DNA from: an uncultured bacterium
Lineage (GTDB): Bacteria; Muiribacteriota; Ozemobacteria; Ozemobacterales; Ozemobacteraceae
DNA length: 64,000 nucleotides
NCBI GenBank assembly: GCA_964389325.1
Contig: CAYMEN010000003.1
Span: forward strand, 62,502 to 126,501
Reading direction: 5' to 3'
Shown: positions 1 to 64,000 of the stretch, in pieces
How positions within the stretch are numbered: the stretch's first letter is position 1
How the letters are laid out: every line of letters starts with the position of its first letter
Made by a program: the position numbers and the translations under genes
The notes under the pieces: generated by a model
Database searches by the model: none
Told to the model about the DNA's origin: nothing
Seen by the model: the letters and a program-made list of their open reading frames with translations, nothing else

Positions 1-2
1 CC

Positions 3-308
3 GGGGCGACGGCTCCCTATCCCGATGTGGAAAGCGATCTCCACCCACAGATTCACCTGGCGAAGCCCGCCGAGGAAAACTGGTCGCTCTACACCTCCGC
101 CGCAGATGATCCGGCATGCCCCATCGAAGGAAAATATCAGCTCAAATCGATCCGCCTCGACAGCTCGCTCGATGGGATGAGCATGGTGCAGGACGCGTAT
201 GAACTCCAGGTGGAGGCAAAGGTGAAAGGGACGGGCGGCCTGACGCATACCGATTTCGTGAAGGAGCAGATCATCATATCCCGATTCACCGGGGGGATCG
301 GGCCATGA
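3..308 (+). CDS. hypothetical protein, 5-prime truncated by window edge; stop overlaps start of downstream pseudopilin gene (ATGA)
   Basis: Open frame from window start with strong G/C third-position bias; TGA at 306-308 overlaps ATG at 305. Confidence 0.4.
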   Translation, partial: GATAPYPDVESDLHPQIHLAKPAEENWSLYTSAADDPACPIEGKYQLKSIRLDSSLDGMSMVQDAYELQVEAKVKGTGGLTHTDFVKEQIIISRFTGGIGP

Positions 309-1141
309 ACCGGCAGATGGGAAAAAAATCGCCGACGCGCGGCATGACGCTGATGGAGGTCATGGTCGCCGTCGCCCTCGTTTCGCTCGTGTTCGGGGTC
401 GCATACCGGATCATGGACCAGGCCCGGCGGGAGACACGCAAGGGATTCTGGCTCCAGAAGGCAATCACCGAACTTCGCAACGGGACCCGCGCGATCTCGA
501 TGCGCCTGAAAAAGACGAGTTATCCGACGTCGGTCGTCCGGACCGGGGGCCAGCAGACCGTCATCTCATTCAAGGAAAAGAGGACCTACGACCATTCGGG
601 CCGCCTGCGGAACCTGGTCGTCAACAGTTCGAACGCCATGAACCTCGTGACGAAAACCGGCGTCGTGCGGTCGTCGGCTTCCGAGATCGTTCTGATGCGG
701 TTCCCCGTGTGCGTCCCCGAGATGGATATCGATTCATATACCCCTGGCATCATCACATGGGTCGAGGTCGTCATGGAGCCGCAACCCGACTTTTCCATCA
801 ACGGCCTTTCGCGTATTTTCCTCCGCGAACGTGACGACGCCTACGACACCAGAGCGCTCCCCGACCGGGCGTATGGCCTGTCGACCGCGTTCGATCCCGC
901 CCTCGCCGTCGCGAGCAGAAAAACCCTCATCGGCGACGTCGAGCAGGTGATGATCGACAAGTGGCCCATCGACGAACTTTCCGGCGTCCATGTGACGAAC
1001 GCGGGCACGGTTGGCACGACGACGAAAAAGAAGTATCTCGTCTCGTTGCGGATTGACTGCTTGAATCCCATCGACAAAGCGATGATGATTGGCGACCAGA
1101 GCGCCGTCACGGTCAACACCGACGTGAGCGTCTTTCCCTGA
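305..1141 (+). CDS. prepilin-type N-terminal cleavage/methylation domain protein (pseudopilin-like)
   Basis: N-terminus RGMTLMEVMVAVALVSLVFGVAY matches G-F/M-T-L-x-E prepilin leader plus hydrophobic helix. Confidence 0.6.
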   Translation: MNRQMGKKSPTRGMTLMEVMVAVALVSLVFGVAYRIMDQARRETRKGFWLQKAITELRNGTRAISMRLKKTSYPTSVVRTGGQQTVISFKEKRTYDHSGRLRNLVVNSSNAMNLVTKTGVVRSSASEIVLMRFPVCVPEMDIDSYTPGIITWVEVVMEPQPDFSINGLSRIFLRERDDAYDTRALPDRAYGLSTAFDPALAVASRKTLIGDVEQVMIDKWPIDELSGVHVTNAGTVGTTTKKKYLVSLRIDCLNPIDKAMMIGDQSAVTVNTDVSVFP

Positions 1142-1233
1142 GAGCCGGAACCGGTTCCTGTATCGCGGTTTTCCGACGACGCTGGCAACGACTTCGAGCG
1201 AGGTCGGGGCTTCAACCGTGGGTCATGCTCAGT

Positions 1234-1268
1234 CTGTAGAATCGCGAGAAGCTCCCGCGATTCTACAG
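1234..1268. terminator. perfect 13-bp inverted repeat CTGTAGAATCGCG/CGCGATTCTACAG with 9-nt loop; possible terminator or structured element between pseudopilin gene and trxA
   Basis: Read directly from sequence; no clear T-tract, so intrinsic-terminator assignment is weak. Confidence 0.3.
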
Positions 1269-1330
1269 GCTCGGGATCATCGGGTGGTCATCGTCCTTCG
1301 GACCTCCATGCGACCGCCGGTTGGCGGGCT

Positions 1331-1660
1331 TCAGCCCGCTGGCAGCAGGCAGTCCTGGATCTGGTGGGCGAGGGCATGTTTCTGCATGGCTCCGACCTGC
1401 GTCTTGACGAGTTTGCCATCTCGGAAGAACGCCAGCGTCGGGATCGACATTACACCGAAGCGAACGGCCAGCTGCTGGTTTTCATCCACATTGACTTTGG
1501 CCACTTTCACTTTTCCCTCGAAATCTTTCGCGATTTCTTCGATGGTCGGTCCGAACGCCCGGCAGGGGCCGCACCAGGGGGCCCAGAAATCGACGACGAC
1601 GGGGATGGTTCCCGACGTCACTTCCCGGTCAAAATTCGCCTGGGTCAATTCGAGTGTCAT
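1331..1660 (-). CDS. trxA: thioredoxin
   Basis: WCGPC active-site motif, 109 aa, typical thioredoxin fold sequence (FWAPWCGPCR...IPTL..F..G). Confidence 0.9.
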   Translation of the reverse strand: MTLELTQANFDREVTSGTIPVVVDFWAPWCGPCRAFGPTIEEIAKDFEGKVKVAKVNVDENQQLAVRFGVMSIPTLAFFRDGKLVKTQVGAMQKHALAHQIQDCLLPAG

Positions 1661-2237
1661 ACGATGTCTCCTTTGTGGTTATGAAATACGCTTCCGTATA
1701 CGATCAGGTGCCGCGTTGTCGAGTTGTCTCGCAGAGCGGCGATGGAAGCATGATAGCAACGGGCGTGCCACCTGCTGAAACCTCTGTGTGATGCGACATG
1801 TGAGCGACCGAAATGCTCCAGGATCTGATGAGCGTGCAGAAAATGCATGGATACCATGTGAAAATTGCGTGGCCTTGGATGCCGCCCGCGAGCGGAACTC
1901 GACGGGCTCTCGCAGTCACTGCCAATGAGCCCTGGAAAGCGAAAACCTTCCCTTGGCCCTGAGCTTGTCGAACCCTGTCCTGAGCCTGTCGCGGGGGGGT
2001 GAGAGCTATTCGTGTTTCGACAGGCTCAGCACGGACGGAACGCGAAACAGGTTTACCTGTGCGGGAGGCAACACGTGTGCTGCATCGTCGTGATCGTGCC
2101 GTTCGCAAAACATCGGAGAAAAGCCTGGGATGGGCATGTCGAGAACCTTTGGCTGCCATGGCATGATTTGTGCTGTGGGGAAAAACATGGTTATATGGGT
2201 TCGTCTTCGAATACCTACGGGAATCCAGGAGGTGCTG

Positions 2238-3638
2238 ATGTCTCGTCCCGATCGCCTGCTCGCCGCCATGTTCTGTCTGACCTTCGTATCGCTGCCCGGC
2301 TTTGCCGTCGAACCCCTTTCGATCGGCGAAGCCGTGAGAAAAGCCCTGGACCACAGCCCGGCTCTCGGCGCCGCACGGGAGGGAGAGACCGTGGCGCGCG
2401 AAAAGATCGGCGAAGCCCGGTCGATGCGCGGCCTGAAAGTGACGGCCGGCGTTTCCGACACGCGCCTCGACAGCCCGATGATGGCTTTCGGAGCCCGGCT
2501 CGACCAGGGCCGCATCTCGATGGCCGACTTCCAGCCCGACCGGCTGAACGATCCCGATGCGGTGAACAACCTCAAGATCGGTGCGCAGGTCGTCCTGCCG
2601 CTCCATCTCGGCGGCATGGATCGTCACGCGGAACGTGCCGCGCGGTTCGGCCTCGATGCGGCCGCGCAGGACACCGCGCACGCTTCAGAGGAAACGATCT
2701 TCCGCACGATCGACACGTATCTCGGGGTCGTGCTTGCCCGCGAGAGCCTCTCGGTGGCCGATAAGGCCTGCGAGATGTCGGCCGAAAGCTTGAAGAACGC
2801 GCAGGCCGCCGTCGAGGCCCAGCGCGCCGTCGAATCGGACCTTCTCCAGGCGAAGGTCCACCACTCGCAGAACCAGGAAACCAGCCTCCGGATGCAGAAC
2901 CAGTACCGGCTTGCCCTCGAGGGGCTCGCCACGGTGATGGGCGTCGCCTCAGCCTCGGATTACGAGTTAACCATGCCGTTGCTTCAGGAGGAATGCACCC
3001 CCTGCGGGGAAGAGCCCGCGCGGCTTCTGGATACCGCCCTTCGTCAGCGCCCCGATTATCTTGCCCTGCTGAAGCGCGCGGATGCCGTTTCGCAGAGCGA
3101 ACGCATGCACCGCGGCGCGGTCCGGCCCCATGTCGTGCTTGGGGCGGCTGCCGATCACAACCGCGACGGCTTCGGCGGCGATGGCCATGGCAACAGCATG
3201 GTGTTCGCGCGCGTCGACTGGAACATCGCCGACGGCGGAGAAGCGAGCCACAAGGCCGCGGGGGCGAAGGCCCAGTCACGCCAGCTCCGACTGGCGGCGC
3301 AGGCCCTGAGGGACGGGATCCATCTCCAGGTCCGCGAGGCCCTGACGGGCATCAACAACGCGCTCGAGCGGATCAAGGTCAGCCGGGAAGCCGTCGAGAA
3401 CAGCACCGAGTCCCTCCGCATCCTGCGCGACCGGTATACGGCTGGTCTGGCCATCATGAGCGACCTGCTCGGGGCCGAGGCCAGCCTCCTGTCGCACCGC
3501 ATGAATCATCTGAGAGCCCTGTATGACTACTCGATCAGCCGCGCGCGCCTGAAGATGGCCCTCGGCGATCTCACGCTCGAGCGGTGCGCCCTGCTCCAGG
3601 ACGAGGCAATCACCACGGAATACGTAAACCGCAGATGA
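2238..3638 (+). CDS. TolC-family outer membrane efflux protein (OMP component of tripartite RND system)
   Basis: Signal peptide MSRPDRLLAAMFCLTFVSLPGFA after a GGAGG RBS; two OEP-like repeats; coiled-coil-rich alpha-barrel-like sequence; immediately upstream of MFP and RND genes. Confidence 0.75.
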   Translation: MSRPDRLLAAMFCLTFVSLPGFAVEPLSIGEAVRKALDHSPALGAAREGETVAREKIGEARSMRGLKVTAGVSDTRLDSPMMAFGARLDQGRISMADFQPDRLNDPDAVNNLKIGAQVVLPLHLGGMDRHAERAARFGLDAAAQDTAHASEETIFRTIDTYLGVVLARESLSVADKACEMSAESLKNAQAAVEAQRAVESDLLQAKVHHSQNQETSLRMQNQYRLALEGLATVMGVASASDYELTMPLLQEECTPCGEEPARLLDTALRQRPDYLALLKRADAVSQSERMHRGAVRPHVVLGAAADHNRDGFGGDGHGNSMVFARVDWNIADGGEASHKAAGAKAQSRQLRLAAQALRDGIHLQVREALTGINNALERIKVSREAVENSTESLRILRDRYTAGLAIMSDLLGAEASLLSHRMNHLRALYDYSISRARLKMALGDLTLERCALLQDEAITTEYVNRR

Positions 3639-3750
3639 CGCTGATGAGGACGCGGATTGGCGCGGATGGCAGGAAAACAATATCGAATAGTTTAAATATT
3701 TATAAATACATGAACAGATGGTTCGATGCCATGAAACGGGAGAAATTTGT

Positions 3751-4893
3751 ATGAATATGACTATAAAATTTTGTGTCGTCGGCCTTGTCGGGATGGGGTT
3801 TCTGTTTCCTGTCGCGACGCTGTCGGCGCAGGATGCCTGGCAGACGGCCGCGAACGTCGAGCAGAGCCTGGTCTACGAGGCGATCGGGAATATCCAGCCA
3901 AAGGTCGTGACGACGCTTTCCAGTAAGGTCATGGGGAACGTGCTCGAGGTGCTCAAGCGCGAGGGAGACACGGTGAAGGCCGGCGAGACCGTCGTGAAAA
4001 TCGACGCGCGCGACGTCGCTTCCGACCTGGCCGGGGCTCGGGCGGGGCTTTCCGAAGCGGCCGCGATGAAAACCGAGATCGACCGGGGCCTCCAGGCCGC
4101 CCAGGCGCAGAAACAGCAGGCCGACGCCGGGCTGAAGCTGGCCGAATCGTCATTCCAGCGCATCACGGAGCTGTTCGAGAAAAAGTCGGTCAGCAAGCAG
4201 GAATACGACCAGGCCGAGGCGGCGTTCACGTCGGCGCAGGCCCAGGTGCGCGGCGCCCAGGCCCAGATCGACTCGCTCGAGGCGAAGAAGTCGACCGTCA
4301 ACGCCCGCATCTCCCAGGCCCAGGCCGGCATCAGCAAGGTCGAGACGATCAAGGACCTCGCCGAAGTCACGGCGCCGTTCGGCGGCCGCGTCACGGCCCG
4401 CCGCATCGAGCCCGGCATGCTTGCCGCCCCCGGCGTGCCCCTGCTGACGATCGAGGATTCATCGCAGCTGCGGTTCGAGGCGATGGTGCCCGAGCGGTTC
4501 ATCGCGTCGATCACCGAAGGCATGCAGGTCGATGTCACCATCGACGCTCTCGCGGGCCGCACCTTCTCGGGCGTCGTCGCCGAGATCCTGCCCTCCGCCG
4601 ACGCCCTGTCGCACACCTTCATCGTGAAGATCGCCCTCGCGGCCCAGCCCGGGTTCAAGAGCGGCATGTATGCCCGCGGGGCGTTCGTCATTGGCTCCGA
4701 GACCGTGCTTCTCGTTCCGCCGACCGCGATCGAGATCCGCGGCCAGCTCGAGGGCGTCTGGGTCGAAACCAGCGGAAAGCCTGTCTACAGGCTCGTCAGA
4801 ACCGGCCGGACGATGCGGGGCGGGATTGAGATTCTCTCCGGTCTCAAGCCGGGCGACCGGTTCCTGCCCACTCCGCCCGCAGGAGGAAACTGA
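3751..4893 (+). CDS. RND efflux membrane fusion protein (periplasmic adaptor subunit, HlyD/AcrA family)
   Basis: N-terminal signal/anchor, biotinyl-lipoyl-like beta hairpin motifs (GETVVKIDARD, GGRVTARRIEPGM), long AQAQ coiled coil, 4 nt upstream of RND pump. Confidence 0.8.
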   Translation: MNMTIKFCVVGLVGMGFLFPVATLSAQDAWQTAANVEQSLVYEAIGNIQPKVVTTLSSKVMGNVLEVLKREGDTVKAGETVVKIDARDVASDLAGARAGLSEAAAMKTEIDRGLQAAQAQKQQADAGLKLAESSFQRITELFEKKSVSKQEYDQAEAAFTSAQAQVRGAQAQIDSLEAKKSTVNARISQAQAGISKVETIKDLAEVTAPFGGRVTARRIEPGMLAAPGVPLLTIEDSSQLRFEAMVPERFIASITEGMQVDVTIDALAGRTFSGVVAEILPSADALSHTFIVKIALAAQPGFKSGMYARGAFVIGSETVLLVPPTAIEIRGQLEGVWVETSGKPVYRLVRTGRTMRGGIEILSGLKPGDRFLPTPPAGGN

Positions 4894-4896
4894 CGC

Positions 4897-8136
<3,240 letters not shown>

Positions 8137-8307
8137 TTCCTCCGGGGAAACAACACGGGCGCGGGGCCGGATATTCAGGCCTCGCGCCGCTTTTTCGCCG
8201 GCGATATCTATGTTCCGGAAAGGAAACGACATCCGCAGATGGCGCAGATGACGCAGATATAATATGAATATTTATATATAAGCACCCGGATTCAATACGG
8301 TCTTGAA

Positions 8308-8352
8308 AAACGCCTTCGCCGCGAGCCTGGAAGCACGCAGCGAAGGCGTTTT
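8308..8352. terminator. bidirectional rho-independent terminator between convergent RND pump and anti-sigma genes
   Basis: Perfect 13-bp stem AAAACGCCTTCGC ... GCGAAGGCGTTTT flanked by A/T runs on both sides. Confidence 0.55.
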
Positions 8353-8359
8353 GCACCGG

Positions 8360-9460
8360 CTAGTTGGCTCCGGGTTGGTGGTCCAGGAGGGTGGACAGCG
8401 GGTCGTCGGAAACGGCGGCCGGCGAGGCGGTTGCCGATGCCGGCTGGAGCGTCGGGGACGCCACGGTGGGCGCGGAAGCGGGCTGCGGGAATGCCGGTTG
8501 TTCGATGACCTCCGTCTGCGTCGCCGTTTCGGAGGCGACGGCGGCCGTGGCGGGATCGATCGTGCGTGGTGAGGGGAATCCCCAGGCCCGGATATCGGAT
8601 TCGGCGAGCGTTTCGAGAGAGACCAGTTCACCGCAGACTGCGCGGGTTCCGGGAGTGAGAATGACCGGCGGTTCCGAGGCGATGGCCAGGGTGAGGTTCC
8701 CTGCAAACAGATCGATACAGGTGGTGTTCGAAGCTATTCTGACGCCAAACGCCGCATTGTTGGCCTTAACCGAAGCGATTCCGGCGTTCAGGGTGCGGGC
8801 CCTGGCAGGCTGACCGGATTTGAAGTCGCACCTGGCCGCCCCGGCCTCGAGCCGGATTTGCTCGTTGTCGATCGTGAGCCTGGAGTCGGGGAGAAGGTCG
8901 ATCCGGCCGCTCGATGCGACCGAGAGGGCGAAGCGGCCGTCGATTCCGGTGGTGAAGCAGGTCGGCTCGGTGAAGAGGCCGTTCGTCAGGTTCGTCGAAG
9001 CGCTCCAGCGGCCATCCGCCAGGATCAGGCCGACAGGGTCCTCGAGTTTCCCGGCCAGCGTCGCCCGGCCCTGGACCGATGTCCGTGTGACTCCCGGCCC
9101 GTCGGAAACGGGGCGGGAAACCGAGAAAAACAGCAGCCCGGCGAGGGCGGCCGTGGCGAGAACCGACAGCCATCCGATGAACCGCCGACTGCCGCCGGCC
9201 TGTTCGGCCGTGTCGGGCTCCGCCTGGACGGGAACCGGAAGAGCCCGGACGGCGGCCATGATGCGCGGCGTGAGGTCGGGGCCTTCGCGGAGGCGCAGCC
9301 GCTTCAGATCGGCCTGGCCCCGGCGGGCTTCCTCGATCATCGCCCGACACGCGCCGCATTCGCCGAGATGGCGCTCGAAGGCGGCCAGCTCGCTGCCCTG
9401 CAGGGCACCGTCCAGATACTCGCAGCACGTTATTTCATCGAAATGGTTCATATCGTTCAT
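8360..9460 (-). CDS. anti-sigma factor (zf-HC2 type, single TM, periplasmic domain with P/A/T-rich C-terminal tail)
   Basis: N-terminal CCEYLDGAL...FERHLGECGACR zinc-finger anti-sigma motif; TM WLSVLATAALAGLLFF; located directly downstream of ECF sigma gene. Confidence 0.7.
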   Translation of the reverse strand: MNDMNHFDEITCCEYLDGALQGSELAAFERHLGECGACRAMIEEARRGQADLKRLRLREGPDLTPRIMAAVRALPVPVQAEPDTAEQAGGSRRFIGWLSVLATAALAGLLFFSVSRPVSDGPGVTRTSVQGRATLAGKLEDPVGLILADGRWSASTNLTNGLFTEPTCFTTGIDGRFALSVASSGRIDLLPDSRLTIDNEQIRLEAGAARCDFKSGQPARARTLNAGIASVKANNAAFGVRIASNTTCIDLFAGNLTLAIASEPPVILTPGTRAVCGELVSLETLAESDIRAWGFPSPRTIDPATAAVASETATQTEVIEQPAFPQPASAPTVASPTLQPASATASPAAVSDDPLSTLLDHQPGAN

Positions 9461-9513
9461 CCTGTCGTTCTTAACTTCCCCTGAAACGACCGACGGTTAC
9501 ATGAATCGAACAC

Positions 9514-10101
9514 TTATTTGCTCTCGCTCCCGAAAGCGGCGGGCAAATCCGCGGGGGCTTCCTTCTGCAGCGTCTGCCCGAGTATGCGCCGGGCACGGAA
9601 CAGCCGTATTTTCACGAGATGCTGGGGAATTTCGAGAATCTCGGATATCTGCTGGTACGACCGTTCGAAAAAGTAGAACAGCCAGACGACGAGCTTGAAA
9701 TCCTCGGGAAGCCGGGCCATCGCCGCCCCCACCGCCTCCTGACGCTCGCGCCGGAGCTGCTCGTCGAGCGGATCGCAGAAGATGGGAATCTCTGCGTCGG
9801 GAAGCGGGACGGGGGTCTTTTTCCGGAGAGCCTTGTAACAGTGGTTGGTGGCGATTTTCAGGATCCAGTTCGTGAAGGAGCGCGACTGGTCGAATCGTCC
9901 GAGGCTCTGATACGTCGCGATGAACACTTCCTGGACGACATCCTCGGCCGCCGCGGGCCGTCGCACGTGATACAGCGCCATCATGTAAATCTTGCTCTGG
10001 TATCGCTTCACGAGCTCGCCGAACGCTTCCACCCGGCCAGCGAGCACCTGTCTGACGATCTCGGCATCCTCGGGCGGATGAGCTCCGGGGTGGTCCGTCA
10101 T
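9514..10101 (-). CDS. ECF-family RNA polymerase sigma factor (sigma-70 regions 2 and 4)
   Basis: Region 2 motif VQEVFIATYQSLGRFD...FTNWILKIATN and region 4 helix-turn-helix (SYQQISEILEIP...VKIRLFRARRIL). ATG at 10101 forms an ATGA overlap with the upstream pseudopilin stop; alternative ATG at 10110. Confidence 0.85.
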   Translation of the reverse strand: MTDHPGAHPPEDAEIVRQVLAGRVEAFGELVKRYQSKIYMMALYHVRRPAAAEDVVQEVFIATYQSLGRFDQSRSFTNWILKIATNHCYKALRKKTPVPLPDAEIPIFCDPLDEQLRRERQEAVGAAMARLPEDFKLVVWLFYFFERSYQQISEILEIPQHLVKIRLFRARRILGQTLQKEAPADLPAAFGSESK

Positions 10102-10649
10102 GGTTCCCATCCGGGGATGAGACTGTTGCTGGCGTGGTTCGAGCAGTAGATGAACCGGTTCACCTCGAAGACTTCCGTTCCCTTGGGCGGCGTACCGATC
10201 TTGAGGTGAACGCGGAAGCCCATGCGGTTGTCCGGCAGGTCGACCCGGGTGAACTTCGTGTCGAGCACCATCAGCTCGCGACAGTAGACATATTCTTCAG
10301 GCGTCCCCGACGTGGGGATGTGCTTCCTGATGAGACCCCGGTTGGAGGGCGGGCGCTCGTAGATAATCGAGCTCTGGGACAGCCCGCTCCCGTCGCTTTC
10401 GAGAATCCCGATCTTGGCGGAGGGCTCTTCGGAGCCGGGTTGCATCGAGGAAAGATCGACGGCGCGCTGGACGTCGTCTTCGATCTGGGAAAGCAGGATC
10501 GCGGTCGACTGGACGTTCGTGAGGTGCGCGGCGCCCTTCGTCGAGGTTTCCATGCCCTTCGACAGCAGGCGGCTGAGCGCGTAGACGACGATCGACGCGA
10601 GCAGCACGCTGACGGCGATTTCCACGAGGGTGAAGGCGCGACGTTTCAT
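10098..10649 (-). CDS. prepilin-type N-terminal cleavage/methylation domain protein (minor pseudopilin-like)
   Basis: MKRRAFTLVEIAVSVLLASIVVYAL prepilin leader + hydrophobic helix. Confidence 0.6.
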   Translation of the reverse strand: MKRRAFTLVEIAVSVLLASIVVYALSRLLSKGMETSTKGAAHLTNVQSTAILLSQIEDDVQRAVDLSSMQPGSEEPSAKIGILESDGSGLSQSSIIYERPPSNRGLIRKHIPTSGTPEEYVYCRELMVLDTKFTRVDLPDNRMGFRVHLKIGTPPKGTEVFEVNRFIYCSNHASNSLIPGWEP

Positions 10650-10652
10650 GGT

Positions 10653-11081
10653 TCAGCGGTTCCTGTATGTCATGCAGCTCATCGAGATGCTGCGCTTGAC
10701 CTGCGCGGTTTTCCAGGCGACCTCGGCCACCAGGACCTTGTAGATGAACGGCACCGTCGCGGGAACGGACGGGGTGATGACCGAGAGCTTCCGCTCGAAC
10801 CGGTCGTCGGCTTTGAGAACGAAGGTGGAGCCGTCCGCCTGCGTCACCTCGAGAGCATTCGCGTCGCGCGTTCCCGCCGCGAGGAACGGCGCATCGAACG
10901 GCCTGGACTGGGCGTAATCGAGAAGCTCGGTCGCGTAGGTGTAGGCGAGCACCTCGTCCCGGGTCTGCTGGGTGCCTGCCGCGCCCCGGGAGAAAATGAA
11001 AAAGATGGGGGAGAGGCACGCCGCGACAACGAGAACGGCGATCATGACTTCGGTGATGGTGAAGGCGTGTTTCTTGTTCAT
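10653..11081 (-). CDS. prepilin-type N-terminal cleavage/methylation domain protein (minor pseudopilin-like)
   Basis: MNKKHAFTITEVMIAVLVVAACL; start ATGA-overlaps stop of upstream 709-aa gene. The long ORF 10653..12251 in the track is this gene fused in-frame to an antisense artefact. Confidence 0.6.
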   Translation of the reverse strand: MNKKHAFTITEVMIAVLVVAACLSPIFFIFSRGAAGTQQTRDEVLAYTYATELLDYAQSRPFDAPFLAAGTRDANALEVTQADGSTFVLKADDRFERKLSVITPSVPATVPFIYKVLVAEVAWKTAQVKRSISMSCMTYRNR

Positions 11082-13207
11082 TTCAGCTGCAGGGGCGTGG
11101 GGTTGAGCGTGAACGAGAGGAGGTCCTGTTCGGAGGTCTCGTCGGCGGTCTGCCCGGGAAGGGCGGCGAGGGGAAGGGCGTATTCGAGCTCGGCGCCCTG
11201 GGAGGCACTCGAGATGTCGAACCGTTTCATGGCGACGGCCCCCTTGATCTGCGGCCGGCCGTTGTCGGTCACGGTGACGCGCCCCTTCGGCGCGGTCAGG
11301 GCGGCCTGGACGGGGCCGTTGATGTCGAGGGTGATGTCGCCGTCGAGCGTGACGAGTTGGAGAACCTTGAAAGCGGAACCGACGGTGGCGTTGATCTTGT
11401 TCGAGATGACGATGTTGCCCTTTTCGAGCACGATGCCGCCGTTGCTCACCACGTCGAGATTCTGCGTGATAAGCATGTCCGTTGCCCCGGGCACGTACAC
11501 CCAGCCGTTGAGATCGAGCTTGTTGCCCTTGAGCAGGCCGCGGTCGCGGAGATTGTTCCAGATGTCCTGCGGGGCATTCCCGGCCGGAAGCGTCCAGCTG
11601 GTGCGCTTTCCCGGGACATGCATCGCGCTGATGAAGGGCGTGATGGATTTCAGGCTGTTCGCGCCGGTGAGGCTGTCGAAGGGCGCCGGAATCGCGTGCA
11701 TCTTTTCCACCGGCGGAAGCGGATCGGAATTCATGAGCGTGAGGAGCGGGCTCGTCTGGAGGCTGGGGAGCGGGAACGCCAGGTTGTTGTTGGTGACCAT
11801 GATGGCGATGGAAAGATTGTACGGGGTGTATGCGAGGTTGCTGGCGAAATCCTGGTTGAATTTCTTGAGCGATTCCCCCGAAGAGGGGTTGAAGTAGGTC
11901 ATGCGGAGGCTTGGGTCGATGAGAGTCGTGAACGTGGAGATATTGTCGTTCTCCGGCATCGGCATCGGCGACAGATACTCCTGCCAGTATGTCAGGTTGC
12001 TCGCATCGCCGGGGACGCAGTTCAGGAAATCGGGGGTGAACCGTTTCCGGAGATCCTTGATCGCTTTCGCGGTGATGTAGGAGCGATACACCTCGCCGAG
12101 AACGAGGGTGGGAGACTTTTTCGAATCGGTGCCGTACAGCCGGAAGATCGAGTTGAAGCGGGCGAGTGAAGCAAGTTTCGAGTTGGCGATGAACCCCCAC
12201 CATTCGCGTGCGCCCGACGAGGTCGTGTCGAAGGTGGTTCCCTGGTCCCATCCGAGGAGGGCGATTTCACCGGCCGGATCGAGCCATTTGAGCGTGTACA
12301 GCCCATCGCCCTTGCCGCTCTTGAACAGGTGGAAACCTTCGGCGTATTTTCCCGGGCTGGGCCAGCCGCGTGCGAGGTTGAGATACATCCTGCCGCCGCC
12401 GAGATAGATGAGGCCGCGCTTTCCCTGGACGAGGCTGTCGAAGGTGAGGCTGCTGAGCGAAAGCTGGTCGTCGCCGTTCCAGAGCACCCAGGGCGTGACC
12501 TGATACCCGGTCTGGAGATTGCCGGTGACGTCCGTTGCGGCGAGGTTGAACCGCCACGGGGAACGGGTCGGTGAGCCGTCCAGCGCATCCTCGACATACA
12601 GGGTGAACTTCGAGAGCACCGGGATGATGGCGGCCGTGACCTTGACGCGGAGGGCGTAGTGGTAGTCTTCCGGATACTCCGGACCGTTCGTTTTCTTGTA
12701 CCTGATCGTCACATACAGGTGGATGATGCCGGATTTCTCTCGCGGAAACTTCGAGGAAATCGCGGAAAAGTCGCCCGCCCGGCATTCATACCGGATCTCG
12801 TAATTGAAGGTTCCGTGAGCCGCCAGGGGCTTGATCAGCTCTTTGACGACGTTCGAGAGATCCGGATCGCCCGAGTCGAACGCGATGGGAGGGTTGGCGG
12901 TGCGCGAAAGGTCGCCCATGCCGCTCACAGGCTTGCGGAGGTAGGTGACGAGGGGGTGATCGGGCCTGAGAAGGATATCGTGCTGGATTTTCTGCGCCGC
13001 GAGGTGAGCGAGGGAATTGGCCAGCACGCCCGTGATGCGCTGCTGGGCCTGCTTGTGCCCCGCGCGATTCTGTCTCACCATATACTGGATGAAATATCCG
13101 CCGATGAGCAGAAGCGCGAACATGACGCCTCCCGCCAGGATCAGAACCGAACCGTTCCGGTTCGATGCCTGCCTTGGGGTGGGTGCGGGCCGGGGCGGAA
13201 GCGTCAT
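11078..13207 (-). CDS. large membrane-anchored hypothetical protein (709 aa), N-terminal TM without prepilin cleavage motif, beta-strand-rich C-terminal region; possible GspK/minor-pilin-complex-like component
   Basis: TM VLILAGGVMFALLLIGGYFIQYM near N-terminus; G/C third-position bias; translationally coupled to downstream pseudopilins. Confidence 0.5.
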   Translation of the reverse strand: MTLPPRPAPTPRQASNRNGSVLILAGGVMFALLLIGGYFIQYMVRQNRAGHKQAQQRITGVLANSLAHLAAQKIQHDILLRPDHPLVTYLRKPVSGMGDLSRTANPPIAFDSGDPDLSNVVKELIKPLAAHGTFNYEIRYECRAGDFSAISSKFPREKSGIIHLYVTIRYKKTNGPEYPEDYHYALRVKVTAAIIPVLSKFTLYVEDALDGSPTRSPWRFNLAATDVTGNLQTGYQVTPWVLWNGDDQLSLSSLTFDSLVQGKRGLIYLGGGRMYLNLARGWPSPGKYAEGFHLFKSGKGDGLYTLKWLDPAGEIALLGWDQGTTFDTTSSGAREWWGFIANSKLASLARFNSIFRLYGTDSKKSPTLVLGEVYRSYITAKAIKDLRKRFTPDFLNCVPGDASNLTYWQEYLSPMPMPENDNISTFTTLIDPSLRMTYFNPSSGESLKKFNQDFASNLAYTPYNLSIAIMVTNNNLAFPLPSLQTSPLLTLMNSDPLPPVEKMHAIPAPFDSLTGANSLKSITPFISAMHVPGKRTSWTLPAGNAPQDIWNNLRDRGLLKGNKLDLNGWVYVPGATDMLITQNLDVVSNGGIVLEKGNIVISNKINATVGSAFKVLQLVTLDGDITLDINGPVQAALTAPKGRVTVTDNGRPQIKGAVAMKRFDISSASQGAELEYALPLAALPGQTADETSEQDLLSFTLNPTPLQLK

Positions 13208-13228
13208 GACGTGAGCGCGAAATCCATC

Positions 13229-13624
13229 TTAAAAATCGTTTCGCGGAAGACTTTTCAGCTGATTGGCGGGCGGTGTTGATTCCGGACGCTTGGGATCGGC
13301 GGTGCTGAGAGTCGTCGTCGGCCGCTTGGCGGCCTCGTCGTCCGAAACCTCGGTATAGGCCGTGACGTCGATGTAACTCTTATACACGTACCGATTGGTG
13401 GAACCCTGGAAATTGATCTGATACCAGCTGCCCACCACATCGACGATCGACACGGCATCGCCATAGTAGATGACGGTTACGACCGTGTAATTCGTTCCCG
13501 GGCCGGTCCGGACGTTGAGCCCGTTGCAGTTCACCTTCCCGGCGGACGGAACCTGCATGGCCCAGAGAACACTGGTCAGAAACAACGTTGCGAACAGGAT
13601 TGCCGGCCATTTGTACCCTCGCAT
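13229..13624 (-). CDS. secreted bacterial SH3 (SH3b) domain protein
   Basis: Signal peptide; LNVRTGPGTNYTVVTVIYYGDAVSIV...WYQI matches SH3_3 pattern; AAAGGAG RBS 8 nt upstream of ATG at 13624 (track start 13642 is a GTG inside the RBS). Confidence 0.55.
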   Translation of the reverse strand: MRGYKWPAILFATLFLTSVLWAMQVPSAGKVNCNGLNVRTGPGTNYTVVTVIYYGDAVSIVDVVGSWYQINFQGSTNRYVYKSYIDVTAYTEVSDDEAAKRPTTTLSTADPKRPESTPPANQLKSLPRNDF

Positions 13625-13704
13625 GGCGTGGACTCCTTTCACCGGGTGATCATTCGTATCTACCGTCGAAGGGCGGAAAAGTTACACTTTTTTCGGGGGG
13701 TGCG

Positions 13705-14703
13705 TCAGATGGCGATGTCCCGGAGCATGGCGGCCGCGTCCTCCGGCGGGGTGGGGTTGATGTAAAAGCCGGAACCCCATTCGAAGCCGGCGACGTTCGT
13801 CAGTTTGGGAATGATCTCGAGATGCCAGTGGTAGAAGTCGCGGTAAGACTCGGAGCACGGGGAGCTGTGGAGCACGAAGTTGAACGGAATCCCCGGGAGC
13901 AGGGCTTCCAGGCGCTTGAGCGCTCCCTGCAGCGTCGCCGCGAACGAGTGCACGTGTTCGTTGTCGATGTTCTCGAAAAACGGCTGGTGCGTCTTGGGAA
14001 TGATCTCGATCTCGAAGGGAAACCGAGAGGCGAAGGGGCAGAACGCCATGAAATGCTCGTCCTGAATGATGATCCGTGAGGACTGCTCGGTTTCCTGACG
14101 AAGTATGTCGCAGAATATACATCTATCGTGATAATGGAAATACTCCCGCGCGCCGTCGAGTTCCTCCTCGATGCGCTTCGGGATGATCGGAGTGGCGATG
14201 ATGTGCGAGTGGGCGTGGGAGAAGTTCGACACGCCCCGACCGCTGTTTTTCACGATCATCAGGTGCTTGAACCGGGGGTTCTTCTTGATCTCGAGCAGGC
14301 GCTGCTTGTACGCCCAGATGACTTCGCGAACCATATCTATTGGTATTGATTGCAGCGTCTGCGTGTGCTGCGGGGTTTCGACGAGCACCTCGTGGATGCC
14401 GATCGAGTTCATCGCGTCGAACATGCCGATGCCTTCCCGGCCGGCGTCGCCGGCGGGAACGAGGATTGGATCGCGGTCGGGGATGACGCGGACCCACCAG
14501 CCCTTCTCGTTCGCGGCCGTGCCGGCCTTGCGGAACGACATCGTCTCGGCGGGAGTCAGCCGCTCGTTGCCTTCGCAGAAGGGGCACTCGGCGGTGTCAT
14601 CGGGCGCCCCGGTCGGAACCGGATAATCGTGCGGCCGTTTCCCGCGTTCGGGGGAGATGATCACCCACTGCTTCAGGACAGGGTCTTTTCTCAGCTGCGG
14701 CAT
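13705..14703 (-). CDS. galactose-1-phosphate uridylyltransferase-like protein (class I GalT / HIT superfamily nucleotidyltransferase; could be ADP-glucose phosphorylase-like)
   Basis: CPFC zinc motif, HxHxx nucleotidyl-histidine motif SHAHSHIIATP, overall GalT-like length and organisation. Confidence 0.7.
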   Translation of the reverse strand: MPQLRKDPVLKQWVIISPERGKRPHDYPVPTGAPDDTAECPFCEGNERLTPAETMSFRKAGTAANEKGWWVRVIPDRDPILVPAGDAGREGIGMFDAMNSIGIHEVLVETPQHTQTLQSIPIDMVREVIWAYKQRLLEIKKNPRFKHLMIVKNSGRGVSNFSHAHSHIIATPIIPKRIEEELDGAREYFHYHDRCIFCDILRQETEQSSRIIIQDEHFMAFCPFASRFPFEIEIIPKTHQPFFENIDNEHVHSFAATLQGALKRLEALLPGIPFNFVLHSSPCSESYRDFYHWHLEIIPKLTNVAGFEWGSGFYINPTPPEDAAAMLRDIAI

Positions 14704-14706
14704 TGG

Positions 14707-15777
14707 CTACCTCGCACTCGTGCCTGATTTTACGGCGGGGGCATCGGCGGAGGCCGCCGGTTCGTCGGTGTGTTCCTCGTCGAGCGACGCCTGGATGAGA
14801 TACTTCGCCGCATCCTCGGGCGGAACGTGGTTCACGTAGAACCCCGAGCCCCATTCGAATCCTGCGACCTTCGACAGCCGGGGCATGATCTCGATATGCC
14901 AGTGGAAGTAGTCGGCGCAGTGCTCGTCGCACGGGGACGTATGGATGATGTAATTGAACGGCGGCTGGTCGAGCGTCTTGATGAGCCGCCGGAGGGTGCC
15001 GCTCATCATCTCGGCGAGGTTGTCCAGTTCGGCCTCTTCGATGTCGCCGAAGGATGCCTTGTGGTCCTTGGGGGCGATCCAGGTTTCGAACGGGAAGCGG
15101 GATGCGAAAGGCGCGAATGCGACGAAACTCTCGTTCTCATGGATGATCCGGTTGCCGGCGCTCAGTTCCTGGCGGATGATGTCGCAGAAGACGCAGCGTT
15201 CCTTGTAGTAGTAATACTGGCGGGCGCCTTCAACCTCTTCCATGACGCGCTTCGGGATGATCGGGGTCGCGATCAGCTGGGAGTGCGGGTGATCGAGGCT
15301 GGCCCCCGCGGCGGCGCCGGAGTTCTTGAACAGCAGGATGTAACGGAACCGCCTGTCGCGTTTGAGGTCGCGGTACCGGTCGGCGTAGGCGCTGACGATC
15401 TTGAAGACGTGCTGTTTCGAGTAGGCTTCGAACCCCTGATCGTGGATCGGTGTCTCGATGATGACCTCATGGGCCCCGACACCGTTCATCATGTCGTAGA
15501 GGCCGAGGCCGGTGCGGTCGAGGTCGCCCTCGATCTGGAGGGCGGGGTAGCGGTTCGGAACGACGCGTACCTGCCAGCCCTGCTGGTTCGGGAGGGTGTT
15601 CGGCTCCCGGTAGGACATCACTTCCGGGGGCGTCATCGACTCCTGGCCCGGGCAGAACGGGCATTTTCCGGTCTGTGCCTTCGGTTTTGCCGAAGGGAAG
15701 TCTTTCGGGCTCTTCGCCTTTTCGTGTACGATGATCACCCAGCGCTTGGTGACCGGATCCTTGCGGAGTTGCGGCAT
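14707..15777 (-). CDS. galactose-1-phosphate uridylyltransferase-like protein, tandem paralog
   Basis: CPFC motif and canonical HPHSQ motif; 3-nt spacing to downstream paralog; start taken at MPQLRKDPV (ATG 15777) rather than upstream in-frame ATG at 15840. Confidence 0.7.
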   Translation of the reverse strand: MPQLRKDPVTKRWVIIVHEKAKSPKDFPSAKPKAQTGKCPFCPGQESMTPPEVMSYREPNTLPNQQGWQVRVVPNRYPALQIEGDLDRTGLGLYDMMNGVGAHEVIIETPIHDQGFEAYSKQHVFKIVSAYADRYRDLKRDRRFRYILLFKNSGAAAGASLDHPHSQLIATPIIPKRVMEEVEGARQYYYYKERCVFCDIIRQELSAGNRIIHENESFVAFAPFASRFPFETWIAPKDHKASFGDIEEAELDNLAEMMSGTLRRLIKTLDQPPFNYIIHTSPCDEHCADYFHWHIEIMPRLSKVAGFEWGSGFYVNHVPPEDAAKYLIQASLDEEHTDEPAASADAPAVKSGTSAR

Positions 15778-15996
15778 CCTGACCTCCCGGGGTCCCCCAG
15801 ATTCATCGGGAATTATACTATGCCTCCCCGACAATCGCAACGGCCGGTAGCGGGGAATACACGAACTGGTGCCCCTCCGCGAAAATCGTTGACAAGGTGA
15901 CTGCGCTCGGTTACACTTGCACCGGTCGTGATCCGCGAGGTCACGCCGTGCATTTCATACATGAAACGATGGCGAAAAGGCAAAAAGAGGTAATCC

Positions 15997-16563
15997 ATGG
16001 GACGGAAGCGAACGTGTGAGCTCCCATTCTGCAAGGGCGTCGTTGAGGGTACCCGCAATAAGCGCCGGTGCGACAACGATCGGAACATCCATCTGCACCA
16101 GGTGATCTCGAAGAACGTGAAGAAGATCATGCGGTACATCGAAGTCCGCGACGATTTCACCGCGAACGACGTCAACCGCGATCTGTTCAAGAACCGCCTG
16201 GACAAAAATGAGAAGGGTTCCATGTACCGTCTCTTCCAGGCGATGGTTCGCGAAGAGTATCTCATCGAACTCGGCAAACGTGAAGGGCTGAAGGTGTATG
16301 CCTTCCACGGCCGGGCAGGCCGCGCGGTTCTCATCGACGAACCGGCTGCCGCGCAGTCCGCGCCTGTCTCGCAGCCTCTGACGCCGCGCGAACTGCTCAT
16401 CGGCAAACTGCGGGAGTTCGTGCACATGAAAAACGGCACCTGGAACCACGACGACTGGCTCTGGCTCGTGAACCGCCAGGACGTCCGCGACCTCGGCATT
16501 CCCGAGCACGAGCTCGGCGCCCTCCTCGAGGAAGAAAAAGCCCGCTACTGGCTGCACAGGTAA
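15997..16563 (+). CDS. hypothetical basic protein (Cys/Lys/Arg-rich N-terminus, possible zinc ribbon/nucleic-acid binding)
   Basis: AAAGAGG RBS; strong G/C third-position bias on + strand versus overlapping antisense ORFs; N-terminus RKRTCELPFCKG...KRRCDNDRN. Confidence 0.45.
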   Translation: MGRKRTCELPFCKGVVEGTRNKRRCDNDRNIHLHQVISKNVKKIMRYIEVRDDFTANDVNRDLFKNRLDKNEKGSMYRLFQAMVREEYLIELGKREGLKVYAFHGRAGRAVLIDEPAAAQSAPVSQPLTPRELLIGKLREFVHMKNGTWNHDDWLWLVNRQDVRDLGIPEHELGALLEEEKARYWLHR

Positions 16564-16588
16564 CCGCGGCGAAGCGTACGCACCGAGC

Positions 16589-16654
16589 GGCGCCGGATCC
16601 CCTCAGGGGTCCGGCGCCGTTTTCTTGTGCGCGCCCTGCAGGGCGCGGGTTTTT
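16589..16654 (+). terminator. two tandem hairpins with T-tracts downstream of the 15997-16563 gene
   Basis: GGCGCCGGATCCCC/GGGGTCCGGCGCC then TTTCTTG; perfect palindrome CGCGCCCTG/CAGGGCGCG followed by GGTTTTTCT. Confidence 0.5.
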
Positions 16655-16663
16655 CTCACGCAA

Positions 16664-16690
16664 GGAAAAGCCCCGCCTTTGGGGCGGGGC
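16664..16690 (-). terminator. rho-independent terminator for the minus-strand acidic-protein gene
   Basis: Stem GCCCCGCC/GGCGGGGC with 5-nt loop, followed on the minus strand by TTTTCC. Confidence 0.5.
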
Positions 16691-16734
16691 TTCTGGCATT
16701 ACCGGATGGGCCGGGCGGGGGGGGATCCGACGGA

Positions 16735-17097
16735 TTATTCCTCGTCGTCTTCCTCGTCTTCCTCGTCCTCATCGTCGAAGTCTTCTTCGTCTTCGTCGTC
16801 AAAATCTTCTTCTTCTTCGTCTTCGAAGTCTTCGTCTTCCTCGTCTTCTTCGTCGAACTCGTCTTCGTCGTCGAAGTCTTCTTCATCTTCGTCGAGGTCT
16901 TCTTCGTCTTCTTCGAGGTCTTCGTCTTCTTCGTCGTCGTCGAAGTCTTCTAAATCTTCTTCTTCTTCTTCTTCGTCTTCGAGGTCTTCTTCTTCGAGGT
17001 CTTCTTCTCCCTCGTCCTTCTCATCCTCGTCGACGTCTTCCCAGCGCTTCTTCGGAGACATCATCTCCTCTTCGATCAACCAGTCGTTCGTCGGCAT
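16735..17097 (-). CDS. hyper-acidic D/E-repeat protein (120 aa; non-repetitive N-terminus MPTNDWLIEEEMMSPKKRWEDV followed by about 90 residues of almost pure Asp/Glu with occasional Leu/Phe)
   Basis: AAAGGGGA RBS 8 nt upstream of the minus-strand ATG; own terminator hairpin downstream; the opposite-strand reading is a poly-Ser ORF without RBS. Confidence 0.5.
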   Translation of the reverse strand: MPTNDWLIEEEMMSPKKRWEDVDEDEKDEGEEDLEEEDLEDEEEEEEDLEDFDDDEEDEDLEEDEEDLDEDEEDFDDEDEFDEEDEEDEDFEDEEEEDFDDEDEEDFDDEDEEDEEDDEE

Positions 17098-17260
17098 GGC
17101 GAATATCCCCTTTCGTGCCTAGATGTTGAGTTATTGCGGATCGGGGGCAATAATGGCACAATGCCGGCGTCGTGTCAAGACAGAAAATAGTCAATATTGC
17201 ACATGCCGATGAAAACCGAGTTCAGCCAGTGCTGAAAACCTGCCGGGGTACCCGCCTTTC

Positions 17261-17289
17261 TTGACTTGCCCACCCTCTTCATGTATACT
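17261..17289 (+). promoter_or_regulatory. sigma-70-type promoter for ffh operon: TTGACT - 17 bp - TATACT
   Basis: Near-consensus -35 and -10 hexamers with 17-bp spacer, 48 nt upstream of ffh ATG. Confidence 0.5.
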
Positions 17290-17336
17290 GGCTCTTCCTA
17301 TTCTTCATTTCATACGTTGTATGTGAGGCGTGAACC

Positions 17337-18680
<1,344 letters not shown>

Positions 18681-18743
18681 CGAATACTGGAACACGCCGG
18701 CCGGCACTGCCCGGCAGGAACGATCGAAAAGGAGTACATACGC

Positions 18744-19040
18744 ATGTCAGTCACTATCCGCCTCAAGATGCTGGGCACCAAGAACCGGCCCTGCTATCGC
18801 GTCGTCGCCGTTGACGGTCGCAAGACCCGCGATGGAAAGAGCCTCGAGAACCTCGGCCACTACAATCCGCTTGCCCAGCCCGCTCACGTCATCCTCAACG
18901 AAGAGAGAGTGATGGAGTATCTCAAGGTCGGCGCCCAGCCGTCCGAGACCGTTCGCGCTCTTCTCCGCCAGAAGGGTATCCGCCAGAACCAGATCTCCGA
19001 GAACGGCAAGACCCGCCTCGAGTGGACGAAGACCGCCTGA
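18744..19040 (+). CDS. rpsP: 30S ribosomal protein S16
   Basis: MSVTIRLKMLGTKNRPCYRVVAVD... canonical S16 sequence. Confidence 0.95.
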   Translation: MSVTIRLKMLGTKNRPCYRVVAVDGRKTRDGKSLENLGHYNPLAQPAHVILNEERVMEYLKVGAQPSETVRALLRQKGIRQNQISENGKTRLEWTKTA

Positions 19041-19066
19041 CGGCGCTCTTCATCTGACAAAGGAGC

Positions 19067-19318
19067 GTGTCCGACGTGACTCACGATTCGGCCCAGGCAC
19101 TGATTCACGACCTGGTCTCCGCCCTCGTCGAGCACCCTGACGAAGTCAACGTCAAGGCGATCGAAGGCGACGGGACCGTGGTTTACGAGGTCCAGGTCCA
19201 CCCCGAAGACAACGGAAAAGTCATCGGGAAAAAAGGCCGGACCATCAATTCGCTGCGCACGATCCTGAGAGCGGCTTCGCTCCCGGGCGAGCGGCGCGTC
19301 ATGATGGAACTGGTCTGA
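19067..19318 (+). CDS. KH-domain RNA-binding protein (YlqC/UPF0109 family)
   Basis: GKVIGKKGRTINSLRTIL KH motif, 83 aa, between rpsP and rimM. Confidence 0.85.
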   Translation: MSDVTHDSAQALIHDLVSALVEHPDEVNVKAIEGDGTVVYEVQVHPEDNGKVIGKKGRTINSLRTILRAASLPGERRVMMELV

Positions 19319-19320
19319 CC

Positions 19321-19902
19321 ATGGCGAAGATCCTGGTTTCCGCAGCCGAGACGGCGGCCGATTCCCTCGCGGGAAACGCCGGCCCGGTCGTCATCGCCCG
19401 TCTCGCGAAGGCCGTCGGCCTCCAGGGCTGGGTGCGGATAACCATGAACACCGACAACCCCGAGCGCTTCGCGCCCGGGGCCGAGCTGAACCTGCGCAGG
19501 CAGGGCCAGCCGATCGTCCGTCTGAAGGTCATCGACTGGCGCCAGACCTCGTCGCCCGAGCAGATCGACCTGATGTTCGAAGGCATCGAAGACATGGACA
19601 CCGCCCGCACGCTGATGCCGGGCGAGTTCGTGATCGACCGGGCCGACCGCGTTTCTCCGCCTCCGGGCGCCTTCTACCCCGACGAACTCGAGGGCATGAA
19701 GGTCGTCGGGCCGCAGGGCGACGAAGAGGGCGTGGTCGAAAGCCTGGTCAGCGAGGTGCCTTCGCCGTATCTCGTCGTGCGCTCGCCGCGTGCCGGCGAG
19801 GTGTTCGTGCCCTACCGGCGCGCGAACTTCGCCTCGATCGACCGCGAGACCCGCACGATCCGCCTGACCGAGCCGCTCGAGCGGCACATTCCGGTGGACT
19901 GA
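19321..19902 (+). CDS. rimM: 16S rRNA processing protein RimM
   Basis: RimM N-terminal beta-barrel and PRC-barrel-like sequence; conserved position before trmD. Confidence 0.9.
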   Translation: MAKILVSAAETAADSLAGNAGPVVIARLAKAVGLQGWVRITMNTDNPERFAPGAELNLRRQGQPIVRLKVIDWRQTSSPEQIDLMFEGIEDMDTARTLMPGEFVIDRADRVSPPPGAFYPDELEGMKVVGPQGDEEGVVESLVSEVPSPYLVVRSPRAGEVFVPYRRANFASIDRETRTIRLTEPLERHIPVD

Positions 19903-19915
19903 CGAAGGAGCGCAT

Positions 19916-20683
19916 GTGAAGATCGATATCATCACCCTCCTGCCGGGCATCTTCGACCGCGTTTTCGACGAAAGCGTGCTCGGGGCCGCGCGGCGCCAGG
20001 GTCTTATAGATATCGATATACATTCGTTCCGCGAGTACGGCGACGGCCGGCACAAGACGGTCGACGATACGGCGTTCGGCGGTGGCCCGGGCATGGTCCT
20101 CAAGCCGGGGCCCCTGACGACCTGCATCCGCGACGTGCGGCGCGCCGGACCGCCGGCAGCCGTCATCGGCCTGACGCCGCAGGGCGTCCCGCTGACCCAG
20201 CAGCTCGTCCGCGAGCTTGCCGGCTGTCCGCGGCTGATTCTCGTCTGCGGCCGGTACGAAGGCTTCGACGAGCGCATCAGGCCCGAGTTCGACCTGCAGG
20301 TCTCGGTCGGGGACTACGTGCTGACGGGGGGCGAGATCGCCGCGATGGCGCTCGTCGACGCCGTTTCGCGCATGATTCCCGGCACCGTGGGCAGGCAGGA
20401 ATCCGTCGAACAGGATTCGTTCTACACCGGTGTTCTCGACCACCCGCAGTACACGCGCCCCTCCGCCTGGGAAGGGCGGGGCGTGCCGGCGACGCTCATG
20501 GAAGGCCATCACGAGCGCATCGTCGAGTGGCGACGCGGCCAGGCCCTGCTGGCAACGGCCGTCAGGCGTCCCGATGTCCTCTCTTCCCGGGAAATCACGC
20601 GAGAAGACCGGGAGGCCCTCCAGGCGGCGATCGCCGCCGGCGCAGCCGTCCGGGCGCCTCTCGCCGCACCAACGACCCCCTGA
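19916..20683 (+). CDS. trmD: tRNA (guanine37-N1)-methyltransferase TrmD
   Basis: GTG start after GAAGGAG RBS; motifs IDIITLFP-like (IDIITLLPGIF), GGGPGMVL, CGRYEGFDERI. Confidence 0.9.
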   Translation: MKIDIITLLPGIFDRVFDESVLGAARRQGLIDIDIHSFREYGDGRHKTVDDTAFGGGPGMVLKPGPLTTCIRDVRRAGPPAAVIGLTPQGVPLTQQLVRELAGCPRLILVCGRYEGFDERIRPEFDLQVSVGDYVLTGGEIAAMALVDAVSRMIPGTVGRQESVEQDSFYTGVLDHPQYTRPSAWEGRGVPATLMEGHHERIVEWRRGQALLATAVRRPDVLSSREITREDREALQAAIAAGAAVRAPLAAPTTP

Positions 20684-20724
20684 ACCGGGAACCGGTTCAT
20701 CCAATATCCTGAAGGAGCATACGC

Positions 20725-21096
20725 ATGAATCCCACTATCGAAAGCATCGAACGCGGCTACATGAAGAACCGCCAGGGCGTTCCGGAGTTCGTTCCGGGCG
20801 ACACGCTGCGCATCGCCATCAAGGTTCGCGAAGGTGACAAGGAACGCCTCCAGGCGTTCGAAGGCGTCGTGATCTCCCGCCGCTATGCCGGTCTCCGCGA
20901 GAACTTCACCGTCCGCAAGATCTCCTACGGCGTCGGCGTCGAGCGCACCTTCCTGCTCAACTCGCCGAACCTGGCCGAGATCAAGGTCGTCCGCCGCGGC
21001 AAGGCCGCCCGCGCGAAGCTGTACTACCTGCGCGATCGCGTCGGCAAGAAGACCCGCGTCAAAGACAAGCTGATGGTGGCGAAGGCCGAGGAGTGA
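20725..21096 (+). CDS. rplS: 50S ribosomal protein L19
   Basis: Canonical L19 sequence (FRPGDTLRI-like [29 protein letters not shown]). Confidence 0.95.
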
Positions 21097-22139
21097 GTCA
21101 CGATGCCCTGTCGCCGGTGACAGGCGTCGCCGGTGCAAAGGCGGTCGGGATTGCCGACGTTTCCGTCCGTTCAGGCCAGTCGACGGCCATCGCCGTCGAG
21201 CGTCTCGATCCGGACGACGTCCTCAGCGAATCCGCTCTCACCATCCTGGGAACGGTGTCCGGCCGGCTGCCGGATGACTTCCAGCTGATCCTGGAACAGC
21301 ATCCGCGCGGCCGGTCGGCGCTGCGCTTTCCCCTGCCTCCGCCCGAGCGCGGCCGGTTCGAAACGGCGATCACCCTCCGGAACGGCGCGAACGACCTCGC
21401 CATCCGCATCACCCGCCCCGACGGAACCGTCGCGGACGAGTGCCGTTTCACCATGCATTACAAATCCTCGTTCCGCGAGTGGAACGAGACCGTTTTCATC
21501 GCCTTCCTGCTCGCCCTGATGATCCGGAGCCTCGTCCTGCAGGCGTTCTGGATCCCGACGGGAAGCATGGAGCCGACGCTGCTCGGCGAGAAGCGCGACC
21601 CGGTGACGAACGACCTCACCCGTGCCGGCGACCGTATCCTGGTCAATCGGTTCGCCTACGTGGCCGACCTGTCGCTCGACGGCCGGATCCCGTTCGGGCC
21701 GAGATACTGGTTCGCGCTTCCGAAACGGGGCGACATCGTCGTGTTCAAATACCCCGACAAGAATCCGAACGCCGCACCGCGTGATTTCATCAAGCGCGTC
21801 ATCGGCCTTCCCGGCGACCACATCCGGATCATCGAGGGCATCGTCTCGGTGAACGGGGTTCCGCTGAACGAACCGTACATCGCCGAGCCGCCCTGGCAGG
21901 ATTTCGAGACCCGGGTGCCGACGGACAGCCTGTTCGTCATGGGCGACAACCGCAACAACAGCGCCGACAGCCGCTACTGGGGCCCCATGCCCCTGAAGAA
22001 CCTCAAGGGCCAGGCCGTCATGCTGTACTGGCCCGCGGGCCGCTTCCGGGCGATCAGAAGTCATCCGCATCCCGTCTATCCTCATGGCGAACGGCTTCCC
22101 CCATCGGCGGGCGGTCCCGGTTCCGGCCAGGAGGGGTGA
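21093..22139 (+). CDS. lepB: signal peptidase I (LepB) with about 120-aa N-terminal extension
   Basis: Box [11 protein letters not shown] (catalytic Ser), box [10 protein letters not shown], box [15 protein letters not shown]; GTG start overlapping rplS stop; the extension shows coding-like GC3; alternative internal ATG at 21453. Confidence 0.8.
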
Positions 22140-22999
22140 CGGCCGGAGATGCGCAGATGAACAGGGAGCTTCCCGGCCATATCCGCAAGGCGTTCCGCTC
22201 GATCGAACGGTTCATTCCTATCGTCGATCTCGTGGTGGAACTGCTCGATGCGCGGATGCCGCTTTCATCGCGACTTCCCGGGCTCGTGAAGCGCCTTGGC
22301 AAGCCCTCGCTCATCGTGCTCGGCAAGGCCGACCTCGCCGACGAGGGCCAGACTGCGAAGTGGATACGCCGGTTCGAGGCGGAAGGCCAGCCGTGCCTCG
22401 CCCTCGATGCCCGCAAGCCAGCGTCGGTCAAGGCGCTCGCCCAGCGGCTTCGCGCCTTCACTGACGAAGCCGCCGCGGCCGCCGGCTCGGTCCGGCGGAT
22501 GCGGCGCCTGATGGTGATCGGCATCCCGAACGTCGGCAAGTCGACGCTCATCAACGCGCTCGCCGGCCGCAAGGCGGCCCGCGTCGCCAACCTGCCGGGC
22601 GTGACCCGCGACATCCAGTGGATCAAGCTTCCCGGGAGCCTCGAGCTGCTGGACCTGCCCGGCGTGCTCGATTTCGGTCTCCTGAAACGGGGAGATATAT
22701 TGAGACTTATAAATACCGTGCCCGGGAACGACGAGGACCAGTCCTCGCGGGCGCGCAAACTCTGCGAGATTCTCGCGACGATCGAGTCGGCGGGCGTCCT
22801 GCCCGGTTTCACCGAGGAGGCCGCGGGCTCGTTCGATGTATATCTACCGATATACGCTCGCCGGATGAACTTCGTGGCCCGGGGGGGCATTCCCGACGAG
22901 CGTCGGGCGGCGCTCGACCTCGTAAAGCGGTTCCAGAACGGCGGTTTCGGCCGGATCACCCTGGAGCCCGCCGACAGAAACGAGGCGATCGCCGCATGA
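22136..22999 (+). CDS. rbgA: ribosome biogenesis GTPase A (RbgA/YlqF), circularly permuted GTPase
   Basis: Permuted G-motifs: KADL (G4) precedes GIPNVGKST (G1) and DLPG (G3). Confidence 0.85.
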   Translation: MTAGDAQMNRELPGHIRKAFRSIERFIPIVDLVVELLDARMPLSSRLPGLVKRLGKPSLIVLGKADLADEGQTAKWIRRFEAEGQPCLALDARKPASVKALAQRLRAFTDEAAAAAGSVRRMRRLMVIGIPNVGKSTLINALAGRKAARVANLPGVTRDIQWIKLPGSLELLDLPGVLDFGLLKRGDILRLINTVPGNDEDQSSRARKLCEILATIESAGVLPGFTEEAAGSFDVYLPIYARRMNFVARGGIPDERRAALDLVKRFQNGGFGRITLEPADRNEAIAA

Positions 23000-24060
23000 G
23001 CAGGCCCGAGGAGATTCTCGAACTCAACGAGGACGTGTGCCGGCACATGCTCGGTGCCGGCGAGCCGCGCGGCCTCGACCTGCTGCGGGGGCTTCCCGAC
23101 GTGACCGTTCGGGCGCGGGGCAACCTGCTCCTCGTCGGCGGCGATCCGGGCAAGATCCGGCTCGTGAAGCGGTTCATCCACGCCCTCACCAGGCGCATCG
23201 AGACCGAGGGCGGAATGAGTCCCGCCGATATGCGCCGCCTGCTCGGCGAGTGCCAGGCCGAGAACGACGCGAACCACCGCAAGGAGGCGACGCCGGAGTC
23301 GGCGATCCCACCAGTCCCGGCACCGGAGACGGGGGAGGGCGCGGATGCGAAAGCCGGCGCCCGCACCGCAGGGGATTCCTATCCCGAGATCCTCATGACG
23401 CACTCGGGCCGGTCGGTCCGGGCCAAGACGCCGATGCAGCAGGCCTATCTCGACGCGATCCGCTCGCATGAGGTCACGGTCTCGATCGGCCCGGCCGGCA
23501 CCGGCAAGACGTTCCTCGCCTGCGCGATGGCCGTCAAGGCTCTGCGCGAGCGCCAGGTCACGCGGGTGATCCTGTCCCGGCCCACGATCGAAGCCGGCGA
23601 AAAGCTCGGCTACCTCCCGGGCGATCTGATGGAAAAGGTCGATCCGCATTTCCGCCCCCTGTATGATGCGCTCCAGGAGTTTTTGGGCATTTCCAGGTTC
23701 CAGCAGCTGCTCCGGCAGGGCACCATCGAAATCACCCCCCTCGGCTACATGCGCGGAAGGACCTTCAACGAGGCGTTCATCGTTCTCGACGAAGCCCAGA
23801 ACACGACCGACAAGCAGATGCGGATGTTCCTCACCCGGATGGGATACGGCTCGCGGGTCGTCGTGACCGGCGACCGGACGCAGATCGATCTGCCCTCGCC
23901 GAAAGACTCGTCGCTCTTCACGCTTCGCAAAGTCCTCGGAGAGATCGAACGCATGGCGTTCATCGATCTCGGCGAGAAGGACGTGATCCGCCACGAGCTC
24001 GTGCGCCGCATCATCCAGGCGTATGAGCGGTATTACGGCGAGGAAGGAGGGCCGTCGTGA
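22996..24060 (+). CDS. PhoH-like ATPase (PhoH/YbeZ family)
   Basis: Walker A GPAGTGKT, Walker B FIVLDEAQN, conserved PhoH C-terminal motifs; ATGA overlap with rbgA stop. Confidence 0.85.
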   Translation: MSRPEEILELNEDVCRHMLGAGEPRGLDLLRGLPDVTVRARGNLLLVGGDPGKIRLVKRFIHALTRRIETEGGMSPADMRRLLGECQAENDANHRKEATPESAIPPVPAPETGEGADAKAGARTAGDSYPEILMTHSGRSVRAKTPMQQAYLDAIRSHEVTVSIGPAGTGKTFLACAMAVKALRERQVTRVILSRPTIEAGEKLGYLPGDLMEKVDPHFRPLYDALQEFLGISRFQQLLRQGTIEITPLGYMRGRTFNEAFIVLDEAQNTTDKQMRMFLTRMGYGSRVVVTGDRTQIDLPSPKDSSLFTLRKVLGEIERMAFIDLGEKDVIRHELVRRIIQAYERYYGEEGGPS

Positions 24061-26252
24061 GCGAGCGCACCTCCTTCATCCTGACGAACTTCCTGCGATG
24101 GCTGGATCTCCCCGCCAAGCGCCAGCAGCTGTTCATCCGCGAGTTCGCCGTCTTTTTCGCCGCCGTCGTCCTGATCCTGTTCATCGATTTCAACTCGTTC
24201 AGTCCCGAAGTCATCGAGGGGCACGAGGCGCCGAAGACCATCGTCGCGCCGCGCGCCATCAGTTTCGTCGACGAGCGCAAGACCGCCGAGCTCCGCCGCC
24301 TCGAGGAAGAGCGCGTCGAGCCGGTCATCACCCACATCGGCGACGCCGAAGCCGATATGCTGAGCCGCTTCAGCCGGTTCATGGGCAGCCTGGGCCGCTT
24401 CAGCCAGGACTGGCGTGACCGGGAACCATCCGACCTGCGGCAGGATGTCATCGCGAGTTACTTCTCGTCCGACAGGCTTCTCGACGAAGAGGGCCTTCGC
24501 ACGTCGCTCGGGCTTTCATCGGCCGAGGTCGACCGGGTGAACGTGACGGGCCGCCAGATGCTGTTGAACTACAACCAGACGATCATCAGCGCTCGCACCC
24601 TCGACTCGGTTCGCGCCGACGTGAAGAAGAACACCGACACGATGCCGGGCCAGGCAGCGTTCAAGAAGATTCTCACCGACATCGTCCGCAACGCCCTGAT
24701 GGTCAACTCGATCGAAGACGAGAAAGCGACCCGGGCCCGGCGCGAATCCGCGAGCCGTTCGGTGACGCCGGTGAAGCGGAATTTCCAGAAGGGCCAGAAG
24801 ATCGTCGATCGTGGCGTCATCGTCAGCGCCGACGACGTCTACGTGCTCAAGACCCTCGAGAAGCAGCTTCAAAAAAACCGCGCGCTGGCCCTGGTCGGCA
24901 ACTTTCTGCTCGCCGCGCTGCTCACGCTGATTTGCCTCGCACACCTGCGCCTGACCCGCCACCAGATCCTGAAAGAGTCGGAGCTGTTCCGCCTGACGGC
25001 CGGCCTCTGGATCGCCACGCTGTTCCTCGCGAAAATCGTCATCGCCGTTGGCAGCGCCTACGACCAGTGGGAAATCTGCCTCCTGCTCTCCCCGCTTCCC
25101 GCGATCGGCCTGCTGATGGTGCTGCTTCTCGACTTCCAGCTGGCCCTGTTCCATCAGATGCTCCTGGGAATCCTGCTGTTCGTTCTCACCGAGGCCAATG
25201 CCCGGCTCGCGATCGTCAGCCTCCTCGGCGGCAGTCTCGGCACCCGCGTCCTGCACTCGTCGAAGGAGGGCAACCTGCGCGGCATGATCGGCTGGGCCGG
25301 GCTGAAAGCTGGTGTCGCCAACGCCGTCGCCCTTCTGGGCTTGCTGATGCTCGACGGCGAGAGCGTGACGGTCTCGAACCTGCGCAATATCGGCATCATG
25401 GTCTCCTGCGCCTTCGGAAACGGCCTCGTCGCCGGCATCGTCGCGAACGGCGTGCTGCCGTACGTCGAGAGCTTCTTCGCCCTGGCAACCGGCTCGCGGC
25501 TCCTGGAGCTGGCCGACCTGTCCCAGCCGCTGATGAAGCGGCTCGCCGAGGAGGCTCCCGGCACCTACCAGCACAGCATGATGGTTGCCAACCTGTCCGA
25601 GGCGGCGGCGAACGAGATCAACGCCGACGGCCTGCTCGCCAAGATCGGTGCGTATTTCCACGACATCGGAAAGCTGAAGCGGCCGCTGTATTTCGTCGAG
25701 AACCAGACGACGACGAACCAGCACGACCAGCTCACCCCCTACATGTCGAGCCTCATCCTCGTCGGCCACATTCGTGACGGCGCCGATCTGGCGCGGGAAT
25801 ACGCCCTTCCCGAACGGGTCGTGTCGCTGATCGCCCAGCACCATGGCACGACCCTGATCAGCTACTTCTACGAGCAGGCCAAGACCGACACGGAAGGCCA
25901 GGCCGTCAGCGAGGAGCGATTCCGATACCCCGGCCCGAAGCCCCAGACCAAGGAAGCGGCGATCATCATGATGGCCGACGCGGTGGAAGCGGCCTCTCGC
26001 ACCCTGTCCCAGCACACCCACAGCCGCATCGAGGGGCTTGTCAAGAAGATCGTGGAAAACAAGCTCAACGACGAGAACCAGCTCGACGAGAGCGACCTGA
26101 CGCTCAAGGATATCGAGCGGATCGAGCAGACCTTTGTCCGCGTGCTCACTTCCATGTATCATGGAAGAATCGATTACCCCGGCAAGCTGTCGAATCAGCC
26201 GAAGGGAGGCTCCGATGGAAATCCTCATCAGCAACCGGCAAAAGAAGAGTAA
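24057..26252 (+). CDS. 7TM-receptor HD phosphohydrolase (PgpH/YqfF-like, 7TMR-HD family)
   Basis: Large extracytoplasmic N-domain, 7 TM helices, C-terminal HD domain (YFHDIGKLKRPLYFVENQ, HHGTTLISYF); phoH-pgpH-ybeY order as in Firmicutes and Spirochaetes. Confidence 0.75.
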   Translation: MSERTSFILTNFLRWLDLPAKRQQLFIREFAVFFAAVVLILFIDFNSFSPEVIEGHEAPKTIVAPRAISFVDERKTAELRRLEEERVEPVITHIGDAEADMLSRFSRFMGSLGRFSQDWRDREPSDLRQDVIASYFSSDRLLDEEGLRTSLGLSSAEVDRVNVTGRQMLLNYNQTIISARTLDSVRADVKKNTDTMPGQAAFKKILTDIVRNALMVNSIEDEKATRARRESASRSVTPVKRNFQKGQKIVDRGVIVSADDVYVLKTLEKQLQKNRALALVGNFLLAALLTLICLAHLRLTRHQILKESELFRLTAGLWIATLFLAKIVIAVGSAYDQWEICLLLSPLPAIGLLMVLLLDFQLALFHQMLLGILLFVLTEANARLAIVSLLGGSLGTRVLHSSKEGNLRGMIGWAGLKAGVANAVALLGLLMLDGESVTVSNLRNIGIMVSCAFGNGLVAGIVANGVLPYVESFFALATGSRLLELADLSQPLMKRLAEEAPGTYQHSMMVANLSEAAANEINADGLLAKIGAYFHDIGKLKRPLYFVENQTTTNQHDQLTPYMSSLILVGHIRDGADLAREYALPERVVSLIAQHHGTTLISYFYEQAKTDTEGQAVSEERFRYPGPKPQTKEAAIIMMADAVEAASRTLSQHTHSRIEGLVKKIVENKLNDENQLDESDLTLKDIERIEQTFVRVLTSMYHGRIDYPGKLSNQPKGGSDGNPHQQPAKEE

Positions 26253-26814
26253 GTTCAATATTTCCCGCCTTCGAAGTATAGCGGAAGAAATACTTCGCTT
26301 CGAGGATGCGCCCGACACCGTGGAGTTGTCGATCGTCCTGTGTGACGACGATTTCATCCAGAAGCTCAACAACGATTACCTCGGCCATAACCGGCCGACC
26401 GACGTCCTGTCCTTCCCGATCGACGACGACGAGCTGGAAACCGGCGTGCGGGCGATCGGCGACGTCGTCATCAGCGTCGAGACGGCTGCCCGGCAGGCGG
26501 AGAAGCTCGACCATTCGATCGGTCTCGAGGTCGCTTTCCTGCTGATCCACGGCGTCCTGCACCTGCAGGGATACGACCACGACACCCGGGGGGAGCAGCT
26601 CCGAATGCGCGATCGCGAAGCGGCCATCTGCCGGCATCTGTGCGACAGGAAGCTTTTGAAGGGGCTCGAGACGGACGGTCCCGCGACCCTGATTGCGCGG
26701 GTGGACAAAAAGGCGCGGCCTGCCGGCCGGAAGGCCTTGCCGGATACCGGGACAGGGGGGGCGGAAAAGCCGAAGCGGGGTGGGAAAACCGGAGGTCGTC
26801 ATCTCAATGGATGA
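26215..26814 (+). CDS. ybeY: rRNA maturation endoribonuclease YbeY, with K/R/G-rich C-terminal tail
   Basis: HGVLHLQGYDH zinc-binding motif, TDVLSFP motif; GAAGGGAGG RBS; 38-nt overlap with upstream gene. Confidence 0.85.
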   Translation: MEILISNRQKKSKFNISRLRSIAEEILRFEDAPDTVELSIVLCDDDFIQKLNNDYLGHNRPTDVLSFPIDDDELETGVRAIGDVVISVETAARQAEKLDHSIGLEVAFLLIHGVLHLQGYDHDTRGEQLRMRDREAAICRHLCDRKLLKGLETDGPATLIARVDKKARPAGRKALPDTGTGGAEKPKRGGKTGGRHLNG

Positions 26815-26856
26815 CCCCGGGGCCTCTTCCTTCGAGCGAAAGCCTCTGAGCCGTTC

Positions 26857-28212
26857 GTGCGGGGTGGCGGTGCCATGACCGACCCCGTCTACGTTCTCGT
26901 GTTCTGCCTGCTTCTTTGCTGTTCGGCATTCTTCTCCGCGACCGAGACGGCGTTCTTCTCATTGTCGCCTCTCCGTCTGAAGAAGCTCGAAGACGAAGGA
27001 GACACCCAGGCCGGCGAGATTCTGGCCATTCTCGGGGACAAACAGCGCCTTCTCATCACCCTGTTGCTGGGCAATACGTTCGTCAATGTCGCAGCCACCG
27101 CCATGGCCACGGCGTTCCTGGTCGAGGAGCTGCCCAGGCTCGGCTGGCTCGCCGCTTCCCCGCTTGGAGCTTCAACCCATCTTGCCGTGGCCATCGCCGC
27201 CGTCGTCATGGCGGTCCTTCTGCTCGTCTGCGGCGAGATCACCCCGAAAACCATCGCGATCTTCAAGGCCCAGCGGTACGCGCGGATCGCCGTCAAGCCG
27301 TTACGGCTCGTCATGTTTCTCCTGGCACCCTTCTCGACGGCGGTCGATTTCACCCTGGGGAAGCTGGTCCCCTCGTATGCGGACTGGAACCGAAAGCTGG
27401 GCTCCGCCACGTCCCTGGACCAGATCGACAGCTACTTCTCGCTCGGCGAGGAAGTCGGCATCATCGAGCGCGACGAGAAGGAAATGATCAGCTCCGTGTT
27501 CGAGTTCGGCGACACGCTCGTGCGGGAGGTCATGGTGCCGCGGCCCGACATCATGGCGATATCGATCGACACGCCGCTCGAGACACTTCTCAAGTTCCTG
27601 CGGGAGGACGGCCATTCCCGCTTCCCCGTCTACGAGGGCTCCCTGGACAAGGTTGTCGGCGTTCTCTACGTGAAGGACCTCCTGATGCGGTATGAGGAGA
27701 TGCGCGACAATTACGACCTGACGGGGCTTCTCCGTCAGGTCTGTTTCGTTCCCGAGACGAAGAAGCTCGACGACATGCTGCGAGAGTTCCAGAAACGCAA
27801 GTTGCACCTCGCCGTCGTCGTCGATGAGTATGGCGGCGTTTCGGGCCTCGTGACGATCGAGGACCTTCTCGAGGAGATCGTCGGCGAGATCATCGACGAA
27901 TACGACCTGGACGAGCTCCCCCCGATCATCGAAGTCGAGTCCGATGTCTTCAGCGTCGATGCCCGGTACAGCATCGCCGATCTCGAAGCCGAGCTGCGGC
28001 TCAAGCTCGAATACGAGGATTCCGAGACGGTGAGCGGATACGTGCTCGAAAAGCTCGGCCGCATTCCCCGACGGGACGAAAAACTCGACGAGCCCCAGGC
28101 CTGTTTCCAGGTCATCGAGCTCAAGGGAAACCGGATCCTGCGGCTGAAGGTCACCCGAAAGCCGGATCCTGAGCCGGAGCCCGGACAGGGTCCGGACGAC
28201 CTCATCGAATAG
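26857..28212 (+). CDS. CorC/TlyC-family membrane protein (DUF21-CBS pair-CorC_HlyC domains)
   Basis: 4-TM DUF21 N-terminus, tandem CBS domains, C-terminal transporter-associated domain; conserved ybeY-corC linkage. Confidence 0.8.
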   Translation: MRGGGAMTDPVYVLVFCLLLCCSAFFSATETAFFSLSPLRLKKLEDEGDTQAGEILAILGDKQRLLITLLLGNTFVNVAATAMATAFLVEELPRLGWLAASPLGASTHLAVAIAAVVMAVLLLVCGEITPKTIAIFKAQRYARIAVKPLRLVMFLLAPFSTAVDFTLGKLVPSYADWNRKLGSATSLDQIDSYFSLGEEVGIIERDEKEMISSVFEFGDTLVREVMVPRPDIMAISIDTPLETLLKFLREDGHSRFPVYEGSLDKVVGVLYVKDLLMRYEEMRDNYDLTGLLRQVCFVPETKKLDDMLREFQKRKLHLAVVVDEYGGVSGLVTIEDLLEEIVGEIIDEYDLDELPPIIEVESDVFSVDARYSIADLEAELRLKLEYEDSETVSGYVLEKLGRIPRRDEKLDEPQACFQVIELKGNRILRLKVTRKPDPEPEPGQGPDDLIE

Positions 28213-28260
28213 CAGCCGGGGCACCGTCCCGGGCGACGGGAAAAGCGGAGAGACGGAAAC

Positions 28261-28968
28261 ATGACTGGTCACGGCAGGGATCGCTTCAAGGACGGACTGA
28301 AGCTGGTTGCCAACGGGATGAAAACGCTCCACGACATCCTGCGAAGCTATTTTATAACTGGTGTTATATTGGTCGTCCCGGCGTTCGTGACGCTGTTCAT
28401 CATCTACCAGCTGTTTATCTTCGCCGACGGCATCCTGGGAAATGCGGTGAGCGGGGCGATCGGTTTGCGGATTCCCGGCTTCGGTCTCATCGCGACGGCG
28501 CTTCTGTTCGTCGTCGCCGGCAGGATTGCGCAGAACGTTATCGGCCAGCGAATTCTCACCTGGGTCGACCGTTCCCTCGAGTCGCTGCCGGTCGTCCGGT
28601 CGCTGTATGTGGGCGTCAAGCAGGTTTCGGATGTCGTCCTGCAGCAGCACAAGGGCGAGTTCAAGCGTGTCGTGCTCGTCGAATACCCGAAGGAGGACAG
28701 CTGGGTCGTCGCGTTCGTGACGGGAGATTTTCCGTCCGAGATCACCGAGGGATTCGGCCAGCGGAGCATGCTGTGCGTGTTCGTTCCGACGACGCCGAAT
28801 CCGACCTCGGGATTCCTCCTGATCGTCGACCGGACGAAGATCATGGAAATGAACCTCAGCATCGAGGAGGCGATGAAACTCGTCATCTCGGGCGGCCTCG
28901 TGAAACCGACCGCGCAGGAGATCGTCCAGCCGGCGCAAACCGACGAAGAGTTTACGATTCCCCACTGA
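28261..28968 (+). CDS. DUF502-family membrane protein
   Basis: RSYFITGVILVVP...PGFGLI...VRSLYVGVKQVSDVVL...KRVVLVEYPKEDSWVVAFVT matches DUF502 signature blocks. Confidence 0.7.
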   Translation: MTGHGRDRFKDGLKLVANGMKTLHDILRSYFITGVILVVPAFVTLFIIYQLFIFADGILGNAVSGAIGLRIPGFGLIATALLFVVAGRIAQNVIGQRILTWVDRSLESLPVVRSLYVGVKQVSDVVLQQHKGEFKRVVLVEYPKEDSWVVAFVTGDFPSEITEGFGQRSMLCVFVPTTPNPTSGFLLIVDRTKIMEMNLSIEEAMKLVISGGLVKPTAQEIVQPAQTDEEFTIPH

Positions 28969-28972
28969 CGGG

Positions 28973-30907
28973 ATGAAGGAAATAAAACAGATGATATATA
29001 CAAAGAACAGGTCATGGCGGGCCCTGGCGGCGATTCTGCCGGCATTCCTTTGGAACCTGGCGGGAACGCCGGTTTCGGCGCAGGGATTCGACGATATGAA
29101 ACAGTATCTCGAGGTGCGAGACGCGGCCGCGGCCGTGAAGCTCGAACTCGAGCGCGCGGCGTCCGGGGCTTCCGGCTCCGTCCTGCTGGCCAACCCGAAG
29201 GCGGAACAGGAAGTGATGGACATGCTGAACTGGCTCGACGCTCGGGTGAAGGAGTTCGAGGGGCAGCCGGGCCCCCTCTCGATCTATTATAACGACCGGT
29301 TGTCGCGCATCCTGGCCGACTGCCACAAGCTGTATCCGCATTTCATCAAGCGGCGCGCCCTCAACGCGCGTGCGGGCGTCATCCTCATGCCCCTGAACCA
29401 GTCGAAGGAAGGCCTCGTGGTCATGCAGACCCCGGCTCCGGCTCCCAACCCCGCATCGGCGGTTGCCCCGGCCGTGCATGCGTCCTCCGCTCAGCCGGCC
29501 CCGCACGTGGTGGCTGCCGACGGCCGCGACGCCGTGATTTCCGGCCCGGGCAGCCCGAAGACGGCCGTGCTGGACGCTCCTCCGACTCCCGGGGAGATTG
29601 TCGAGCGACGGCGCGCGTTCTTCCACCCGATCGGGGTGCGCACCCTTCTGCCGAAGATGCCGGCCGCGGGAACCGTCGCGCAGCCCGCTTCGCCCGCCAC
29701 GGGTGCCGTGACGGTGTCGGCCGTGCCGGCAAGCGGCGCGGTTGCCGTCACGCCGCCGCCTGCTTCGTTCCCCGTGCTCCCGAGCCCGGTCGCGCAGGCA
29801 CCGGCGGCGTTCACCCCGCTGGAACCCTGGACCGGCGGCCCCGATCCGCAGGTGCGCCAGACGCCCGGCATGCGGCCCCTGGCGATCATGATCGAGAACC
29901 ACAACCAGGCCCGCCCCCAGACCGCGATGCACGAGGCCGAGGTGGTCTACGAGATCCCCGTCGAGGGTGGCATCACCCGGTTCATGGCGCTGTATTACCA
30001 CGTGCCTGACATCGTCGGGCCGGTGCGCAGCTGCCGGGAATACTTCGTGGACCGGGCACTCGAGGTGAACGCCCTGTATGTGCATTGCGGCGGCAGCCCG
30101 AACGGCTACAAATACATCGGCGAGCAGAAGGTGTTCGCGATCGACGAGATCAGCAACGGCACGCCCTTCTTCCGCGACAGCTCCCGCAAAGCCCCGCACA
30201 ACCTCTACACGAAGCCGCAGAAGCTGATCGAGGTGATGAACCAGAAATACCCGATGCAGCTTCCCTACCAGAAACTGCCCCTGCCGTACGGCGAGAACCC
30301 CACGGCCGGCAATATCGCCTGCAACGGTGTTTCGATCCGGTATCACGGGAATTATACTGCATCATATAAATTTAATCCGAGGACCGGCCGGTACGACCGG
30401 TACATGAACGGGGCGCAGCAGGTCGATCGCGTGACCCTCAAACCCGTGTCGCCGGGGACGGTGGTCGTACAGATGGCCAACATGCGCGTCATCGACGACA
30501 AGGGACGGCAGGAGATCAGCTTCATCGGCGAAGGTCGCGGGCTGGTGCTGTACGGCGGAACGGCGCGGCAGATCGTCTGGAAAAAGACCGCGCCGCGCGA
30601 GTTCACGCGCTTTTTCGACGAGACCGGCAAGCCGTTCTTCTTCTCGAACAAGAGCCCCGTCTGGATCCAGGTCGTGTCGCCGATCAACCGGCTCGCGTTC
30701 CATCCGCCGGTTCCCCCGAACGTCATCGCCTTCCTCGGCGTTCAACAGCCTGCAGGAAAGGCTTCCGCCGCGTCCGCGACCAAAGCACCTGCAACGGCGG
30801 CCTCCGCGAATGCTCCGGTGAAAACCCCGCCGGCGGCGCCGTCCGCCCCGGCCTCCGCATCGGCAAGGCTCCCGGTAGCCGTTGCCAGCCCGTCCGGCGC
30901 CCTCTGA
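28973..30907 (+). CDS. secreted DUF3048-domain protein (YerB-like) with long Pro/Ala-rich linker and A/P-rich C-terminal tail
   Basis: Signal peptide; RPLAIMIENHNQARPQ...GGITRFMALY DUF3048 signature. Confidence 0.65.
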   Translation: MKEIKQMIYTKNRSWRALAAILPAFLWNLAGTPVSAQGFDDMKQYLEVRDAAAAVKLELERAASGASGSVLLANPKAEQEVMDMLNWLDARVKEFEGQPGPLSIYYNDRLSRILADCHKLYPHFIKRRALNARAGVILMPLNQSKEGLVVMQTPAPAPNPASAVAPAVHASSAQPAPHVVAADGRDAVISGPGSPKTAVLDAPPTPGEIVERRRAFFHPIGVRTLLPKMPAAGTVAQPASPATGAVTVSAVPASGAVAVTPPPASFPVLPSPVAQAPAAFTPLEPWTGGPDPQVRQTPGMRPLAIMIENHNQARPQTAMHEAEVVYEIPVEGGITRFMALYYHVPDIVGPVRSCREYFVDRALEVNALYVHCGGSPNGYKYIGEQKVFAIDEISNGTPFFRDSSRKAPHNLYTKPQKLIEVMNQKYPMQLPYQKLPLPYGENPTAGNIACNGVSIRYHGNYTASYKFNPRTGRYDRYMNGAQQVDRVTLKPVSPGTVVVQMANMRVIDDKGRQEISFIGEGRGLVLYGGTARQIVWKKTAPREFTRFFDETGKPFFFSNKSPVWIQVVSPINRLAFHPPVPPNVIAFLGVQQPAGKASAASATKAPATAASANAPVKTPPAAPSAPASASARLPVAVASPSGAL

Positions 30908-30925
30908 TTGCCGAAGGAGACGAAC

Positions 30926-31840
30926 ATGAGTGAACGGAAAAAGGAAACGAGATTCGGTGCCATCGGTGTCTTCGGCCGGGCAAACGCCGGCAAGTCGACG
31001 CTGGTGAACGCCCTGGTGGGCGAGAAGGTGTCGATCGTCTCGAAGCGGCCCCAGACCACGCGGCGCAGGATCCTTGGCATCCTCACGGAAGGGGTTTCCC
31101 AGGTTGTCTTCTGCGACACGCCGGGGCTTCATGCGATCAAAAACCGGCTCGATGCCTTCATGGCGCGCGAGATCGAGGCGACCGCCGAGGGGCTCCAGGG
31201 GGCGCTGTATCTGGTCGATCTGACGGACATCAGCCCCGAGGAGGATGCGGCGCATCTGAAAGACCTGCAGGCCTGGCTCGGGAGCGATGTCCCGCTGCAT
31301 CTCGTCCTGACCAAGCTCGACGAGCGGAAGAAAGCCGACCCCGACGGCGTCGCCAAAGAATACGCCGCGCTTGCCCCATTCGCGGGCTCATTCAGCGTCT
31401 CGGCGGAAAAAGGCACCGGCCTCGGCCGTCTGAAAAAAGCCGTGTTCGACATGCTCGTGCCGAGTCCCCACGCCTATGACGGCGAGCTCTTCACCTCCCA
31501 GACCGAGCGGGAGATCGCCGAGGAGACGATCCGAGAGGTCATTCTCGAAAAGTATTATCACGAGGTTCCGCACTCGGTCGCCGTGCTGATCGAGCAGTTC
31601 AAGGAGCGGGAGAACGGCAAGACGTTCATCGAGGCCCACCTCGTCATCGAACGGGAAAGCCATCGCAAGATCCTTCTCGGCCATGAAGGCGAAGGGATCA
31701 AGGCGATCGGCTCGCTCGCCCGTGAACGGTTGAACGGGATTCTCGGGCGTGATATTTATTTACAGCTTTGGATCAAGGTGCGCCCGAACTGGCGCAAGCA
31801 GGATGCCTGGGTCCGGAACCTGGGCTATCGCGATCGGTGA
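30926..31840 (+). CDS. era: GTPase Era
   Basis: G1 GRANAGKST, G3 DTPG, G4 TKLD, C-terminal KH domain; GAAGGAGA RBS (track ORF begins at an upstream TTG at 30908). Confidence 0.9.
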   Translation: MSERKKETRFGAIGVFGRANAGKSTLVNALVGEKVSIVSKRPQTTRRRILGILTEGVSQVVFCDTPGLHAIKNRLDAFMAREIEATAEGLQGALYLVDLTDISPEEDAAHLKDLQAWLGSDVPLHLVLTKLDERKKADPDGVAKEYAALAPFAGSFSVSAEKGTGLGRLKKAVFDMLVPSPHAYDGELFTSQTEREIAEETIREVILEKYYHEVPHSVAVLIEQFKERENGKTFIEAHLVIERESHRKILLGHEGEGIKAIGSLARERLNGILGRDIYLQLWIKVRPNWRKQDAWVRNLGYRDR

Positions 31841-31855
31841 CGGGAAAGGAACGCA

Positions 31856-33539
31856 GATGAACTCGATTCTCATGGTGGTGGTCGCCGTTATCGTTATTCT
31901 GCTGGTCTTTGTCATGTTTTCCCTCGACGACCAGGAAGAGTATACGGTCGACGAGAACCAGGCCCGGCCCGAATCCGAGGGAACCGGCGATCTGAACGCT
32001 GCCGCGGCGGAAGCCGAGCAGTCAGGGACGGCGATGAACGAACCACCGGGCACCTCCCGGGAGGCGGGCTTCGACATCCCCCCACAGGCCGTTTCGGCCG
32101 CCGCACGTCAGCGCCGGCTCAAGGCCGAACAGGCCGGGGACGCGCTTCCCCTGGCGGATATCGAGAGCGTCCAGGTCGGCTCGGAAGAGGACCTGAGATA
32201 CCGCCTGCTCCTCGACGACCAGGTGCCGCCGCCCACCGAGGTCGCGGTCAAGCAGGGCGTGGCGGTCATCGTCCAGATCCGTCTCCCGGAAGAACTCCAG
32301 GCAGACCAGGAGATCTGGGCCCAGACGCTGGCGAGCGTCGAGGCGATCCTGTCTCCCGAGAAGGCGCCGTTCCCCTACAGCGTCTACCTGACCAGCCAGT
32401 TCGACCATCTGTGGCTGTTTGGCATCGACGAGGAACGTGACGACCCGGTGTTCGAAGCGATCGTCTGCGCGTTCGACGCCGTTCGGCGGTTCAAGAAGGC
32501 CCTCGAGTCCCAGCCCGCCCTCCAGACCGCCCGGGCCCGCCTCTCCGTCGGCATTTCCAGCGGCAAAATCGCCCGTATCAAGCGCGGCCCGCTCGGCCCC
32601 GTTTCCCATGCGGGAAAAGCGGTCTACACGGCCGAGGCGCTTTCCGAGGTCGCCGGCGACTTCATGATCTACGTCGACGACGACGTCCACCGCCTCGCCA
32701 TCCCGCTGTTCGACTTCCGCGAATGGAAGCCGATCAAGCTGCGGCCGGCGCTTCCGCCGATCCCGTTCTACGAAGTCATGGGATGGAACAAGAAGGAAGA
32801 GATGTTCGCCTTCGCCTCGCACAAGGAAACCTATGCGCGCCGTGCCGTTGCCGTGGCGTTCCGGTATCTCGAGTTCGACGATATGGGGCCGCTGCTCAAC
32901 CTGATGAACGATGCCGACGAGAAGGTCGTTCTCGAGACCCTCTCGACCCTCGCCGAGATCGGCGACCCCCGCGGCATGGGCATGCTCAAGAAGATCCTTC
33001 CCGAGGCCCGCGACCCGATGGTGCGGAGCGGCATTCTCAAAGCATTCGGCGGGATCGGCAGCTCCGAGGTGATCCCCCTGCTGAAGGCGTCGATGAAGGA
33101 TGCCCACTGGCTGGTGCGCTACCAGGCGGTGCTCTCGATGGCCCGCCTCGGCGGCAACGACGCGCTCAAGCACATCGAGGAGCTGGCGAGTGACGACGAC
33201 GGCGCCGTCCGCGCCGCGGTCCACCTGGTGAAATACCAGGAGACGCAGAACAAGGACGACCTCGAGGCCCTCAATGAGCTGCTGGGAGATCTGTCGGGCC
33301 GGGCGCGCAAGGCCGCCGCCGAAGCCCTGATCAAGATCGGCACGCGCGAAGCCCTCTCGATGGTCGCGAAATCCTTCCATCAGCAGGAACCGGGCCTGTG
33401 CAGGCACATCCTTCGGCTCCTCATGGAATGCCGCTCACAGAGCCTTTACCAGACGTTCCTCACGCTCTTCCAGCACTCGGGCGAGAAACTGCGCCCCGAG
33501 ATCGTCGCGGCCGTGCGTCGCGCGCGGCTCGTGGGCTGA
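31856..33539 (+). CDS. membrane-anchored protein with degenerate class III nucleotidyl cyclase-homology-like domain and C-terminal HEAT (PBS lyase-type) repeats
   Basis: N-terminal TM ILMVVVAVIVILLVFVMF; RLSVGISSGKIARIKRGPLGPVSHAGKAVYTAEALSEVAGDFMIYV resembles cyclase-homology-domain motifs; repeated DPRG/DPMVR...AL..L HEAT units; 4 nt upstream of sigma-54 response regulator. Confidence 0.45.
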
Positions 33540-33542
33540 TCC

Positions 33543-34937
33543 ATGGCCATCGAGATTCTCGTCGTCGACGATGAGGACATGATCCGGTGGACCCTCCGGG
33601 AGTCCCTGGAAGGCGAGGGCTACAAGATCTTCGATTTCCCGAACGGCCGGGACTTCATCCGCTACTTCTCTGAAAAGGGCGGAGATATTATACTGCTCGA
33701 TGTGCGACTGCCGGATGCGAACGGCCTCGACCTCCTGCTGGAAATCAAGCAGCTCGATCCGAACGTTCCCGTCGTCGTGATGACGGCGTTTGGCGACGTC
33801 GAGACGGCCGTGACCGCGATGAAACGCTGGGCATACGATTATCTCTCCAAACCCTACAACCTGGCGGAAGTGAATCTTCTCATCAAGAAGATCGTCGAGA
33901 CGTCGCTGCTGAAAAATCAGCTGCAATATATCCGCGAGCGCGTCGAAAACAGCTTCGCGCAGATTCTCGGCGACAACCTGAAGATCAGGCAGCTGCGCGA
34001 TCATATCGCCATGGCGGCGCAGAGCGACCGGACGACGGTCCTGATCCGGGGTGAGTCGGGGACCGGCAAGGAGCTGGTCGCCCGCCAGATCCACCAGCAG
34101 AGCACCCGGGCCGGCCAGCCGTTCATCGATGTGAACGCCGCTGCCGTCACCGGCACCCTGCTCGAGTCCGAGCTCTTCGGCCATGAGAAGGGCGCGTTCA
34201 CCGACGCCCAGCGGCAGAAAAAAGGCTTCTTCGAACTGGCCGACAAGGGAACGCTGTTCCTCGACGAGATCGGCGATCTCGACCCGAACCTGCAGGCCAA
34301 GCTGCTGCGCGTCCTTCAGGAAAAGCGCTTTCGGCGCGTCGGCGGCTCGACCGATATCACGGTCGACGTGCGCATCATCGCCGCCACCAACGCCGATCTC
34401 GAACGGGCCATGGAAGACGGCCGCCTGCGCCGCGACCTGTTCTACCGGCTGAACGTGTTCACCGTCTTCCTGCCGCCGCTCCGGGAGCGTCAGGACGACA
34501 TCCTGCTGCTTGCCCGCGCCTTTCTCGACCAGTTCCGCCGCGAGTTCTCGAAGGATATCTCCGGCTTTTCCCCGGAAGCCTGCGAGATTCTGCAGAAATA
34601 CCAGTTCCCGGGCAACGTGCGAGAGCTGAAAAACATCATCGAGCGGGCAACCCTTCTCGAAACGACGAACAAGATCAGGCCGGTCAGCCTTCCTGAGGAA
34701 ATGCGAAGCTGGCGCCGGCCCGCCGCCGCTCAGACGGCCGCTATGCCGGCCGACCAGCCATGGAAAACCCCGGGGTTCAATCTCAAGGAATACGTAGACT
34801 CCGTCGAGAAGCGGATCGTGCAGGACGTCATCAAGGAGTGTGACGGCAAAAAGGGAGAGGCAGCCAAGCACCTCGGCCTGAGCAGGTTCGCCCTGCGCCA
34901 TCAGTTGAAAAAGCACGGCATCGATGACGAGGGGTGA
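33543..34937 (+). CDS. sigma-54-dependent Fis-family response regulator (REC - AAA+ sigma-54 activator - HTH), NtrC-like; no cognate histidine kinase gene adjacent
   Basis: REC domain with DD...D phospho-acceptor (LLDVRLPD), Walker A GESGTGKE, GAFTDA, ESELFGHEKGAFTGA-like GAFTGA motif, C-terminal HTH. Confidence 0.9.
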   Translation: MAIEILVVDDEDMIRWTLRESLEGEGYKIFDFPNGRDFIRYFSEKGGDIILLDVRLPDANGLDLLLEIKQLDPNVPVVVMTAFGDVETAVTAMKRWAYDYLSKPYNLAEVNLLIKKIVETSLLKNQLQYIRERVENSFAQILGDNLKIRQLRDHIAMAAQSDRTTVLIRGESGTGKELVARQIHQQSTRAGQPFIDVNAAAVTGTLLESELFGHEKGAFTDAQRQKKGFFELADKGTLFLDEIGDLDPNLQAKLLRVLQEKRFRRVGGSTDITVDVRIIAATNADLERAMEDGRLRRDLFYRLNVFTVFLPPLRERQDDILLLARAFLDQFRREFSKDISGFSPEACEILQKYQFPGNVRELKNIIERATLLETTNKIRPVSLPEEMRSWRRPAAAQTAAMPADQPWKTPGFNLKEYVDSVEKRIVQDVIKECDGKKGEAAKHLGLSRFALRHQLKKHGIDDEG

Positions 34938-35028
34938 AAAATGTGTGAAAATGACACCTGAGAGGAGGGATGTGTAAAAATTGCACGCATCCGGCGTGAA
35001 AAATATTGTACATCACGTATTTCGGACA

Positions 35029-35044
35029 TGGCACGAATCCTGCT
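35029..35044 (+). promoter_or_regulatory. sigma-54 (-24/-12) promoter TGGCAC-N5-CTGC upstream of ptsN; candidate enhancer inverted repeat CACGC-N5-GCGTG at 34984-34998
   Basis: TGGCACgaatcCTGCT matches TGGCAC-N5-TTGC consensus with one mismatch, about 45 nt upstream of ptsN ATG. Confidence 0.6.
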
Positions 35045-35085
35045 TGATCTATGGCAGCCTTTGAGCTTACGCAGGAGAAAAACAG

Positions 35086-35535
35086 ATGATATCGGAGCTG
35101 CTCCAGGAAAACTTCATCAATCTCGATCTCGACGCCGGTTCCAAGAACGATGCGATCGCGAGCCTCTCGACGATGCTCTCGTCATCGGGCAAGGTCGTTG
35201 ATTGTACTTCCTTCGTGCGGGCCGTTCTCGACCGCGAGAAGCTCGGAAGCACCGCGATCGGTTCCGGGATCGCCATTCCTCATGCCCGTGCCAACACGGT
35301 CAATGAAGTGTCCATCGCTTTTGCCCGGTGTGGAAAGGGCGTCGACTTCAACTCCGTCGACGGCGACCCCGTCCATCTGATCTTCCTGCTTGCCGCCCCC
35401 ATCGAATCGGGCAGCCTGTATCTCAAGCTGCTGGCCCGCATCTCCCGCCTCCTTCGCTACCAGGATCTCATCGAAGAGCTGAAAAAGGCTCAGACGAAAG
35501 AAGACGTTATCCGCATCATCGCGTCGAAGGAATGA
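35086..35535 (+). CDS. ptsN: PTS IIA-like nitrogen regulatory protein PtsN (EIIA-Ntr)
   Basis: PTS_EIIA_2 fold sequence with active-site His in GIAIPHAR. Confidence 0.85.
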   Translation: MISELLQENFINLDLDAGSKNDAIASLSTMLSSSGKVVDCTSFVRAVLDREKLGSTAIGSGIAIPHARANTVNEVSIAFARCGKGVDFNSVDGDPVHLIFLLAAPIESGSLYLKLLARISRLLRYQDLIEELKKAQTKEDVIRIIASKE

Positions 35536-35561
35536 TCCGGCGAGGCCGGAGGAGTACGGGT

Positions 35562-36029
35562 ATGACGCTTGTTCATGCATACGAAGCCGGCGAAAGCAGT
35601 ACGGTCAGCATGTCCCCCGAGGGACTCTCGGTCCATATGCGCATCCCGGCCGAGCGCATGTACATGGCGAATGCGGTACTGACGCTTCGCGAGATCTGCG
35701 ACCACCTCTGCCTTTCCGAAGATCGGACCAACCGGGTCGTGCTGGTGCTCGAAGAGGCGCTGATGAACTCGATCGAGCATGCCTACAATGGTGACGGTGG
35801 CCTCATCGACCTGCAGTTTTCGATCGAAGGCCCGGAGTTCGTGATTGTCGTCGAAGATTTCGGCAACGGCATGGTCCATGACATCGACATCGATTCGCTC
35901 GAGGCTTCCGATCTGCTGTTCGAGCGTGGGCGCGGGCTGTGCATCATGAAAGGCATCTCCGACAGGGCTGTCGTCCAGTCGAGTTCGCGCGGCACGCGGG
36001 CCACGATGCTTTTCCAGCTCCAGAACTGA
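35562..36029 (+). CDS. GHKL-type anti-sigma-factor-like serine kinase (RsbW/SpoIIAB family, HATPase_c)
   Basis: N-box EEALMNSIEHA, G1 VEDFGNG, G2 GRGLCIMK; about 155 aa; GGAGG RBS. Confidence 0.65.
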   Translation: MTLVHAYEAGESSTVSMSPEGLSVHMRIPAERMYMANAVLTLREICDHLCLSEDRTNRVVLVLEEALMNSIEHAYNGDGGLIDLQFSIEGPEFVIVVEDFGNGMVHDIDIDSLEASDLLFERGRGLCIMKGISDRAVVQSSSRGTRATMLFQLQN

Positions 36030-36037
36030 GAGGAAGA

Positions 36038-36508
36038 ATGACCACAGACAACATCAGGGAACGAACCTTCGTTCTTATCAAGCCTGACGGCATCCAGCGC
36101 GGCAAAGCGGGAGAGATTCTCTCCCGCTTTGAGTCTAAAGGGCTGAAAATCGTCGGCATGAAAATGGTCCGCATCACCGGCGAACAGGCCGAGCGCCAGT
36201 ACGCCTGCCACAAGGGAAAAGCGTTCTACGAGTCGCTCGTCGCTTTCATGCTTTCCGGGCCGTGCCTGGCCCTGGTGCTCGAAGGCCGCAACGCGATCGA
36301 TATCGTTCGCAAGCTGATGGGCGCGACCAACCCGATCGCGGCCGAACCCGGCACCATCCGCGGCGACATGGCCCTCGACACCAAGCATAACCTCGTCCAC
36401 GGCTCCGACTCGCAGGCCAGCGTCGACCTCGAGACGCCGATCTATTTCGCGCCGAACGAGCTTTTCGAATACGACCTCGCGACCAGGGACTGGTTGTATT
36501 ACACCTGA
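36038..36508 (+). CDS. ndk: nucleoside diphosphate kinase
   Basis: ERTFVLIKPDG..., active-site NLVHGSDS (catalytic His), GAAGAATG RBS. Confidence 0.95.
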   Translation: MTTDNIRERTFVLIKPDGIQRGKAGEILSRFESKGLKIVGMKMVRITGEQAERQYACHKGKAFYESLVAFMLSGPCLALVLEGRNAIDIVRKLMGATNPIAAEPGTIRGDMALDTKHNLVHGSDSQASVDLETPIYFAPNELFEYDLATRDWLYYT

Positions 36509-36699
36509 ATCCGACCTGACCATCTGATCCACGACGCGGGAGGGGCTGACCGGCCTCTCCCGCTTTCTCTCCTCCGGGCGCTTCACGAAACGCCCGAACG
36601 ATACGATTGTTTCCTCTGTGTCTGGTATGTTGAAAAAACGTATATTCACCGCGGAGGCGCCGAGGCGCTGAGAAGAATAGAATCGTTCATCTTTTTGAC

Positions 36700-36772
36700 T
36701 CGTTTCTTTCTCTGCGTCTCTGCGACTCTGCGGTTCAATCTTCGTATCTCCGTGACTCTGTGGTGCGTTGTT
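36700..36772. repeat. intergenic repeat element, copy A (shares an exact 17-mer at 36704-36720 and an exact 13-mer at 36759-36771 with copy B at 60099-60175, in reverse-complement orientation)
   Basis: TTCTTTCTCTGCGTCTC at 36704-36720 is the reverse complement of 60117-60133; CTGTGGTGCGTTG at 36759-36771 is the reverse complement of 60099-60111. Confidence 0.55.
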
Positions 36773-36861
36773 TTGTCAACATTCCGGGCACGAGCGGAAA
36801 CTCATGCGCTCGCGCTGGTTGGGCTCTTGCATTGATGGCGGGGATCAGGCATCATGCGGAC

Positions 36862-38466
36862 ATGCGCCTTTCCCGCCTCTTGCTCGGATTGCTCCTCGTC
36901 GTTCTGTGCGCCGCTCTTGGCGCATGGGGCGCGCTCTCGTCGGTCGCGGGAAACGAGTATGTCGTGCGCTGGGGGGCAATGATGGCCGCCCAGAGCCTCG
37001 ATGCCGACATGCAGCTCGGAAGGGTGACCGGAACCGTGCTGGAAGCCCTGCGCATCGACGGCGTCCAGGGCATGGTGCGCCGCTCGCGGACGGGATTCGC
37101 GGCGGGGCCGGTCGAAATCTCGTTCAACCTGCGTGAAGCCGCTCACCGGGGCCTCGTCATCGGAACGCTGAACTGTCCCTGGCTGAAATTCTGGGGCGGC
37201 GTGCCGGTGCCGCCCTGGCTGGGCGGTTTGCCGGAGCTGCCTCCGCCGACGTGCCAGGCCGACCTGAAACTTCCGGTCGGCATCGACCGCATCCGCCTCG
37301 ACCGCATCGACTGGATGCCGACGGCATCCGGGCCGGTCGAGGTCACGGTCGCCTCGTTCGCGATCGATGCGGCATCACGGACGAACGGTCTCCAGCCCGT
37401 CTCGTTCTCGCTGTCGGTTCGGTTCAAAGGCGCCGAGTTCGCCGCCGCGGCTTTCGAGGGACACCTGGCCTCGACCAGGGCGTCCCTGTCTGGAAAAATA
37501 GCAGGAAATATATTTAGCTTTCCCGTCGACGCCGGCCTGAAGGTTTCGGTGAAGCGGGACGGCGTCTTCGCCGAGGGGACACTGGCCGAAACCCGGATCG
37601 ACCTGACGGTGCTGTCGAAATGGCTCAGTCCCCTCTGGCGGGACACCGTGCCGCTGTTCGTGAACGGAGGGATCACCGGGGGAGGAACCTGGGTGGCCCA
37701 GCCGAAGCTCGGCTTCGCGGGCCGGTTCCAGGGGCGGTTCGATCGCGTCGTGTTCGTGCTGACCGGGTTCAACCTGCCGCTCGCCGAACTGGACGCCCCT
37801 TGGAAATGCTTCGACGGCAAGCTGCGCGTCGAGCATGGAGACAGCCGTTTCATCGGCTTTCCAGCCTCCTTCAGCGGGACCGTCGGGCTCGCCGCCGGTC
37901 TGAAGCCTGACTGGAGCATCGAAGCCCGGGTCGCCGATCTTCCCCTGGCCGATCTCGTCGCAACCCTGCCGTGGGCGGTGCGATACGGGTACGGTGTTCC
38001 CGATCTGGCCGGCCTGGCAAGCATGACCGCCCGGTTCGACGGAACCGCGCCCGGCATCCTCGTCAACGCGACGGCCCTGGTGGCCCGGCAAACCGGATCG
38101 GCCGCGACATCGAGCATTTCGATCCGCTACCGTCACGCGGCCGGGCAGCCGGACCGCTGGGACCTCGAATCCTGCTGGACGGCTGAAACCGACATGCCGA
38201 AAGGTTTTGCCGGACTTCCCGTGCGCGTGGCCCCTTCGGGAGAACCGTTGCGGCCCCCGTTCGAATTCCGTTTCGAGGGATTCGGGACGTATCTCGACAA
38301 GCTCGATACGCGGCTGGGCATTTTCTGGAAAGACGGCGGTGCCTGGCAGGCAACGGGGCTCCTCGAAGGCCACGCCTGGGACGGCCCCGTCGTCGGTCAG
38401 GACGGCCAGCCGGTGGCGATCCCTCAGGATCTGGGCCTGATCGATTTTCTGCTGCCGGGAACGTAA
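36862..38466 (+). CDS. hypothetical secreted/membrane-anchored protein (about 535 aa); start uncertain (alternatives 36760, 36835)
   Basis: N-terminal signal-like MRLSRLLLGLLLVVLCAALGAWGA; coding GC3 bias; no recognisable catalytic motif. Confidence 0.4.
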   Translation: MRLSRLLLGLLLVVLCAALGAWGALSSVAGNEYVVRWGAMMAAQSLDADMQLGRVTGTVLEALRIDGVQGMVRRSRTGFAAGPVEISFNLREAAHRGLVIGTLNCPWLKFWGGVPVPPWLGGLPELPPPTCQADLKLPVGIDRIRLDRIDWMPTASGPVEVTVASFAIDAASRTNGLQPVSFSLSVRFKGAEFAAAAFEGHLASTRASLSGKIAGNIFSFPVDAGLKVSVKRDGVFAEGTLAETRIDLTVLSKWLSPLWRDTVPLFVNGGITGGGTWVAQPKLGFAGRFQGRFDRVVFVLTGFNLPLAELDAPWKCFDGKLRVEHGDSRFIGFPASFSGTVGLAAGLKPDWSIEARVADLPLADLVATLPWAVRYGYGVPDLAGLASMTARFDGTAPGILVNATALVARQTGSAATSSISIRYRHAAGQPDRWDLESCWTAETDMPKGFAGLPVRVAPSGEPLRPPFEFRFEGFGTYLDKLDTRLGIFWKDGGAWQATGLLEGHAWDGPVVGQDGQPVAIPQDLGLIDFLLPGT

Positions 38467-39914
38467 GGCGTGAACTCGATCCGCTCCTCCGGGATTTTCT
38501 GGTAAAACGTCAGGAGTGAACGGTCCGAATCGATGGCCATGCGCGATGCCCGGATCGAGAGAATGACGCCCTGCCGGAACACCCCGGCCGAGATCGTCGA
38601 GCGGGTTTCCTCCAGCAGGACGAGGGCGAGGTCGGCTTTTTTCAGCTCGAGTTTGGTGATCTGGTCGCCCAGGCTGGCGACCTTGTGCTCGAGACTGGCG
38701 CGAAGCGGCTCCGCCTTGCCAGACGGCAGCTTCTCGGGAAAATTTTTCACGAACAGCAGGTTCTTTTCCGCCTCGTAATGCTGGCGTCGGATATCGTTGA
38801 TGATCTTCACGACCAGGTTCAACCTGTTGAGGGCGGTATGGGAAACACCGCATGCGACCCGTGTTTCGATACCGACGGCGTTGCCCAGCTCCCCCGCGGT
38901 GATCGAGCGGAAGGAGATGATTTCGCCGCCGCTGAGCGACTTTTCGATCATCACCTCGCCGTTCACGTTGATGCGCGAGTTGAGCGCCGAGCGCAGGAAG
39001 AGGTCGCCCTGCACCGTAAGGCAGGCGTTTTCGGCATACAGCGCGCGAAGGTTGCCGAACACCTTGACTTCGTTCTTGTCTTCGATCTTCCCGGCCGTGC
39101 CGAGAATGCCCTTGCCCACGTCGAGATCACCGCCGACCGTGACGCGGGTGCCCGCCTCGATCATGCCGTCGACGCGCAGGTTCCCGGTCACGGTCACGGA
39201 AAACCCATACCGGATCGAGCCGCGCACGACGAGCGAGCCCTTGAAGCTGATGTGGCCAGTGCCGAAATCGACGTCGCCCGGAATGACCATGACCGGGGTG
39301 ACATGCACCGTAACCGAGTTCATGCCGGACTCGACGGTCAGCTGGCCTTCGCAGGTCGCCCGGGCGATGTCGTTCGTGCCGTCGGACTTCAGGACGACGT
39401 TGCGCCCCGCCACGACCCGCTTGTCCTTGCCGGGAACGGCGGGAATCGGCTTGCCGAAGACCGAGTGGCCCGACTCGCCCTTCGTGGCCGGCCTCTTCAC
39501 CAGGATGATCTCGTCGGTCGAGACGCTGCGGAACAGGTCGCGCGTCTTGAAGTCCAGCGTCCCGTCAGGGCGCGTCAGGTGCTCCATCGACGGCCGGGGC
39601 ACGAGGATGTCGATATGCGCCGGCTCACCATCGAGTGGTTGTATTCCTGTCGCTATTTTTCTTGGCGGGAGGATGGTGCGGCGCGCGACGATGCGCGGCA
39701 GGTCGTTCGTGACGAAGCCGCGGTCGAGGCCGAACAGGATGTTCTCGGCGAGGGCGCTCTGGATGGTCAGGCAGGCGGCCTTGTCATCGAACGAGTCGGG
39801 AAACGCCTCGATCGAGAAATACGCTTCCGTCTCGAGCCGGTTCGTCGTCAGGAAGAGGGAAAAACCGGGAAGCTCCCGTGCGAGGAAGGTTCCCGGTTTC
39901 ATTTGGTGAGACAA
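38424..39914 (-). CDS. FapA/DUF342-like protein (left-handed beta-helix-like repeats plus C-terminal coiled coil)
   Basis: Repetitive G-x-hydrophobic beta-helix-like segment (VTVTGNLRVDGMIEAGTRVTVGGDLDVGKGILG...) and C-terminal coiled coil, architecture typical of DUF342. Confidence 0.5.
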   Translation of the reverse strand: MSHQMKPGTFLARELPGFSLFLTTNRLETEAYFSIEAFPDSFDDKAACLTIQSALAENILFGLDRGFVTNDLPRIVARRTILPPRKIATGIQPLDGEPAHIDILVPRPSMEHLTRPDGTLDFKTRDLFRSVSTDEIILVKRPATKGESGHSVFGKPIPAVPGKDKRVVAGRNVVLKSDGTNDIARATCEGQLTVESGMNSVTVHVTPVMVIPGDVDFGTGHISFKGSLVVRGSIRYGFSVTVTGNLRVDGMIEAGTRVTVGGDLDVGKGILGTAGKIEDKNEVKVFGNLRALYAENACLTVQGDLFLRSALNSRINVNGEVMIEKSLSGGEIISFRSITAGELGNAVGIETRVACGVSHTALNRLNLVVKIINDIRRQHYEAEKNLLFVKNFPEKLPSGKAEPLRASLEHKVASLGDQITKLELKKADLALVLLEETRSTISAGVFRQGVILSIRASRMAIDSDRSLLTFYQKIPEERIEFTPYVPGSRKSIRPRS

Positions 39915-39921
39915 CGCCCGT

Positions 39922-42378
39922 TCAACCGGCCCGCGGGCCGTTGTTCAGGCCGACCCGGCGCTCGACGTCGGCGATGCTGACGCCCTGGCTGGAGAGGAAG
40001 TTCTCGAACCACGCCGTGTCGACGCTGAACGAGCGCAGCTCACCGCGGAACGCGATGATCAGCTGTTCGAGCTCGACCAGGTCGCCGACCCGGAGCTTGG
40101 TCTTCTGCTGGCCGCTCATGGAGCGGAGATTGTCGAGAGCCGACCGGACGGCGCTTGCGAACTCATACCGGGTCACCTTCGAGGCATCGTAGAACGGCAT
40201 GCCGGGCAGGAGGCCCTTCGAGATCACGCGCTTGAGCGACTTGAACACCCAGTGGTTCGCCGGCACATAGACGAAGCCGGTTCCGGCGGAGCCGGCGGAC
40301 TGGTTCATGCGCGCAGCGGCGGCGGCGGCTGTCTGGGGCATCGGTGCGCGGCCGTCGGCCAGCGGGATGTAGAACGCCGAGTCCGCCTCGGCGGCGCGGG
40401 GCCGGGCAAGAGTCGTCTTGCGGGCCTGGCGCTCGTTCTGCGTCGTGAACTGCCACGAGTAGCGGGCGACGAGCTGCTCGCCCGACTGGCTCTTGATCTT
40501 GTCGCTGATGAGAACCTTGTACTGTGTGTCCGCCTCGAGCGGGGCGGCGGGGATGAAGACGGCCCGCTTCTGGCGTCCGTCGTAGGACACGCGCCCTTCG
40601 ACGCGCTCCTGGCGGCCGAAGACCGAGATATTGATCGGGTTCACGGTATTCTGCTGGGCGGGTTCGTTGAAGTGAATGACGATCTTCGCATTGCGGGCGA
40701 CCTGCTCGGCGTTTGCCGCCGGCAGAATGCCGGTCACCTTGAAGGTGGAGAGGGCTTCGCGGGTGGCCGCCTTGCGGGGAGCGGCGGTCCTGGCGGCCTG
40801 CCGGGGAGCAGGGGTGTTCCAGTCGGCATCGGCTTCCATGGCGCTGTCGTTTCCGGCGGGTGCCGCCTCGTCGCCGAAGCCTTCCAGTTCCCTGGATTCC
40901 TGGGTCGTTTCCCGCATCACCGGCTGGGCGCGGCGAGGAACAGCCTGCTTCGCGGCGACGGGCGCCCGGCGCACGGGGGCCGCCGCGAACGCTTCGGGCA
41001 TGGCGGGAGCCGCGGCGGGCGAGGTGGTCGCGAAGGTCGCGGCGAGAGCGTTCTGCAGGGGGCGGCCGGTCATGTCGGTCACGCCCTGGGTGATGATCAC
41101 GCGATAGGAGCGGTTCGCGTCGAGCACGCCGACGGGGGTCAGCACCGCGCGCTTCTGGCCGCTCAGATACTGGATCTTCGCGGGAACGGGGCCGAAATCG
41201 TCCTCGACCCGGAAGGTGAACTCGTTCAGGGTTTCGGGGCGGACTTCCTGGTTGAAGGCCACCGTCACCGGCTGGCTGAGGTTGGTGACGACGGCGCCGC
41301 TCTGCGGCGACATGCCGACCAGCTTCAGGGGAATCGCCGCCTGCATGGCGATATCGCCGTAGGCGTCGGCCACGGGGGCGTCGAACGAGGCATTGTTGAC
41401 CAGGCCCTGGCGACGGGAGGGAGCCGCGACCGGCAGGGCGGCATCGCTGGGCGCTTCCTCGAGAACGTTGTCGGGAACGACCACGTCGACGTCAGCCGAA
41501 CCGGCGCCGCCGATGCGGAAAGGAATGACGGTGTTCTTCGGAAGTCTCGCGCCCGAGCTTCCCGCGAGAGTCTGGCTGATGGCGATGCCATACTCGTTGC
41601 CGGATTTCAGCGGCTGACGGGGAACCAGCGTCAGGGTCTTCAGGTCGCGCGACAGGCGGTAATCGACGCCGACCGCTTCCCGGTTGCACATCAATTTCAC
41701 CGGGGCATCCTTGAGGGAGGTGATGTCGAGCGCTTCGCTGAAGCTGACTTCGAGCGGATTCTGCGGGTTGATCGTGCCGCCGGACATGTTGGCGTTGGTG
41801 ATCAGCAGCCTCGCCGCCGCTGCGCTGCCCATGTCGGTGGGCATCGCGGCTGCCGCGGCGTTCTGCATCTGGGAATTCACGGCAGGCTGAACGCCGGTCG
41901 AGCGCACGCCGCCGGCAGAGATGCGGAAGTTCCACATTTTCTCGGCCGTTCCGCTCACGCCGTCGCCGAAACTGAGCTGGGCGGTGTACATCTGACCCGG
42001 CTGAAGACCGGACTTGGGCTTGAACATCACCTGCCGGGCGGCGGGATTGTAAAACAGCTCACCCTCGATGGGCTGGCCGTTTTTGAACAGATTGAGGTTG
42101 ATCGTCTGGTAGAACGCCTGCGAAAGGGCCCCGCCAAACTCGACCGTCAGGGGGGTGGCGGCCGAAACGTCCGAGGCCATGTCCGCCGGAACGGTCTTGA
42201 CGACCTGAACCGCCTGGCCGGCGTTCGCCTGCATTCCGAACGCAGCAGAGGCGTGCAGTGCGGGACCGGCACTTACCAGCAGGGCTCCAAGGACGACGGC
42301 TCGAATTCCATGGTTCATGAGTAACCTCCTCGAAAGGTCCAGACGATTCGGTATCATCATCGGCAAAATCGACCACAA
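39922..42378 (-). CDS. large secreted protein with several Ig-like (SbsA/Big-like) domains and a C-terminal S-layer homology (SLH) domain
   Basis: Signal peptide; repeated Ig-like blocks (V.TVPADMASDVSAATPLTVEF; MSPQSGAVVTNLSQPVTVAF; ILPAANAEQVARNAKIVIHF); C-terminal FVYVPANHWVFKSLKRVISKGLLPG..FYDASKVTRYEFA matches SLH consensus. Confidence 0.65.
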   Translation of the reverse strand: MWSILPMMIPNRLDLSRRLLMNHGIRAVVLGALLVSAGPALHASAAFGMQANAGQAVQVVKTVPADMASDVSAATPLTVEFGGALSQAFYQTINLNLFKNGQPIEGELFYNPAARQVMFKPKSGLQPGQMYTAQLSFGDGVSGTAEKMWNFRISAGGVRSTGVQPAVNSQMQNAAAAAMPTDMGSAAAARLLITNANMSGGTINPQNPLEVSFSEALDITSLKDAPVKLMCNREAVGVDYRLSRDLKTLTLVPRQPLKSGNEYGIAISQTLAGSSGARLPKNTVIPFRIGGAGSADVDVVVPDNVLEEAPSDAALPVAAPSRRQGLVNNASFDAPVADAYGDIAMQAAIPLKLVGMSPQSGAVVTNLSQPVTVAFNQEVRPETLNEFTFRVEDDFGPVPAKIQYLSGQKRAVLTPVGVLDANRSYRVIITQGVTDMTGRPLQNALAATFATTSPAAAPAMPEAFAAAPVRRAPVAAKQAVPRRAQPVMRETTQESRELEGFGDEAAPAGNDSAMEADADWNTPAPRQAARTAAPRKAATREALSTFKVTGILPAANAEQVARNAKIVIHFNEPAQQNTVNPINISVFGRQERVEGRVSYDGRQKRAVFIPAAPLEADTQYKVLISDKIKSQSGEQLVARYSWQFTTQNERQARKTTLARPRAAEADSAFYIPLADGRAPMPQTAAAAAARMNQSAGSAGTGFVYVPANHWVFKSLKRVISKGLLPGMPFYDASKVTRYEFASAVRSALDNLRSMSGQQKTKLRVGDLVELEQLIIAFRGELRSFSVDTAWFENFLSSQGVSIADVERRVGLNNGPRAG

Positions 42379-42434
42379 CCTTTACCCCATTGCCCGAATT
42401 CGGAGTCATCCCCACATTTTCCCGCAATTGCGCC

Positions 42435-42463
42435 GTAGGGGCGGGTTTGAAACCCGCCCCTAC
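42435..42463. promoter_or_regulatory. GC-rich perfect palindrome GTAGGGGCGGGTTT g AAACCCGCCCCTAC in the divergent intergenic region between the SLH-protein gene and the V-ATPase operon
   Basis: 14-nt arms, read directly; position between divergent starts suggests operator or structured leader rather than terminator. Confidence 0.4.
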
Positions 42464-42563
42464 AGACGATTTATGAATGAGGACACATCAAAAAGTCCGG
42501 TGTCATAAGAATTTCGATGTTGTCGGGCCAGCGGATGCAATCGCTCGAACAGCCCCCCTCGAT

Positions 42564-42593
42564 TTGCCCTGAGAAGGGAGGGTGTGGTATAAA
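42564..42593 (+). promoter_or_regulatory. candidate sigma-70 promoter for V-ATPase operon: TTGCCC - 18 bp - TATAAA with upstream TGG
   Basis: Hexamers read from sequence about 65 nt upstream of atpE ATG. Confidence 0.35.
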
Positions 42594-42659
42594 CCCCGAA
42601 CCCGGTCATGATATTCGCCCGGATTTCAACGGCCGCAGGTCACCGAAGGAGTTACCGCC

Positions 42660-43271
42660 ATGAGTATCGATGTCGCAACCTTCACCAAGCAGCTTCGCGA
42701 GGACGGTATCGAAGCCGCCCGCCGCGAGGCCGAAAAGATCCTGGCCGATGCGAAGGCGAAAGCCGAACACGAGAAAGAGCAGGCGAAGGCCGCGGCCCGC
42801 CGCATGGTCCAGGATGGGGAGGCCGAGATCGCCCGGCACCGGCAGAAGGTCGAAGCCGAGCTCAGGCTCGCCGCCCGCGACCTGGTTCTCGACGTCAAGA
42901 AACGCCTGGAAAACCTGACCCGCGGCCTTCTCCAGCCGGTCATCGCCGAGAAGCTGTCGGCGGCCGACGTCGTCGAATCCTCCCTCCGGGAACTCCTGAA
43001 AACCCAGAAAACCGGCCGCGAATGGGAAGCGGCGCTCGGCCCCGTCGTCGGCGCGAAGCTGACCCAGGCCGCGCTGAGCGACCTGTTCAAAACCGCGGAC
43101 GGCCGCGTGAAGCTTGGCGAGGCGCTCAAGTCGGCCGGCTTCACCCTGCGCGACACCGCTTCCGGCGAAGTCGTCGAACTGACCGAAGCCTCGGTCGCCG
43201 ATGCCTTCGGCCGCCTGGTCGCGCCCCAGCTCCGCGCCCTCCTGGACAAGTCCGAAAACGCCGGAGCCTGA
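42660..43271 (+). CDS. atpE: V-type ATP synthase subunit E
   Basis: About 200-aa all-alpha, A/E/K-rich coiled-coil protein at head of V-ATPase operon; GAAGGAG RBS. Confidence 0.75.
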   Translation: MSIDVATFTKQLREDGIEAARREAEKILADAKAKAEHEKEQAKAAARRMVQDGEAEIARHRQKVEAELRLAARDLVLDVKKRLENLTRGLLQPVIAEKLSAADVVESSLRELLKTQKTGREWEAALGPVVGAKLTQAALSDLFKTADGRVKLGEALKSAGFTLRDTASGEVVELTEASVADAFGRLVAPQLRALLDKSENAGA

Positions 43272-43280
43272 GTCGCAACC

Positions 43281-43985
43281 GTGAGCGCGCGACTCTACTA
43301 CCTCCTTTCCGCCCTGCCGCCCCTGCCGGGGTTCGGCGAGCAGCTCCCGTGCGGCCTCGGCGACGTGCTCGCGGCCATGCGCGCGGAAGAGGACCCGACG
43401 CTCGACACCCTCGCGGACTGTTTCTCCGTCGAGCCGGCCCTGCGCGCGATGCAGAAAAGCCGCCTGGTCGGACATCTGCCCGAGCCGCCGGCCGACCTGA
43501 TGGAGCTTCTGCCCGACTGCATCCGGGAACGGGTCGCCGTCTGGCCGTCCCGCGAGGAGGAAGTCGCCTGGCACGAGAGCGTCTGCTTCGCCTGGTTCGA
43601 GTTCATGCACCGGACGGGCCACGCCATCGGTTCCAGACTGCTCCAGCGCTGGAGCGCCTGGGAAATGACCCTCGCCGTGTATCTGGCGAACGCTCGTGAT
43701 ACCGCGGAATCCGCCCCGGCGAAGGACCGCCCTGTTTCGCCTGAAGCCCCGGCCTTCGATTACGATGGGCTGGTGGCCGAATGGCACAACACCGCCGACC
43801 CGATGATCGGCGAGCACAAGCTCGACGAGGCCCGGTGCGCCTTCCTCGCCTCGGAATCGACCCGATACTCGTTCGAGATCGACGAACTCGTCTTCTACCT
43901 GCTGAAACTCAGACTGTTGTCCCGGTATGCCACTCTCGACCGGGGCACGGCGCTCAAGATACTCGAGGAGGTCACAGCCCTGTGA
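43281..43985 (+). CDS. V-ATPase operon-associated hypothetical protein (DUF2764-like position, as in Chlamydiae/Spirochaete V-ATPase operons)
   Basis: Located between subunit E and subunit A genes, exactly where the conserved hypothetical gene sits in Chlamydia and Borrelia operons; too short for subunit C. Confidence 0.45.
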   Translation: MSARLYYLLSALPPLPGFGEQLPCGLGDVLAAMRAEEDPTLDTLADCFSVEPALRAMQKSRLVGHLPEPPADLMELLPDCIRERVAVWPSREEEVAWHESVCFAWFEFMHRTGHAIGSRLLQRWSAWEMTLAVYLANARDTAESAPAKDRPVSPEAPAFDYDGLVAEWHNTADPMIGEHKLDEARCAFLASESTRYSFEIDELVFYLLKLRLLSRYATLDRGTALKILEEVTAL

Positions 43986-45721
43986 GCGTATCCGGACGCA
44001 TCGTAACGATATTTGGAAATATGGTAACCGCCGAGTTCGACGGCGCTGTCCGGCAGAACGCCGTCGCCTACTGCCACCGCGCCGACGGCGTGCGGCTGAT
44101 GGCCGAAATCATCCGCATCCGCGGGAACCGGGCCGACATGCAGGTCTTCGAGCTGACGCGCGGCCTCAAGGTCGGCGACACGGTCGATGTGACGGACGAG
44201 TTGCTCTCCCTCGAACTCGGGCCCGGCCTCCTCGGCCAGATCTACGACGGGCTGCAGAACCCGCTGCCGGTGTTCGCCGAAAAGGTCGGCAAGTTCCTCG
44301 AGCCCGGCAACTACTTCAAGCCGCTCAGCCGCGAGACGAAATGGGAGTTCACCCCGCTCGCGAAGACCGGCTCGACCGTTCGCGCCGCCGACGCGCTCGG
44401 CAAGGTGCAGGAAAGCATCTTCGACCATTACATCTTCGCCCCGTTCGATCTCGAAGGCGAGTGGAAGCTCAAGAGCCTCGTCGGGGCCGGGTCCTATACG
44501 ATCGAACAGACGATCGCCGAACTCGAGAACGCCGACGGAAAAACAATATCGGTAAATATGATAAACCGCTGGCCCGTCCGCATCCCGCTGACCCATTACG
44601 CCGAGCGGCTTCTGCCCGTGACCCCGCTGGTCACGAAGCAGCGCATCATCGACACGTTCTTCCCGATCACGCGCGGCGGCACCTACTGCATTCCCGGCCC
44701 GTTCGGCGCCGGCAAGACCGTTCTGCAGCAGATCACCAGCCGACACGCCGAGGTCGACGTCGTCATCTCCGCCGCCTGCGGTGAACGCGCCGGCGAGGTC
44801 GTCGAGACGCTTCGCGAGTTCCCGCACCTGACCGACCCGCGCACCGGCAAGACGCTGATGGAACGCACGATCATCATCTGCAACACGTCCAGCATGCCCG
44901 TCGCGGCCCGCGAGTCGTCCGTCTACACGGCCGTGACGCTCGGCGAATACTACCGTCTCCAGGGGCTTCACGTGCTGCTGCTGGCCGACTCGACCTCCCG
45001 CTGGGCCCAGGCCCTGCGCGAAATGAGCGGCCGCCTCGAGGAGATCCCCGGCGAGGAGGCCTTCCCGGCTTACCTCGAAAGCTCGATCGCCCGCTTCTAC
45101 GAGCGCGGCGGCTCGGTGAAACTGCGCGATGGCCGCGAAGCCTCGCTCACGATCGGCGGCGCCGTCAGCCCCGCCGGCGGCAACTTCGAAGAGCCGGTCA
45201 CGCAGGGCACGCTCAAGGTCGTCGGCTCGTTCCTCGGCCTGTCGTACGCCCGCTCCTACGCGCGCCGCTACCCCGCGATCGACCCGCTCGAGTCCTGGTC
45301 GAAATACCGCGGCATCATCGACGAAAAGAAGGTCGCCTGGGCCCGCTCGTTCCTGCGCCGCGGCCGCTCCGTCTTCGAGATGATGCAGGTCGTCGGCGAG
45401 GAAGGCACCTCGATGGACGATTACGTCGTCTACCTCAAGGGCGAGTTCCTCGACTCGGTGTACCTGCAGCAGAACTCGTTCGACGACGTCGACGCCGCCT
45501 GCCCGCCCGAGCGCCAGCAGGACCTGTTCGGCCGCGTCTGCCGCGTGCTCGAGCACGAGTTCTCCTTCGCCGACAAGGACGGGGCCCGCGACACGTTTTT
45601 CACGCTCACCGAGCAGTTCCGCAACTGGAACTACGCGAAGAGCGGCACGGATGCCATGAAGGATGCCGAAACGAAGATCGCGTCCTGCCTGCAGGCCGAC
45701 AAGGAGGCCGCCCATGCGTAA
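43982..45721 (+). CDS. atpA: V-type ATP synthase catalytic subunit A
   Basis: Walker A GPFGAGKT, non-homologous region, conserved A-subunit blocks; GTG start overlapping upstream stop. Confidence 0.95.
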
Positions 45722-47048
45722 ATACTACACCCGCATCGACCGCATCGCCGGAAACGTCGCCATGCTCAAGGCGACCAACGTCGGCTTCGAGGAGCTCGCC
45801 ATCATCGAGGGCCGCGTCGGCCGCTCGCTCGCCCAGGTCATCAAGGTGTCGGGCGAGGATGTCTCGCTTCAGGTCTTCTCGGGAACCCGCGGCCTGTCGA
45901 CCGGCGACCGCGTGAGCTTCCTCGGCTCGGCGATGCGCTTCAGCTTCTCCGAAGACCTTTTCGGCCGTATCTTCACGGGCGGCGGCGAGCCGCGCGACGG
46001 CCGCAGCACCCTCACCGAGAACCTCATCGAGGTCGGCGGCCCGGCTGTCAACCCGGCCGTGCGCCTCATGCCCAGCCGCATGATCGCCACGAACATCCCG
46101 ATGATCGACGTGTTCAACACCCTCGTCGAGGGCCAGAAACTGCCGATTTTCTCGATTCCCGGCGAGCCCTACAACGAACTGCTCGCGCGCATCGCCCTCC
46201 AGGCCGAGGCCGACGTCATCGTGCTCGGCGGCATGGGCCTCAAATACGACGAATACCTGTACTTCAAGCAACGTCTCGAGGAAGGCGGCGCCCTGTCGCG
46301 CACCATCATGTTCGTCCACACCGCGTCAGACCCGGTCGTCGAGTGCATGCTCACCCCCGATATCGCCCTGACCGTGGCCGAACGGTTCGCCGTGCAGGGA
46401 AAGCGCGTGCTGGTGCTGCTGACCGATATGACCAACTTCGCCAACTCGCTCAAGGAGATCGCGATCACGATGGAACAGATCCCGTCGAACCGCGGCTACC
46501 CGGGCGACCTGTATTCCCAGCTCGCCTCGCGGTACGAGAAGGCCGTCGTGTTCGACAACGGCGGTTCGCTCACGACGATGGCCGTCACCACGATGCCGGG
46601 CGACGACGTCACCCACCCGGTTCCGGATAACACCGGCTATATTACGGAAGGCCAGTTCTACCTGAAGGGCGGCTGGATCGAGCCCTTCGGCTCGCTCTCG
46701 CGCCTCAAACAGCTCGTCAACGGCCGCACCCGCGACGACCATCGCGCCATCATGGACGGCTGCATCCAGCTCTACTCGAAATGCCGCGAAACCCGCGAGA
46801 AGCGCGCCATGGGCTTCGAGATGTCGCCGTGGGACCTGAAGCTGATCCGGTACGGCGAGCAGTTCGAACAGCGGGTGATGGACCTGTCGGTCAACAATAC
46901 GCTCACCGTCGCCCTCGACCGGTGCTGGGAACTCCTGGCCGAGGTGTTCGAGCCGCGCGAGACCGGCATCCGGTCGGCGCTGTGCGAGAAATACTGGCCG
47001 AAGAAGGTGGGCGCCGTCGTCGAGACCGCCGCCCCCGACGGTCAGTAA
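45714..47048 (+). CDS. atpB: V-type ATP synthase subunit B
   Basis: Conserved B-subunit sequence (no functional P-loop: GMGLKYDE...), follows atpA. Confidence 0.95.
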
Positions 47049-47066
47049 CGCCGGAGACCGCCGCAG

Positions 47067-47681
47067 ATGGCTGAAAAGATCAAGAAAACCCGTCCGGAAC
47101 TGCTGAAGCAGAGACGATCGCTGGCCTTGTTCCAGCGGTTTCTGCCGACGCTCCTGCTGAAGAAACAGCAGATCCAGATGGAGATTCTGAAGGTGCGCAC
47201 GCAGCGCACGCGCATCCGCGAGGAGATCGACCGCATGGTTCGCCAGATCGAGCCGTGGCTCACCCTCTTCAGCGAGGATCTGCCCGGACGCGTGACGGAC
47301 CTGGTGCGCGTGAAGCGTCTCGAGCGCGGCGAGATGAACGTCGCGGGCATCCGCCTGCCGGTCTTGCGGCAGGTCGAGTACGAGATCGCCCCATACAGCC
47401 GGCTCGTGATGGCGGCCTGGGTCGATGCCGGCGTCGAGTTCGTGAAAAACCTGCTCCAGGAACGGGAACGGCTCAGAATCCTCGTCGAGCAGGAACGGCT
47501 GCTCCAGTCCGAACTTCGCAAGGTCACGCAGCGGGTGAACCTCTTCGAAAAAGTGATGATCCCGCGTGCGAAGGAGAACATCCGCACGATCCGGATCAAC
47601 CTCGCCGAAGAACAGACGGCGGGCGTCGGCCGCTCCAAGATTGCCAAGGGGAAATCCGCCGTCGGGGAGGAAGGCGCATGA
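47067..47681 (+). CDS. atpD: V-type ATP synthase subunit D
   Basis: About 200-aa coiled-coil central-stalk protein with typical N-terminal KxxLxxL heptads. Confidence 0.85.
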   Translation: MAEKIKKTRPELLKQRRSLALFQRFLPTLLLKKQQIQMEILKVRTQRTRIREEIDRMVRQIEPWLTLFSEDLPGRVTDLVRVKRLERGEMNVAGIRLPVLRQVEYEIAPYSRLVMAAWVDAGVEFVKNLLQERERLRILVEQERLLQSELRKVTQRVNLFEKVMIPRAKENIRTIRINLAEEQTAGVGRSKIAKGKSAVGEEGA

Positions 47682-49432
47682 TCCAGGAAATGCGTCGCGT
47701 GTATATCGCGGCCCGCCAGGGTGATCGCCAGTCCGTTCTCGCGGCCCTGTTCGCCGCCGGTGTCGTGCATGTCGAACCGGCCCGCCCCGACGCGGTGAAG
47801 CCATCCGCCGAACTGGCGCATGACCTGGCCCGAGGCGAGAAAGCCCTCCAGGCGATCGATGCCGTCGAACCGTCTGTCGACGCCGTCGCGGCCCCCCCGG
47901 GAACCCCGGCGCGGCTGATCGACGAGGTGCATGCGCAGCTCGTCCTGATCGAACGCCTCCACACGGACCGCCAGGAACTCAAGCGGGAGCTCGCCCAGGT
48001 GAAGCCCTGGGGCCGCATCAGCCAGGCGGATCTGGAAAAGCTCGTCGCGGCGGGACTTACCATCCGTTTCTGCATCTGCCCCCCGGCGTATATCGCTGAC
48101 TCTATAACTGCTGATATTATACAAGGAATCAACGTTGCGGACGGCGTGCTGGCGGTTCTCGCCGTGAGCCGCGGTTCCGTCGAGGTCAGGCCCCCCGCGC
48201 AGGCGGTTCCCGTCCCGTCACGGGACGCCACGGAGATCGAGGCGGCTCTCGCCACGCTCAAGGAGGAGGAACGGCGCCTGTCCGGCCAGCTCCGCGAACT
48301 CGCCATGCGGCGGGAGGACGTGCGGAGCTATCTGGCCGAACTGAAAGAGCGCATCTCATTCCAGACCGTCGAGGCCGGGCTTGCCGAAGAAGGCCCCGTT
48401 TACATCATGCAGGGCTGGGTGCCGGAAAATCACGTCGAGGCGCTTCATACCGCTCTCGAGGGAACCAGGCTTCCCATCGGTGTCGTGACGCAGGCGCCGG
48501 CCGCCGACGAGGCGCCGCCGACGGCATTTTCGAACTCGCCCTGGGTGCGGCCCGTCGAGTGCCTGTTCTCCCTGCTCGGCGTCACGCCGGGCTATCGCGA
48601 GGCCGACATCAGCCCGGCGTTCCTGCCGTTCCTCACGATCTTCACCGCCATGCTCGTCGCGGACGCCGGATACGGCATCGTGGCGCTCGTCGCCCTGCTG
48701 GCGGCCCGGAAGCCCCTGATCTCGCGGGGCGTGCCGGAACAGGTGCTGACGCTGTTCACGATCCTGTTCGCGGGGGTCGCTGGGTGGGGCGTGTTGACGA
48801 ACGCCTGGTTCGGGGCGCCGCTGATGAGCAAGGCGCTGATCCTGACCGGCGACCAGCAGAAGGACGAACTGTTCCTGAAACAGCTGTGCTTCCTCATCGG
48901 CGCCGTTCACCTGACGGTCGCGCACGTCTGGAAGATCCGGCGCGCCGCGCTCGGTCTCACGACGATCGCCGAGGCCGGGTGGGTGCTGTTCATCTGGGCC
49001 ATGTGGGCGCTGGTCGAAGTGCTCGTGAATGGCAGCCCGGCGCCGTTCTGGATGCTGCCGCTGTTCGGCGTGTCCCTGTTCATGATCGTCCTGTTCACGG
49101 ATTTTTCGTGGAACCTGTTCGCGGCGGTGGGAAAGGGGCTCGGCGCCGTCGCTCTCAACGCGGCGGGTTTCCTCGGGGATATCATCAGCTATATTCGCCT
49201 CTGGGCCGTCGGGCTTGCCGGAGGCGTTTTGGCGGCGAGTTTCAACGAGATGGTGCGGCCGCTTCCCCTGCTGCTCGTCGTCGTGATCCTGGTGGCGGCC
49301 CATCTGCTCAACTTCGCGCTCGGTCTCGTCGCGATCTTCGCGCATGGGGTGCGGCTGAACCTTCTCGAGTTCTCGAATCATCTCGGTATGGAATGGACGG
49401 GGCGCGGATACGACCCGTTCGGGAAAAAGTAA
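47678..49432 (+). CDS. atpI: V-type ATP synthase subunit I (a-subunit, membrane sector)
   Basis: About 580 aa; cytoplasmic N-terminal coiled-coil half and polytopic C-terminal half with conserved Arg-containing helix (IISYIRLWAVGLA); ATGA overlap with atpD. Confidence 0.85.
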   Translation: MIQEMRRVYIAARQGDRQSVLAALFAAGVVHVEPARPDAVKPSAELAHDLARGEKALQAIDAVEPSVDAVAAPPGTPARLIDEVHAQLVLIERLHTDRQELKRELAQVKPWGRISQADLEKLVAAGLTIRFCICPPAYIADSITADIIQGINVADGVLAVLAVSRGSVEVRPPAQAVPVPSRDATEIEAALATLKEEERRLSGQLRELAMRREDVRSYLAELKERISFQTVEAGLAEEGPVYIMQGWVPENHVEALHTALEGTRLPIGVVTQAPAADEAPPTAFSNSPWVRPVECLFSLLGVTPGYREADISPAFLPFLTIFTAMLVADAGYGIVALVALLAARKPLISRGVPEQVLTLFTILFAGVAGWGVLTNAWFGAPLMSKALILTGDQQKDELFLKQLCFLIGAVHLTVAHVWKIRRAALGLTTIAEAGWVLFIWAMWALVEVLVNGSPAPFWMLPLFGVSLFMIVLFTDFSWNLFAAVGKGLGAVALNAAGFLGDIISYIRLWAVGLAGGVLAASFNEMVRPLPLLLVVVILVAAHLLNFALGLVAIFAHGVRLNLLEFSNHLGMEWTGRGYDPFGKK

Positions 49433-49444
49433 GGAGCTGAAACC

Positions 49445-49942
49445 ATGATTGAACTGCTTGGCAAGTTTGCGTGTGGTCTCGTTCTCGGCCTTGGCGGCAT
49501 CGGAAGCTGCCTCGGTATCGTCTCCGCCGGCACGGCGGCAGCCGGCGCCTGGGCAAGCGAAGGAAAAGCAGGCAGGAACCTGTCGTTCCAGTACATCATC
49601 ATGGTTGCGGCGCCCATCAGCCAGACGCTCTATGCGATGATCGTCATGCTGACCATGATCAAGGTTGCCGGCAATCCCGAAAACGCCCTGCTGTGTCTCG
49701 GCGTCGCCCTCGGAACCGGCATCATCGAGCTTTTCTCGGCCTGGTATCAGGGCCTCATCGGCGCCGCCGGCATCCGCGCGATGGTCGAGAATGGCGGCAA
49801 GGGATTCGGCCTGCTGATCATCGCCCTCGGCATCATCGAGACCGTCGGGATCTTCGGCATGGTGTTCGGCCTCCAGATCCTCAACTCGCCGCTCGCGAAA
49901 GCGATCGCCGAAGCCGGCGCCGCGGCCGCCGGAGCGCAGTAA
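49445..49942 (+). CDS. atpK: V-type ATP synthase proteolipid subunit K
   Basis: 4-TM glycine-rich proteolipid with conserved Glu (IIETVGIFG). Confidence 0.9.
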   Translation: MIELLGKFACGLVLGLGGIGSCLGIVSAGTAAAGAWASEGKAGRNLSFQYIIMVAAPISQTLYAMIVMLTMIKVAGNPENALLCLGVALGTGIIELFSAWYQGLIGAAGIRAMVENGGKGFGLLIIALGIIETVGIFGMVFGLQILNSPLAKAIAEAGAAAAGAQ

Positions 49943-49985
49943 GTTTCCTCTTCGGCGAAGCGCTTCCCGCTTCACCGGTCTCGAA

Positions 49986-50027
49986 CATCGGGTTTTTCGG
50001 GCAAACACCGGAAAACCCGATGTTTTT
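49986..50027 (+). terminator. rho-independent terminator of V-ATPase operon
   Basis: CATCGGGTTTTTCGG gcaaaca CCGGAAAACCCGATG followed by TTTTT. Confidence 0.7.
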
Positions 50028-50072
50028 GCGTGAATACTGCGCGCTGTTGCTAAAGACCGTGACGGGGCCGTT

Positions 50073-50580
50073 TCACTGACCGGCCCGGAGCGGCTGCTTC
50101 TCGACCTTGATGTTGCCGATCCAGACGGTTCCGGGGCCATCGAGAACGAGGTTCAGGATGATCTTCCGGACCGATACGCCGGGCTGATTGACCGCGAACG
50201 GGATTCTCACGGTTTTCCAGTCGGAATCCCCCGATACGACCTGATCGAGTCCGCGGGAGAAATAGCGACCTTGTGGCTCGGTTTCCACCCACATCTCGAG
50301 AAGCGCCCCGTTCGCGACACCCTGTGTTTTCAGATCGGCCTGGAACCAGATAGTGGCGTTCTCGATGTGCTGCGATTCGATCTCTCCGACGCAGATCTGG
50401 GCCGAGTGGGGCGAGGAGAGTTTCAGGGAGCTTTTGCCGGCGATCTTGGTCGTCTCGTCCAGGACGATCCTGGTTTTCACCTGGTCGAGGGAATCGAACG
50501 CGATCGTCTGAATCTCCTGGGAAAAAGACGGGCCGCAGGTCAGGAGAAGGAGAAGAAGCGGAGCGAGAATTTTACTCATG
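50073..50580 (-). CDS. hypothetical secreted protein (169 aa)
   Basis: Signal peptide MSKILAPLLLLLLTCGPSFSQE; directly downstream of the 951-aa gene on the same strand. Confidence 0.45.
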
Positions 50581-50657
50581 TGAGCCTCCGGAAGGTGAAT
50601 ATGAGGAATCATCAGCCTGGTGCCGGCTGTCTTCCCTGGTCGGGGCAATCGCCTGCA

Positions 50658-53513
50658 TCAGGCGTGTTTGCGGAAGTGCCGGAGCCAGGCGAGGAATTTT
50701 TCGGTCTGGGAGCCGATCAGTTCGGTCAGGAGAATCGCCTCGCGGTCCTGGTAGTTCTTGAGGGCGAACTCCGACAGCAGGTTGAGGCAGCCGGGGTCGC
50801 TGAACAGTTCGAGCAGGCGGTCGAAATGATGCCTGAACTCCTCGGCCTTTTTCTGCCGCTCCTCGGTCGAAAGGCTGGGACGACGCAGTTTGAGCCGCTC
50901 GAGGAGGGACAGCGGCTGGTTGAACAGCTGGGAGAGGCAGGTCGGGCCCCGGGGCTGGCGCGCCCAGATATACAGGATGTCGAGCATCGCGGTGAGCCGC
51001 ATGTCGCGATCGTGCGAACTCAGGCGCGGAAGCAGTTCGCTGAGGTCGCGCTTGCGGATGACGACGCGCTGTCTGTATTTCCCGAAGCCTTCGATGAAGC
51101 CGCCGACGACGTCCGACCAGAGTTTCGCCTGGACGATGCTCGGGATGCCGATCAGGTTCCCGATCGGCGCGAAGGCCGTCGCGAACGGCCAGGCGAGCAC
51201 CGTGCGGAAGAAGTTCGCCCGGATGACGCGTCGGTCGAAGTTGCGCAGCCTGTTGTGGGTGCTGATGTAGATCCCGTTCGCCATGCACAGGAAGAAAAAC
51301 TTGGCGGCCTCGAACAGGAAGCCCGCCTTTTCGAGCGGCCAGCTGTCGTCGAACGCGATCTTCACGAAGCCGAGGATCGGGACACTGAAACCGGTCCAGA
51401 ATAAAGACTGTGATATATTATCAAAGTTGACGTTGCGCAGGCTCCAGTTCCGGATGAGGATCCCGGAGCTGGCGAGCAGGTCGACCAGCATGTTCCGGGT
51501 GCCGGTGATCAGGAACCAGATCACGGCGAACATCACGCCGGCCAGCTGGCCGAACTGGTAGTTCATGAACGAGAACGCCACGATGAACCCGATGGCGATG
51601 CGCCAGAGGCTCTTGAGGCCGGGGTTCACATACGCCCAGAACTCGCCGGGCGGAACGAGGTCGAGCGCTTCCTCGTCTCCGACCAGGTTCCGGAAGGGCT
51701 TGCCGATTTTGCCCATGCAGACGACGTCCGACCCGCTGCCGATCGGCGCATCGGGGCTGTCGTCCTTCTTCCCGTCGTGGATGACGAGGTCGGCGATCGG
51801 CCGGGGGACCTTGTAGTGTGACTCGAGAAACTCGGGGCGCACCGACTCGGGAATGTCGCTGACCTTGATGAAACCCATTCCCGGGATCGTCGGGTCGCGG
51901 CCGGTCGAATCGCTGCCGCAGACCGGGATCAGCGGCCGGCGCGCGGTGAGTTCCCGGGCCTTTTGCACCTGCTGCCGGACGCCGCCCGTGATCCCGTGCT
52001 GTTCGAGGAAGTTCACGACGTCGTCCTCGGTGCCGTTGTTGAGCAGGTAGACGAACTTGTTGAAGATGATCAGGTCGTTCGGGTTGCGCGCCGAGCTGTC
52101 GCGCAGGTTCAGCGTCTCGATGTGCGAGATGCGGGCGATGTGCTTGAGCAGGTGCTGCATCGAGTCCTTGAGCCCGATCTCGAGGGGGTGGATCATGACG
52201 ATCCGGCCGCCCTGGCCGATCAGGGTGTCGAGTATCGGCTCCTCCTCGGCGAACTCGCTGTCGTAATCGACGACGTCCCGGCCCTCCATGTAGGAGGCCC
52301 GCAGGCTTTCCGGCGTCATCGTCTCGTACTGCTCGCGCACGGCCTCATACTGCGACGAGATGTTCTTGAACTCCCACTCGCTGTAGATGCCCCGCGTGAG
52401 GCGGTCTTCGGCGGCGAGCACCTGCGCCTTCAGCTGGAGGACGCGGCGCTGGAGGATGTCGCGGAACTTCTGGAACAGCAGTTCGCCGATATGGACTCTC
52501 GAAATCTGCCCGCACGCAACGATCCGGTCGAGCTCCTCGAGGGTGAGCGGCGGGAACCAGCAGGGGCTGTCGGGTTCCCAGCCGGAGTTGAGCCGTGGCC
52601 GCTGGAGCGTGTTGAACCGCTCGACGGCGGCGACCATCGTCTTGTGGCGGCTCGCCGCGTTCGTGCGGAGGCCGCTCAAAAACGGGGTGAAAATCATCCG
52701 GCGCTCGTCGAAAAACGCGAAAAACGCTTTGCTGTCGGCGGTTTCGGGCGGCACGTACATGTAGTGACGCCGGGCGCCGCTGTGGCCGACGCTGAACTCG
52801 ATACCGATGTTCACCTTGATGCCGAGAATGTTGCCGGCGGTGATCGCCTCATGGATCATCCGGCGCTCGTCGAGGTTCGAATACACGATGGTGAGCCGGG
52901 AAATGCCCTTCACGAAAGCGTCCAGCAGCACCTGCGTCGGGGTCTTGCGGCCTTCCGACAGGAAGTCGTGAACGTGGTCGTCCCAGCCCATGTTCAGCTC
53001 GCGGAGCGGCTTTTCCTCTTCGGGGACTTCGACCAGGTGGAGTTTGTTCAGGAACCGGCGGACGACCGCTTCCTGCCCGAACGAGACCAGGCCGAAGTCG
53101 GCCATGGCTTCCATCTGGCGCCGGCGGTTGCTGCGCGATTTGACGACTTCCTTCATCAGGTCGATCTGGATGCGCGCCGTGTTCAGCGGCATGTTGATCG
53201 TCTTCGCGTGGAGGGACTGGTCGACCATCATCGAGAGGGCGGCCAGCCGCTCCTCGGCGGAGTTCGGAGAAAGGTCACGCGCGATCTTGATGTAGGCGCC
53301 GGCGATGCTGAGACGCCGCTTGCCGAAATCGCGAACGAAGCCGCCGGGGTGGGAGAGGTGCCGGACGTTCAGCCGGGTCGGGGGTTCGTCGAGTTTGTGG
53401 TTGACGGCATCGACCAGCGACTCGATTTCGTTGTTGAAGCTCAGCCACTCGATCAGGCTGGACAGCAGACCGACAGCCGTGTCGTGGGATGTTTGCAGCA
53501 GCCAGCGGAGCAT
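50658..53513 (-). CDS. large hypothetical membrane protein (951 aa): about 600-aa soluble N-terminal region, then a multi-TM block, then a C-terminal soluble region
   Basis: Continuous ORF with coding GC3 bias; hydrophobic helices between about residue 600 and 800 (e.g. WRIAIGFIVAFSFMNYQFGQLAGVMFAVIWFLITG); no motif recognised. Confidence 0.5.
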   Translation of the reverse strand: MLRWLLQTSHDTAVGLLSSLIEWLSFNNEIESLVDAVNHKLDEPPTRLNVRHLSHPGGFVRDFGKRRLSIAGAYIKIARDLSPNSAEERLAALSMMVDQSLHAKTINMPLNTARIQIDLMKEVVKSRSNRRRQMEAMADFGLVSFGQEAVVRRFLNKLHLVEVPEEEKPLRELNMGWDDHVHDFLSEGRKTPTQVLLDAFVKGISRLTIVYSNLDERRMIHEAITAGNILGIKVNIGIEFSVGHSGARRHYMYVPPETADSKAFFAFFDERRMIFTPFLSGLRTNAASRHKTMVAAVERFNTLQRPRLNSGWEPDSPCWFPPLTLEELDRIVACGQISRVHIGELLFQKFRDILQRRVLQLKAQVLAAEDRLTRGIYSEWEFKNISSQYEAVREQYETMTPESLRASYMEGRDVVDYDSEFAEEEPILDTLIGQGGRIVMIHPLEIGLKDSMQHLLKHIARISHIETLNLRDSSARNPNDLIIFNKFVYLLNNGTEDDVVNFLEQHGITGGVRQQVQKARELTARRPLIPVCGSDSTGRDPTIPGMGFIKVSDIPESVRPEFLESHYKVPRPIADLVIHDGKKDDSPDAPIGSGSDVVCMGKIGKPFRNLVGDEEALDLVPPGEFWAYVNPGLKSLWRIAIGFIVAFSFMNYQFGQLAGVMFAVIWFLITGTRNMLVDLLASSGILIRNWSLRNVNFDNISQSLFWTGFSVPILGFVKIAFDDSWPLEKAGFLFEAAKFFFLCMANGIYISTHNRLRNFDRRVIRANFFRTVLAWPFATAFAPIGNLIGIPSIVQAKLWSDVVGGFIEGFGKYRQRVVIRKRDLSELLPRLSSHDRDMRLTAMLDILYIWARQPRGPTCLSQLFNQPLSLLERLKLRRPSLSTEERQKKAEEFRHHFDRLLELFSDPGCLNLLSEFALKNYQDREAILLTELIGSQTEKFLAWLRHFRKHA

Positions 53514-53711
53514 GTTCCGATCCAGATCCTTTCTCGATGCCGGCGTCAGCCGGATGCCGTGATCGTGCTGTTACGTCTTTTGCGTATAACACAAAAAGGG
53601 AAAACCCGCCCCACTCCCGACCCGATTTCCGAAGTCGGAGCGAACGCAACAGGGTTTCCCTCGGACCTCGTGATTATAACCTCGCGATCGGGATAATTCA
53701 ATCGGAAGGTG

Positions 53712-53720
53712 TGATATAAT
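53712..53720 (+). promoter_or_regulatory. extended -10 element TGaTATAAT upstream of glmM
   Basis: TG at 53712-53713 and TATAAT at 53715-53720, 33 nt upstream of the glmM ATG; no convincing -35. Confidence 0.35.
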
Positions 53721-53753
53721 TGGTTCATTCATCACGTCCCCGGAGGTTTTTCC

Positions 53754-55103
<1,350 letters not shown>

Positions 55104-55140
55104 CGGGGAAACGGTGCGGACGATGCAAGAGCCCGGTACG

Positions 55141-55731
55141 ATGAGACGTCTTTCGAGACGACTCGCCGTTCTCTTTGCCGCTGCTCTGTTGCTTGCTGCG
55201 GGGTGCAGCCGAAAATCGCAGGGTCCGGGCGTGAATGGCCCCGGGAAAAAAGGGGCGGAATCTGCCGCCCGGCCCGGCCAGGCTTCCGGCACGACCTCGC
55301 CGGCAGGCACAGGAAATGGCGCCATTTCATCGGGTGGCGCAGCCCTTCCGGATCGTGGCGAGATACAGAAGACATCCATGACTCCCGCCATCAGACGCGA
55401 GTTTGAGCGTCGGTATGAGAAAGGCATCGCGCTCCTCGAAAAGCAGGACTACGGCGAAGCCTCGCGCATTTTCGAGCAGCTTCTCTCCGAGAGCTCCGAT
55501 CCGCAGGACGCGAGCATTGCCGCCTACTGCCTCGCCGAGATCTGCTTCCGGAACAAGTCGAATGCACGGGCCCTCGAACTGTTCAAGGAAATCGTCGAGA
55601 AGTATCCCGGCACTCCGGCCGCCGACAACGCGAAGGCCGGGATCGAATACCTCGAGAATTTCCACAAGCACGAGGCAGAGTACGTTTCCCCGGACGTGGA
55701 GGATCGGAAGCGCCGGGGAGCGGGCCGGTGA
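55141..55731 (+). CDS. TPR-like lipoprotein (lipobox LAAGC), YbgF-like
   Basis: MRRLSRRLAVLFAAALLLAAGCS lipoprotein signal; Gly/Ser-rich linker; C-terminal TPR-like helices. Confidence 0.55.
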   Translation: MRRLSRRLAVLFAAALLLAAGCSRKSQGPGVNGPGKKGAESAARPGQASGTTSPAGTGNGAISSGGAALPDRGEIQKTSMTPAIRREFERRYEKGIALLEKQDYGEASRIFEQLLSESSDPQDASIAAYCLAEICFRNKSNARALELFKEIVEKYPGTPAADNAKAGIEYLENFHKHEAEYVSPDVEDRKRRGAGR

Positions 55732-55762
55732 GGGCCCCGTGCGGCGAAAAGGGCGGAATGGC

Positions 55763-56242
55763 ATGAAACAGGCGTTCGAACGGCGGCACGGCTTCTCGAT
55801 CATCGAGGTGCTCCTGGCGATGCTCATCATCGGGGCCGGCGTCGTGCCGGTGTTGTCGCTGTTTCTGACCGGTTCCCGCACCGTCGAGAAAGGCGGCCTG
55901 CTGCTGTCGGCCACCATCGCGGCCCAGAACGTTCTCGATCGCGCGAAGAGCGACGCGTTTCTCTGGGGCAACGTTCCGCTCACCCTCGATTTTCCCGACC
56001 CCGATCATCCGCAGTTCACGCTGCCCGCCTTTTTCGCGAAAAAATACAACGCCTCTGGAACCCTGATCATCGAGGAGGCTCCCGGACACACGGTCATCGG
56101 CACCGGTGAGAAGGAGACGAGCCTGGTCCAGATCAGCGTCATCATCCGCTGGATCGAAAACAAGACCGGGCGTTCGACCAGGCTCGTGACATACCGCGCG
56201 AACACGAACTGCTTCGACCTGAAAACATCCGCGAAATTCTGA
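55763..56242 (+). CDS. prepilin-type N-terminal cleavage/methylation domain protein (pseudopilin-like)
   Basis: RRHGFSIIEVLLAMLIIGAGVV prepilin leader/helix. Confidence 0.6.
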   Translation: MKQAFERRHGFSIIEVLLAMLIIGAGVVPVLSLFLTGSRTVEKGGLLLSATIAAQNVLDRAKSDAFLWGNVPLTLDFPDPDHPQFTLPAFFAKKYNASGTLIIEEAPGHTVIGTGEKETSLVQISVIIRWIENKTGRSTRLVTYRANTNCFDLKTSAKF

Positions 56243-56277
56243 TGAACCGCGAGGAGCACGTGAGGGACAACCCCGTG

Positions 56278-56895
56278 ATGACCCGACCGAGGAGCGGTTT
56301 TACGCTCGTCGAATTGTCTATATCTGCGGTTATTATATCGTTGATCGGCCTCGTTCTCGTGGCGGTCTTCCGCAGCAACCTCGCCACCTGGAAATGGGGC
56401 CAGGAGCACATGGAGTTCAACCAGAAGGTCCAGCTCGCCATGAAACAGGTGTTCACCGACATCAAGCGCATCAACCCCGTCGTCCTCACCGACACCCGGG
56501 GGAATCTCTGGTTCAAGGGAGAACGCATCGGTGACCTGTTCCCGAACGTCATCGAGGTCGTCGACACCGACAAACTACCGGAAAACGGAGGCGAGGAGTT
56601 GATCTTCCAGCACACGACCTACCGTCGGCCCGGCGAGAGGACACAGGTGCGGCTGTTTCTCGAGAAGGAGGCCCTCATGCGCGAGACGACGGACCAGAAC
56701 GGGTCCCGTTCCCGCGTCGTGATTTCCGACAGGGTCTCGAACCTGCATTTCCTCCGCAACACGGCTGATATCAACGAGATTTCCGTTACCATGACCATCG
56801 CGGACGACATGAATCCGAAACTCATCGAGGAGCTCGTCTTCGCCGTCCGTCTCGACACCGATCTCGTGTGCGTGAAAGCGAGGGACGGCTCATGA
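56278..56895 (+). CDS. prepilin-type N-terminal cleavage/methylation domain protein (pseudopilin-like)
   Basis: MTRPRSGFTLVELSISAVIISLIGLV; GAGGGA RBS before ATG 56278 (upstream in-frame ATG 56242 lacks RBS). Confidence 0.6.
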   Translation: MTRPRSGFTLVELSISAVIISLIGLVLVAVFRSNLATWKWGQEHMEFNQKVQLAMKQVFTDIKRINPVVLTDTRGNLWFKGERIGDLFPNVIEVVDTDKLPENGGEELIFQHTTYRRPGERTQVRLFLEKEALMRETTDQNGSRSRVVISDRVSNLHFLRNTADINEISVTMTIADDMNPKLIEELVFAVRLDTDLVCVKARDGS

Positions 56896-57386
56896 CCGGC
56901 AGGAGCGGTTCGAAGCGCGGGTTCATCGCGTTCTACTCGTTCATTCTTCTCCTCATCCTGGCCATTTTCGGCATCTCCTACTGGGCCGTTTCGCGCCTCT
57001 CGACCAGTTCCATCGTCCAGGAGGCCGGCCGCATCCGCGCGAGATGTCTCGCCCAGGCGGGCGTCGAGAAGGTGTTGATCAACATCGTCAACCAATACCG
57101 GCTGGGCAACCGCAATCTCGGGTATCCGGGCAAGTTCAGCCGCGACCGCACCGACAAGGAATACAACGTCGAGTTCGGGGACGGCTCGTACCGGGTCGAG
57201 TCGGTCCAGCCCTACACGGCGCCGGGCAGCAGCAAGGTCATGACGCAGGTGCCGTATTACCAGCGCCAGACGGTCATCGGGACCTACGACATCTGGAAGA
57301 TCGTCGTCGTCGGAGAAGTGCCGGAAGGCCCCCAGGCGCGGGTCGAGACGCTTGTCAAGATTATCAGGCAGTATGCCCGATACTGA
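56892..57386 (+). CDS. GspK-like / uncleaved pseudopilin-like membrane protein
   Basis: KRGFIAFYSFILLLILAIFGISYWAV N-terminal helix resembling GspK; ATGA overlap with upstream pseudopilin. Confidence 0.4.
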   Translation: MTGRSGSKRGFIAFYSFILLLILAIFGISYWAVSRLSTSSIVQEAGRIRARCLAQAGVEKVLINIVNQYRLGNRNLGYPGKFSRDRTDKEYNVEFGDGSYRVESVQPYTAPGSSKVMTQVPYYQRQTVIGTYDIWKIVVVGEVPEGPQARVETLVKIIRQYARY

Positions 57387-57411
57387 GGGACGGAGCCGTG
57401 GGAGGAAATAT

Positions 57412-58725
57412 ATGATAAAGTATACAAATACGGCATGGGGACTCGCTCGCGCCGCGCTTCTCGGAGGAATCCTGCTCGTTTCCGCCGCCGACGCCCGGGC
57501 GGCCAATGACGGCCCGCAGTTCGACGGGTTTTCCGCCAAGGTGTCGGGTGATATCTACGGCCAGCCCCGGGTCATCGAGGACATGGACGGGGACGGGAAA
57601 CAGGACCTGATCTTCGGCGCCACGGACGGCAAGGTACATGTCTACTCGTCGACCGGCAAGGAGATCATCCGGCCGCCGAACTGGCCGAAACAGACGGGAG
57701 CGCCGATCCTTTCCGACGTGTCGGTCGCCGACCTCGACAACGACGGGAGCTCCGAGGTCATCGTCAGCTCCCTGAACGGGAAGGTTTACTGCATGGACCG
57801 CCGGGGCGTCCAGAAATGGGAAGTGAACACCCGCGGCACGATCCGTCTCTCGTCCCCCGAGGTCGCCGACGTCGACGGGGCGGGCAACATGTCCGTCTTC
57901 ATCGGATCGAAAGCGGGCACCGTGAGCCGGATCGACAAGGACGGGCGGCTGATCTGGGAGGTCCCGATGTCGACCTCCGTCTCGTCGCGCGTCGTCGCTG
58001 CCGACATCAACGGCGACGGCACCAAGGAGCTCGTCGCCAAGGACGACAACGGGAAGGTGACGATCCTGAACATGCGCGGCTCTGTGGAGAGCGGCTGGCC
58101 CCAGTCGACGGTCCCGAACCTGACCTGGCCCTTCGAAGTCGGTGCCGGCGACGTCAACGGCGACGGCGTCAAGGAGATCTTCACGACGACGCCTGAAAAA
58201 AAGTTTTTACTATGGAACAGGGACGGCAGCCTCCGGACGCAGTTCGGCCTTTCCGACGCGTCGCATTCGGCCCCTCGTCTTGCGGACCTGAACGGGGACG
58301 GCCGCGACGAGTTCGTCATCGGCCAGGCGGACGGGGTGGTGATGGTCTGCGATCGTGATGGCAAGCCGCTCCCGGGATGGCCCTTCAAGACGAGGCATTC
58401 GGTCTATCACACGCCGCAGGTGATCGACGTCGACGGCGATGGCCGGCTCGACGTGGTGTTCACGGCCTGGAACCCCGAAGGCGTCGGCAAACAGGCGGGC
58501 TACGTGATGGCGCTGAGCCGCGACGGGAGCCCGCTTCACGGATACCCGAAATACATCGGGAAATCCATCGCCCCGCTGACGTTTGCCGATCTCGACGACG
58601 ACGGGTATCTCGAGATGATCGCCGCGGGCGGCATCAACTACACCGACGACCAGCTCCACGTCTTCCCGACCGGCGCCCGCGTCCAGATACGGCTGGCGAT
58701 TCTCGGCAGCGAGGTGTCGTTCTGA
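57412..58725 (+). CDS. secreted FG-GAP/integrin-alpha-like beta-propeller protein with repeated D-x-D/N-G-D-G calcium-binding loops
   Basis: Signal peptide; eight D.DGDG-type loops (DMDGDGKQD, DLDNDGSSE, DVDGAGNMS, DINGDGTKE, DVNGDGVKE, DLNGDGRDE, DVDGDGRLD, DLDDDGYLE) at about 45-55-aa intervals; GGAGG RBS. Confidence 0.65.
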   Translation: MIKYTNTAWGLARAALLGGILLVSAADARAANDGPQFDGFSAKVSGDIYGQPRVIEDMDGDGKQDLIFGATDGKVHVYSSTGKEIIRPPNWPKQTGAPILSDVSVADLDNDGSSEVIVSSLNGKVYCMDRRGVQKWEVNTRGTIRLSSPEVADVDGAGNMSVFIGSKAGTVSRIDKDGRLIWEVPMSTSVSSRVVAADINGDGTKELVAKDDNGKVTILNMRGSVESGWPQSTVPNLTWPFEVGAGDVNGDGVKEIFTTTPEKKFLLWNRDGSLRTQFGLSDASHSAPRLADLNGDGRDEFVIGQADGVVMVCDRDGKPLPGWPFKTRHSVYHTPQVIDVDGDGRLDVVFTAWNPEGVGKQAGYVMALSRDGSPLHGYPKYIGKSIAPLTFADLDDDGYLEMIAAGGINYTDDQLHVFPTGARVQIRLAILGSEVSF

Positions 58726-60083
58726 TGCGGTTCGCCCTCTTCCCGGCGTGGCACAGGGCTTTTCTGGCAGCCATCTGCGCGATTTCGATATGCGCCGGGG
58801 GCGCATGCGCGCAGGAGGATGACGACCTCCGCGAGTTCCTGACCAGGGGGCAGGTCTGCTACCAGAAACGCGACCTGGCGGGGGCCGCGCTCGAATTCGA
58901 AAACGTCCTGCTCATCGATCCGTCGAACGTCGAGGCGTCGATCTGGCTGGCCCAGATCTACGCCGATCAGAAGAACATGTTCAAAGCCCGGCAGATGCTC
59001 CAGCAGGCGAAGCGGATCATGCCGACGCATGCCCGCGTGGTCGCCCTCGAAAACCTCTTTGGCGACGGCAAGCCCCGGGTCACGACGAAGGAGACCGATC
59101 TCGTGATGCACGAGACGCTGACCCTGCTCGGCTCGGGAACGAACCTGCGGCCGTACGGCCTCGTCGTGCCCGAACAGAAAGTCCGTGCCGCCGGTGTCCA
59201 GTCCTCGACGATAGCTGCGTTCGAGGACGTGGAGATCGCGATCGAGCCCTCCCTTGGAACGGGGCCGACGAGCGTTCCGGCCGGTATCGATGCGTTCGCG
59301 AAGGAGGAGGGGCCGCTCGCCCCGGTGTTCGAGGCGCGGACGGTCCAGGGCCTCGCGAAAGCTCTCGACGCCTATTTCGAGATCGTCGGGAAAGACAAGA
59401 CCCTCGTGGAACAGGATGACAAGGGATTGCTCAACGAGGGGATCACCTTCTACGAACCAAAACTCCGCGCGAATGCCAGCGACACCGAGGCCGTCTTCTA
59501 TTACGGCATGATCCAGTTCTACAACGGTGCGGTCGAAGAAGCGTTCAAACTCCTCGAACCTCTGCGTGAAAGCGAAACGCCCTACGGTGACCGGCTTCAG
59601 GTCGTCTGGAACGAGATCGACAAACGCAGGCGCGAGGAAGAAGCCCGTCGCGAAGCCCTCAGACGCGAGGAAGAAGCCCGCGAAGCTGCGCGTATCGCCG
59701 CTGCCGAACAGGCCGCCGCCGCCTCCGCCGCGATAGCCGCCGCCGCCGGAAGCGCGCCCACCGGTTCCGTCGCCTCCGCCTCGAGCCCGGCCGACGCCCT
59801 GCATACCGAAGGCTACGAACTGTACAAGAAGGGCCAGGTCGACGCCGCGATCGAAAAGTTCAACACCGCCATCAGTCGCAATCCGAACGAGCCGAATTAC
59901 CATTACCACCTCGGCCTCGCTCTCACCGACAAGGGGCTCGGGGGCCAGTATGACGCCTTCGACCGGGCGATCGAGGCGTTCAACCGCGTTCTGCGTCTCG
60001 CCCCGCCCGGCGAAAAACTCGCGAAAGACGCCGAAGCCATGGTCCGCGACATCACCGCCGCCAAAAACACCCTCAAACGCTGA
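58725..60083 (+). CDS. secreted TPR-repeat protein with central Arg/Glu-rich charged helix and Ala-rich linker
   Basis: Signal peptide; TPR-like helices at both ends; REEEARREALRREEEAREAARIAAAEQAAAASAAIAAAAG segment; TGATG overlap with upstream gene. Confidence 0.55.
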   Translation: MRFALFPAWHRAFLAAICAISICAGGACAQEDDDLREFLTRGQVCYQKRDLAGAALEFENVLLIDPSNVEASIWLAQIYADQKNMFKARQMLQQAKRIMPTHARVVALENLFGDGKPRVTTKETDLVMHETLTLLGSGTNLRPYGLVVPEQKVRAAGVQSSTIAAFEDVEIAIEPSLGTGPTSVPAGIDAFAKEEGPLAPVFEARTVQGLAKALDAYFEIVGKDKTLVEQDDKGLLNEGITFYEPKLRANASDTEAVFYYGMIQFYNGAVEEAFKLLEPLRESETPYGDRLQVVWNEIDKRRREEEARREALRREEEAREAARIAAAEQAAAASAAIAAAAGSAPTGSVASASSPADALHTEGYELYKKGQVDAAIEKFNTAISRNPNEPNYHYHLGLALTDKGLGGQYDAFDRAIEAFNRVLRLAPPGEKLAKDAEAMVRDITAAKNTLKR

Positions 60084-60098
60084 TCTCCACGGAACCTG

Positions 60099-60175
60099 CA
60101 ACGCACCACAGGCACGGAGACGCAGAGAAAGAAATTCTGTTCGAACTCTGTGTCTCTGTGCCTGGTGGTGCGTTG
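60099..60175. repeat. intergenic repeat element copy B: about 29-bp imperfect inverted-repeat arms with 18-nt loop (probable terminator hairpin for the 55.8-60.1 kb operon), sharing 17-mer and 13-mer with copy A
   Basis: Arms CAACGCACCACAGGCACGGAGACGCAGAG / CTCTGTGTCTCTGTGCCTGGTGGTGCGTTG; shared k-mers with 36700-36772. Confidence 0.55.
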
Positions 60176-60257
60176 TATCATTCAACGGCCAAAAAGATCG
60201 GTTGCGGGCGGGGAATTGTGATATACTTCCCGCGTTTGCGACAAGGAGAGAGTCGAG

Positions 60258-61001
60258 ATGGGTGTGACGACGAAACACAACCGCGGCCAGGAACTTTCCC
60301 CCGACCTCGATGTCGGTGAGAACGGCGTTGCCGTCGAAGTGCCGGTGACCCGCCCCTTCGAAGGGTACACCTATATCCGCAAGGAGTGGGTCGATCAGGA
60401 AGACGGGATCGAGAAGGTCACCTTCAACATGACGCTCGGGCCGGTCAATCTTCCCGCCGACTGGAGCCGCACCCAGACATTCGTCATGATGCCGGAATGG
60501 GGCACGTCCCCCCTCCGCCGCACCTGGATCGTGCGACTGCCGACGCATCTCGAAGGGCATGATCAGTATCTCTTTCACTATTTTTTCCAAACCTACTATG
60601 CGAACGGCGAGGAACGCGTCAGCAGCATGTTCGCCCAGTTGATCCAGCCGCATGAGATCGAGTATATCGATTACGGCGGCGACCTGGTCAACGTACGGCT
60701 CCATTGGAGCGTCGGCGACTGGTCCTATGCGCAGGATACCGAGCTCGAGGCCGACGGCATCGAGTGGGGAAGCGAATTTTCCGTCAGCAGTGCGCCCTAC
60801 CGCGCCAAAGACCGTCTGTATCAGAACGGCCGCATTCTCGTGATGCGCCGCCTGCCTTTCCCACGAAGGTTTCACGGCCTGATCTGGGCCCCGAAGGGCG
60901 CCGAGGTCCGTTTCTGCTTCCAACTCGTGCGACACCGTCCCGACGGCCAGGATCTGCTGTGGGACAACAATTTCGGCAAAAATTACTCTCTGACCATCTA
61001 A
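60258..61001 (+). CDS. hypothetical protein with CBM20/21-like (starch/glycogen-binding-type) C-terminal motif
   Basis: C-terminal LLWDNNFGKNYSLTI resembles the conserved WDNN.G.NY end of CBM21/CBM20 domains; AAGGAGAG RBS. Confidence 0.4.
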   Translation: MGVTTKHNRGQELSPDLDVGENGVAVEVPVTRPFEGYTYIRKEWVDQEDGIEKVTFNMTLGPVNLPADWSRTQTFVMMPEWGTSPLRRTWIVRLPTHLEGHDQYLFHYFFQTYYANGEERVSSMFAQLIQPHEIEYIDYGGDLVNVRLHWSVGDWSYAQDTELEADGIEWGSEFSVSSAPYRAKDRLYQNGRILVMRRLPFPRRFHGLIWAPKGAEVRFCFQLVRHRPDGQDLLWDNNFGKNYSLTI

Positions 61002-61022
61002 TCGGCGAGGAGACTGTCACCC

Positions 61023-61589
61023 ATGAGACACCCTGATATTCTTACCCGTGAAGGCGCCGTCCTTCTCATCACCGATGTACAGAAGAAGTGCATCAAGCCC
61101 ATCTACCGCAAGGAACCGATGATCAACAACATCAAGACCCTCGTTTCCTACGCCGGCATGATCGGCCTGCCCATCCTCCTCACTGAGCTGGCTCCCCAGA
61201 CGTTCGGCGGCACGATCGAAGAGATCAAGAAGCTGATTCCGCGTCTCGAGCCGATCAAGCGCAGCCGCTACAGCGCCTTCGGAAGCGAAGATCTGACCCT
61301 GCGCCTCGAAGCGATGAACACCAACACGCTCGTCGTGGTCGGCATGGAAACCCACGTGTCGGTCTGTCAGACGGTGCTCGACGCGCTGACCCGCGGCTTC
61401 CGCGTCCACGTCGTGCTCGACGCGTCCAGCTCGCGCCGCAAGGTCGACTGGAAAGTGTCGCTCGAGAAGATGCGCCGCGCCGGTGCTATCGTGACAACGA
61501 TGGAACTGGTGATGCATGAGATGATCGAGCGCGTCGATGTGCCGCAGTTCGACAAGTTCCAGGAGCTGCTGAGCAACATCGGCCGCTGA
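61023..61589 (+). CDS. isochorismatase-family cysteine hydrolase
   Basis: Catalytic-triad arrangement D (LITDVQ) ... K ... C (VVGMETHVSVCQT). Confidence 0.8.
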   Translation: MRHPDILTREGAVLLITDVQKKCIKPIYRKEPMINNIKTLVSYAGMIGLPILLTELAPQTFGGTIEEIKKLIPRLEPIKRSRYSAFGSEDLTLRLEAMNTNTLVVVGMETHVSVCQTVLDALTRGFRVHVVLDASSSRRKVDWKVSLEKMRRAGAIVTTMELVMHEMIERVDVPQFDKFQELLSNIGR

Positions 61590-61598
61590 CGGCATCCG

Positions 61599-62372
61599 AT
61601 GATGACGATGCCGATCGACGATGCCGCCGTCATTTTCCTGATCGGCGGGCTGGGAGCCGGGAAGACCGAGCTCGCGCTGAACCTTGCTGTCCGGCGGGCG
61701 CGCAGGCTCGGCCCCGGCCGCTCCTATCTGCTCGACCTCGACATCGTCAACCCGTTCTTCCGCGTTCGGCACCTCCGCGACGCCCTGACTCGCGAAGGCG
61801 TCAAGCTGATCGCCCCCGACGCGCAGGTGACAGCGAACGACATGCCGGCGATTCCCGGCGCGGCGTTCGGCGTTCTCCAGAGCCCCGACACGGCTGTCGT
61901 CTGCGACGTGGGCGGGGGAGAGCTGGGGCTGCGCGTCCTCGGCCGACTTGCCCAGCAGGCGGCGGCGCGAAAGGCCCGGACGTATTTCGTCATCAATCCC
62001 TACAGGCCGGGCTTCACGAGCCTCGACACGATGCGGCGCAGCTTCGACATTCTCACCGAGCTTTCGGCCCTGCAGGTGACGCATATCGTTGCAAACCCGC
62101 ATCTGATCAATGAAACGACCCCCGACCTCTTCGCCGCCGGTCTCGAGAAGGTCCGGACCTTCGCGGCGGAGATGAACCTGCCGATCGCATTTTCCGTGGC
62201 GGCACCGGCGCTTCTCGGACAACTCCCGCACGAGGCGGCGAGTCCCTCGGACGAAGCGCCCACGAACCTGGTGAAGTATGACGGTCAGCCGCTCCTCGTG
62301 CTGGACCGGTACTGGGAAACACCCTGGATCATAGGAAAGGAACAGGAGGTAGCAACATGCCCAAATGGGTAA
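61599..62372 (+). CDS. P-loop NTPase of unknown function
   Basis: Walker A GGLGAGKTE near N-terminus; overlaps start of korD by 16 nt. Confidence 0.45.
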   Translation: MMTMPIDDAAVIFLIGGLGAGKTELALNLAVRRARRLGPGRSYLLDLDIVNPFFRVRHLRDALTREGVKLIAPDAQVTANDMPAIPGAAFGVLQSPDTAVVCDVGGGELGLRVLGRLAQQAAARKARTYFVINPYRPGFTSLDTMRRSFDILTELSALQVTHIVANPHLINETTPDLFAAGLEKVRTFAAEMNLPIAFSVAAPALLGQLPHEAASPSDEAPTNLVKYDGQPLLVLDRYWETPWIIGKEQEVATCPNG

Positions 62373-62563
62373 TCAATGAAGACCTGTGCAAGGGTTGCGG
62401 GATCTGTATCGCCCGCTGTCCGCAGAAGGTGCTTGGCGTCTCCGACAGCCTGTCTGCGAAGGGATACCATCCGACGAAAATGCTGAACGAAGAGAAGTGC
62501 ACTTCGTGCGCGCTGTGCGGCCGAAGCTGTCCCGACGTGGCTATCGAAGTTTATAAAGCCTGA
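62357..62563 (+). CDS. korD: 2-oxoacid:ferredoxin oxidoreductase delta subunit (2x[4Fe-4S] ferredoxin)
   Basis: Two CxxCxxCxxxCP clusters (CKGCGICIARCP, CTSCALCGRSCP), 68 aa, upstream of korA. Confidence 0.8.
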   Translation: MPKWVINEDLCKGCGICIARCPQKVLGVSDSLSAKGYHPTKMLNEEKCTSCALCGRSCPDVAIEVYKA

Positions 62564-62586
62564 ATCATCCAGAAACGGAGAGAACA

Positions 62587-63672
62587 ATGGCTGAAAAGAT
62601 CCTGATGAAAGGCAACGAGGCGCTCGCCGAGGCCGCCGTCCTGGCCGGTTGCCGACACTATTTCGGATACCCCATCACCCCGCAGAGCGAGCTTCCCGAG
62701 TATCTCGCGAAGCGGCTTCCCGAGGTCGAAGGCGTGTTCCTTCAGGCCGAGAGCGAAATCGCGGCCATCAATATGGTCTACGGCGGCGCCAGTACCGGCG
62801 CCCGCGTCATGACCAGCAGCAGCAGTCCCGGCATCAGCCTGAAGCAGGAAGGCATTTCCTACATCGCGGCCGCCGAGCTTCCCTGCGTCATCGTCAACGT
62901 GATGCGCGGCGGTCCGGGCCTCGGCAACATCTCGCCGGCCCAGTCCGACTACTTTCAGGCCACCAAGGGGGGCGGCCACGGCGATTACCACCTGATCGTC
63001 CTGTCGCCCAACTCGGTCCAGGAAATGGCCGACATGACCGTCAAGGCGTTCGAGGCTGCCGACACGTTCAAGAACCCTGTCATGATCCTCAGCGACGGCG
63101 TTCTCGGCCAGATGATGGAGCCGGTCGTGCTGCCCGAACCGACCGATTACGACATCAACAGCAAAAAGTGGGCGCTCGGCTATCGCGGCGCCGACAAGAA
63201 AGAGCGAAACCTCGTCACGACCATCTTCATGAGCGTCGAGAACCTCGAGGAACACAACTGGCACCTGTACCAGAAATACCAGTATATCCGTGACGAGTTC
63301 GAGAAAGGCTCCTGGAAAGACCTGTCGGTCGAAGAGCACGAGTGCGAAGACGCCGACATCATCCTCGTCGGCTACGGCATCATCAGCCGCATCCTCAAGA
63401 CCGTCGTCGAGAAGTGCCGCAAGCGGGGCATCAAGGCCGGCCTGCTGCGACCCAAGTCGCTGTGGCCCTTCCCGAGCGCCCGCGTTGCCGAACTGGCGAA
63501 GAAGACGAAGCAGTTCCTCGTCGTCGAGATGTCGTGCGGCCAGATGGTCGAGGACGTCAAACTGGCGGTCGAGGGAAAGGTTCCCGTCTACTTCTTCGGC
63601 CGAACCGGCGGAACCATCCCGTCAGACTTCGAGATTCTCACCGAAGTCGACAAGATCGTGCGCCCCGACTGA
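62587..63672 (+). CDS. korA: 2-oxoacid:ferredoxin oxidoreductase alpha subunit
   Basis: Conserved N-terminal KGNEALAEAA..GC...GYPITP block of KorA/PorA family. Confidence 0.85.
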   Translation: MAEKILMKGNEALAEAAVLAGCRHYFGYPITPQSELPEYLAKRLPEVEGVFLQAESEIAAINMVYGGASTGARVMTSSSSPGISLKQEGISYIAAAELPCVIVNVMRGGPGLGNISPAQSDYFQATKGGGHGDYHLIVLSPNSVQEMADMTVKAFEAADTFKNPVMILSDGVLGQMMEPVVLPEPTDYDINSKKWALGYRGADKKERNLVTTIFMSVENLEEHNWHLYQKYQYIRDEFEKGSWKDLSVEEHECEDADIILVGYGIISRILKTVVEKCRKRGIKAGLLRPKSLWPFPSARVAELAKKTKQFLVVEMSCGQMVEDVKLAVEGKVPVYFFGRTGGTIPSDFEILTEVDKIVRPD

Positions 63673-63702
63673 CGGCGCCGCGCAAGAGAAGGAGCGAAGC
63701 AT

Positions 63703-64000
63703 ATGCAGAAAGTTTTCTCGCGGCCGCAGAGCCTGAGCGCGAACCCGACCCATTACTGTCCCGGTTGCGACCACGGCGTCGTCCATCGCCTCGTGGCCGA
63801 GTCGATCGACGAGCTCGGCCTGGCCGAGCGCACGATCGGCGTCGCGCCGGTCGGCTGCTCGGTATTTGCCTACGAATACTTCAACCTCGATTTCATCTCC
63901 GCCGCGCACGGCCGGGCCCCGGCCGTCGCGACCGGCATCAAGCGCTGCCGGCCCGACTCGATCGTGTTCACCTACCAGGGTGACGGCGATCTGGCCGCGA
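63703..64000 (+). CDS. korB: 2-oxoacid:ferredoxin oxidoreductase beta subunit (TPP-binding), 3-prime truncated by window edge
   Basis: [14 protein letters not shown]... and GDGD TPP-binding motif beginning; frame open to window end. Confidence 0.8.

Follow-up and report, generated by a model that had tools for sequence, protein, structure and literature searches.

A reduced V/A-type ATPase operon in Ozemobacteraceae with a DUF2764-type protein as the probable counterpart of subunit C/d

Seven tightly packed genes on the forward strand, at 42660-49942 of the 64-kb window (the whole stretch of DNA that was analysed), encode the V/A-type ATPase subunits E, X, A, B, D, I and K, where X denotes a 234-residue protein related to the DUF2764 family. 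The region is judged with good confidence to be a single operon for a reduced V/A-type rotary ATPase of the Borrelia/Chlamydia/Bacteroides class, in which X would take the part of subunit C/d, Na+ is the most likely coupling ion, and F and G/H are probably dispensed with. The original prediction, a reduced V-type ATPase operon ordered as in Chlamydia and spirochaetes, is thus upheld by the family assignments, by the order E-DUF2764-type-A-B-D-I-K and by the lack of F and G.

In the enzyme proposed here, A3B3 would be the catalytic head and D the rotating shaft, K would form a rotor ring in which each four-helix subunit has one sodium site, and X would cap that ring and link D to it. I would serve as the membrane stator, with its conserved arginine, and E would build the peripheral stalk or stalks.

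Results

Layout of the operon

Subunit E of the peripheral stalk (42660-43271, 203 aa) begins at an ATG that follows a GAAGGAG ribosome-binding site, and is succeeded by X (43281-43985, 234 aa, GTG start), whose stop codon overlaps the GTG start of the catalytic subunit A (43982-45721, 579 aa) in the sequence GTGA. The non-catalytic subunit B (45714-47048, 444 aa) has an AAGGAGG ribosome-binding site, and its first 8 nt are shared with the end of A. The remaining genes are those of the central shaft subunit D (47067-47681, 204 aa), the membrane stator I/a (47678-49432, 584 aa), which is joined to D by an ATGA overlap, and the rotor ring subunit K (49445-49942, 165 aa), a duplicated proteolipid with four helices and a single ion site. 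All seven reading frames lie where they had been placed before, with three of the seven starts refined using ribosome-binding sites and overlaps. The X/A stop-start overlap is retained in loci L001-L006, and the pairs X-A, A-B and D-I would be translationally coupled through their overlapping stop and start codons.

Gaps between the genes do not exceed 18 nt, so that there is no space for an additional gene inside the operon. The flanks on both sides are occupied by unrelated genes on the opposite strand, namely a divergent Big_5 protein and a FapA gene upstream, and two convergent genes without a Pfam match followed by glmM downstream. Rfam and tRNA scans of the window gave no matches.

Family assignments of the subunits

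The identity of A follows from NCBIfam NF003220 (744 bits), from Pfam ATP-synt_ab and ATP-synt_VA_C, from the A-specific insert ATP-synt_ab_Xtn (PF16886) and from a Walker A motif, GPFGAGKT, in its translation. B scores 700 bits with PRK02118 (cut-off 431), and D scores 207 bits with PRK02195 (cut-off 189) and matches Pfam ATP-synt_D at 7.5e-35. I matches PRK05771.2-2 at E 1e-87, which lies under the model's cut-off; its best solved relative is subunit I of the Enterococcus hirae Na+-ATPase (8wci_P, 5.6e-27), and its motif SYIRLWAVG pairs with SYTRLMALG of the E. hirae protein, a second arginine, in HGVRL, being retained as well. K is assigned by PRK06649 (4e-26) and Pfam ATP-synt_C.

E matches the NCBIfam V-type E models PRK01558 (6e-14) and PRK01005 (1e-9), in both cases under the cut-off. 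Compared as a family by hhalign, it aligns with canonical E at a probability of 94% (E 1.2e-7) and with canonical G at 13%, and residues 5-99 form a confident helix in its AF2 model. By its sequence relationships, the E protein is accordingly assigned as a true E and not as a G. The possibility that F or G is hidden as a fused domain was rejected, because no subunit exceeds the length of its canonical counterpart.

Ion coupling

The K subunit retains all of the side-chain Na+ ligands of E. hirae NtpK, as S59, Q60, Y63, Q102 and E132. The set used for comparison, which marks Na+ binding, consists of a hydroxyl at position 64, Gln65, Tyr68, Gln110 and Glu139 (PMC2359735), and the NtpK sequence was verified against 2bl2_A. 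Since K carries the full set, sodium coupling is likely, and Na+ is, as far as sequence can indicate, the most likely coupling ion. That the closest solved relative of I belongs to the E. hirae Na+-ATPase points the same way. The enzyme would, by a slight preference, be an ATP-driven Na+ pump rather than a Na+-driven synthase.

A proton-coupled enzyme whose main work is ATP synthesis instead of sodium pumping would agree with the source annotation of its relatives as “V/A-type H+-transporting ATPase” and with a ring having one ion site per four helices, which is compatible with ATP synthesis; a synthase role has also been proposed for the Bacteroides fragilis enzyme, albeit a sodium-driven one (10.1101/2023.05.11.540287). 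This alternative is nevertheless unlikely, given that the ligand set (Ser/Thr, Gln, Tyr, Gln, Glu) is complete in every K member examined.

Absence of F and G/H from the operon

F and G/H had been predicted to be missing, and the gene gaps, the flanking genes and the Pfam scans bear this out for the operon and the DNA on either side. Genes for C, F or G were not found in the flanks, and no ATP-synt_F or G match was obtained among the scanned reading frames of the 64-kb window, which covered all but those at 60258-63672. Within the 64 kb, tblastn detected no further A/B-like ATPase gene, and tblastn and Pfam scans detected no separate F-type operon.

F and G/H are therefore not encoded by the operon, and the enzyme probably functions without them. 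The competing view is that the complex is not truly minimal, and that the enzyme also takes in F, G/H and possibly a full-length C from genes at other places in the genome. The view of the genome is confined to 64 kb, and G-like proteins, being short helices of low complexity, are easily missed, but none of these subunits is present among the reading frames scanned, the same seven genes move together on plasmids, and homologues of C, F and G are given as absent from the Borrelia, Chlamydia and Kuenenia clusters in the passage of PMC2936114 that cites Lolkema 2003. The recruitment of subunits from elsewhere is on this basis considered improbable.

This operon class may encode a truly minimal rotary V/A-ATPase, with a coupler of about two thirds of C/d, no F, and a stalk made of E only, without G. 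To our knowledge, the peripheral stalks of all known V/A-ATPases are E-G heterodimers. No structure or structural paper on the reduced operon class was found in the literature, and the chances that the enzyme is minimal in this full sense are regarded as even.

Relationship of X to DUF2764

The product of 43281-43985 had been compared with the DUF2764 proteins found at the same place in other operons, and this grouping is borne out, at a sub-threshold level for X itself. With Pfam DUF2764 (PF10962), X obtains E 1.1e-3 and 19.1 bits, below the gathering score of 24.1, and the match covers only residues 172-225. The orthologues of X in L005 and L006 pass the threshold, at 29.6 and 25.4 bits, and 105 of 108 sampled relatives, drawn from an X-family profile, match DUF2764 at E <= 1 (best 5e-18). 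X is therefore a divergent relative of DUF2764 and not a member by the Pfam rule. In RefSeq, the second gene of the corresponding Parabacteroides distasonis operon is annotated as a “DUF2764 domain-containing protein”.

The X family is large, with at least 2521 representative clusters at 50% identity, and variable in length, from about 150 to 292 aa, some relatives having about 150-195 aa. X is also the fastest-evolving of the seven proteins, falling to 34-37% identity where A and B hold 76-82%.

X as a probable shortened subunit C/d

In known V/A-ATPases, C/d joins D to the ring. The AF2 model of X is confident (pLDDT 87.4, pTM 0.85) and takes the form of a compact all-helical bundle with the C/d fold, and its only strong structural matches are with the rotor subunits d and C. 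The closest known proteins are subunit C of Thermus thermophilus (PDB 1R5Z) and rat d1 (PDB 6VQ6 chain d), together with Pfam PF01992 (vATP-synt_AC39). A Foldseek search of the PDB with the model returned no significant match, the top hit being a Thermus Vo chain (8ywt_M, E 2.2), and a PDB sequence search with the X-family profile returned nothing even at E 10.

The statement in the original prediction that there is no recognisable C accordingly holds for direct sequence search, in which X does not match PF01992, and fails by fold, profile comparison and synteny. PF01992 is matched by 13 of the 108 relatives of X (best E 1.1e-7), and in L006 the orthologue matches DUF2764 as well as PF01992. 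In hhalign comparisons the X family aligns with canonical C subunits at E 4.6e-5 and a probability of 69% when these are represented by a profile of just four sequences, and at a probability of 1.7% when a single canonical C sequence is used; R139, the sole invariant residue of the X family, is aligned with the invariant R203 of C. Since the four canonical operons compared read E-C-F-A-B, X takes the slot of C.

The best reading of X is thus a rapidly evolving homologue of subunit C/d that has been shortened. A part in rotor coupling is more probable for it than one in the stator, and within the complex it would lie at the junction of D and the ring. Its 234 residues compare with 324-370 in the C subunits of the four canonical operons and fall short of the ~320-350 of a full-length C/d. 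Because X is about 100 residues shorter, it may not form all of the same contacts.

If X were instead a co-expressed assembly factor or regulator rather than a stoichiometric subunit, its likeness to C/d would be a relic of fold, and its rapid evolution and the spread of lengths in its family could reflect relaxed structural constraint. X is, however, present at the same position in every standard-order reduced operon fetched, in the Ozemobacteraceae group its stop overlaps the A start, and without it D and the ring would have no joining piece, so that a purely accessory role has a low probability. Least probable of all is the original suggestion of a lineage-specific part of the stator or peripheral stalk, which here would replace the missing G/H: the operon lacks G, X lies directly 3' of E and a stalk of E alone would be unusual, but the model of X is a compact bundle and not a single helix of ~100 residues as in G, its strong structural matches are confined to rotor subunits, it occupies the slot of C in canonical operons, where G is upstream of I, and its family is widespread. 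As a C/d homologue, X is not a lineage-specific part.

Transcription signals

The promoter pair predicted upstream of the operon is credible and is conserved in orthologues. A candidate sigma-70-type promoter at 42564-42593 on the forward strand comprises a -35 block, TTGCCC (42564-42569), an 18-nt spacer and an extended -10 block, TGgTATAAA (42585-42593); it was not listed by the consensus scanner because the final base of the -10 block is A and not T. In an alignment of five orthologous upstream regions, which are otherwise divergent, the two blocks are among the few conserved columns besides the ribosome-binding region. Transcription of the operon would start from this conserved extended -10 promoter, ~70 nt 5' of E.

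The predicted GC-rich palindrome also exists and is perfect (42435-42463, 14+1+14 nt). It lies between the divergent genes, ~100 nt 5' of the -35 block, and as RNA it folds at -27.9 kcal/mol (z -6.1). It occurs as a single copy in the window, no copies were found in the 9 fetched loci searched, and it is not conserved in the orthologous upstream regions, this being so even for a locus with proteins of 93-98% identity. Its reading as a repeated element or a conserved operator was rejected on these observations. With no conservation of the palindrome, nothing points to a role in regulating the operon, and its membership of the operon is itself doubtful on sequence grounds.

At the 3' end, the predicted terminator is present as an intrinsic-terminator-like hairpin with a U tract (49983-50029, forward strand), in which an 18-bp stem with a 7-nt loop (49983-50025) runs into the U residues. 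The 93-nt stretch that contains it folds at -42.9 kcal/mol (z -5.1), and a smaller hairpin lies just before it, at ~49952-49978. Transcription would end at this strong terminator; the convergent gene next to the operon stops at 50073.

Distribution of the operon

The same seven-gene order is found in ten fetched loci, from relatives and from unrelated lineages, L002-L010 among them. Among L002-L006 are a Desulfobacterales MAG and a second operon from Ozemobacteraceae, L007-L009 are metagenome contigs, and the order in Parabacteroides distasonis was confirmed directly. The operon is seen in Riflebacteria, Desulfobacterales, Bacteroidota and plasmids, and on an alphaproteobacterial plasmid it is circularly permuted. 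This distribution fits lateral spread. The gene order had been put forward as a useful phylogenetic marker; its value in this respect is limited, because it extends over unrelated lineages and plasmids and includes a permuted copy.

Discussion

The kind of operon described here is already familiar, and its “unknown” second gene is not a new kind of part. The known seven-gene class comprises Borrelia burgdorferi, Treponema, Chlamydia, “Ca. Kuenenia” cluster 4 and Bacteroides/Porphyromonas (Lolkema et al. 2003, by way of PMC2936114; bioRxiv 10.1101/2023.05.11.540287). The present operon shares with this class the gene order, the lack of F and G, a K subunit that is duplicated and has one carboxylate, and the best-matching NCBIfam V-type models for B, D and K, and differs from it in its Ozemobacteraceae/Riflebacteria host. 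B. fragilis has the same operon, with DUF2764 as gene 2; the operon is essential for fitness in deoxycholate, and DUF2764 was still of unknown function in that 2023 study (bioRxiv 10.1101/2023.05.11.540287). In comparison with Parabacteroides, the DUF2764-type protein is shorter here (234 against 292 aa) and sub-threshold in Pfam, and K has an additional membrane glutamate (E95).

The Na+ V-ATPase of E. hirae (ntpFIKECGABD; PDB 2BL2, 8WCI) resembles the proposed enzyme in its A/B/D head and shaft, in having the closest solved I and the same K Na+ ligand set, and in its homologous E. The present system departs from it in gene order and in its smaller set of seven genes, in which F and G are missing and the C-like protein has 234 aa. 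Operons of the enterococcal type have nine genes in the order G-I-K-E-C-F-A-B-D, with F and G present and a C of 333 aa in E. gallinarum.

No literature on a V-type ATPase of Riflebacteria was found, and the present analysis extends the reduced V-type ATPase operon to the poorly studied candidate lineage Ozemobacteraceae/Riflebacteria. It also gives DUF2764 a concrete and testable reading, as the cryptic subunit C/d of the enzyme, in an operon whose carriers include pathogens and gut commensals. If the enzyme is truly minimal, it would reveal what the V/A-type stalk apparatus can do without and how a stalk made of E alone holds the stator.

Organization and boundaries of the operon

The boundaries of the seven genes, all on the forward strand, come from the ORF list, after start codons, ribosome-binding sites and gene junctions had been checked. 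The operon encodes V/A-type ATPase subunit E (42660-43271, 203 aa), a protein referred to here as X (43281-43985, 234 aa, GTG start), and subunits A (43982-45721, 579 aa, whose GTG start overlaps the stop codon of X as GTGA), B (45714-47048, 444 aa, with an 8-nt overlap with the end of A), D (47067-47681, 204 aa), I (47678-49432, 584 aa, whose start overlaps the end of D as ATGA) and K (49445-49942, 165 aa). Five subunits are clearly assigned by Pfam and NCBIfam: A (744 bits, with the A-specific insert domain), B (PRK02118, 700 bits), D (PRK02195, 207 bits), I (V-type subunit match, E 1e-87) and K (V-type subunit match, E 4e-26). All matches of E to V-type E models lie below the cut-off (PRK01558, 6e-14). 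The ORF list, the start check and these assignments agree with the coordinates and gene list of the original prediction. Since the largest intergenic gap is 18 nt, there is no room for an additional gene within the operon.

An alignment of five orthologous upstream regions shows little or no variation in TTTGCC and TGTGGTATAA, within sequence that has otherwise diverged, and this conservation bears out the predicted promoter. It reads, on the forward strand, as a candidate -35 (TTGCCC, 42564-42569) and an extended -10 (TGgTATAAA, 42585-42593) separated by 18 nt; a consensus scan skipped it only because the final base of the -10 is A. The predicted terminator is also borne out: two hairpins lie 3' of K, the second being an 18-bp stem (49983-50025) that runs into a U tract, and the stretch after K folds at -42.9 kcal/mol (z -5.1). 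The palindrome predicted upstream (42435-42463, GTAGGGGCGGGTTTGAAACCCGCCCCTAC) does exist as a perfect 14+1+14-nt repeat (29 nt) with a strong fold (z -6.1), between two divergent genes and with a T-run on neither side. It is present in a single copy, has no copy in the fetched loci and is not kept in orthologous upstream regions, including that of a close relative (L004) whose proteins are 93-98% identical, so it is not counted among the demonstrated elements of the operon.

The second gene product as a probable subunit C/d

X is a real, conserved gene, whose family profile, searched against 1.84 billion representatives, matches at least 2521 representative clusters at E <= 1e-3. It is also the fastest-evolving gene of the operon, with an identity of 34-37% to its counterparts in a Desulfobacterales MAG (L005) and a second Ozemobacteraceae operon (L006), compared with 37-46% for I, 45% for E, 54-69% for K, 65-69% for D, 76-77% for A and 82% for B, and sequence searches with X fail because of this rapid divergence. 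The proposed comparison with DUF2764 yielded a similarity below threshold (E 1.1e-3, 19.1 bits against 24.1 bits), and a profile search found no match among all PDB sequences.

The identity of X becomes clearer when its family is considered. DUF2764 is matched by 105 of 108 diverse family members, and PF01992 (vATP-synt_AC39), the domain of the rotor subunit C/d, is also matched by 13 of the 108 (best E 1.1e-7); the L006 orthologue matches both. Alignment of the family with four canonical C subunits by hhalign (E 4.6e-5, probability 69%) pairs X residues 31-149 with C residues 73-213, and the sole invariant residue of the X family, R139, is paired with the invariant R203 of C. All four canonical operons (Enterococcus, Peptoclostridium, Rubrobacter, Pusillibacter) read E-C-F-A-B, which places X in the slot of C. 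These three independent checks (Pfam co-match, hhalign and synteny) are consistent with the fold result for X, and our conclusion is that X represents subunit C/d in shortened form, with 234 aa as against 324-370 aa for C in the canonical operons. The earlier suggestion that X is a stator component is unlikely, and the statement that the operon has no recognisable C holds for direct searches and fails for the biology.

Within the DUF2764 family, protein length varies between about 150 and 292 aa. The much shorter forms of about 150-195 aa (L009 8001-8588 on a metagenome contig, and proteins P0026-P0032) match the family profile over no more than its C-terminal half; the L009 protein, the only short form examined in context, occupies the same slot between E and A. 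Since the short forms match only that half, it seems that some lineages have shortened their C/d-like subunit stepwise. We take CT309 of Chlamydia trachomatis to be the gene between atpE and atpA. In a screen of candidate type III secreted effectors CT309 was "not secreted" (PMC3931295, PMC12671076). If CT309 is a DUF2764 orthologue, this outcome fits an internal ATPase subunit.

Subunits absent from the operon, and gene neighbourhood

A divergent Big_5-domain protein (818 aa) and a FapA gene lie upstream of the operon. Downstream, ORFs of 191 aa (50073-50648, minus strand) and 951 aa (50658-53513, minus strand) converge on the ATPase terminator, followed by glmM. Both lack a Pfam match and have gene-like codon bias (GC3 0.74 and 0.90, respectively), and the 951-aa protein looks hydrophobic by eye in its C-terminal half, which possibly spans the membrane. 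C, F and G genes were absent from these flanks. Among the approximately 40 window ORFs scanned with Pfam, a set that does not include those at 60258-63672, there are housekeeping genes (RND efflux system, ffh, rimM, trmD, rplS, lepB, phoH, ybeY, era, sigma-54 activator), and none of the ORFs scanned matched ATP-synt_F, G/H, AC39 or subunits of the F-type ATPase for which a search had been proposed. No second alpha/beta-type ATPase gene was found in the 64 kb by tblastn with A and B. Large ORFs at 11078-13207 (minus strand, 709 aa) and 36760-38466 (plus strand, 568 aa) have gene-like codon bias and no Pfam match; an adjacent paralogous pair at 13705-15840 (minus strand) matches, in each gene, galactose-1-phosphate uridylyltransferase/HIT-like domains and DUF4921. 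The window (1-64000) contains no tRNA genes and no Rfam families at gathering threshold.

The possibility that F or G is concealed as a fused domain was rejected, because every operon subunit is no longer than its canonical counterpart, I being about 80 residues shorter. A3B3D complexes rotate without F, and loss of F is therefore plausible. The V/A-type stalks known from solved structures all pair E with G, so a peripheral stalk built without G would be unusual.

Coupling ion

Subunit K was aligned with Enterococcus hirae NtpK, the sequence of which is identical to 2bl2_A. The Na+ ligands of NtpK listed in PMC2359735 are all present in the window K, with Thr64 replaced by Ser59 and Gln65, Tyr68, Gln110 and Glu139 unchanged; in place of Leu61, whose sole contribution is a backbone carbonyl, there is Ala. 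The side-chain ligands at 64, 65, 110 and 139 are present in 11 of 11 further K subunits, and Tyr68, which is stabilising and non-ligating, is Phe in Qingshengfaniella. Subunit I is nearest to that of the E. hirae Na+-ATPase (8wci_P, 5.6e-27) and retains two arginines, one in SY(T/I)RL and the other in HG(A/V)RL. With the K ligands kept and I closest to the E. hirae enzyme, Na+ coupling is the best reading of these sequence comparisons. The analogy of E. hirae, and of organisms in which this is the sole enzyme of the kind, inclines us slightly towards a pump rather than a synthase.

The window K also has a membrane-embedded glutamate, E95 (codon at about 49727-49729), in helix 3 (IIELFSAW), two turns away from the Na+ ligand Gln102. 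It is common to the K subunits of the window, L002, L005, L006 and L007, and is Gly, Met, Leu or Ala in the remaining ones, including that of E. hirae; a second acidic residue close to the ion path may thus mark a subclade.

Distribution of the gene order and its meaning

The nearest relatives of X and E belong to Candidatus Ozemobacteraceae and Candidatus Riflebacteria/Rifleibacteriota, as named in the sources. The identical seven-gene order occurs in four close relatives (L001-L004), the Desulfobacterales MAG, the second operon of Ozemobacteraceae (carried by a complete chromosome), unrelated metagenome contigs (L007-L009) and Parabacteroides distasonis (L010), where RefSeq names the second gene product "DUF2764 domain-containing protein" (Pfam DUF2764 match 2.2e-125). 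A circular permutation, B-D-I-K-hyp-hyp-A, is found at 333-7755 of the mobilizable plasmid NZ_CP042264.1 (L011) of the alphaproteobacterium Qingshengfaniella alkalisoli. Two 229-aa "hypothetical" proteins occupy the expected places of E and X there and neither is credibly matched in Pfam, the first having only a sub-threshold Pex19 match and the second none; by tblastn the first weakly matches the window's E (E 2.4e-4).

The passage of PMC2936114 that cites Lolkema et al. 2003 gives C, F and G homologues as missing from the Borrelia, chlamydial and Kuenenia clusters; the apparent absence of F and G is a trait of the whole operon class that is already in the literature. V-type ATPases are the sole rotary ATPases of most Chlamydia and spirochaetes, and the Chlamydia/Borrelia/Treponema/Bacteroides branch is strongly divergent (PMC2359735). 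In Bacteroides fragilis, DUF2764 is the second gene of an operon termed uncharacterised, and Na+ residues were noted in its K (bioRxiv 10.1101/2023.05.11.540287); the likely Na+ coupling of the class has been noted before. Since the class has already been described, the operon is a new representative of a known one: the original observation is confirmed, its interpretation is right in part, and a lineage that has received little study proves to carry an ordinary example of an operon type first recognised two decades ago. What the analysis usefully adds is an annotation both specific and open to testing, that of DUF2764 as a cryptic C/d subunit.

Follow-up and report, generated by a model that had tools for sequence, protein, structure and literature searches.

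A conserved family of inner-membrane proteins that joins a divergent PHP domain to a six-helix membrane module

The stretch of DNA analyzed here (the window, 64,000 nucleotides from an uncultured bacterium) carries on its minus strand a reading frame with codon-position GC contents of 0.61/0.39/0.90. It is a real gene, in agreement with an earlier note made from the sequence, which had described the frame as long, clean and GC3-biased. The gene faces the V-type ATPase genes (subunits A, B, D, I and c; 43781–49942) in convergent orientation and diverges from glmM (53754–55103), both of which are located as described in that note. Hydropathy divides the 951-residue product into a soluble part (residues 1–630) and a cluster of hydrophobic helices (632–794); the AlphaFold model (full-length pLDDT 82.9, pTM 0.71) puts the helices at 631–832, and the tail, residues 816–951, is soluble and helical. 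Both lines of evidence agree with the topology read earlier from the sequence, i.e., a soluble N-terminal part, a cluster of helices and a soluble C-terminus.

Table 1 Features of the locus, with positions in the window
Feature	Position	Strand	Basis
951-aa multi-domain inner-membrane protein, CDS including stop codon	50658..53513	-	ORF list, GC3 0.90, homologues, AlphaFold model
All-helical N-terminal domain, aa 1-170	53004..53513	-	Model secondary structure; conservation over 212 members
PHP domain, first half, aa 171-260	52734..53003	-	Strands b1-b4
Enlarged helical insertion in PHP barrel, aa 261-433	52215..52733	-	Counterpart of TrpH/RNase AM-type insertion domain
PHP domain, second half, aa 434-560	51834..52214	-	Motif-by-motif match to E. 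coli RNase AM; ligand census
Linker between PHP domain and membrane module, aa 561-630	51624..51833	-	Poor conservation; pLDDT 63-76
Six-helix membrane module, aa 631-815	51069..51623	-	Hydropathy; models; positive-inside counts; conservation
C-terminal helical, basic, cytoplasmic domain, aa 816-951	50661..51068	-	Models; conservation
168-aa ORF with putative signal peptide	50073..50579	-	Translation; GGAGG ribosome-binding site; 78 nt downstream of large gene
Leader hairpin (53598-53662) and T-run (53588-53597)	53588..53662	-	Fold, conservation, shuffles
Sigma-70-like promoter, TTGAAT-17-TATAAT	53673..53701	-	Consensus match only; just upstream of leader hairpin

The inverted repeat reported earlier for the upstream region is present, with arms GGGAAAACCC (53598–53607) and GGGTTTCCC (53652–53660), and folds into a hairpin of −30.7 kcal/mol that is directly followed by the abutting T-run TTTTTGTGTT, which begins 84 nt ahead of the ATG. 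In the window alone the repeat would pass for chance, as 13 comparable inverted-repeat pairs occur in 451 bp and the whole-leader fold has a z-score of −1.44. A chance origin of the repeat was rejected, since the hairpin and its T-run are conserved among orthologs: the hairpin arms and T-run are kept in loci with 86–95% protein identity, 19 of 29 Riflebacteria orthologs carry a like element compared with 9 of 87 shuffles, and an alignment of an 11-sequence clade contains two compensatory pairs as well as G–U-preserving changes from U–A to U–G. The region 49900–53900 gave no match in Rfam at E ≤ 1. Judged from its sequence, the leader element looks like an intrinsic terminator or attenuator. 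The candidate promoter agrees with the consensus at 10 of 12 positions (one such match found, 0.4 expected), and the region of its hexamers is conserved in close orthologs.

Downstream, where the earlier note had placed a small secreted protein, there is a 168-aa reading frame (GC3 0.76) with the signal-peptide-like N-terminus MSKILAPLLLLLLTCGPSFSQ. It has no Pfam or NCBIfam match, and among 5.8 billion clusters it matches only itself. The frame is absent from the locus of a 95%-identical ortholog (L011), where 262 bp lie between the family gene and the gene for the V-ATPase c-subunit, and from loci at 87, 67 and 63% identity. With no homologue, and missing from every related locus, the small protein fails to co-occur with the large one as had been suggested, and it is, as judged from these comparisons, a strain-specific orphan outside the conserved unit. 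Since the minus strand between the two frames lacks any predicted terminator-like site and the ribosome-binding site of the smaller is good, the pair may form one transcript in this strain.

The large protein, which had been called an orphan, belongs to a conserved family, as yet unnamed, whose inner-membrane proteins are about 910–1050 aa long and share a fixed architecture. Among the scored candidates there were 155 matches at E ≤ 1e-3, most of them full-length and 35–95% identical; 444 cluster representatives were found among 1.84 billion proteins, and 237 stretches in 185,579 species genomes from at least 10 phyla (Riflebacteria, Desulfobacterales, Spirochaetota, Myxococcota, Bacteroidales and others). 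Metagenomes contain at least 555 stretches from a sister subfamily whose members have about 1000 aa. The family is rare, occurring in about 0.1% of species genomes, yet it spans many phyla, mostly as uncultured anaerobes. No other architecture, with the membrane module alone or fused elsewhere, was encountered among the matches; the short ones, none of which carries a Pfam domain, are contig-edge fragments or split genes (e.g., L092). An apparent orphan thus becomes a defined protein family with testable residues, as yet unnamed in curated libraries. We hold the structural description, comprising the family and its fixed architecture, a divergent PHP domain, a six-helix module and cytoplasmic termini, with high confidence.

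The statement in the earlier note that the protein has no recognizable domains holds for the profile libraries Pfam and NCBIfam, but not for structure, by which a PHP domain is clear. A Pfam scan of the 951-aa protein gave no match, PF02811 included, and the best E-value for this profile, 0.054, was reached by only two of 36 family members. In NCBIfam, two PHP equivalogs match far below threshold and over aa 177–250 only (NF041577 and NF041661; 27.5 bits against a cut-off of 500, and 17.7 against 400). Searches of Pfam, NCBIfam and PDB sequences with the whole protein, a 36-sequence profile and the C-terminal half returned nothing beyond these sub-threshold hints and noise (pKID, MIS12, RuvA). 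On these scores, and with the γ site lost, the protein is to be placed outside the two NCBIfam enzyme families, as a distant offshoot. Its model displays the distorted (β/α)7 barrel common to solved PHP domains. The first half of the barrel carries the motifs G-W-D178-D-H180-V-H182-D183, E239 (in GIEFS) and H250, and the second half I-H442-P-L-E, I-E466-T-L-N469, G-S-D535-S-T537 and P-G-M-G-F (544–548); the counterparts in E. coli RNase AM are AHPGRY, MEVAQ and GSDFH, so that G-S-D535-S-T537 is a GSDxH motif minus its histidine. The insertion keeps N285 and R289, both invariant in a 36-sequence alignment, and a G-Q-x-S-R-x-H motif; hhalign aligned the insertion motifs at E = 0.0042, with low probability and a single-sequence target.

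The trinuclear PHP site is built from nine His, Asp and Glu ligands (PMC11656708, PMC6616362), i.e., HxH and an Asp for the α metal, a bridging Glu, two His for the β metal, and Asp, His and His for the γ metal (PMC11656708). In characterized PHP enzymes, the α and β metals activate the attacking water, and the γ metal stabilizes the leaving group (PMC11656708). Six of the nine ligands, all of them α/β, are present in the 951-aa protein (H180, H182 and D535; the bridging E239; H250 and H442), and the γ positions hold E187, N213 and T537. The last of these positions is never His across 212 members. With six ligands left and the γ site lost, the domain is therefore a divergent PHP domain with a binuclear site at most. 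In a census of the 212 members, all six α/β ligands are kept by 43% and the four α-site ligands by 75%, while 53 have lost at least one of the latter, with HxH changed to RxH, RxY, GxY or LxY in some subgroups.

Within the family, the membrane module varies least, with sixteen residues conserved in at least 95% of 212 members. Near-invariant are W666, T670, R673, T707, G708, S710, N746, G747, Y749, R757, R770, P776, K797, S800 and E808, which include the basic and polar residues R673, R757, R770, K797, E808, Y749 and N746. At least six of these seven, the membrane signature, are present in 202 of the 212 members and in 46 of the 53 without a full α site; PHP catalysis therefore cannot be the universal function of the family. 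The K + R counts per loop are 2/6/9 inside and 0/1/0 outside, and both ends of the module are in the cytoplasm. Modeled alone, residues 600–951 reach a pLDDT of 87.7. Neither Pfam nor NCBIfam matches the module, a profile of aa 600–951 found nothing better than E = 0.12 among PDB sequences, and Foldseek of the module against the PDB gave nothing at E ≤ 0.001. Known families (e.g., MFS/GlpT, PAP2, UppP, CDP-alcohol phosphatidyltransferase and Lipocone) show no profile or PDB-fold similarity to it. The Lipocone superfamily, for which PHP neighbors have been mentioned in the literature, was rejected as a relative, with support from neither fold nor sequence. Without a relative of solved structure, the module is a sensible choice for structural work and for transport or lipid-phosphate assays.

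The N-terminal helical domain is likewise without a known relative, and it is conserved family-wide at P56, G58, R89, N111, R114, K121, F140, G146 and R152 (212 members). Neither a signal peptide nor a hydrophobic segment was found in aa 1–170, which places this domain in the cytoplasm. Conservation is lowest in the linker, where no residue reaches 95% in the same set. The C-terminal domain contains 26 K + R against 18 D + E, and D845 is its only near-invariant residue among the 212 members.

Gene context differs between phyla, and no universal operon partner was found among 83 genome loci and 77 metagenome loci. Only Riflebacteria have the arrangement in which glmM and pseudopilin genes flank the family gene on one side and the V-ATPase genes flank it on the other, and in many of them the c-subunit gene directly adjoins the family gene. 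In four Desulfobacterales loci a gene for a glycerophosphodiester phosphodiesterase (GDPD) lies immediately upstream on the same strand, 5 bp apart or overlapping, and in a clade of the sister subfamily a GDPD gene and then glpA, glpB and glpC follow immediately downstream. This link accounts for about 9 of about 160 loci, represents two independent events and does not occur in Riflebacteria; the adjacency in two separate lineages is the only functional lead. Histidine phosphatase genes adjoin the family gene in two spirochaete loci, in keeping with a phosphate-bearing substrate, and the other recurrent neighbors are generic (ABC ATPases, response regulators, histidine kinases, LysR). Adjacency to ptsP/EIIA-Man (Desulfonema limicola) and to a GNAT gene (Desulfococcaceae) was in each case set aside as a functional link, being limited to a single lineage.

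We tentatively propose, with somewhat less than even confidence, that the protein is a metallo-phosphoesterase coupled to the membrane. The PHP domain would work as a binuclear enzyme at the cytoplasmic membrane face, and a pocket or pathway in the membrane, coupled to this domain, would bind an anionic, phosphate-bearing substrate. Gene context hints at a glycerophospho-type compound, possibly a phospholipid head group, a glycerophosphodiester or glycerol-3-phosphate, and in Riflebacteria the terminator-like leader hairpin appears to gate expression. The substrate and the coupling between PHP domain and membrane module are guesses. Loss of the γ site removes the Lewis acid of characterized PHP enzymes, an observation that speaks against a phosphoesterase, as do the unconserved context between phyla and the α-site losses in 53 of 212 members.

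The module may instead be the working part and handle an anionic solute, as transporter, channel or membrane enzyme, a reading that we regard as rather unlikely. Such a role would fit the presence of the membrane signature in nearly all members, α-site losers included, and conserved charged and polar positions form a chain along TM2, TM4, TM5 and TM6. In the GDPD–glpABC operons the family gene encodes the sole membrane protein and occupies a glpT-like slot; in the glp operons of E. coli, the G3P permease gene glpT stands beside glpQ. There is also a precedent for a structural, ligand-depleted PHP domain (PMC3666897). However, the retention of all six α/β ligands in the 951-aa protein and 43% of the family, and of the α site in 75%, speaks for metal chemistry having persisted in most members, and six helices would be a small number for a secondary transporter, barring oligomerization. 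By analogy with its closest structural relatives, RNase AM and PHP enzymes of the 3',5'-nucleotide bisphosphate phosphatase type, all of which act on nucleotides, the protein could also be a membrane-anchored nucleotide phosphodiesterase for second messengers or short RNA products (pAp, pApA/pGpG, cyclic dinucleotides), with the module as sensor, much as in PgpH or GdpP. The nucleotide-binding insertion domain is kept, with the conserved R289 and S-R-x-H motif, and the family gene is divergent from glmM throughout Riflebacteria; in Firmicutes, a genetic link (cdaA-cdaR-glmM) ties glmM to c-di-AMP synthesis. We nevertheless consider this role improbable: the glmM adjacency is limited to one phylum and divergent, and may thus be inherited synteny, signaling genes (cyclase, GGDEF, DAC or others) do not recur nearby, and the conservation of the module exceeds that usual for a sensor or anchor. 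RNase AM, a diribonuclease and 5'-3' exonuclease (PMC11528712, PMC7261194), holds three cations by strictly conserved residues (PMC11528712), whereas a γ site is never present in the family.

The earlier interpretation, in which an orphan and the small secreted protein downstream form a novel transporter or signaling system, is in our view very improbable. It was right in that the protein is large, membrane-embedded and outside curated families and that its membrane half has no relative of solved structure, which leaves room for a transporter or signaling role, and the two reading frames may share a transcript in this strain. The large protein has homologues in every survey above, however, the 168-aa frame has none and is absent from every related locus, and in many Riflebacteria the V-ATPase c-subunit gene takes the place directly beside the large gene.

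Returning to the proposed membrane-coupled phosphoesterase, a further step, which we think has only a slight chance of being correct, is that the module represents a new class of glycerophospho permease or enzyme that feeds the PHP domain. If true, the module would import or extract its substrate (a glycerophosphodiester, G3P or a phospholipid head group) for the attached binuclear domain, with R/R/R/K/E/Y/N as its signature; the family would fill the GlpT/Ugp slot of the glpQ/glpABC pathway in some anaerobes, and Riflebacteria would switch it through an antitermination-controlled leader. As it stands, the family is an unusual branch of the PHP superfamily, membrane-integrated and with the third metal site gone in every member, and the erosion of the remaining ligands in some lineages offers a natural series from enzyme to pseudo-enzyme. 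It has as yet no bearing on a long-standing open question.

Several known systems share features with this architecture. PgpH combines a 7TM receptor with an HD phosphodiesterase, and GdpP is likewise a membrane-anchored nucleotide phosphodiesterase. Both resemble the present family in joining a multi-helix membrane module to a cytoplasmic metal-dependent phosphoesterase, but their catalytic fold is HD or DHH instead of PHP, and the module of the 951-aa protein is C-terminal to the enzyme domain and has invariant charged residues of its own; no sequence or fold relation was detected in Pfam or the PDB. Six-transmembrane glycerophosphodiesterases of animals (GDE2/GDPD5 type) also join six helices to a phosphodiesterase domain (PMC11394063), which in their case is an extracellular GDPD domain and here a cytoplasmic PHP domain. 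The operons with GDPD and glpABC recall glpT–glpQ and ugp in two lineages only, and homology to GlpT (MFS) or Ugp was not detected. The PHP domain of E. coli DNA polymerase III α, ligand-depleted and structural (PMC3666897), is matched by the ligand erosion in part of the family, which suggests a non-catalytic role in those members; most members, including the 951-aa protein, however keep a complete α/β site, and the polymerase context is absent.

The closest known proteins are the COG0613 PHP phosphoesterases TrpH/YciV, i.e., RNase AM (E. coli Rnm; V. cholerae RNase AM, PDB 9etk), with Bifidobacterium BAD_1165 (PDB 3o0f/3e0f) and 3',5'-nucleotide bisphosphate phosphatases as further relatives. 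Shared with them are the α and β metal ligands, a PHP barrel with a helical insertion domain that contributes phosphate- and base-binding residues, and the order of motifs: HxH, E, H, the insertion with R...R and G-x-x-(S/T)-R-x-H, (A/I)HP, E-x-x-N and GSD. The differences are an identity of 17–21%, scores far under the NCBIfam cut-offs, the absence of the γ-metal ligands from the whole family, and an insertion of about 170 aa compared with about 100 in TrpH/RNase AM. The known enzymes are soluble proteins of about 290 aa, whereas the 951-aa protein adds to this core an N-terminal domain, six membrane helices and a C-terminal domain.

The 951-residue window protein belongs to a conserved family of fixed architecture, in which a PHP (polymerase and histidinol phosphatase) domain is joined to a six-helix membrane module. 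The earlier note had described a genuine GC3-biased reading frame, convergent to V-ATPase genes and divergent from glmM, whose product has a hydrophobic cluster between two soluble regions, and this description stands. Codon-position GC is 0.61/0.39/0.90, which is typical of real genes in the window (~62% GC overall), the glmM neighbor is of the phosphoglucosamine-mutase type, and hydropathy analysis confines hydrophobic segments to residues 632–794, preceded by ~630 soluble residues and followed by ~140. The protein is, however, not the orphan it was taken for, since 155 homologue matches were found among 5.8 billion clusters, nearly all full-length (910–1017 aa) and 35–95% identical to it, and none of the 155 carries a precomputed Pfam domain.

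Features of the large ORF and its surroundings
Feature	Position	Strand	Remarks
V-type ATPase genes A, B, D, I, c	43781-49942	plus	convergent with large ORF
Small ORF	50073-50579	minus	168 aa, signal-peptide-like start, GGAGG ribosome-binding site
Large ORF	50658..53513	minus	951 aa
Promoter match, leader hairpin and run	53588-53701	minus	consensus match, fold, ortholog comparison
Leader hairpin	53598-53662	minus	~65 nt, -30.7 kcal/mol
Inverted-repeat arm	53598-53607		GGGAAAACCC
Inverted-repeat arm	53652-53660		GGGTTTCCC
glmM	53754-55103		divergent from large ORF; four PGM_PMM domains
Gene cluster 3' of glmM	55114-58725		kept in Riflebacteria

The nearest homologues (95%, 91% and 87% identity) come from Candidatus Ozemobacteraceae/Riflebacteria MAGs, which makes an organism of this kind the most probable source of the window; remoter members come from Desulfonema limicola and D. 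ishimotonii (both complete genomes), Desulfococcus, Bradymonadales, Eremiobacterota and Bacteroidales. When 1.84 billion representatives were searched exhaustively with a profile, 444 proteins matched at E ≤ 1e-3, including a sister subfamily of ~1000–1050 aa with the same architecture, which is found in at least 555 metagenome stretches. Scanning a single genome for each of 185,579 species gave 237 matching stretches, in Riflebacteria, Wallbacteria, Desulfobacterales, Myxococcota, Spirochaetota, Bacteroidota, Vulcanimicrobiota, Aminicenantes, Omnitrophota, Synergistia and Chloroflexota. On these counts the family is rare, widespread and unnamed.

Some genomes encode two or three paralogues (loci L034 and L037 of bacterium ADurb.Bin157; L076, L081 and L083 of Vulcanimicrobiota ER2), which suggests diversified substrate or regulation, and a human gut metagenome contig (L132) extends the ~1000-aa subfamily beyond sediments and digesters. 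In a Desulfobacterales MAG (L092, GCA_041390465.1) the gene is broken into three successive ORFs of 513, 50 and 326 aa, reflecting a frameshifted pseudogene or else a mistake in the assembly. Two loci labelled Erysipelotrichia (L021) and Candidatus Methylomirabilis sp. (L023) carry an ortholog at 54–55% identity together with the Riflebacteria-specific divergent glmM and leader hairpin class; the contigs were probably binned wrongly, or else the MAGs carry the wrong label.

The small ORF proposed as a partner does have a signal-peptide-like start and is coding-like (GC3 0.76), but the pairing fails the co-occurrence check. The ORF matches no family in Pfam or NCBIfam, has no homologue beyond the identical sequence among 5.8 billion protein clusters, and is missing at the locus of the 95%-identical ortholog (L011), where 262 bp separate the large gene from the V-ATPase c-subunit gene. 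Nor is it present at the loci with 87%, 67% and 63% identity, where its place is taken by a porin-like gene, by GalT genes and by a gene for a histidine kinase. We therefore reject it as a partner and regard it as a strain-specific orphan. It sits within ~450 bp of additional DNA not present in L011, implying a very recent gain, or loss in relatives.

Upstream of the large ORF, the inverted repeat pointed out in the earlier note is present; judged from the window alone it is unremarkable, and Rfam holds no family for it. On the sense strand its arms close a hairpin abutted by the run TTTTTGTGTT, which begins 84 nt before the ATG, and a TTGAAT-17-TATAAT match, sigma-70-like by consensus only, lies just upstream of the hairpin. 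Orthologs at 86–95% protein identity keep both arms and the T-run, two of them with a compact version of the hairpin. A hairpin of dG ≤ -10 kcal/mol that is immediately followed by a T-run and placed 28–87 nt ahead of the start codon occurs in 19/29 Riflebacteria orthologs versus 9/87 shuffled controls; the reverse-complement control gives 10/29, largely because many of the hairpins are also flanked by A-runs. In the consensus 11-bp stem of an 11-sequence clade, two pairs have changed in a compensatory way, and several further substitutions (U-A to U-G, C-G to U-G) keep the pairing only in RNA of the sense strand. The conserved leader thus looks like a terminator or attenuator, though it may instead be a 5' hairpin with a stabilising role. 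The stem CTGTTGCC...GGCAACAG, with TTTTTT after it, is common to one clade, and as a structural class the hairpin with its U-run recurs among loci L011–L035, 30–90 nt ahead of the start codons of the orthologs.

Neighbors of the family gene vary from phylum to phylum. Clustering of all flanking ORFs at 83 genome loci shows synteny solely within Riflebacteria (51–100% identity), with glmM, TPR lipoprotein, pseudopilin and FG-GAP propeller genes on one side and the convergent V-ATPase operon on the other. The cluster beyond glmM, kept also at loci L006, L008 and L009, comprises a TPR/YfiO-like lipoprotein gene, 2–3 genes with N-terminal methylation (pseudopilin) motifs and an FG-GAP beta-propeller protein gene, and could be a module related to type IV pili or to T2SS.

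A functional lead comes from other lineages. A glycerophosphodiester phosphodiesterase (GDPD) gene (PF03009, E = 1e-55) lies directly upstream on the same strand in four Desulfobacterales loci, separated by 5 bp or overlapping, and a sister-subfamily clade (centre proteins mutually 73–92% identical) has GDPD directly downstream, followed by glpA-, glpB- and glpC-like genes, with upstream genes that are unrelated between loci. This order is seen in five metagenome and MAG loci (L091, L099, L107, L108 and L109); their operons contain no gene for a GlpT- or Ugp-type transporter, and the family member is the sole membrane protein in them. In L115 other genes occupy the GDPD position, and glpA- and glpC-like genes are still there. 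Two spirochaete loci have a histidine-phosphatase gene upstream. The context, at ~9/160 loci and 0 in Riflebacteria, points to glycerophosphodiester, G3P or phospholipid head-group metabolism as a lead. A GNAT acetyltransferase gene precedes the family gene in L092 and three more Desulfococcaceae loci. In Desulfonema limicola (L001, CP061799.1, 6530801-6549596) dnl_61210 starts 13 bp past a ptsP-like GAF-domain enzyme I gene, itself preceded by an EIIA-Man gene, an arrangement suggesting that in this single genome the ortholog is co-transcribed with a nitrogen-PTS-like module.

Residues 631–815 form six helices in the full-length model and in a separate model of residues 600–951 (pLDDT 87.7). 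The loops after TM2, TM4 and TM6 contain 2, 6 and 9 K+R, against 0, 1 and 0 for the loops on the opposite side, and the N-terminus lacks a signal peptide, which places both large soluble parts in the cytoplasm. Conservation across the family is highest in this module and in the first half of the PHP domain; sixteen membrane-part residues are ≥95% conserved (A646, W666, T670, R673, T707, G708, S710, N746, G747, Y749, R757, R770, P776, K797, S800 and E808), and at least six of the seven signature residues R673/R757/R770/K797/E808/Y749/N746 are present in 202/212 members. Pfam and NCBIfam give no match to the module, a membrane-half profile finds nothing better than E = 0.12 among PDB sequences, and Foldseek against the PDB yields no hit at E ≤ 0.001. 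The family is uncharacterised, and its six-span half, with both termini inside and a near-invariant basic/polar signature, has no relative among solved structures.

In characterised PHP enzymes the alpha metal is held by HxH and the Asp of DxH, the beta metal by two His, with a Glu bridging the two, and the gamma metal by Asp, His and the His of DxH; the first two metals activate the water and the third polarises the leaving group (PMC11656708; the nine-residue site is reported also in PMC6616362). The window protein has alpha ligands H180, H182 and D535, bridging E239 and beta ligands H250 and H442, with E187, N213 and T537 at the gamma positions. Conservation among 212 full-length members is 100% for D178, 92% for H180, 94% for H182, 98% for D183, 93% for E239, 99% for E466, 97% for N469, 82% for D535, 64% for H250 and 47% for H442, and none of the 212 has His at the last gamma position. 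Of the 212 members, 159 (75%) have the complete set of four alpha-site ligands, and 91 (43%), the window protein among them, have all six alpha/beta ligands. The Desulfonema group carries D535A and H442R, and one subgroup replaces HxH by RxH, RxY or GxY. These data mark the domain as a divergent PHP whose metal site is at most binuclear and, in some lineages, partly eroded.

We tentatively favor, at somewhat below even odds, a membrane-coupled binuclear phosphoesterase, which would work at the inner membrane face on a substrate that is anionic and carries phosphate. The main rival, rather unlikely in our estimate, makes the membrane module the effector and the PHP domain regulatory or structural; it draws on the erosion of metal ligands while the membrane signature stays, as in 46/53 members that lost an alpha-site ligand, and the constant of the family is indeed the membrane module, not PHP catalysis. 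A membrane-anchored nucleotide phosphodiesterase appears improbable.

The claim that the protein has no recognisable domain or family holds for Pfam, which gives no match, and for NCBIfam as regards cut-offs (two PHP equivalogs at 27.5 and 17.7 bits versus 500 and 400, over residues 177–250 only), but the soluble core is a PHP domain, which leaves the finding less mysterious than had been supposed. No description of the PHP-membrane architecture was found in the profile libraries or literature searched. The family profile matches the PHP phosphoesterase 3e0f only at E = 0.03, and lower-ranked structural matches of the core are the PHP domains of Pol III alpha, PolC, EndoQ, HisK, YcdX and CpsB. 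More than 250 residues align with a 280-residue enzyme, which means that the core also has the helical insertion characteristic of the TrpH/RNase AM subfamily.

Corresponding motifs of E. coli RNase AM and the window protein
RNase AM (E. coli)	Window protein
DLHSHTTASDG	DDHVHDFLSEG
GVEIS	GIEFS
EIHIV	RRHYMYV
TERRNQRAQ..GAVTRGHFARFL	TNAASRHKT..GQISRVHIGELL
LAHPGRY	MIHPLEIG
MEVAQ	IETLN
GSDFH	GSDST

The order of these motifs is identical in E. coli RNase AM and the window protein, which has a TrpH-type PHP fold with the alpha/beta site intact and the gamma site lost.

Follow-up and report, generated by a model that had tools for sequence, protein, structure and literature searches.

The window, the whole 64,000-nt stretch of DNA analysed here, comes from a Riflebacterium (Ozemobacteraceae) and carries five adjoining + strand genes at 55763–60083, which we call A to E. 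These encode a pilin-like protein of 159 aa (A, 55763–56242), a second pilin-like protein (B, 56242–56895; 217 aa from a start at 56242, or 205 aa from one at 56278), a predicted pilin-fold protein of 164 aa (C, 56892–57386), a predicted beta-propeller of 437 aa (D, 57412–58725) and a secreted TPR protein of 452 aa (E, 58725–60083). The open reading frames of the window place all five where the first-pass annotation had put them, and the start/stop overlaps that it described are read directly in the sequence, as TGATG at 56240–56244 (A/B), ATGA at 56892–56895 (B/C) and TGATG at 58723–58727 (D/E). The limits that it gave for the module, 55763–60175, were drawn too narrowly upstream, where two further + strand genes belong to the unit: sTPR, encoding a small TPR lipoprotein (55114–55731; likely start ATG 55141, lipobox LAAGC), and the phosphoglucosamine mutase gene glmM (53754–55103).

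Except in L004, glmM lies directly 5' of the module wherever a Riflebacteria-type locus has enough flanking sequence, and its homologues in the related loci carry the PGM_PMM_I–IV domains. We infer a seven-gene operon of the Riflebacteria core genome, glmM-sTPR-A-B-C-D-E, in which A–E and sTPR are apparently co-transcribed with a housekeeping gene that comes first. An extended −10-like motif, TGTGATATAAT (53710–53720, + strand), stands 34 nt 5' of the glmM start and is proposed, from its match to the consensus, as a candidate promoter for the whole unit. Its second copy, TGTGATATACT (60217–60227, + strand), lies 31 nt 5' of the next gene (60258) and marks the downstream boundary. TGTGNTATAMT occurs only at these two sites in the 64 kb window (expected number 0.02), and the two rare copies enclose exactly glmM to E. 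Most relatives have a TGnTATA[AC]T motif 33–50 nt 5' of glmM, and equivalent −10-like motifs 23–52 nt 3' of the E stop codon.

Both A, whose N-terminus is GspI/PilV-like, and B passed the cut-offs of Pfam N_methyl (23.2 and 23.7 bits; cut-off 21.2) and of TIGR02532 (20.6 and 17.2; cut-off 16.3), which bears out the earlier claim of two prepilin-leader proteins. Judged by sequence, the two carry class III signal peptides of the type IV pilin/pseudopilin kind. The motif [GA][FV][ST]x[IV]E, including Glu5, was present in 22 of 23 orthologues of A, and Gly/Ala(−1) together with Glu5 in all 24 orthologues of B with an intact N-terminus, a count that leaves out L014, where a contig end cuts it. Retention as strict as this points to selection that acts on processing and assembly. 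Specific families were not reached: the PilV, GspI, XpsI, ComGD and Verru_Chthon cassette C models all stayed under cut-off and matched only the N-terminal 50–60 residues (for A, PilV TIGR02523 gave 31.5 against 52.2, with GspI TIGR01707 and XpsI also under cut-off). Against PDB sequences, the profiles of A, B and C likewise matched the N-terminal pilin helix only, and no relatives of the globular domains of A and B were detected.

C, the candidate cap subunit, had been described as GspK-like and uncleaved. An AlphaFold model (pLDDT 84) predicts a pilin fold, made up of a 64-residue N-terminal helix and a beta-sheet; its best structural match is GspK, and Glu5 is missing. The second half of the description is unsupported, because C keeps a conserved Gly(−1)-Phe(+1) at the cleavage position, along with the helix. 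Membership of the GspK family itself was rejected, since C has no Pfam or NCBIfam match at E ≤ 0.1, T2SSK included, and at 164 aa it lacks the large alpha-domain of GspK (~300 aa or more). A profile search of 1.84 billion proteins returned 28 relatives of C, 26 of them 51–205 aa long; the remaining two, of 366 and 500 aa, were weak N-terminal matches.

The D reading frame is preceded by a GGGAGG Shine-Dalgarno sequence 6 nt 5' of its ATG, and its product begins with a Sec signal peptide ending ARA-AN, with no lipobox. Pfam FG-GAP_3 matched it at 128.3 bits (cut-off 26.9) over seven stretches and FG-GAP at 77.4 bits (cut-off 22.1). The structure prediction for which the first-pass annotation had called gave a propeller, with eight blades and a pLDDT of 91.9. 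Eight loops of the form D-x-[DN]-x-[DA]-G-x-x-[DES] lie at residues 57, 107, 153, 198, 247, 292, 339 and 393, at a spacing of 45–54 residues, and six of the eight are strongly conserved among 50 orthologues. From their sequence the loops are of the calcium type, and together with the FG-GAP repeats and the predicted propeller they place D in the FG-GAP/VCBS superfamily. Sec export and the number of loops agree with the earlier description of a secreted propeller with eight D-x-D-G-D-G loops, although the strict DxDGDG form occurs in only some of them. Orthologues of D form ~83 clusters of ~430 aa, beyond which similarity falls sharply to generic FG-GAP proteins; an exact-sequence look-up of D returned no record.

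The best Foldseek matches of D were all eight-bladed, namely Cake8, BamB, YxaL and Bap1, the last (6mlt) at 6.3e-12 by structure and 1e-11 by sequence profile. Two assignments were discarded. D is not a relative of PilY1: it has eight FG-GAP blades and no match to Pfam Neisseria_PilC (PilY1/PilC) at E ≤ 0.1, and PilY1 is missing among its 50 best Foldseek matches and its 60 best listed PDB sequence matches, as expected from the earlier claim that this calcium-loop propeller belongs to another family. Nor is it BamB, although Pfam PQQ_2, the BamB family, matched above its cut-off (31.9 against 27.6 bits, far weaker than FG-GAP_3), because it has no lipobox and no NCBIfam BamB match and the likeness lies in the fold only.

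The two TPR proteins frame the set. Within E, where TPR_11, TPR_2, TPR_16 and TPR_19 were found, N-terminal and C-terminal TPR blocks are separated by an Arg/Glu/Ala-rich linker, and a signal peptide, conserved at its A-Q junction, precedes them, in accord with its first description as a secreted TPR protein. E lies directly 3' of D in most loci; L004 lacks it, and in L018 it is found at a distance of 7 kb. sTPR, whose G-C lipobox is kept in five of six aligned orthologues, matched Pfam TPR_16 (37.5 bits) and, just over the cut-off, YfiO (27.0 bits; cut-off 25). Its best PDB sequence matches were the TPR domain of CpoB/YbgF (3.6e-13) and BamD (2.6e-7), both spanning a single TPR block.

These likenesses, with those of D to BamB and YxaL, lend weight to a strong rival to any fibre, which we regard as possible but on the unlikely side: a housekeeping periplasmic envelope complex. 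In that case A–C would serve only as membrane-anchored stalks, or as a short periplasmic stub, that keep the TPR proteins and the calcium propeller periplasmic, and no extracellular fibre would be built. The complex would serve upkeep of the cell envelope, as coordination of peptidoglycan and outer membrane or as handling of outer-membrane proteins, co-regulated with GlmM. An inferred operon that begins at glmM and has conserved boundaries suits this proposal. However, the TPR and eight-blade likenesses are generic, sTPR scores well under the curated cut-offs for BamD (TIGR03302, 30 against 81.4) and YbgF (TIGR02795, 37.9 against 90.1), and D differs from BamB in having FG-GAP calcium loops and in not being a lipoprotein. 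Glu5 and the Gly/Ala cleavage site, strictly kept in A and B, also weigh against it, as filament assembly needs both and a simple membrane anchor requires neither. We know of no precedent for pilins in a housekeeping envelope role.

Gene order was strongly conserved. sTPR lay immediately 5' of A, and the order sTPR-A-B-C-D was intact, in all 18 distinct genome loci with full flanks, and the same synteny was found in metagenome loci down to 41–45% D identity. D was 3' of C in every locus; Wallbacteria-type loci have the C-D pair without A and B, which fits the envelope complex too. The C-D pairing is conserved throughout the candidate phylum and extends to the sister group. On the complete 5.2 Mb chromosome OZ223236.1, from the same group, the locus is at 4.77–4.79 Mb. 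As a control, a prepilin-motif ORF was found within 10 kb in none of 53 unrelated FG-GAP loci. Together these results support the pilin-like genes and the propeller as a real functional unit. That D and E are unrelated secreted proteins which happen to lie beside one of many scattered pilin-like clusters is very improbable. The genome does hold other pilin-like modules without machinery (305–1141, 10098–13207, and more in L088 and L089), but they resemble A–C only in the N-terminal helix, the association is absent from the control loci, and chance is strongly disfavoured by an order that, with its overlaps, is kept over ~25 species-level genomes down to ~41% D identity.

The likeness to 10098–13207 is confined to the same helix, so the module is not a recent duplicate of that region, and an outward walk from the pilin-like gene at 305–1141 met only further unannotated genes and no machine. 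The first-pass annotation had regarded dozens of similar clusters lacking assembly machinery as counting against its own reading; several such modules were seen, with no similarity to A–C beyond the helix.

It had also stated that the window has no ATPase, platform or secretin gene, and none was present among the genes scanned across the 64 kb; a prepilin peptidase and an obvious major pilin were equally missing. None of the five was found within ~10 kb in ~30 related loci either, and no PilB/GspE-type Walker A motif occurred in the ~600 kb of all Riflebacteria-type loci. The earlier suggestion of an adhesive or secretion fibre is accordingly not supported, and the lack of nearby machinery fits an envelope complex. 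Conservation points the same way. Mean identity was 61% for D, 72% for GlmM and 50–57% for A–C, so that D is nearly as conserved as GlmM, and the locus is single-copy and part of the core genome. Conservation of this degree, a single copy, a fixed housekeeping position and apparent co-transcription with glmM would be less usual in an adhesin than in a housekeeping component of the envelope, and they fit the latter role at least as well as the former.

An improbable third proposal makes the locus a T2SS-like export module, in which an A-B-C pseudopilus tip would push D, and possibly E, through a secretin; D would then be the cargo and not a tip subunit: a calcium-dependent lectin or matrix protein that is secreted, as Vibrio Bap1/RbmC are. 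The GspK-like C, the gene order I-J-K, the Sec signal peptides of D and E and the profile match of D to the Bap1 biofilm matrix propeller are all in keeping with export. Yet no GspD, GspE, GspF, GspG or GspH was found nearby in any genome, and the conservation of D is unusually high for a secreted matrix protein. C and D also remain strictly adjacent across phylum-level divergence, whereas cargo genes seldom stay strictly adjacent to one pseudopilin over such distances.

The reading that we tentatively favour, as the most likely of those considered though at somewhat less than an even chance, is that A-B-C form a cap complex of the minor-pilin type, that D is the non-pilin partner of this complex, and that the machine is encoded elsewhere. 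The class III signal sequences of A, B and C would take these proteins into the inner membrane, and a prepilin peptidase would cleave them behind the conserved Gly/Ala; the three would then build a small cap or priming complex, comparable to GspI-J-K in the T2SS or PilV-W-X in type IVa pili. Without Glu5, like the top subunit GspK, C would sit on top. D, after Sec export, would dock on C and fill the place that the unrelated PilY1 has on type IVa pili, while sTPR and E may act as periplasmic or outer-membrane scaffolds. Any fibre could be extended only with a motor ATPase, a platform, a secretin and a major subunit from other loci. The I-like, J-like, K-like order of A-B-C is the usual gsp gene order in T2SS operons. 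In Myxococcus, PilY1 and minor pilins provide the precedent of a priming and tip complex (PMC7541494).

The prepilin motifs, the synteny, the retention of C with D, the control loci and the codon overlaps speak for the cap complex. Against it stand the missing machinery in the window or ~10 kb flanks and a D that is conserved, single-copy and glmM-linked, as well as a set of only three pilin-like genes, none over a specific minor-pilin family cut-off, with globular domains in A and B that have no detectable relatives.

Comparison with known systems gave partial likenesses. The type IVa set of PilY1 with FimU/PilV/PilW/PilX also consists of minor pilin genes followed by a Sec-exported, non-pilin beta-propeller with a calcium motif. 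In contrast, the present module has three pilin-like genes, not four or five, none at the PilV/W/X cut-offs, and does not adjoin pil genes; D has eight FG-GAP blades, whereas the PilY1 propeller has seven, and it is small, without the variable N-terminal domain. Besides the size and domain differences of C from GspK, the module differs from the T2SS in that gspC–H and gspL–M are absent nearby and a propeller and TPR proteins are added. D shares its repeat family, eight blades and calcium-type loops with Vibrio cholerae Bap1/RbmC and the bacterial VCBS superfamily (PMC8023676), but Bap1 and RbmC are multidomain matrix adhesins with no link to pilin genes, while D is a bare propeller fixed beside a pilin-fold gene. 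The BamB/BamD/CpoB systems offer an eight-bladed propeller and a TPR domain like that of sTPR, without pilin-like genes and without the calcium loops and missing lipobox of D. Bdellovibrio Bd0109 was dropped as an FG-GAP protein linked to pili, as the term is absent from the Bd0109 paper, and a literature search on minor pilins and FG-GAP returned nothing.

Both the binding target of a type IV filament and the onset of its growth are set by minor pilins together with a non-pilin partner, and to our knowledge that partner has so far been essentially PilY1 or one of a few special cases. If the favoured cap complex is correct, the fixed pairing of an eight-bladed FG-GAP calcium propeller with a GspK-like cap pilin would amount to a second solution, independent of the first. 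If the envelope complex is correct instead, this would be the first case of pilin-fold proteins in housekeeping envelope biology. Riflebacteria and Wallbacteria are outer-membrane-bearing relatives of Gram-positive lineages, and a rather unlikely proposal goes further: a self-contained envelope structure that defines these phyla and is accessory to no pilus or secretion machine. A short pilin-built periplasmic stalk with a calcium propeller, held by TPR proteins and co-expressed with GlmM, would then link the supply of amino-sugar precursors to the organisation of wall or outer membrane. Among reported values, the density of unknown gene families per genome is highest in Riflebacteria (PMC10849945). 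A, B and C are lineage-restricted examples of such families, and through the operon some of them acquire a role that can be tested.

A long hairpin with 31-nt arms follows E at 60097–60177 (+ strand; −66.2 kcal/mol, z = −8.8 against shuffles). The − strand folds at −59.5 kcal/mol, a difference due to several G-U pairs on the + strand. The first-pass annotation had taken it to close the module. The hairpin is real but lies outside the conserved unit: it is absent in relatives, which rules out a conserved module terminator, and L009 joins the E stop codon straight to the sequence at window position ~60184. It is a ~100-bp insertion specific to the lineage of the window, and probably either a palindromic element inserted there or a local terminator. 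It matched no Rfam family at gathering score, a relaxed Rfam scan of 59900–60400 turned up nothing beyond a chance match far under threshold (24.7 against 70 bits), and its single occurrence excludes a repeat family within the window. No inverted partner or transposase was found beside the copies of its arm that recur in four unrelated metagenome contigs, one of which has a similar hairpin.

The genes for GlmM (glmM, 53754-55103), a small TPR lipoprotein (sTPR, 55114-55731, with its likely ATG at 55141), three pilin-like proteins (A, 55763-56242; B, 56242 or 56278 to 56895; C, 56892-57386), an FG-GAP propeller protein (D, 57412-58725) and a secreted TPR protein (E, 58725-60083) are tightly packed on the + strand. 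The gene overlaps claimed in the first-pass annotation were all found (TGATG at 56240-56244, ATGA at 56892-56895 and TGATG at 58723-58727), and the ribosome-binding site of D, GGGAGG, lies 6 nt 5' of its ATG. Both sTPR and E matched TPR families. The prepilin N-terminal motif models Pfam N_methyl and TIGR02532 scored above their curated cut-offs for A and B, for which no specific minor-pilin family reached its cut-off; the family search returned no match for C.

The prepilin motifs are well conserved. The motif [GA][FV][ST]x[IV]E was present in 22/23 orthologues of A, and all 24 orthologues of B with an intact N-terminus had Gly/Ala at -1 and Glu at +5 of the mature pilin (Glu5). C had been described as uncleaved, which its orthologues do not support: 24/25 from Riflebacteria kept Gly-Phe, with a hydrophobic residue in the place of Glu5. 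Thus, C is probably cleaved but lacks Glu5, as does GspK.

The proposal that D is a propeller held up on structure prediction (pLDDT 91.9, from a 50-sequence alignment). Its best PDB matches were eight-bladed propellers (the designed Cake8, BamB, YxaL and Vibrio Bap1), followed by ITFG2 and BBS-type propellers, and the sequence profile agreed with these. FG-GAP_3 matched D at 128 bits in seven stretches. Eight loops of the form D-x-[DN]-x-[DA]-G-x-x-[DES] recur every 45-54 residues, and six of them were strongly conserved across 50 orthologues. A likeness to PilY1 had also been suggested, along with a comparison with integrins; the sequence profile weakly reached integrin alpha-V, but PilY1 was absent among the matches listed for both structure and sequence profile. 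Over 20 complete loci, mean identity to the window proteins was 61% for D, against 72% for GlmM, 57% for A, 53% for B, 50% for C, 47% for E and 46% for sTPR, so D is strongly constrained over its whole length.

Judged by the source names of the homologues of D, the window belongs to Candidatus Riflebacteria (family Ozemobacteraceae). Six metagenome loci and 80 genome loci were fetched, and profiles for every module protein were run against the full set. Orthologues of D form a sharply delimited group (~83 clusters, all ~430 aa, 38-94% identity), beyond which scores fall to generic FG-GAP proteins. The order sTPR-A-B-C-D was kept in every Riflebacteria-type locus with sufficient upstream sequence (18 distinct genome loci), and two cut contigs still showed B-C-D. 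E lay directly 3' of D in most loci, but L004 lacks it and in L018 it is displaced. C-D alone was kept in four more distant loci, one of them named Wallbacteria. In such Wallbacteria-type loci the gene directly 5' of C-D, in the place of sTPR-A-B, looks by eye like one of metallo-beta-lactamase fold; its product is secreted and has an HxHxDH-like motif (L029 8403-9323; L031 8585-9349; L032 8358-9275; L033 4468-5313). The C family is rare: a search of 1.84 billion proteins yielded just 28 members. In a control set of 53 FG-GAP loci, unrelated and from other phyla, no prepilin-motif ORF lay within 10 kb. One locus labelled Candidatus Avigastranaerophilus (L027, JAZRWI010000060.1) carried the full module in a layout almost identical to that of L006, which could reflect either a wrong bin label or the presence of the module in a gut lineage outside the named Riflebacteria.

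As first reported, no ATPase, platform or secretin gene was found among the other window genes scanned, and no PilB-type Walker A motif was present in the ~600 kb surrounding the module in Riflebacteria-type loci. Two further pilin-like modules lie in the window, at 305-1141 and, on the - strand, at 10098-13207, and relatives have others; none adjoins assembly genes, and they resemble A-C in the N-terminal helix only. The - strand module encodes two proteins with prepilin motifs and one of 709 aa whose N-terminus is hydrophobic. It directly adjoins genes for an ECF sigma factor (9514-10110) and, as anti-sigma factor, a zf-HC2 protein (8360-9460), the whole spanning 8360-13207. Another pilin pair, on L088, lies next to a FecR-like gene, a hint that such modules may be controlled by sigma/anti-sigma pairs. 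The prepilin-motif gene at the window edge (305-1141, 278 aa) has a counterpart in L089, where it is the last of five co-directional genes (1171-5674) without Pfam matches or assembly genes alongside.

In every Riflebacteria-type locus with sufficient flank except L004, glmM lay directly 5' of the module, even where downstream genes were rearranged. In the 64 kb window the sequence TGTGATATA[AC]T is found at two places only (0.02 expected), 34 nt 5' of glmM (53710-53720) and 31 nt 5' of the gene after E (60217-60227), exactly bracketing glmM to E; it may be an extended -10 promoter typical of the lineage. Most relatives had TGnTATA[AC]T matches at both corresponding junctions. From these consensus matches and their spacing, we infer a single transcription unit from glmM to E. 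On the other side of glmM lies the gene for a 951-aa protein (50658-53513, - strand; no Pfam match, only a weak PHP-like N-terminal match); many Riflebacteria loci have it in this place too, between glmM and the V-type ATPase genes.

The best-supported reading, which we hold tentatively and at somewhat short of even chances, is that A, B and C form a minor-pilin-type cap complex with D as its non-pilin partner. In its favour, C and D are strictly adjacent in two phyla, Glu5 and the cleavage sites are retained, and the genes follow an I-J-K-like order. PilY1 with its minor pilins (PMC7541494) is a proposed analogue of A-B-C with D, and the GspI-J-K tip an alternative one. Such a complex would need a machine whose genes lie elsewhere. 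The lack of nearby machinery, the inferred co-transcription with glmM, the placing of the module in the core genome and the strong conservation of D call for caution, and they lend weight to a housekeeping periplasmic envelope complex, a serious rival that we consider less likely. That rival gains a little from the resemblance of sTPR to the TPR domains of CpoB/YbgF and BamD, although sTPR scored below the cut-offs of the curated BamD and YbgF models. We found no paper tying minor pilins to FG-GAP propellers, and we view the module as a variation on known minor-pilin sets, with another kind of propeller as the partner. For unknown gene families per genome, Riflebacteria are reported to have the highest density (PMC10849945).

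The hairpin thought to close the module (60097-60177) is real and very stable, but it is absent in relatives and so is not a conserved close. It is unique within the window and matched no Rfam family, and its fold is slightly more favourable on the + strand owing to G-U pairs. Judged by comparison of sequences, it is a ~100-bp insertion; in the close relative L009 the E stop is joined directly to sequence at ~60184 of the window. Exact copies of its 21-nt arm, CACAGGCACGGAGACGCAGAG (60107-60127), were found in four unrelated metagenome contigs (L090-L093), with a similar hairpin at the copy in L093 (1230-1250); these contigs showed neither a second copy in inverted orientation nor a transposase. 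The junction 3' of E appears to receive variable insertions. Directly 3' of E, L002 carries a type I-F CRISPR-Cas system (12793-21317; Cas1, Cas2-3, Csy1-4) and L003 a type II-A system (12961-18871; Cas9, Cas1, Csn2), despite practically identical modules, and the window hairpin is inserted at this same junction.
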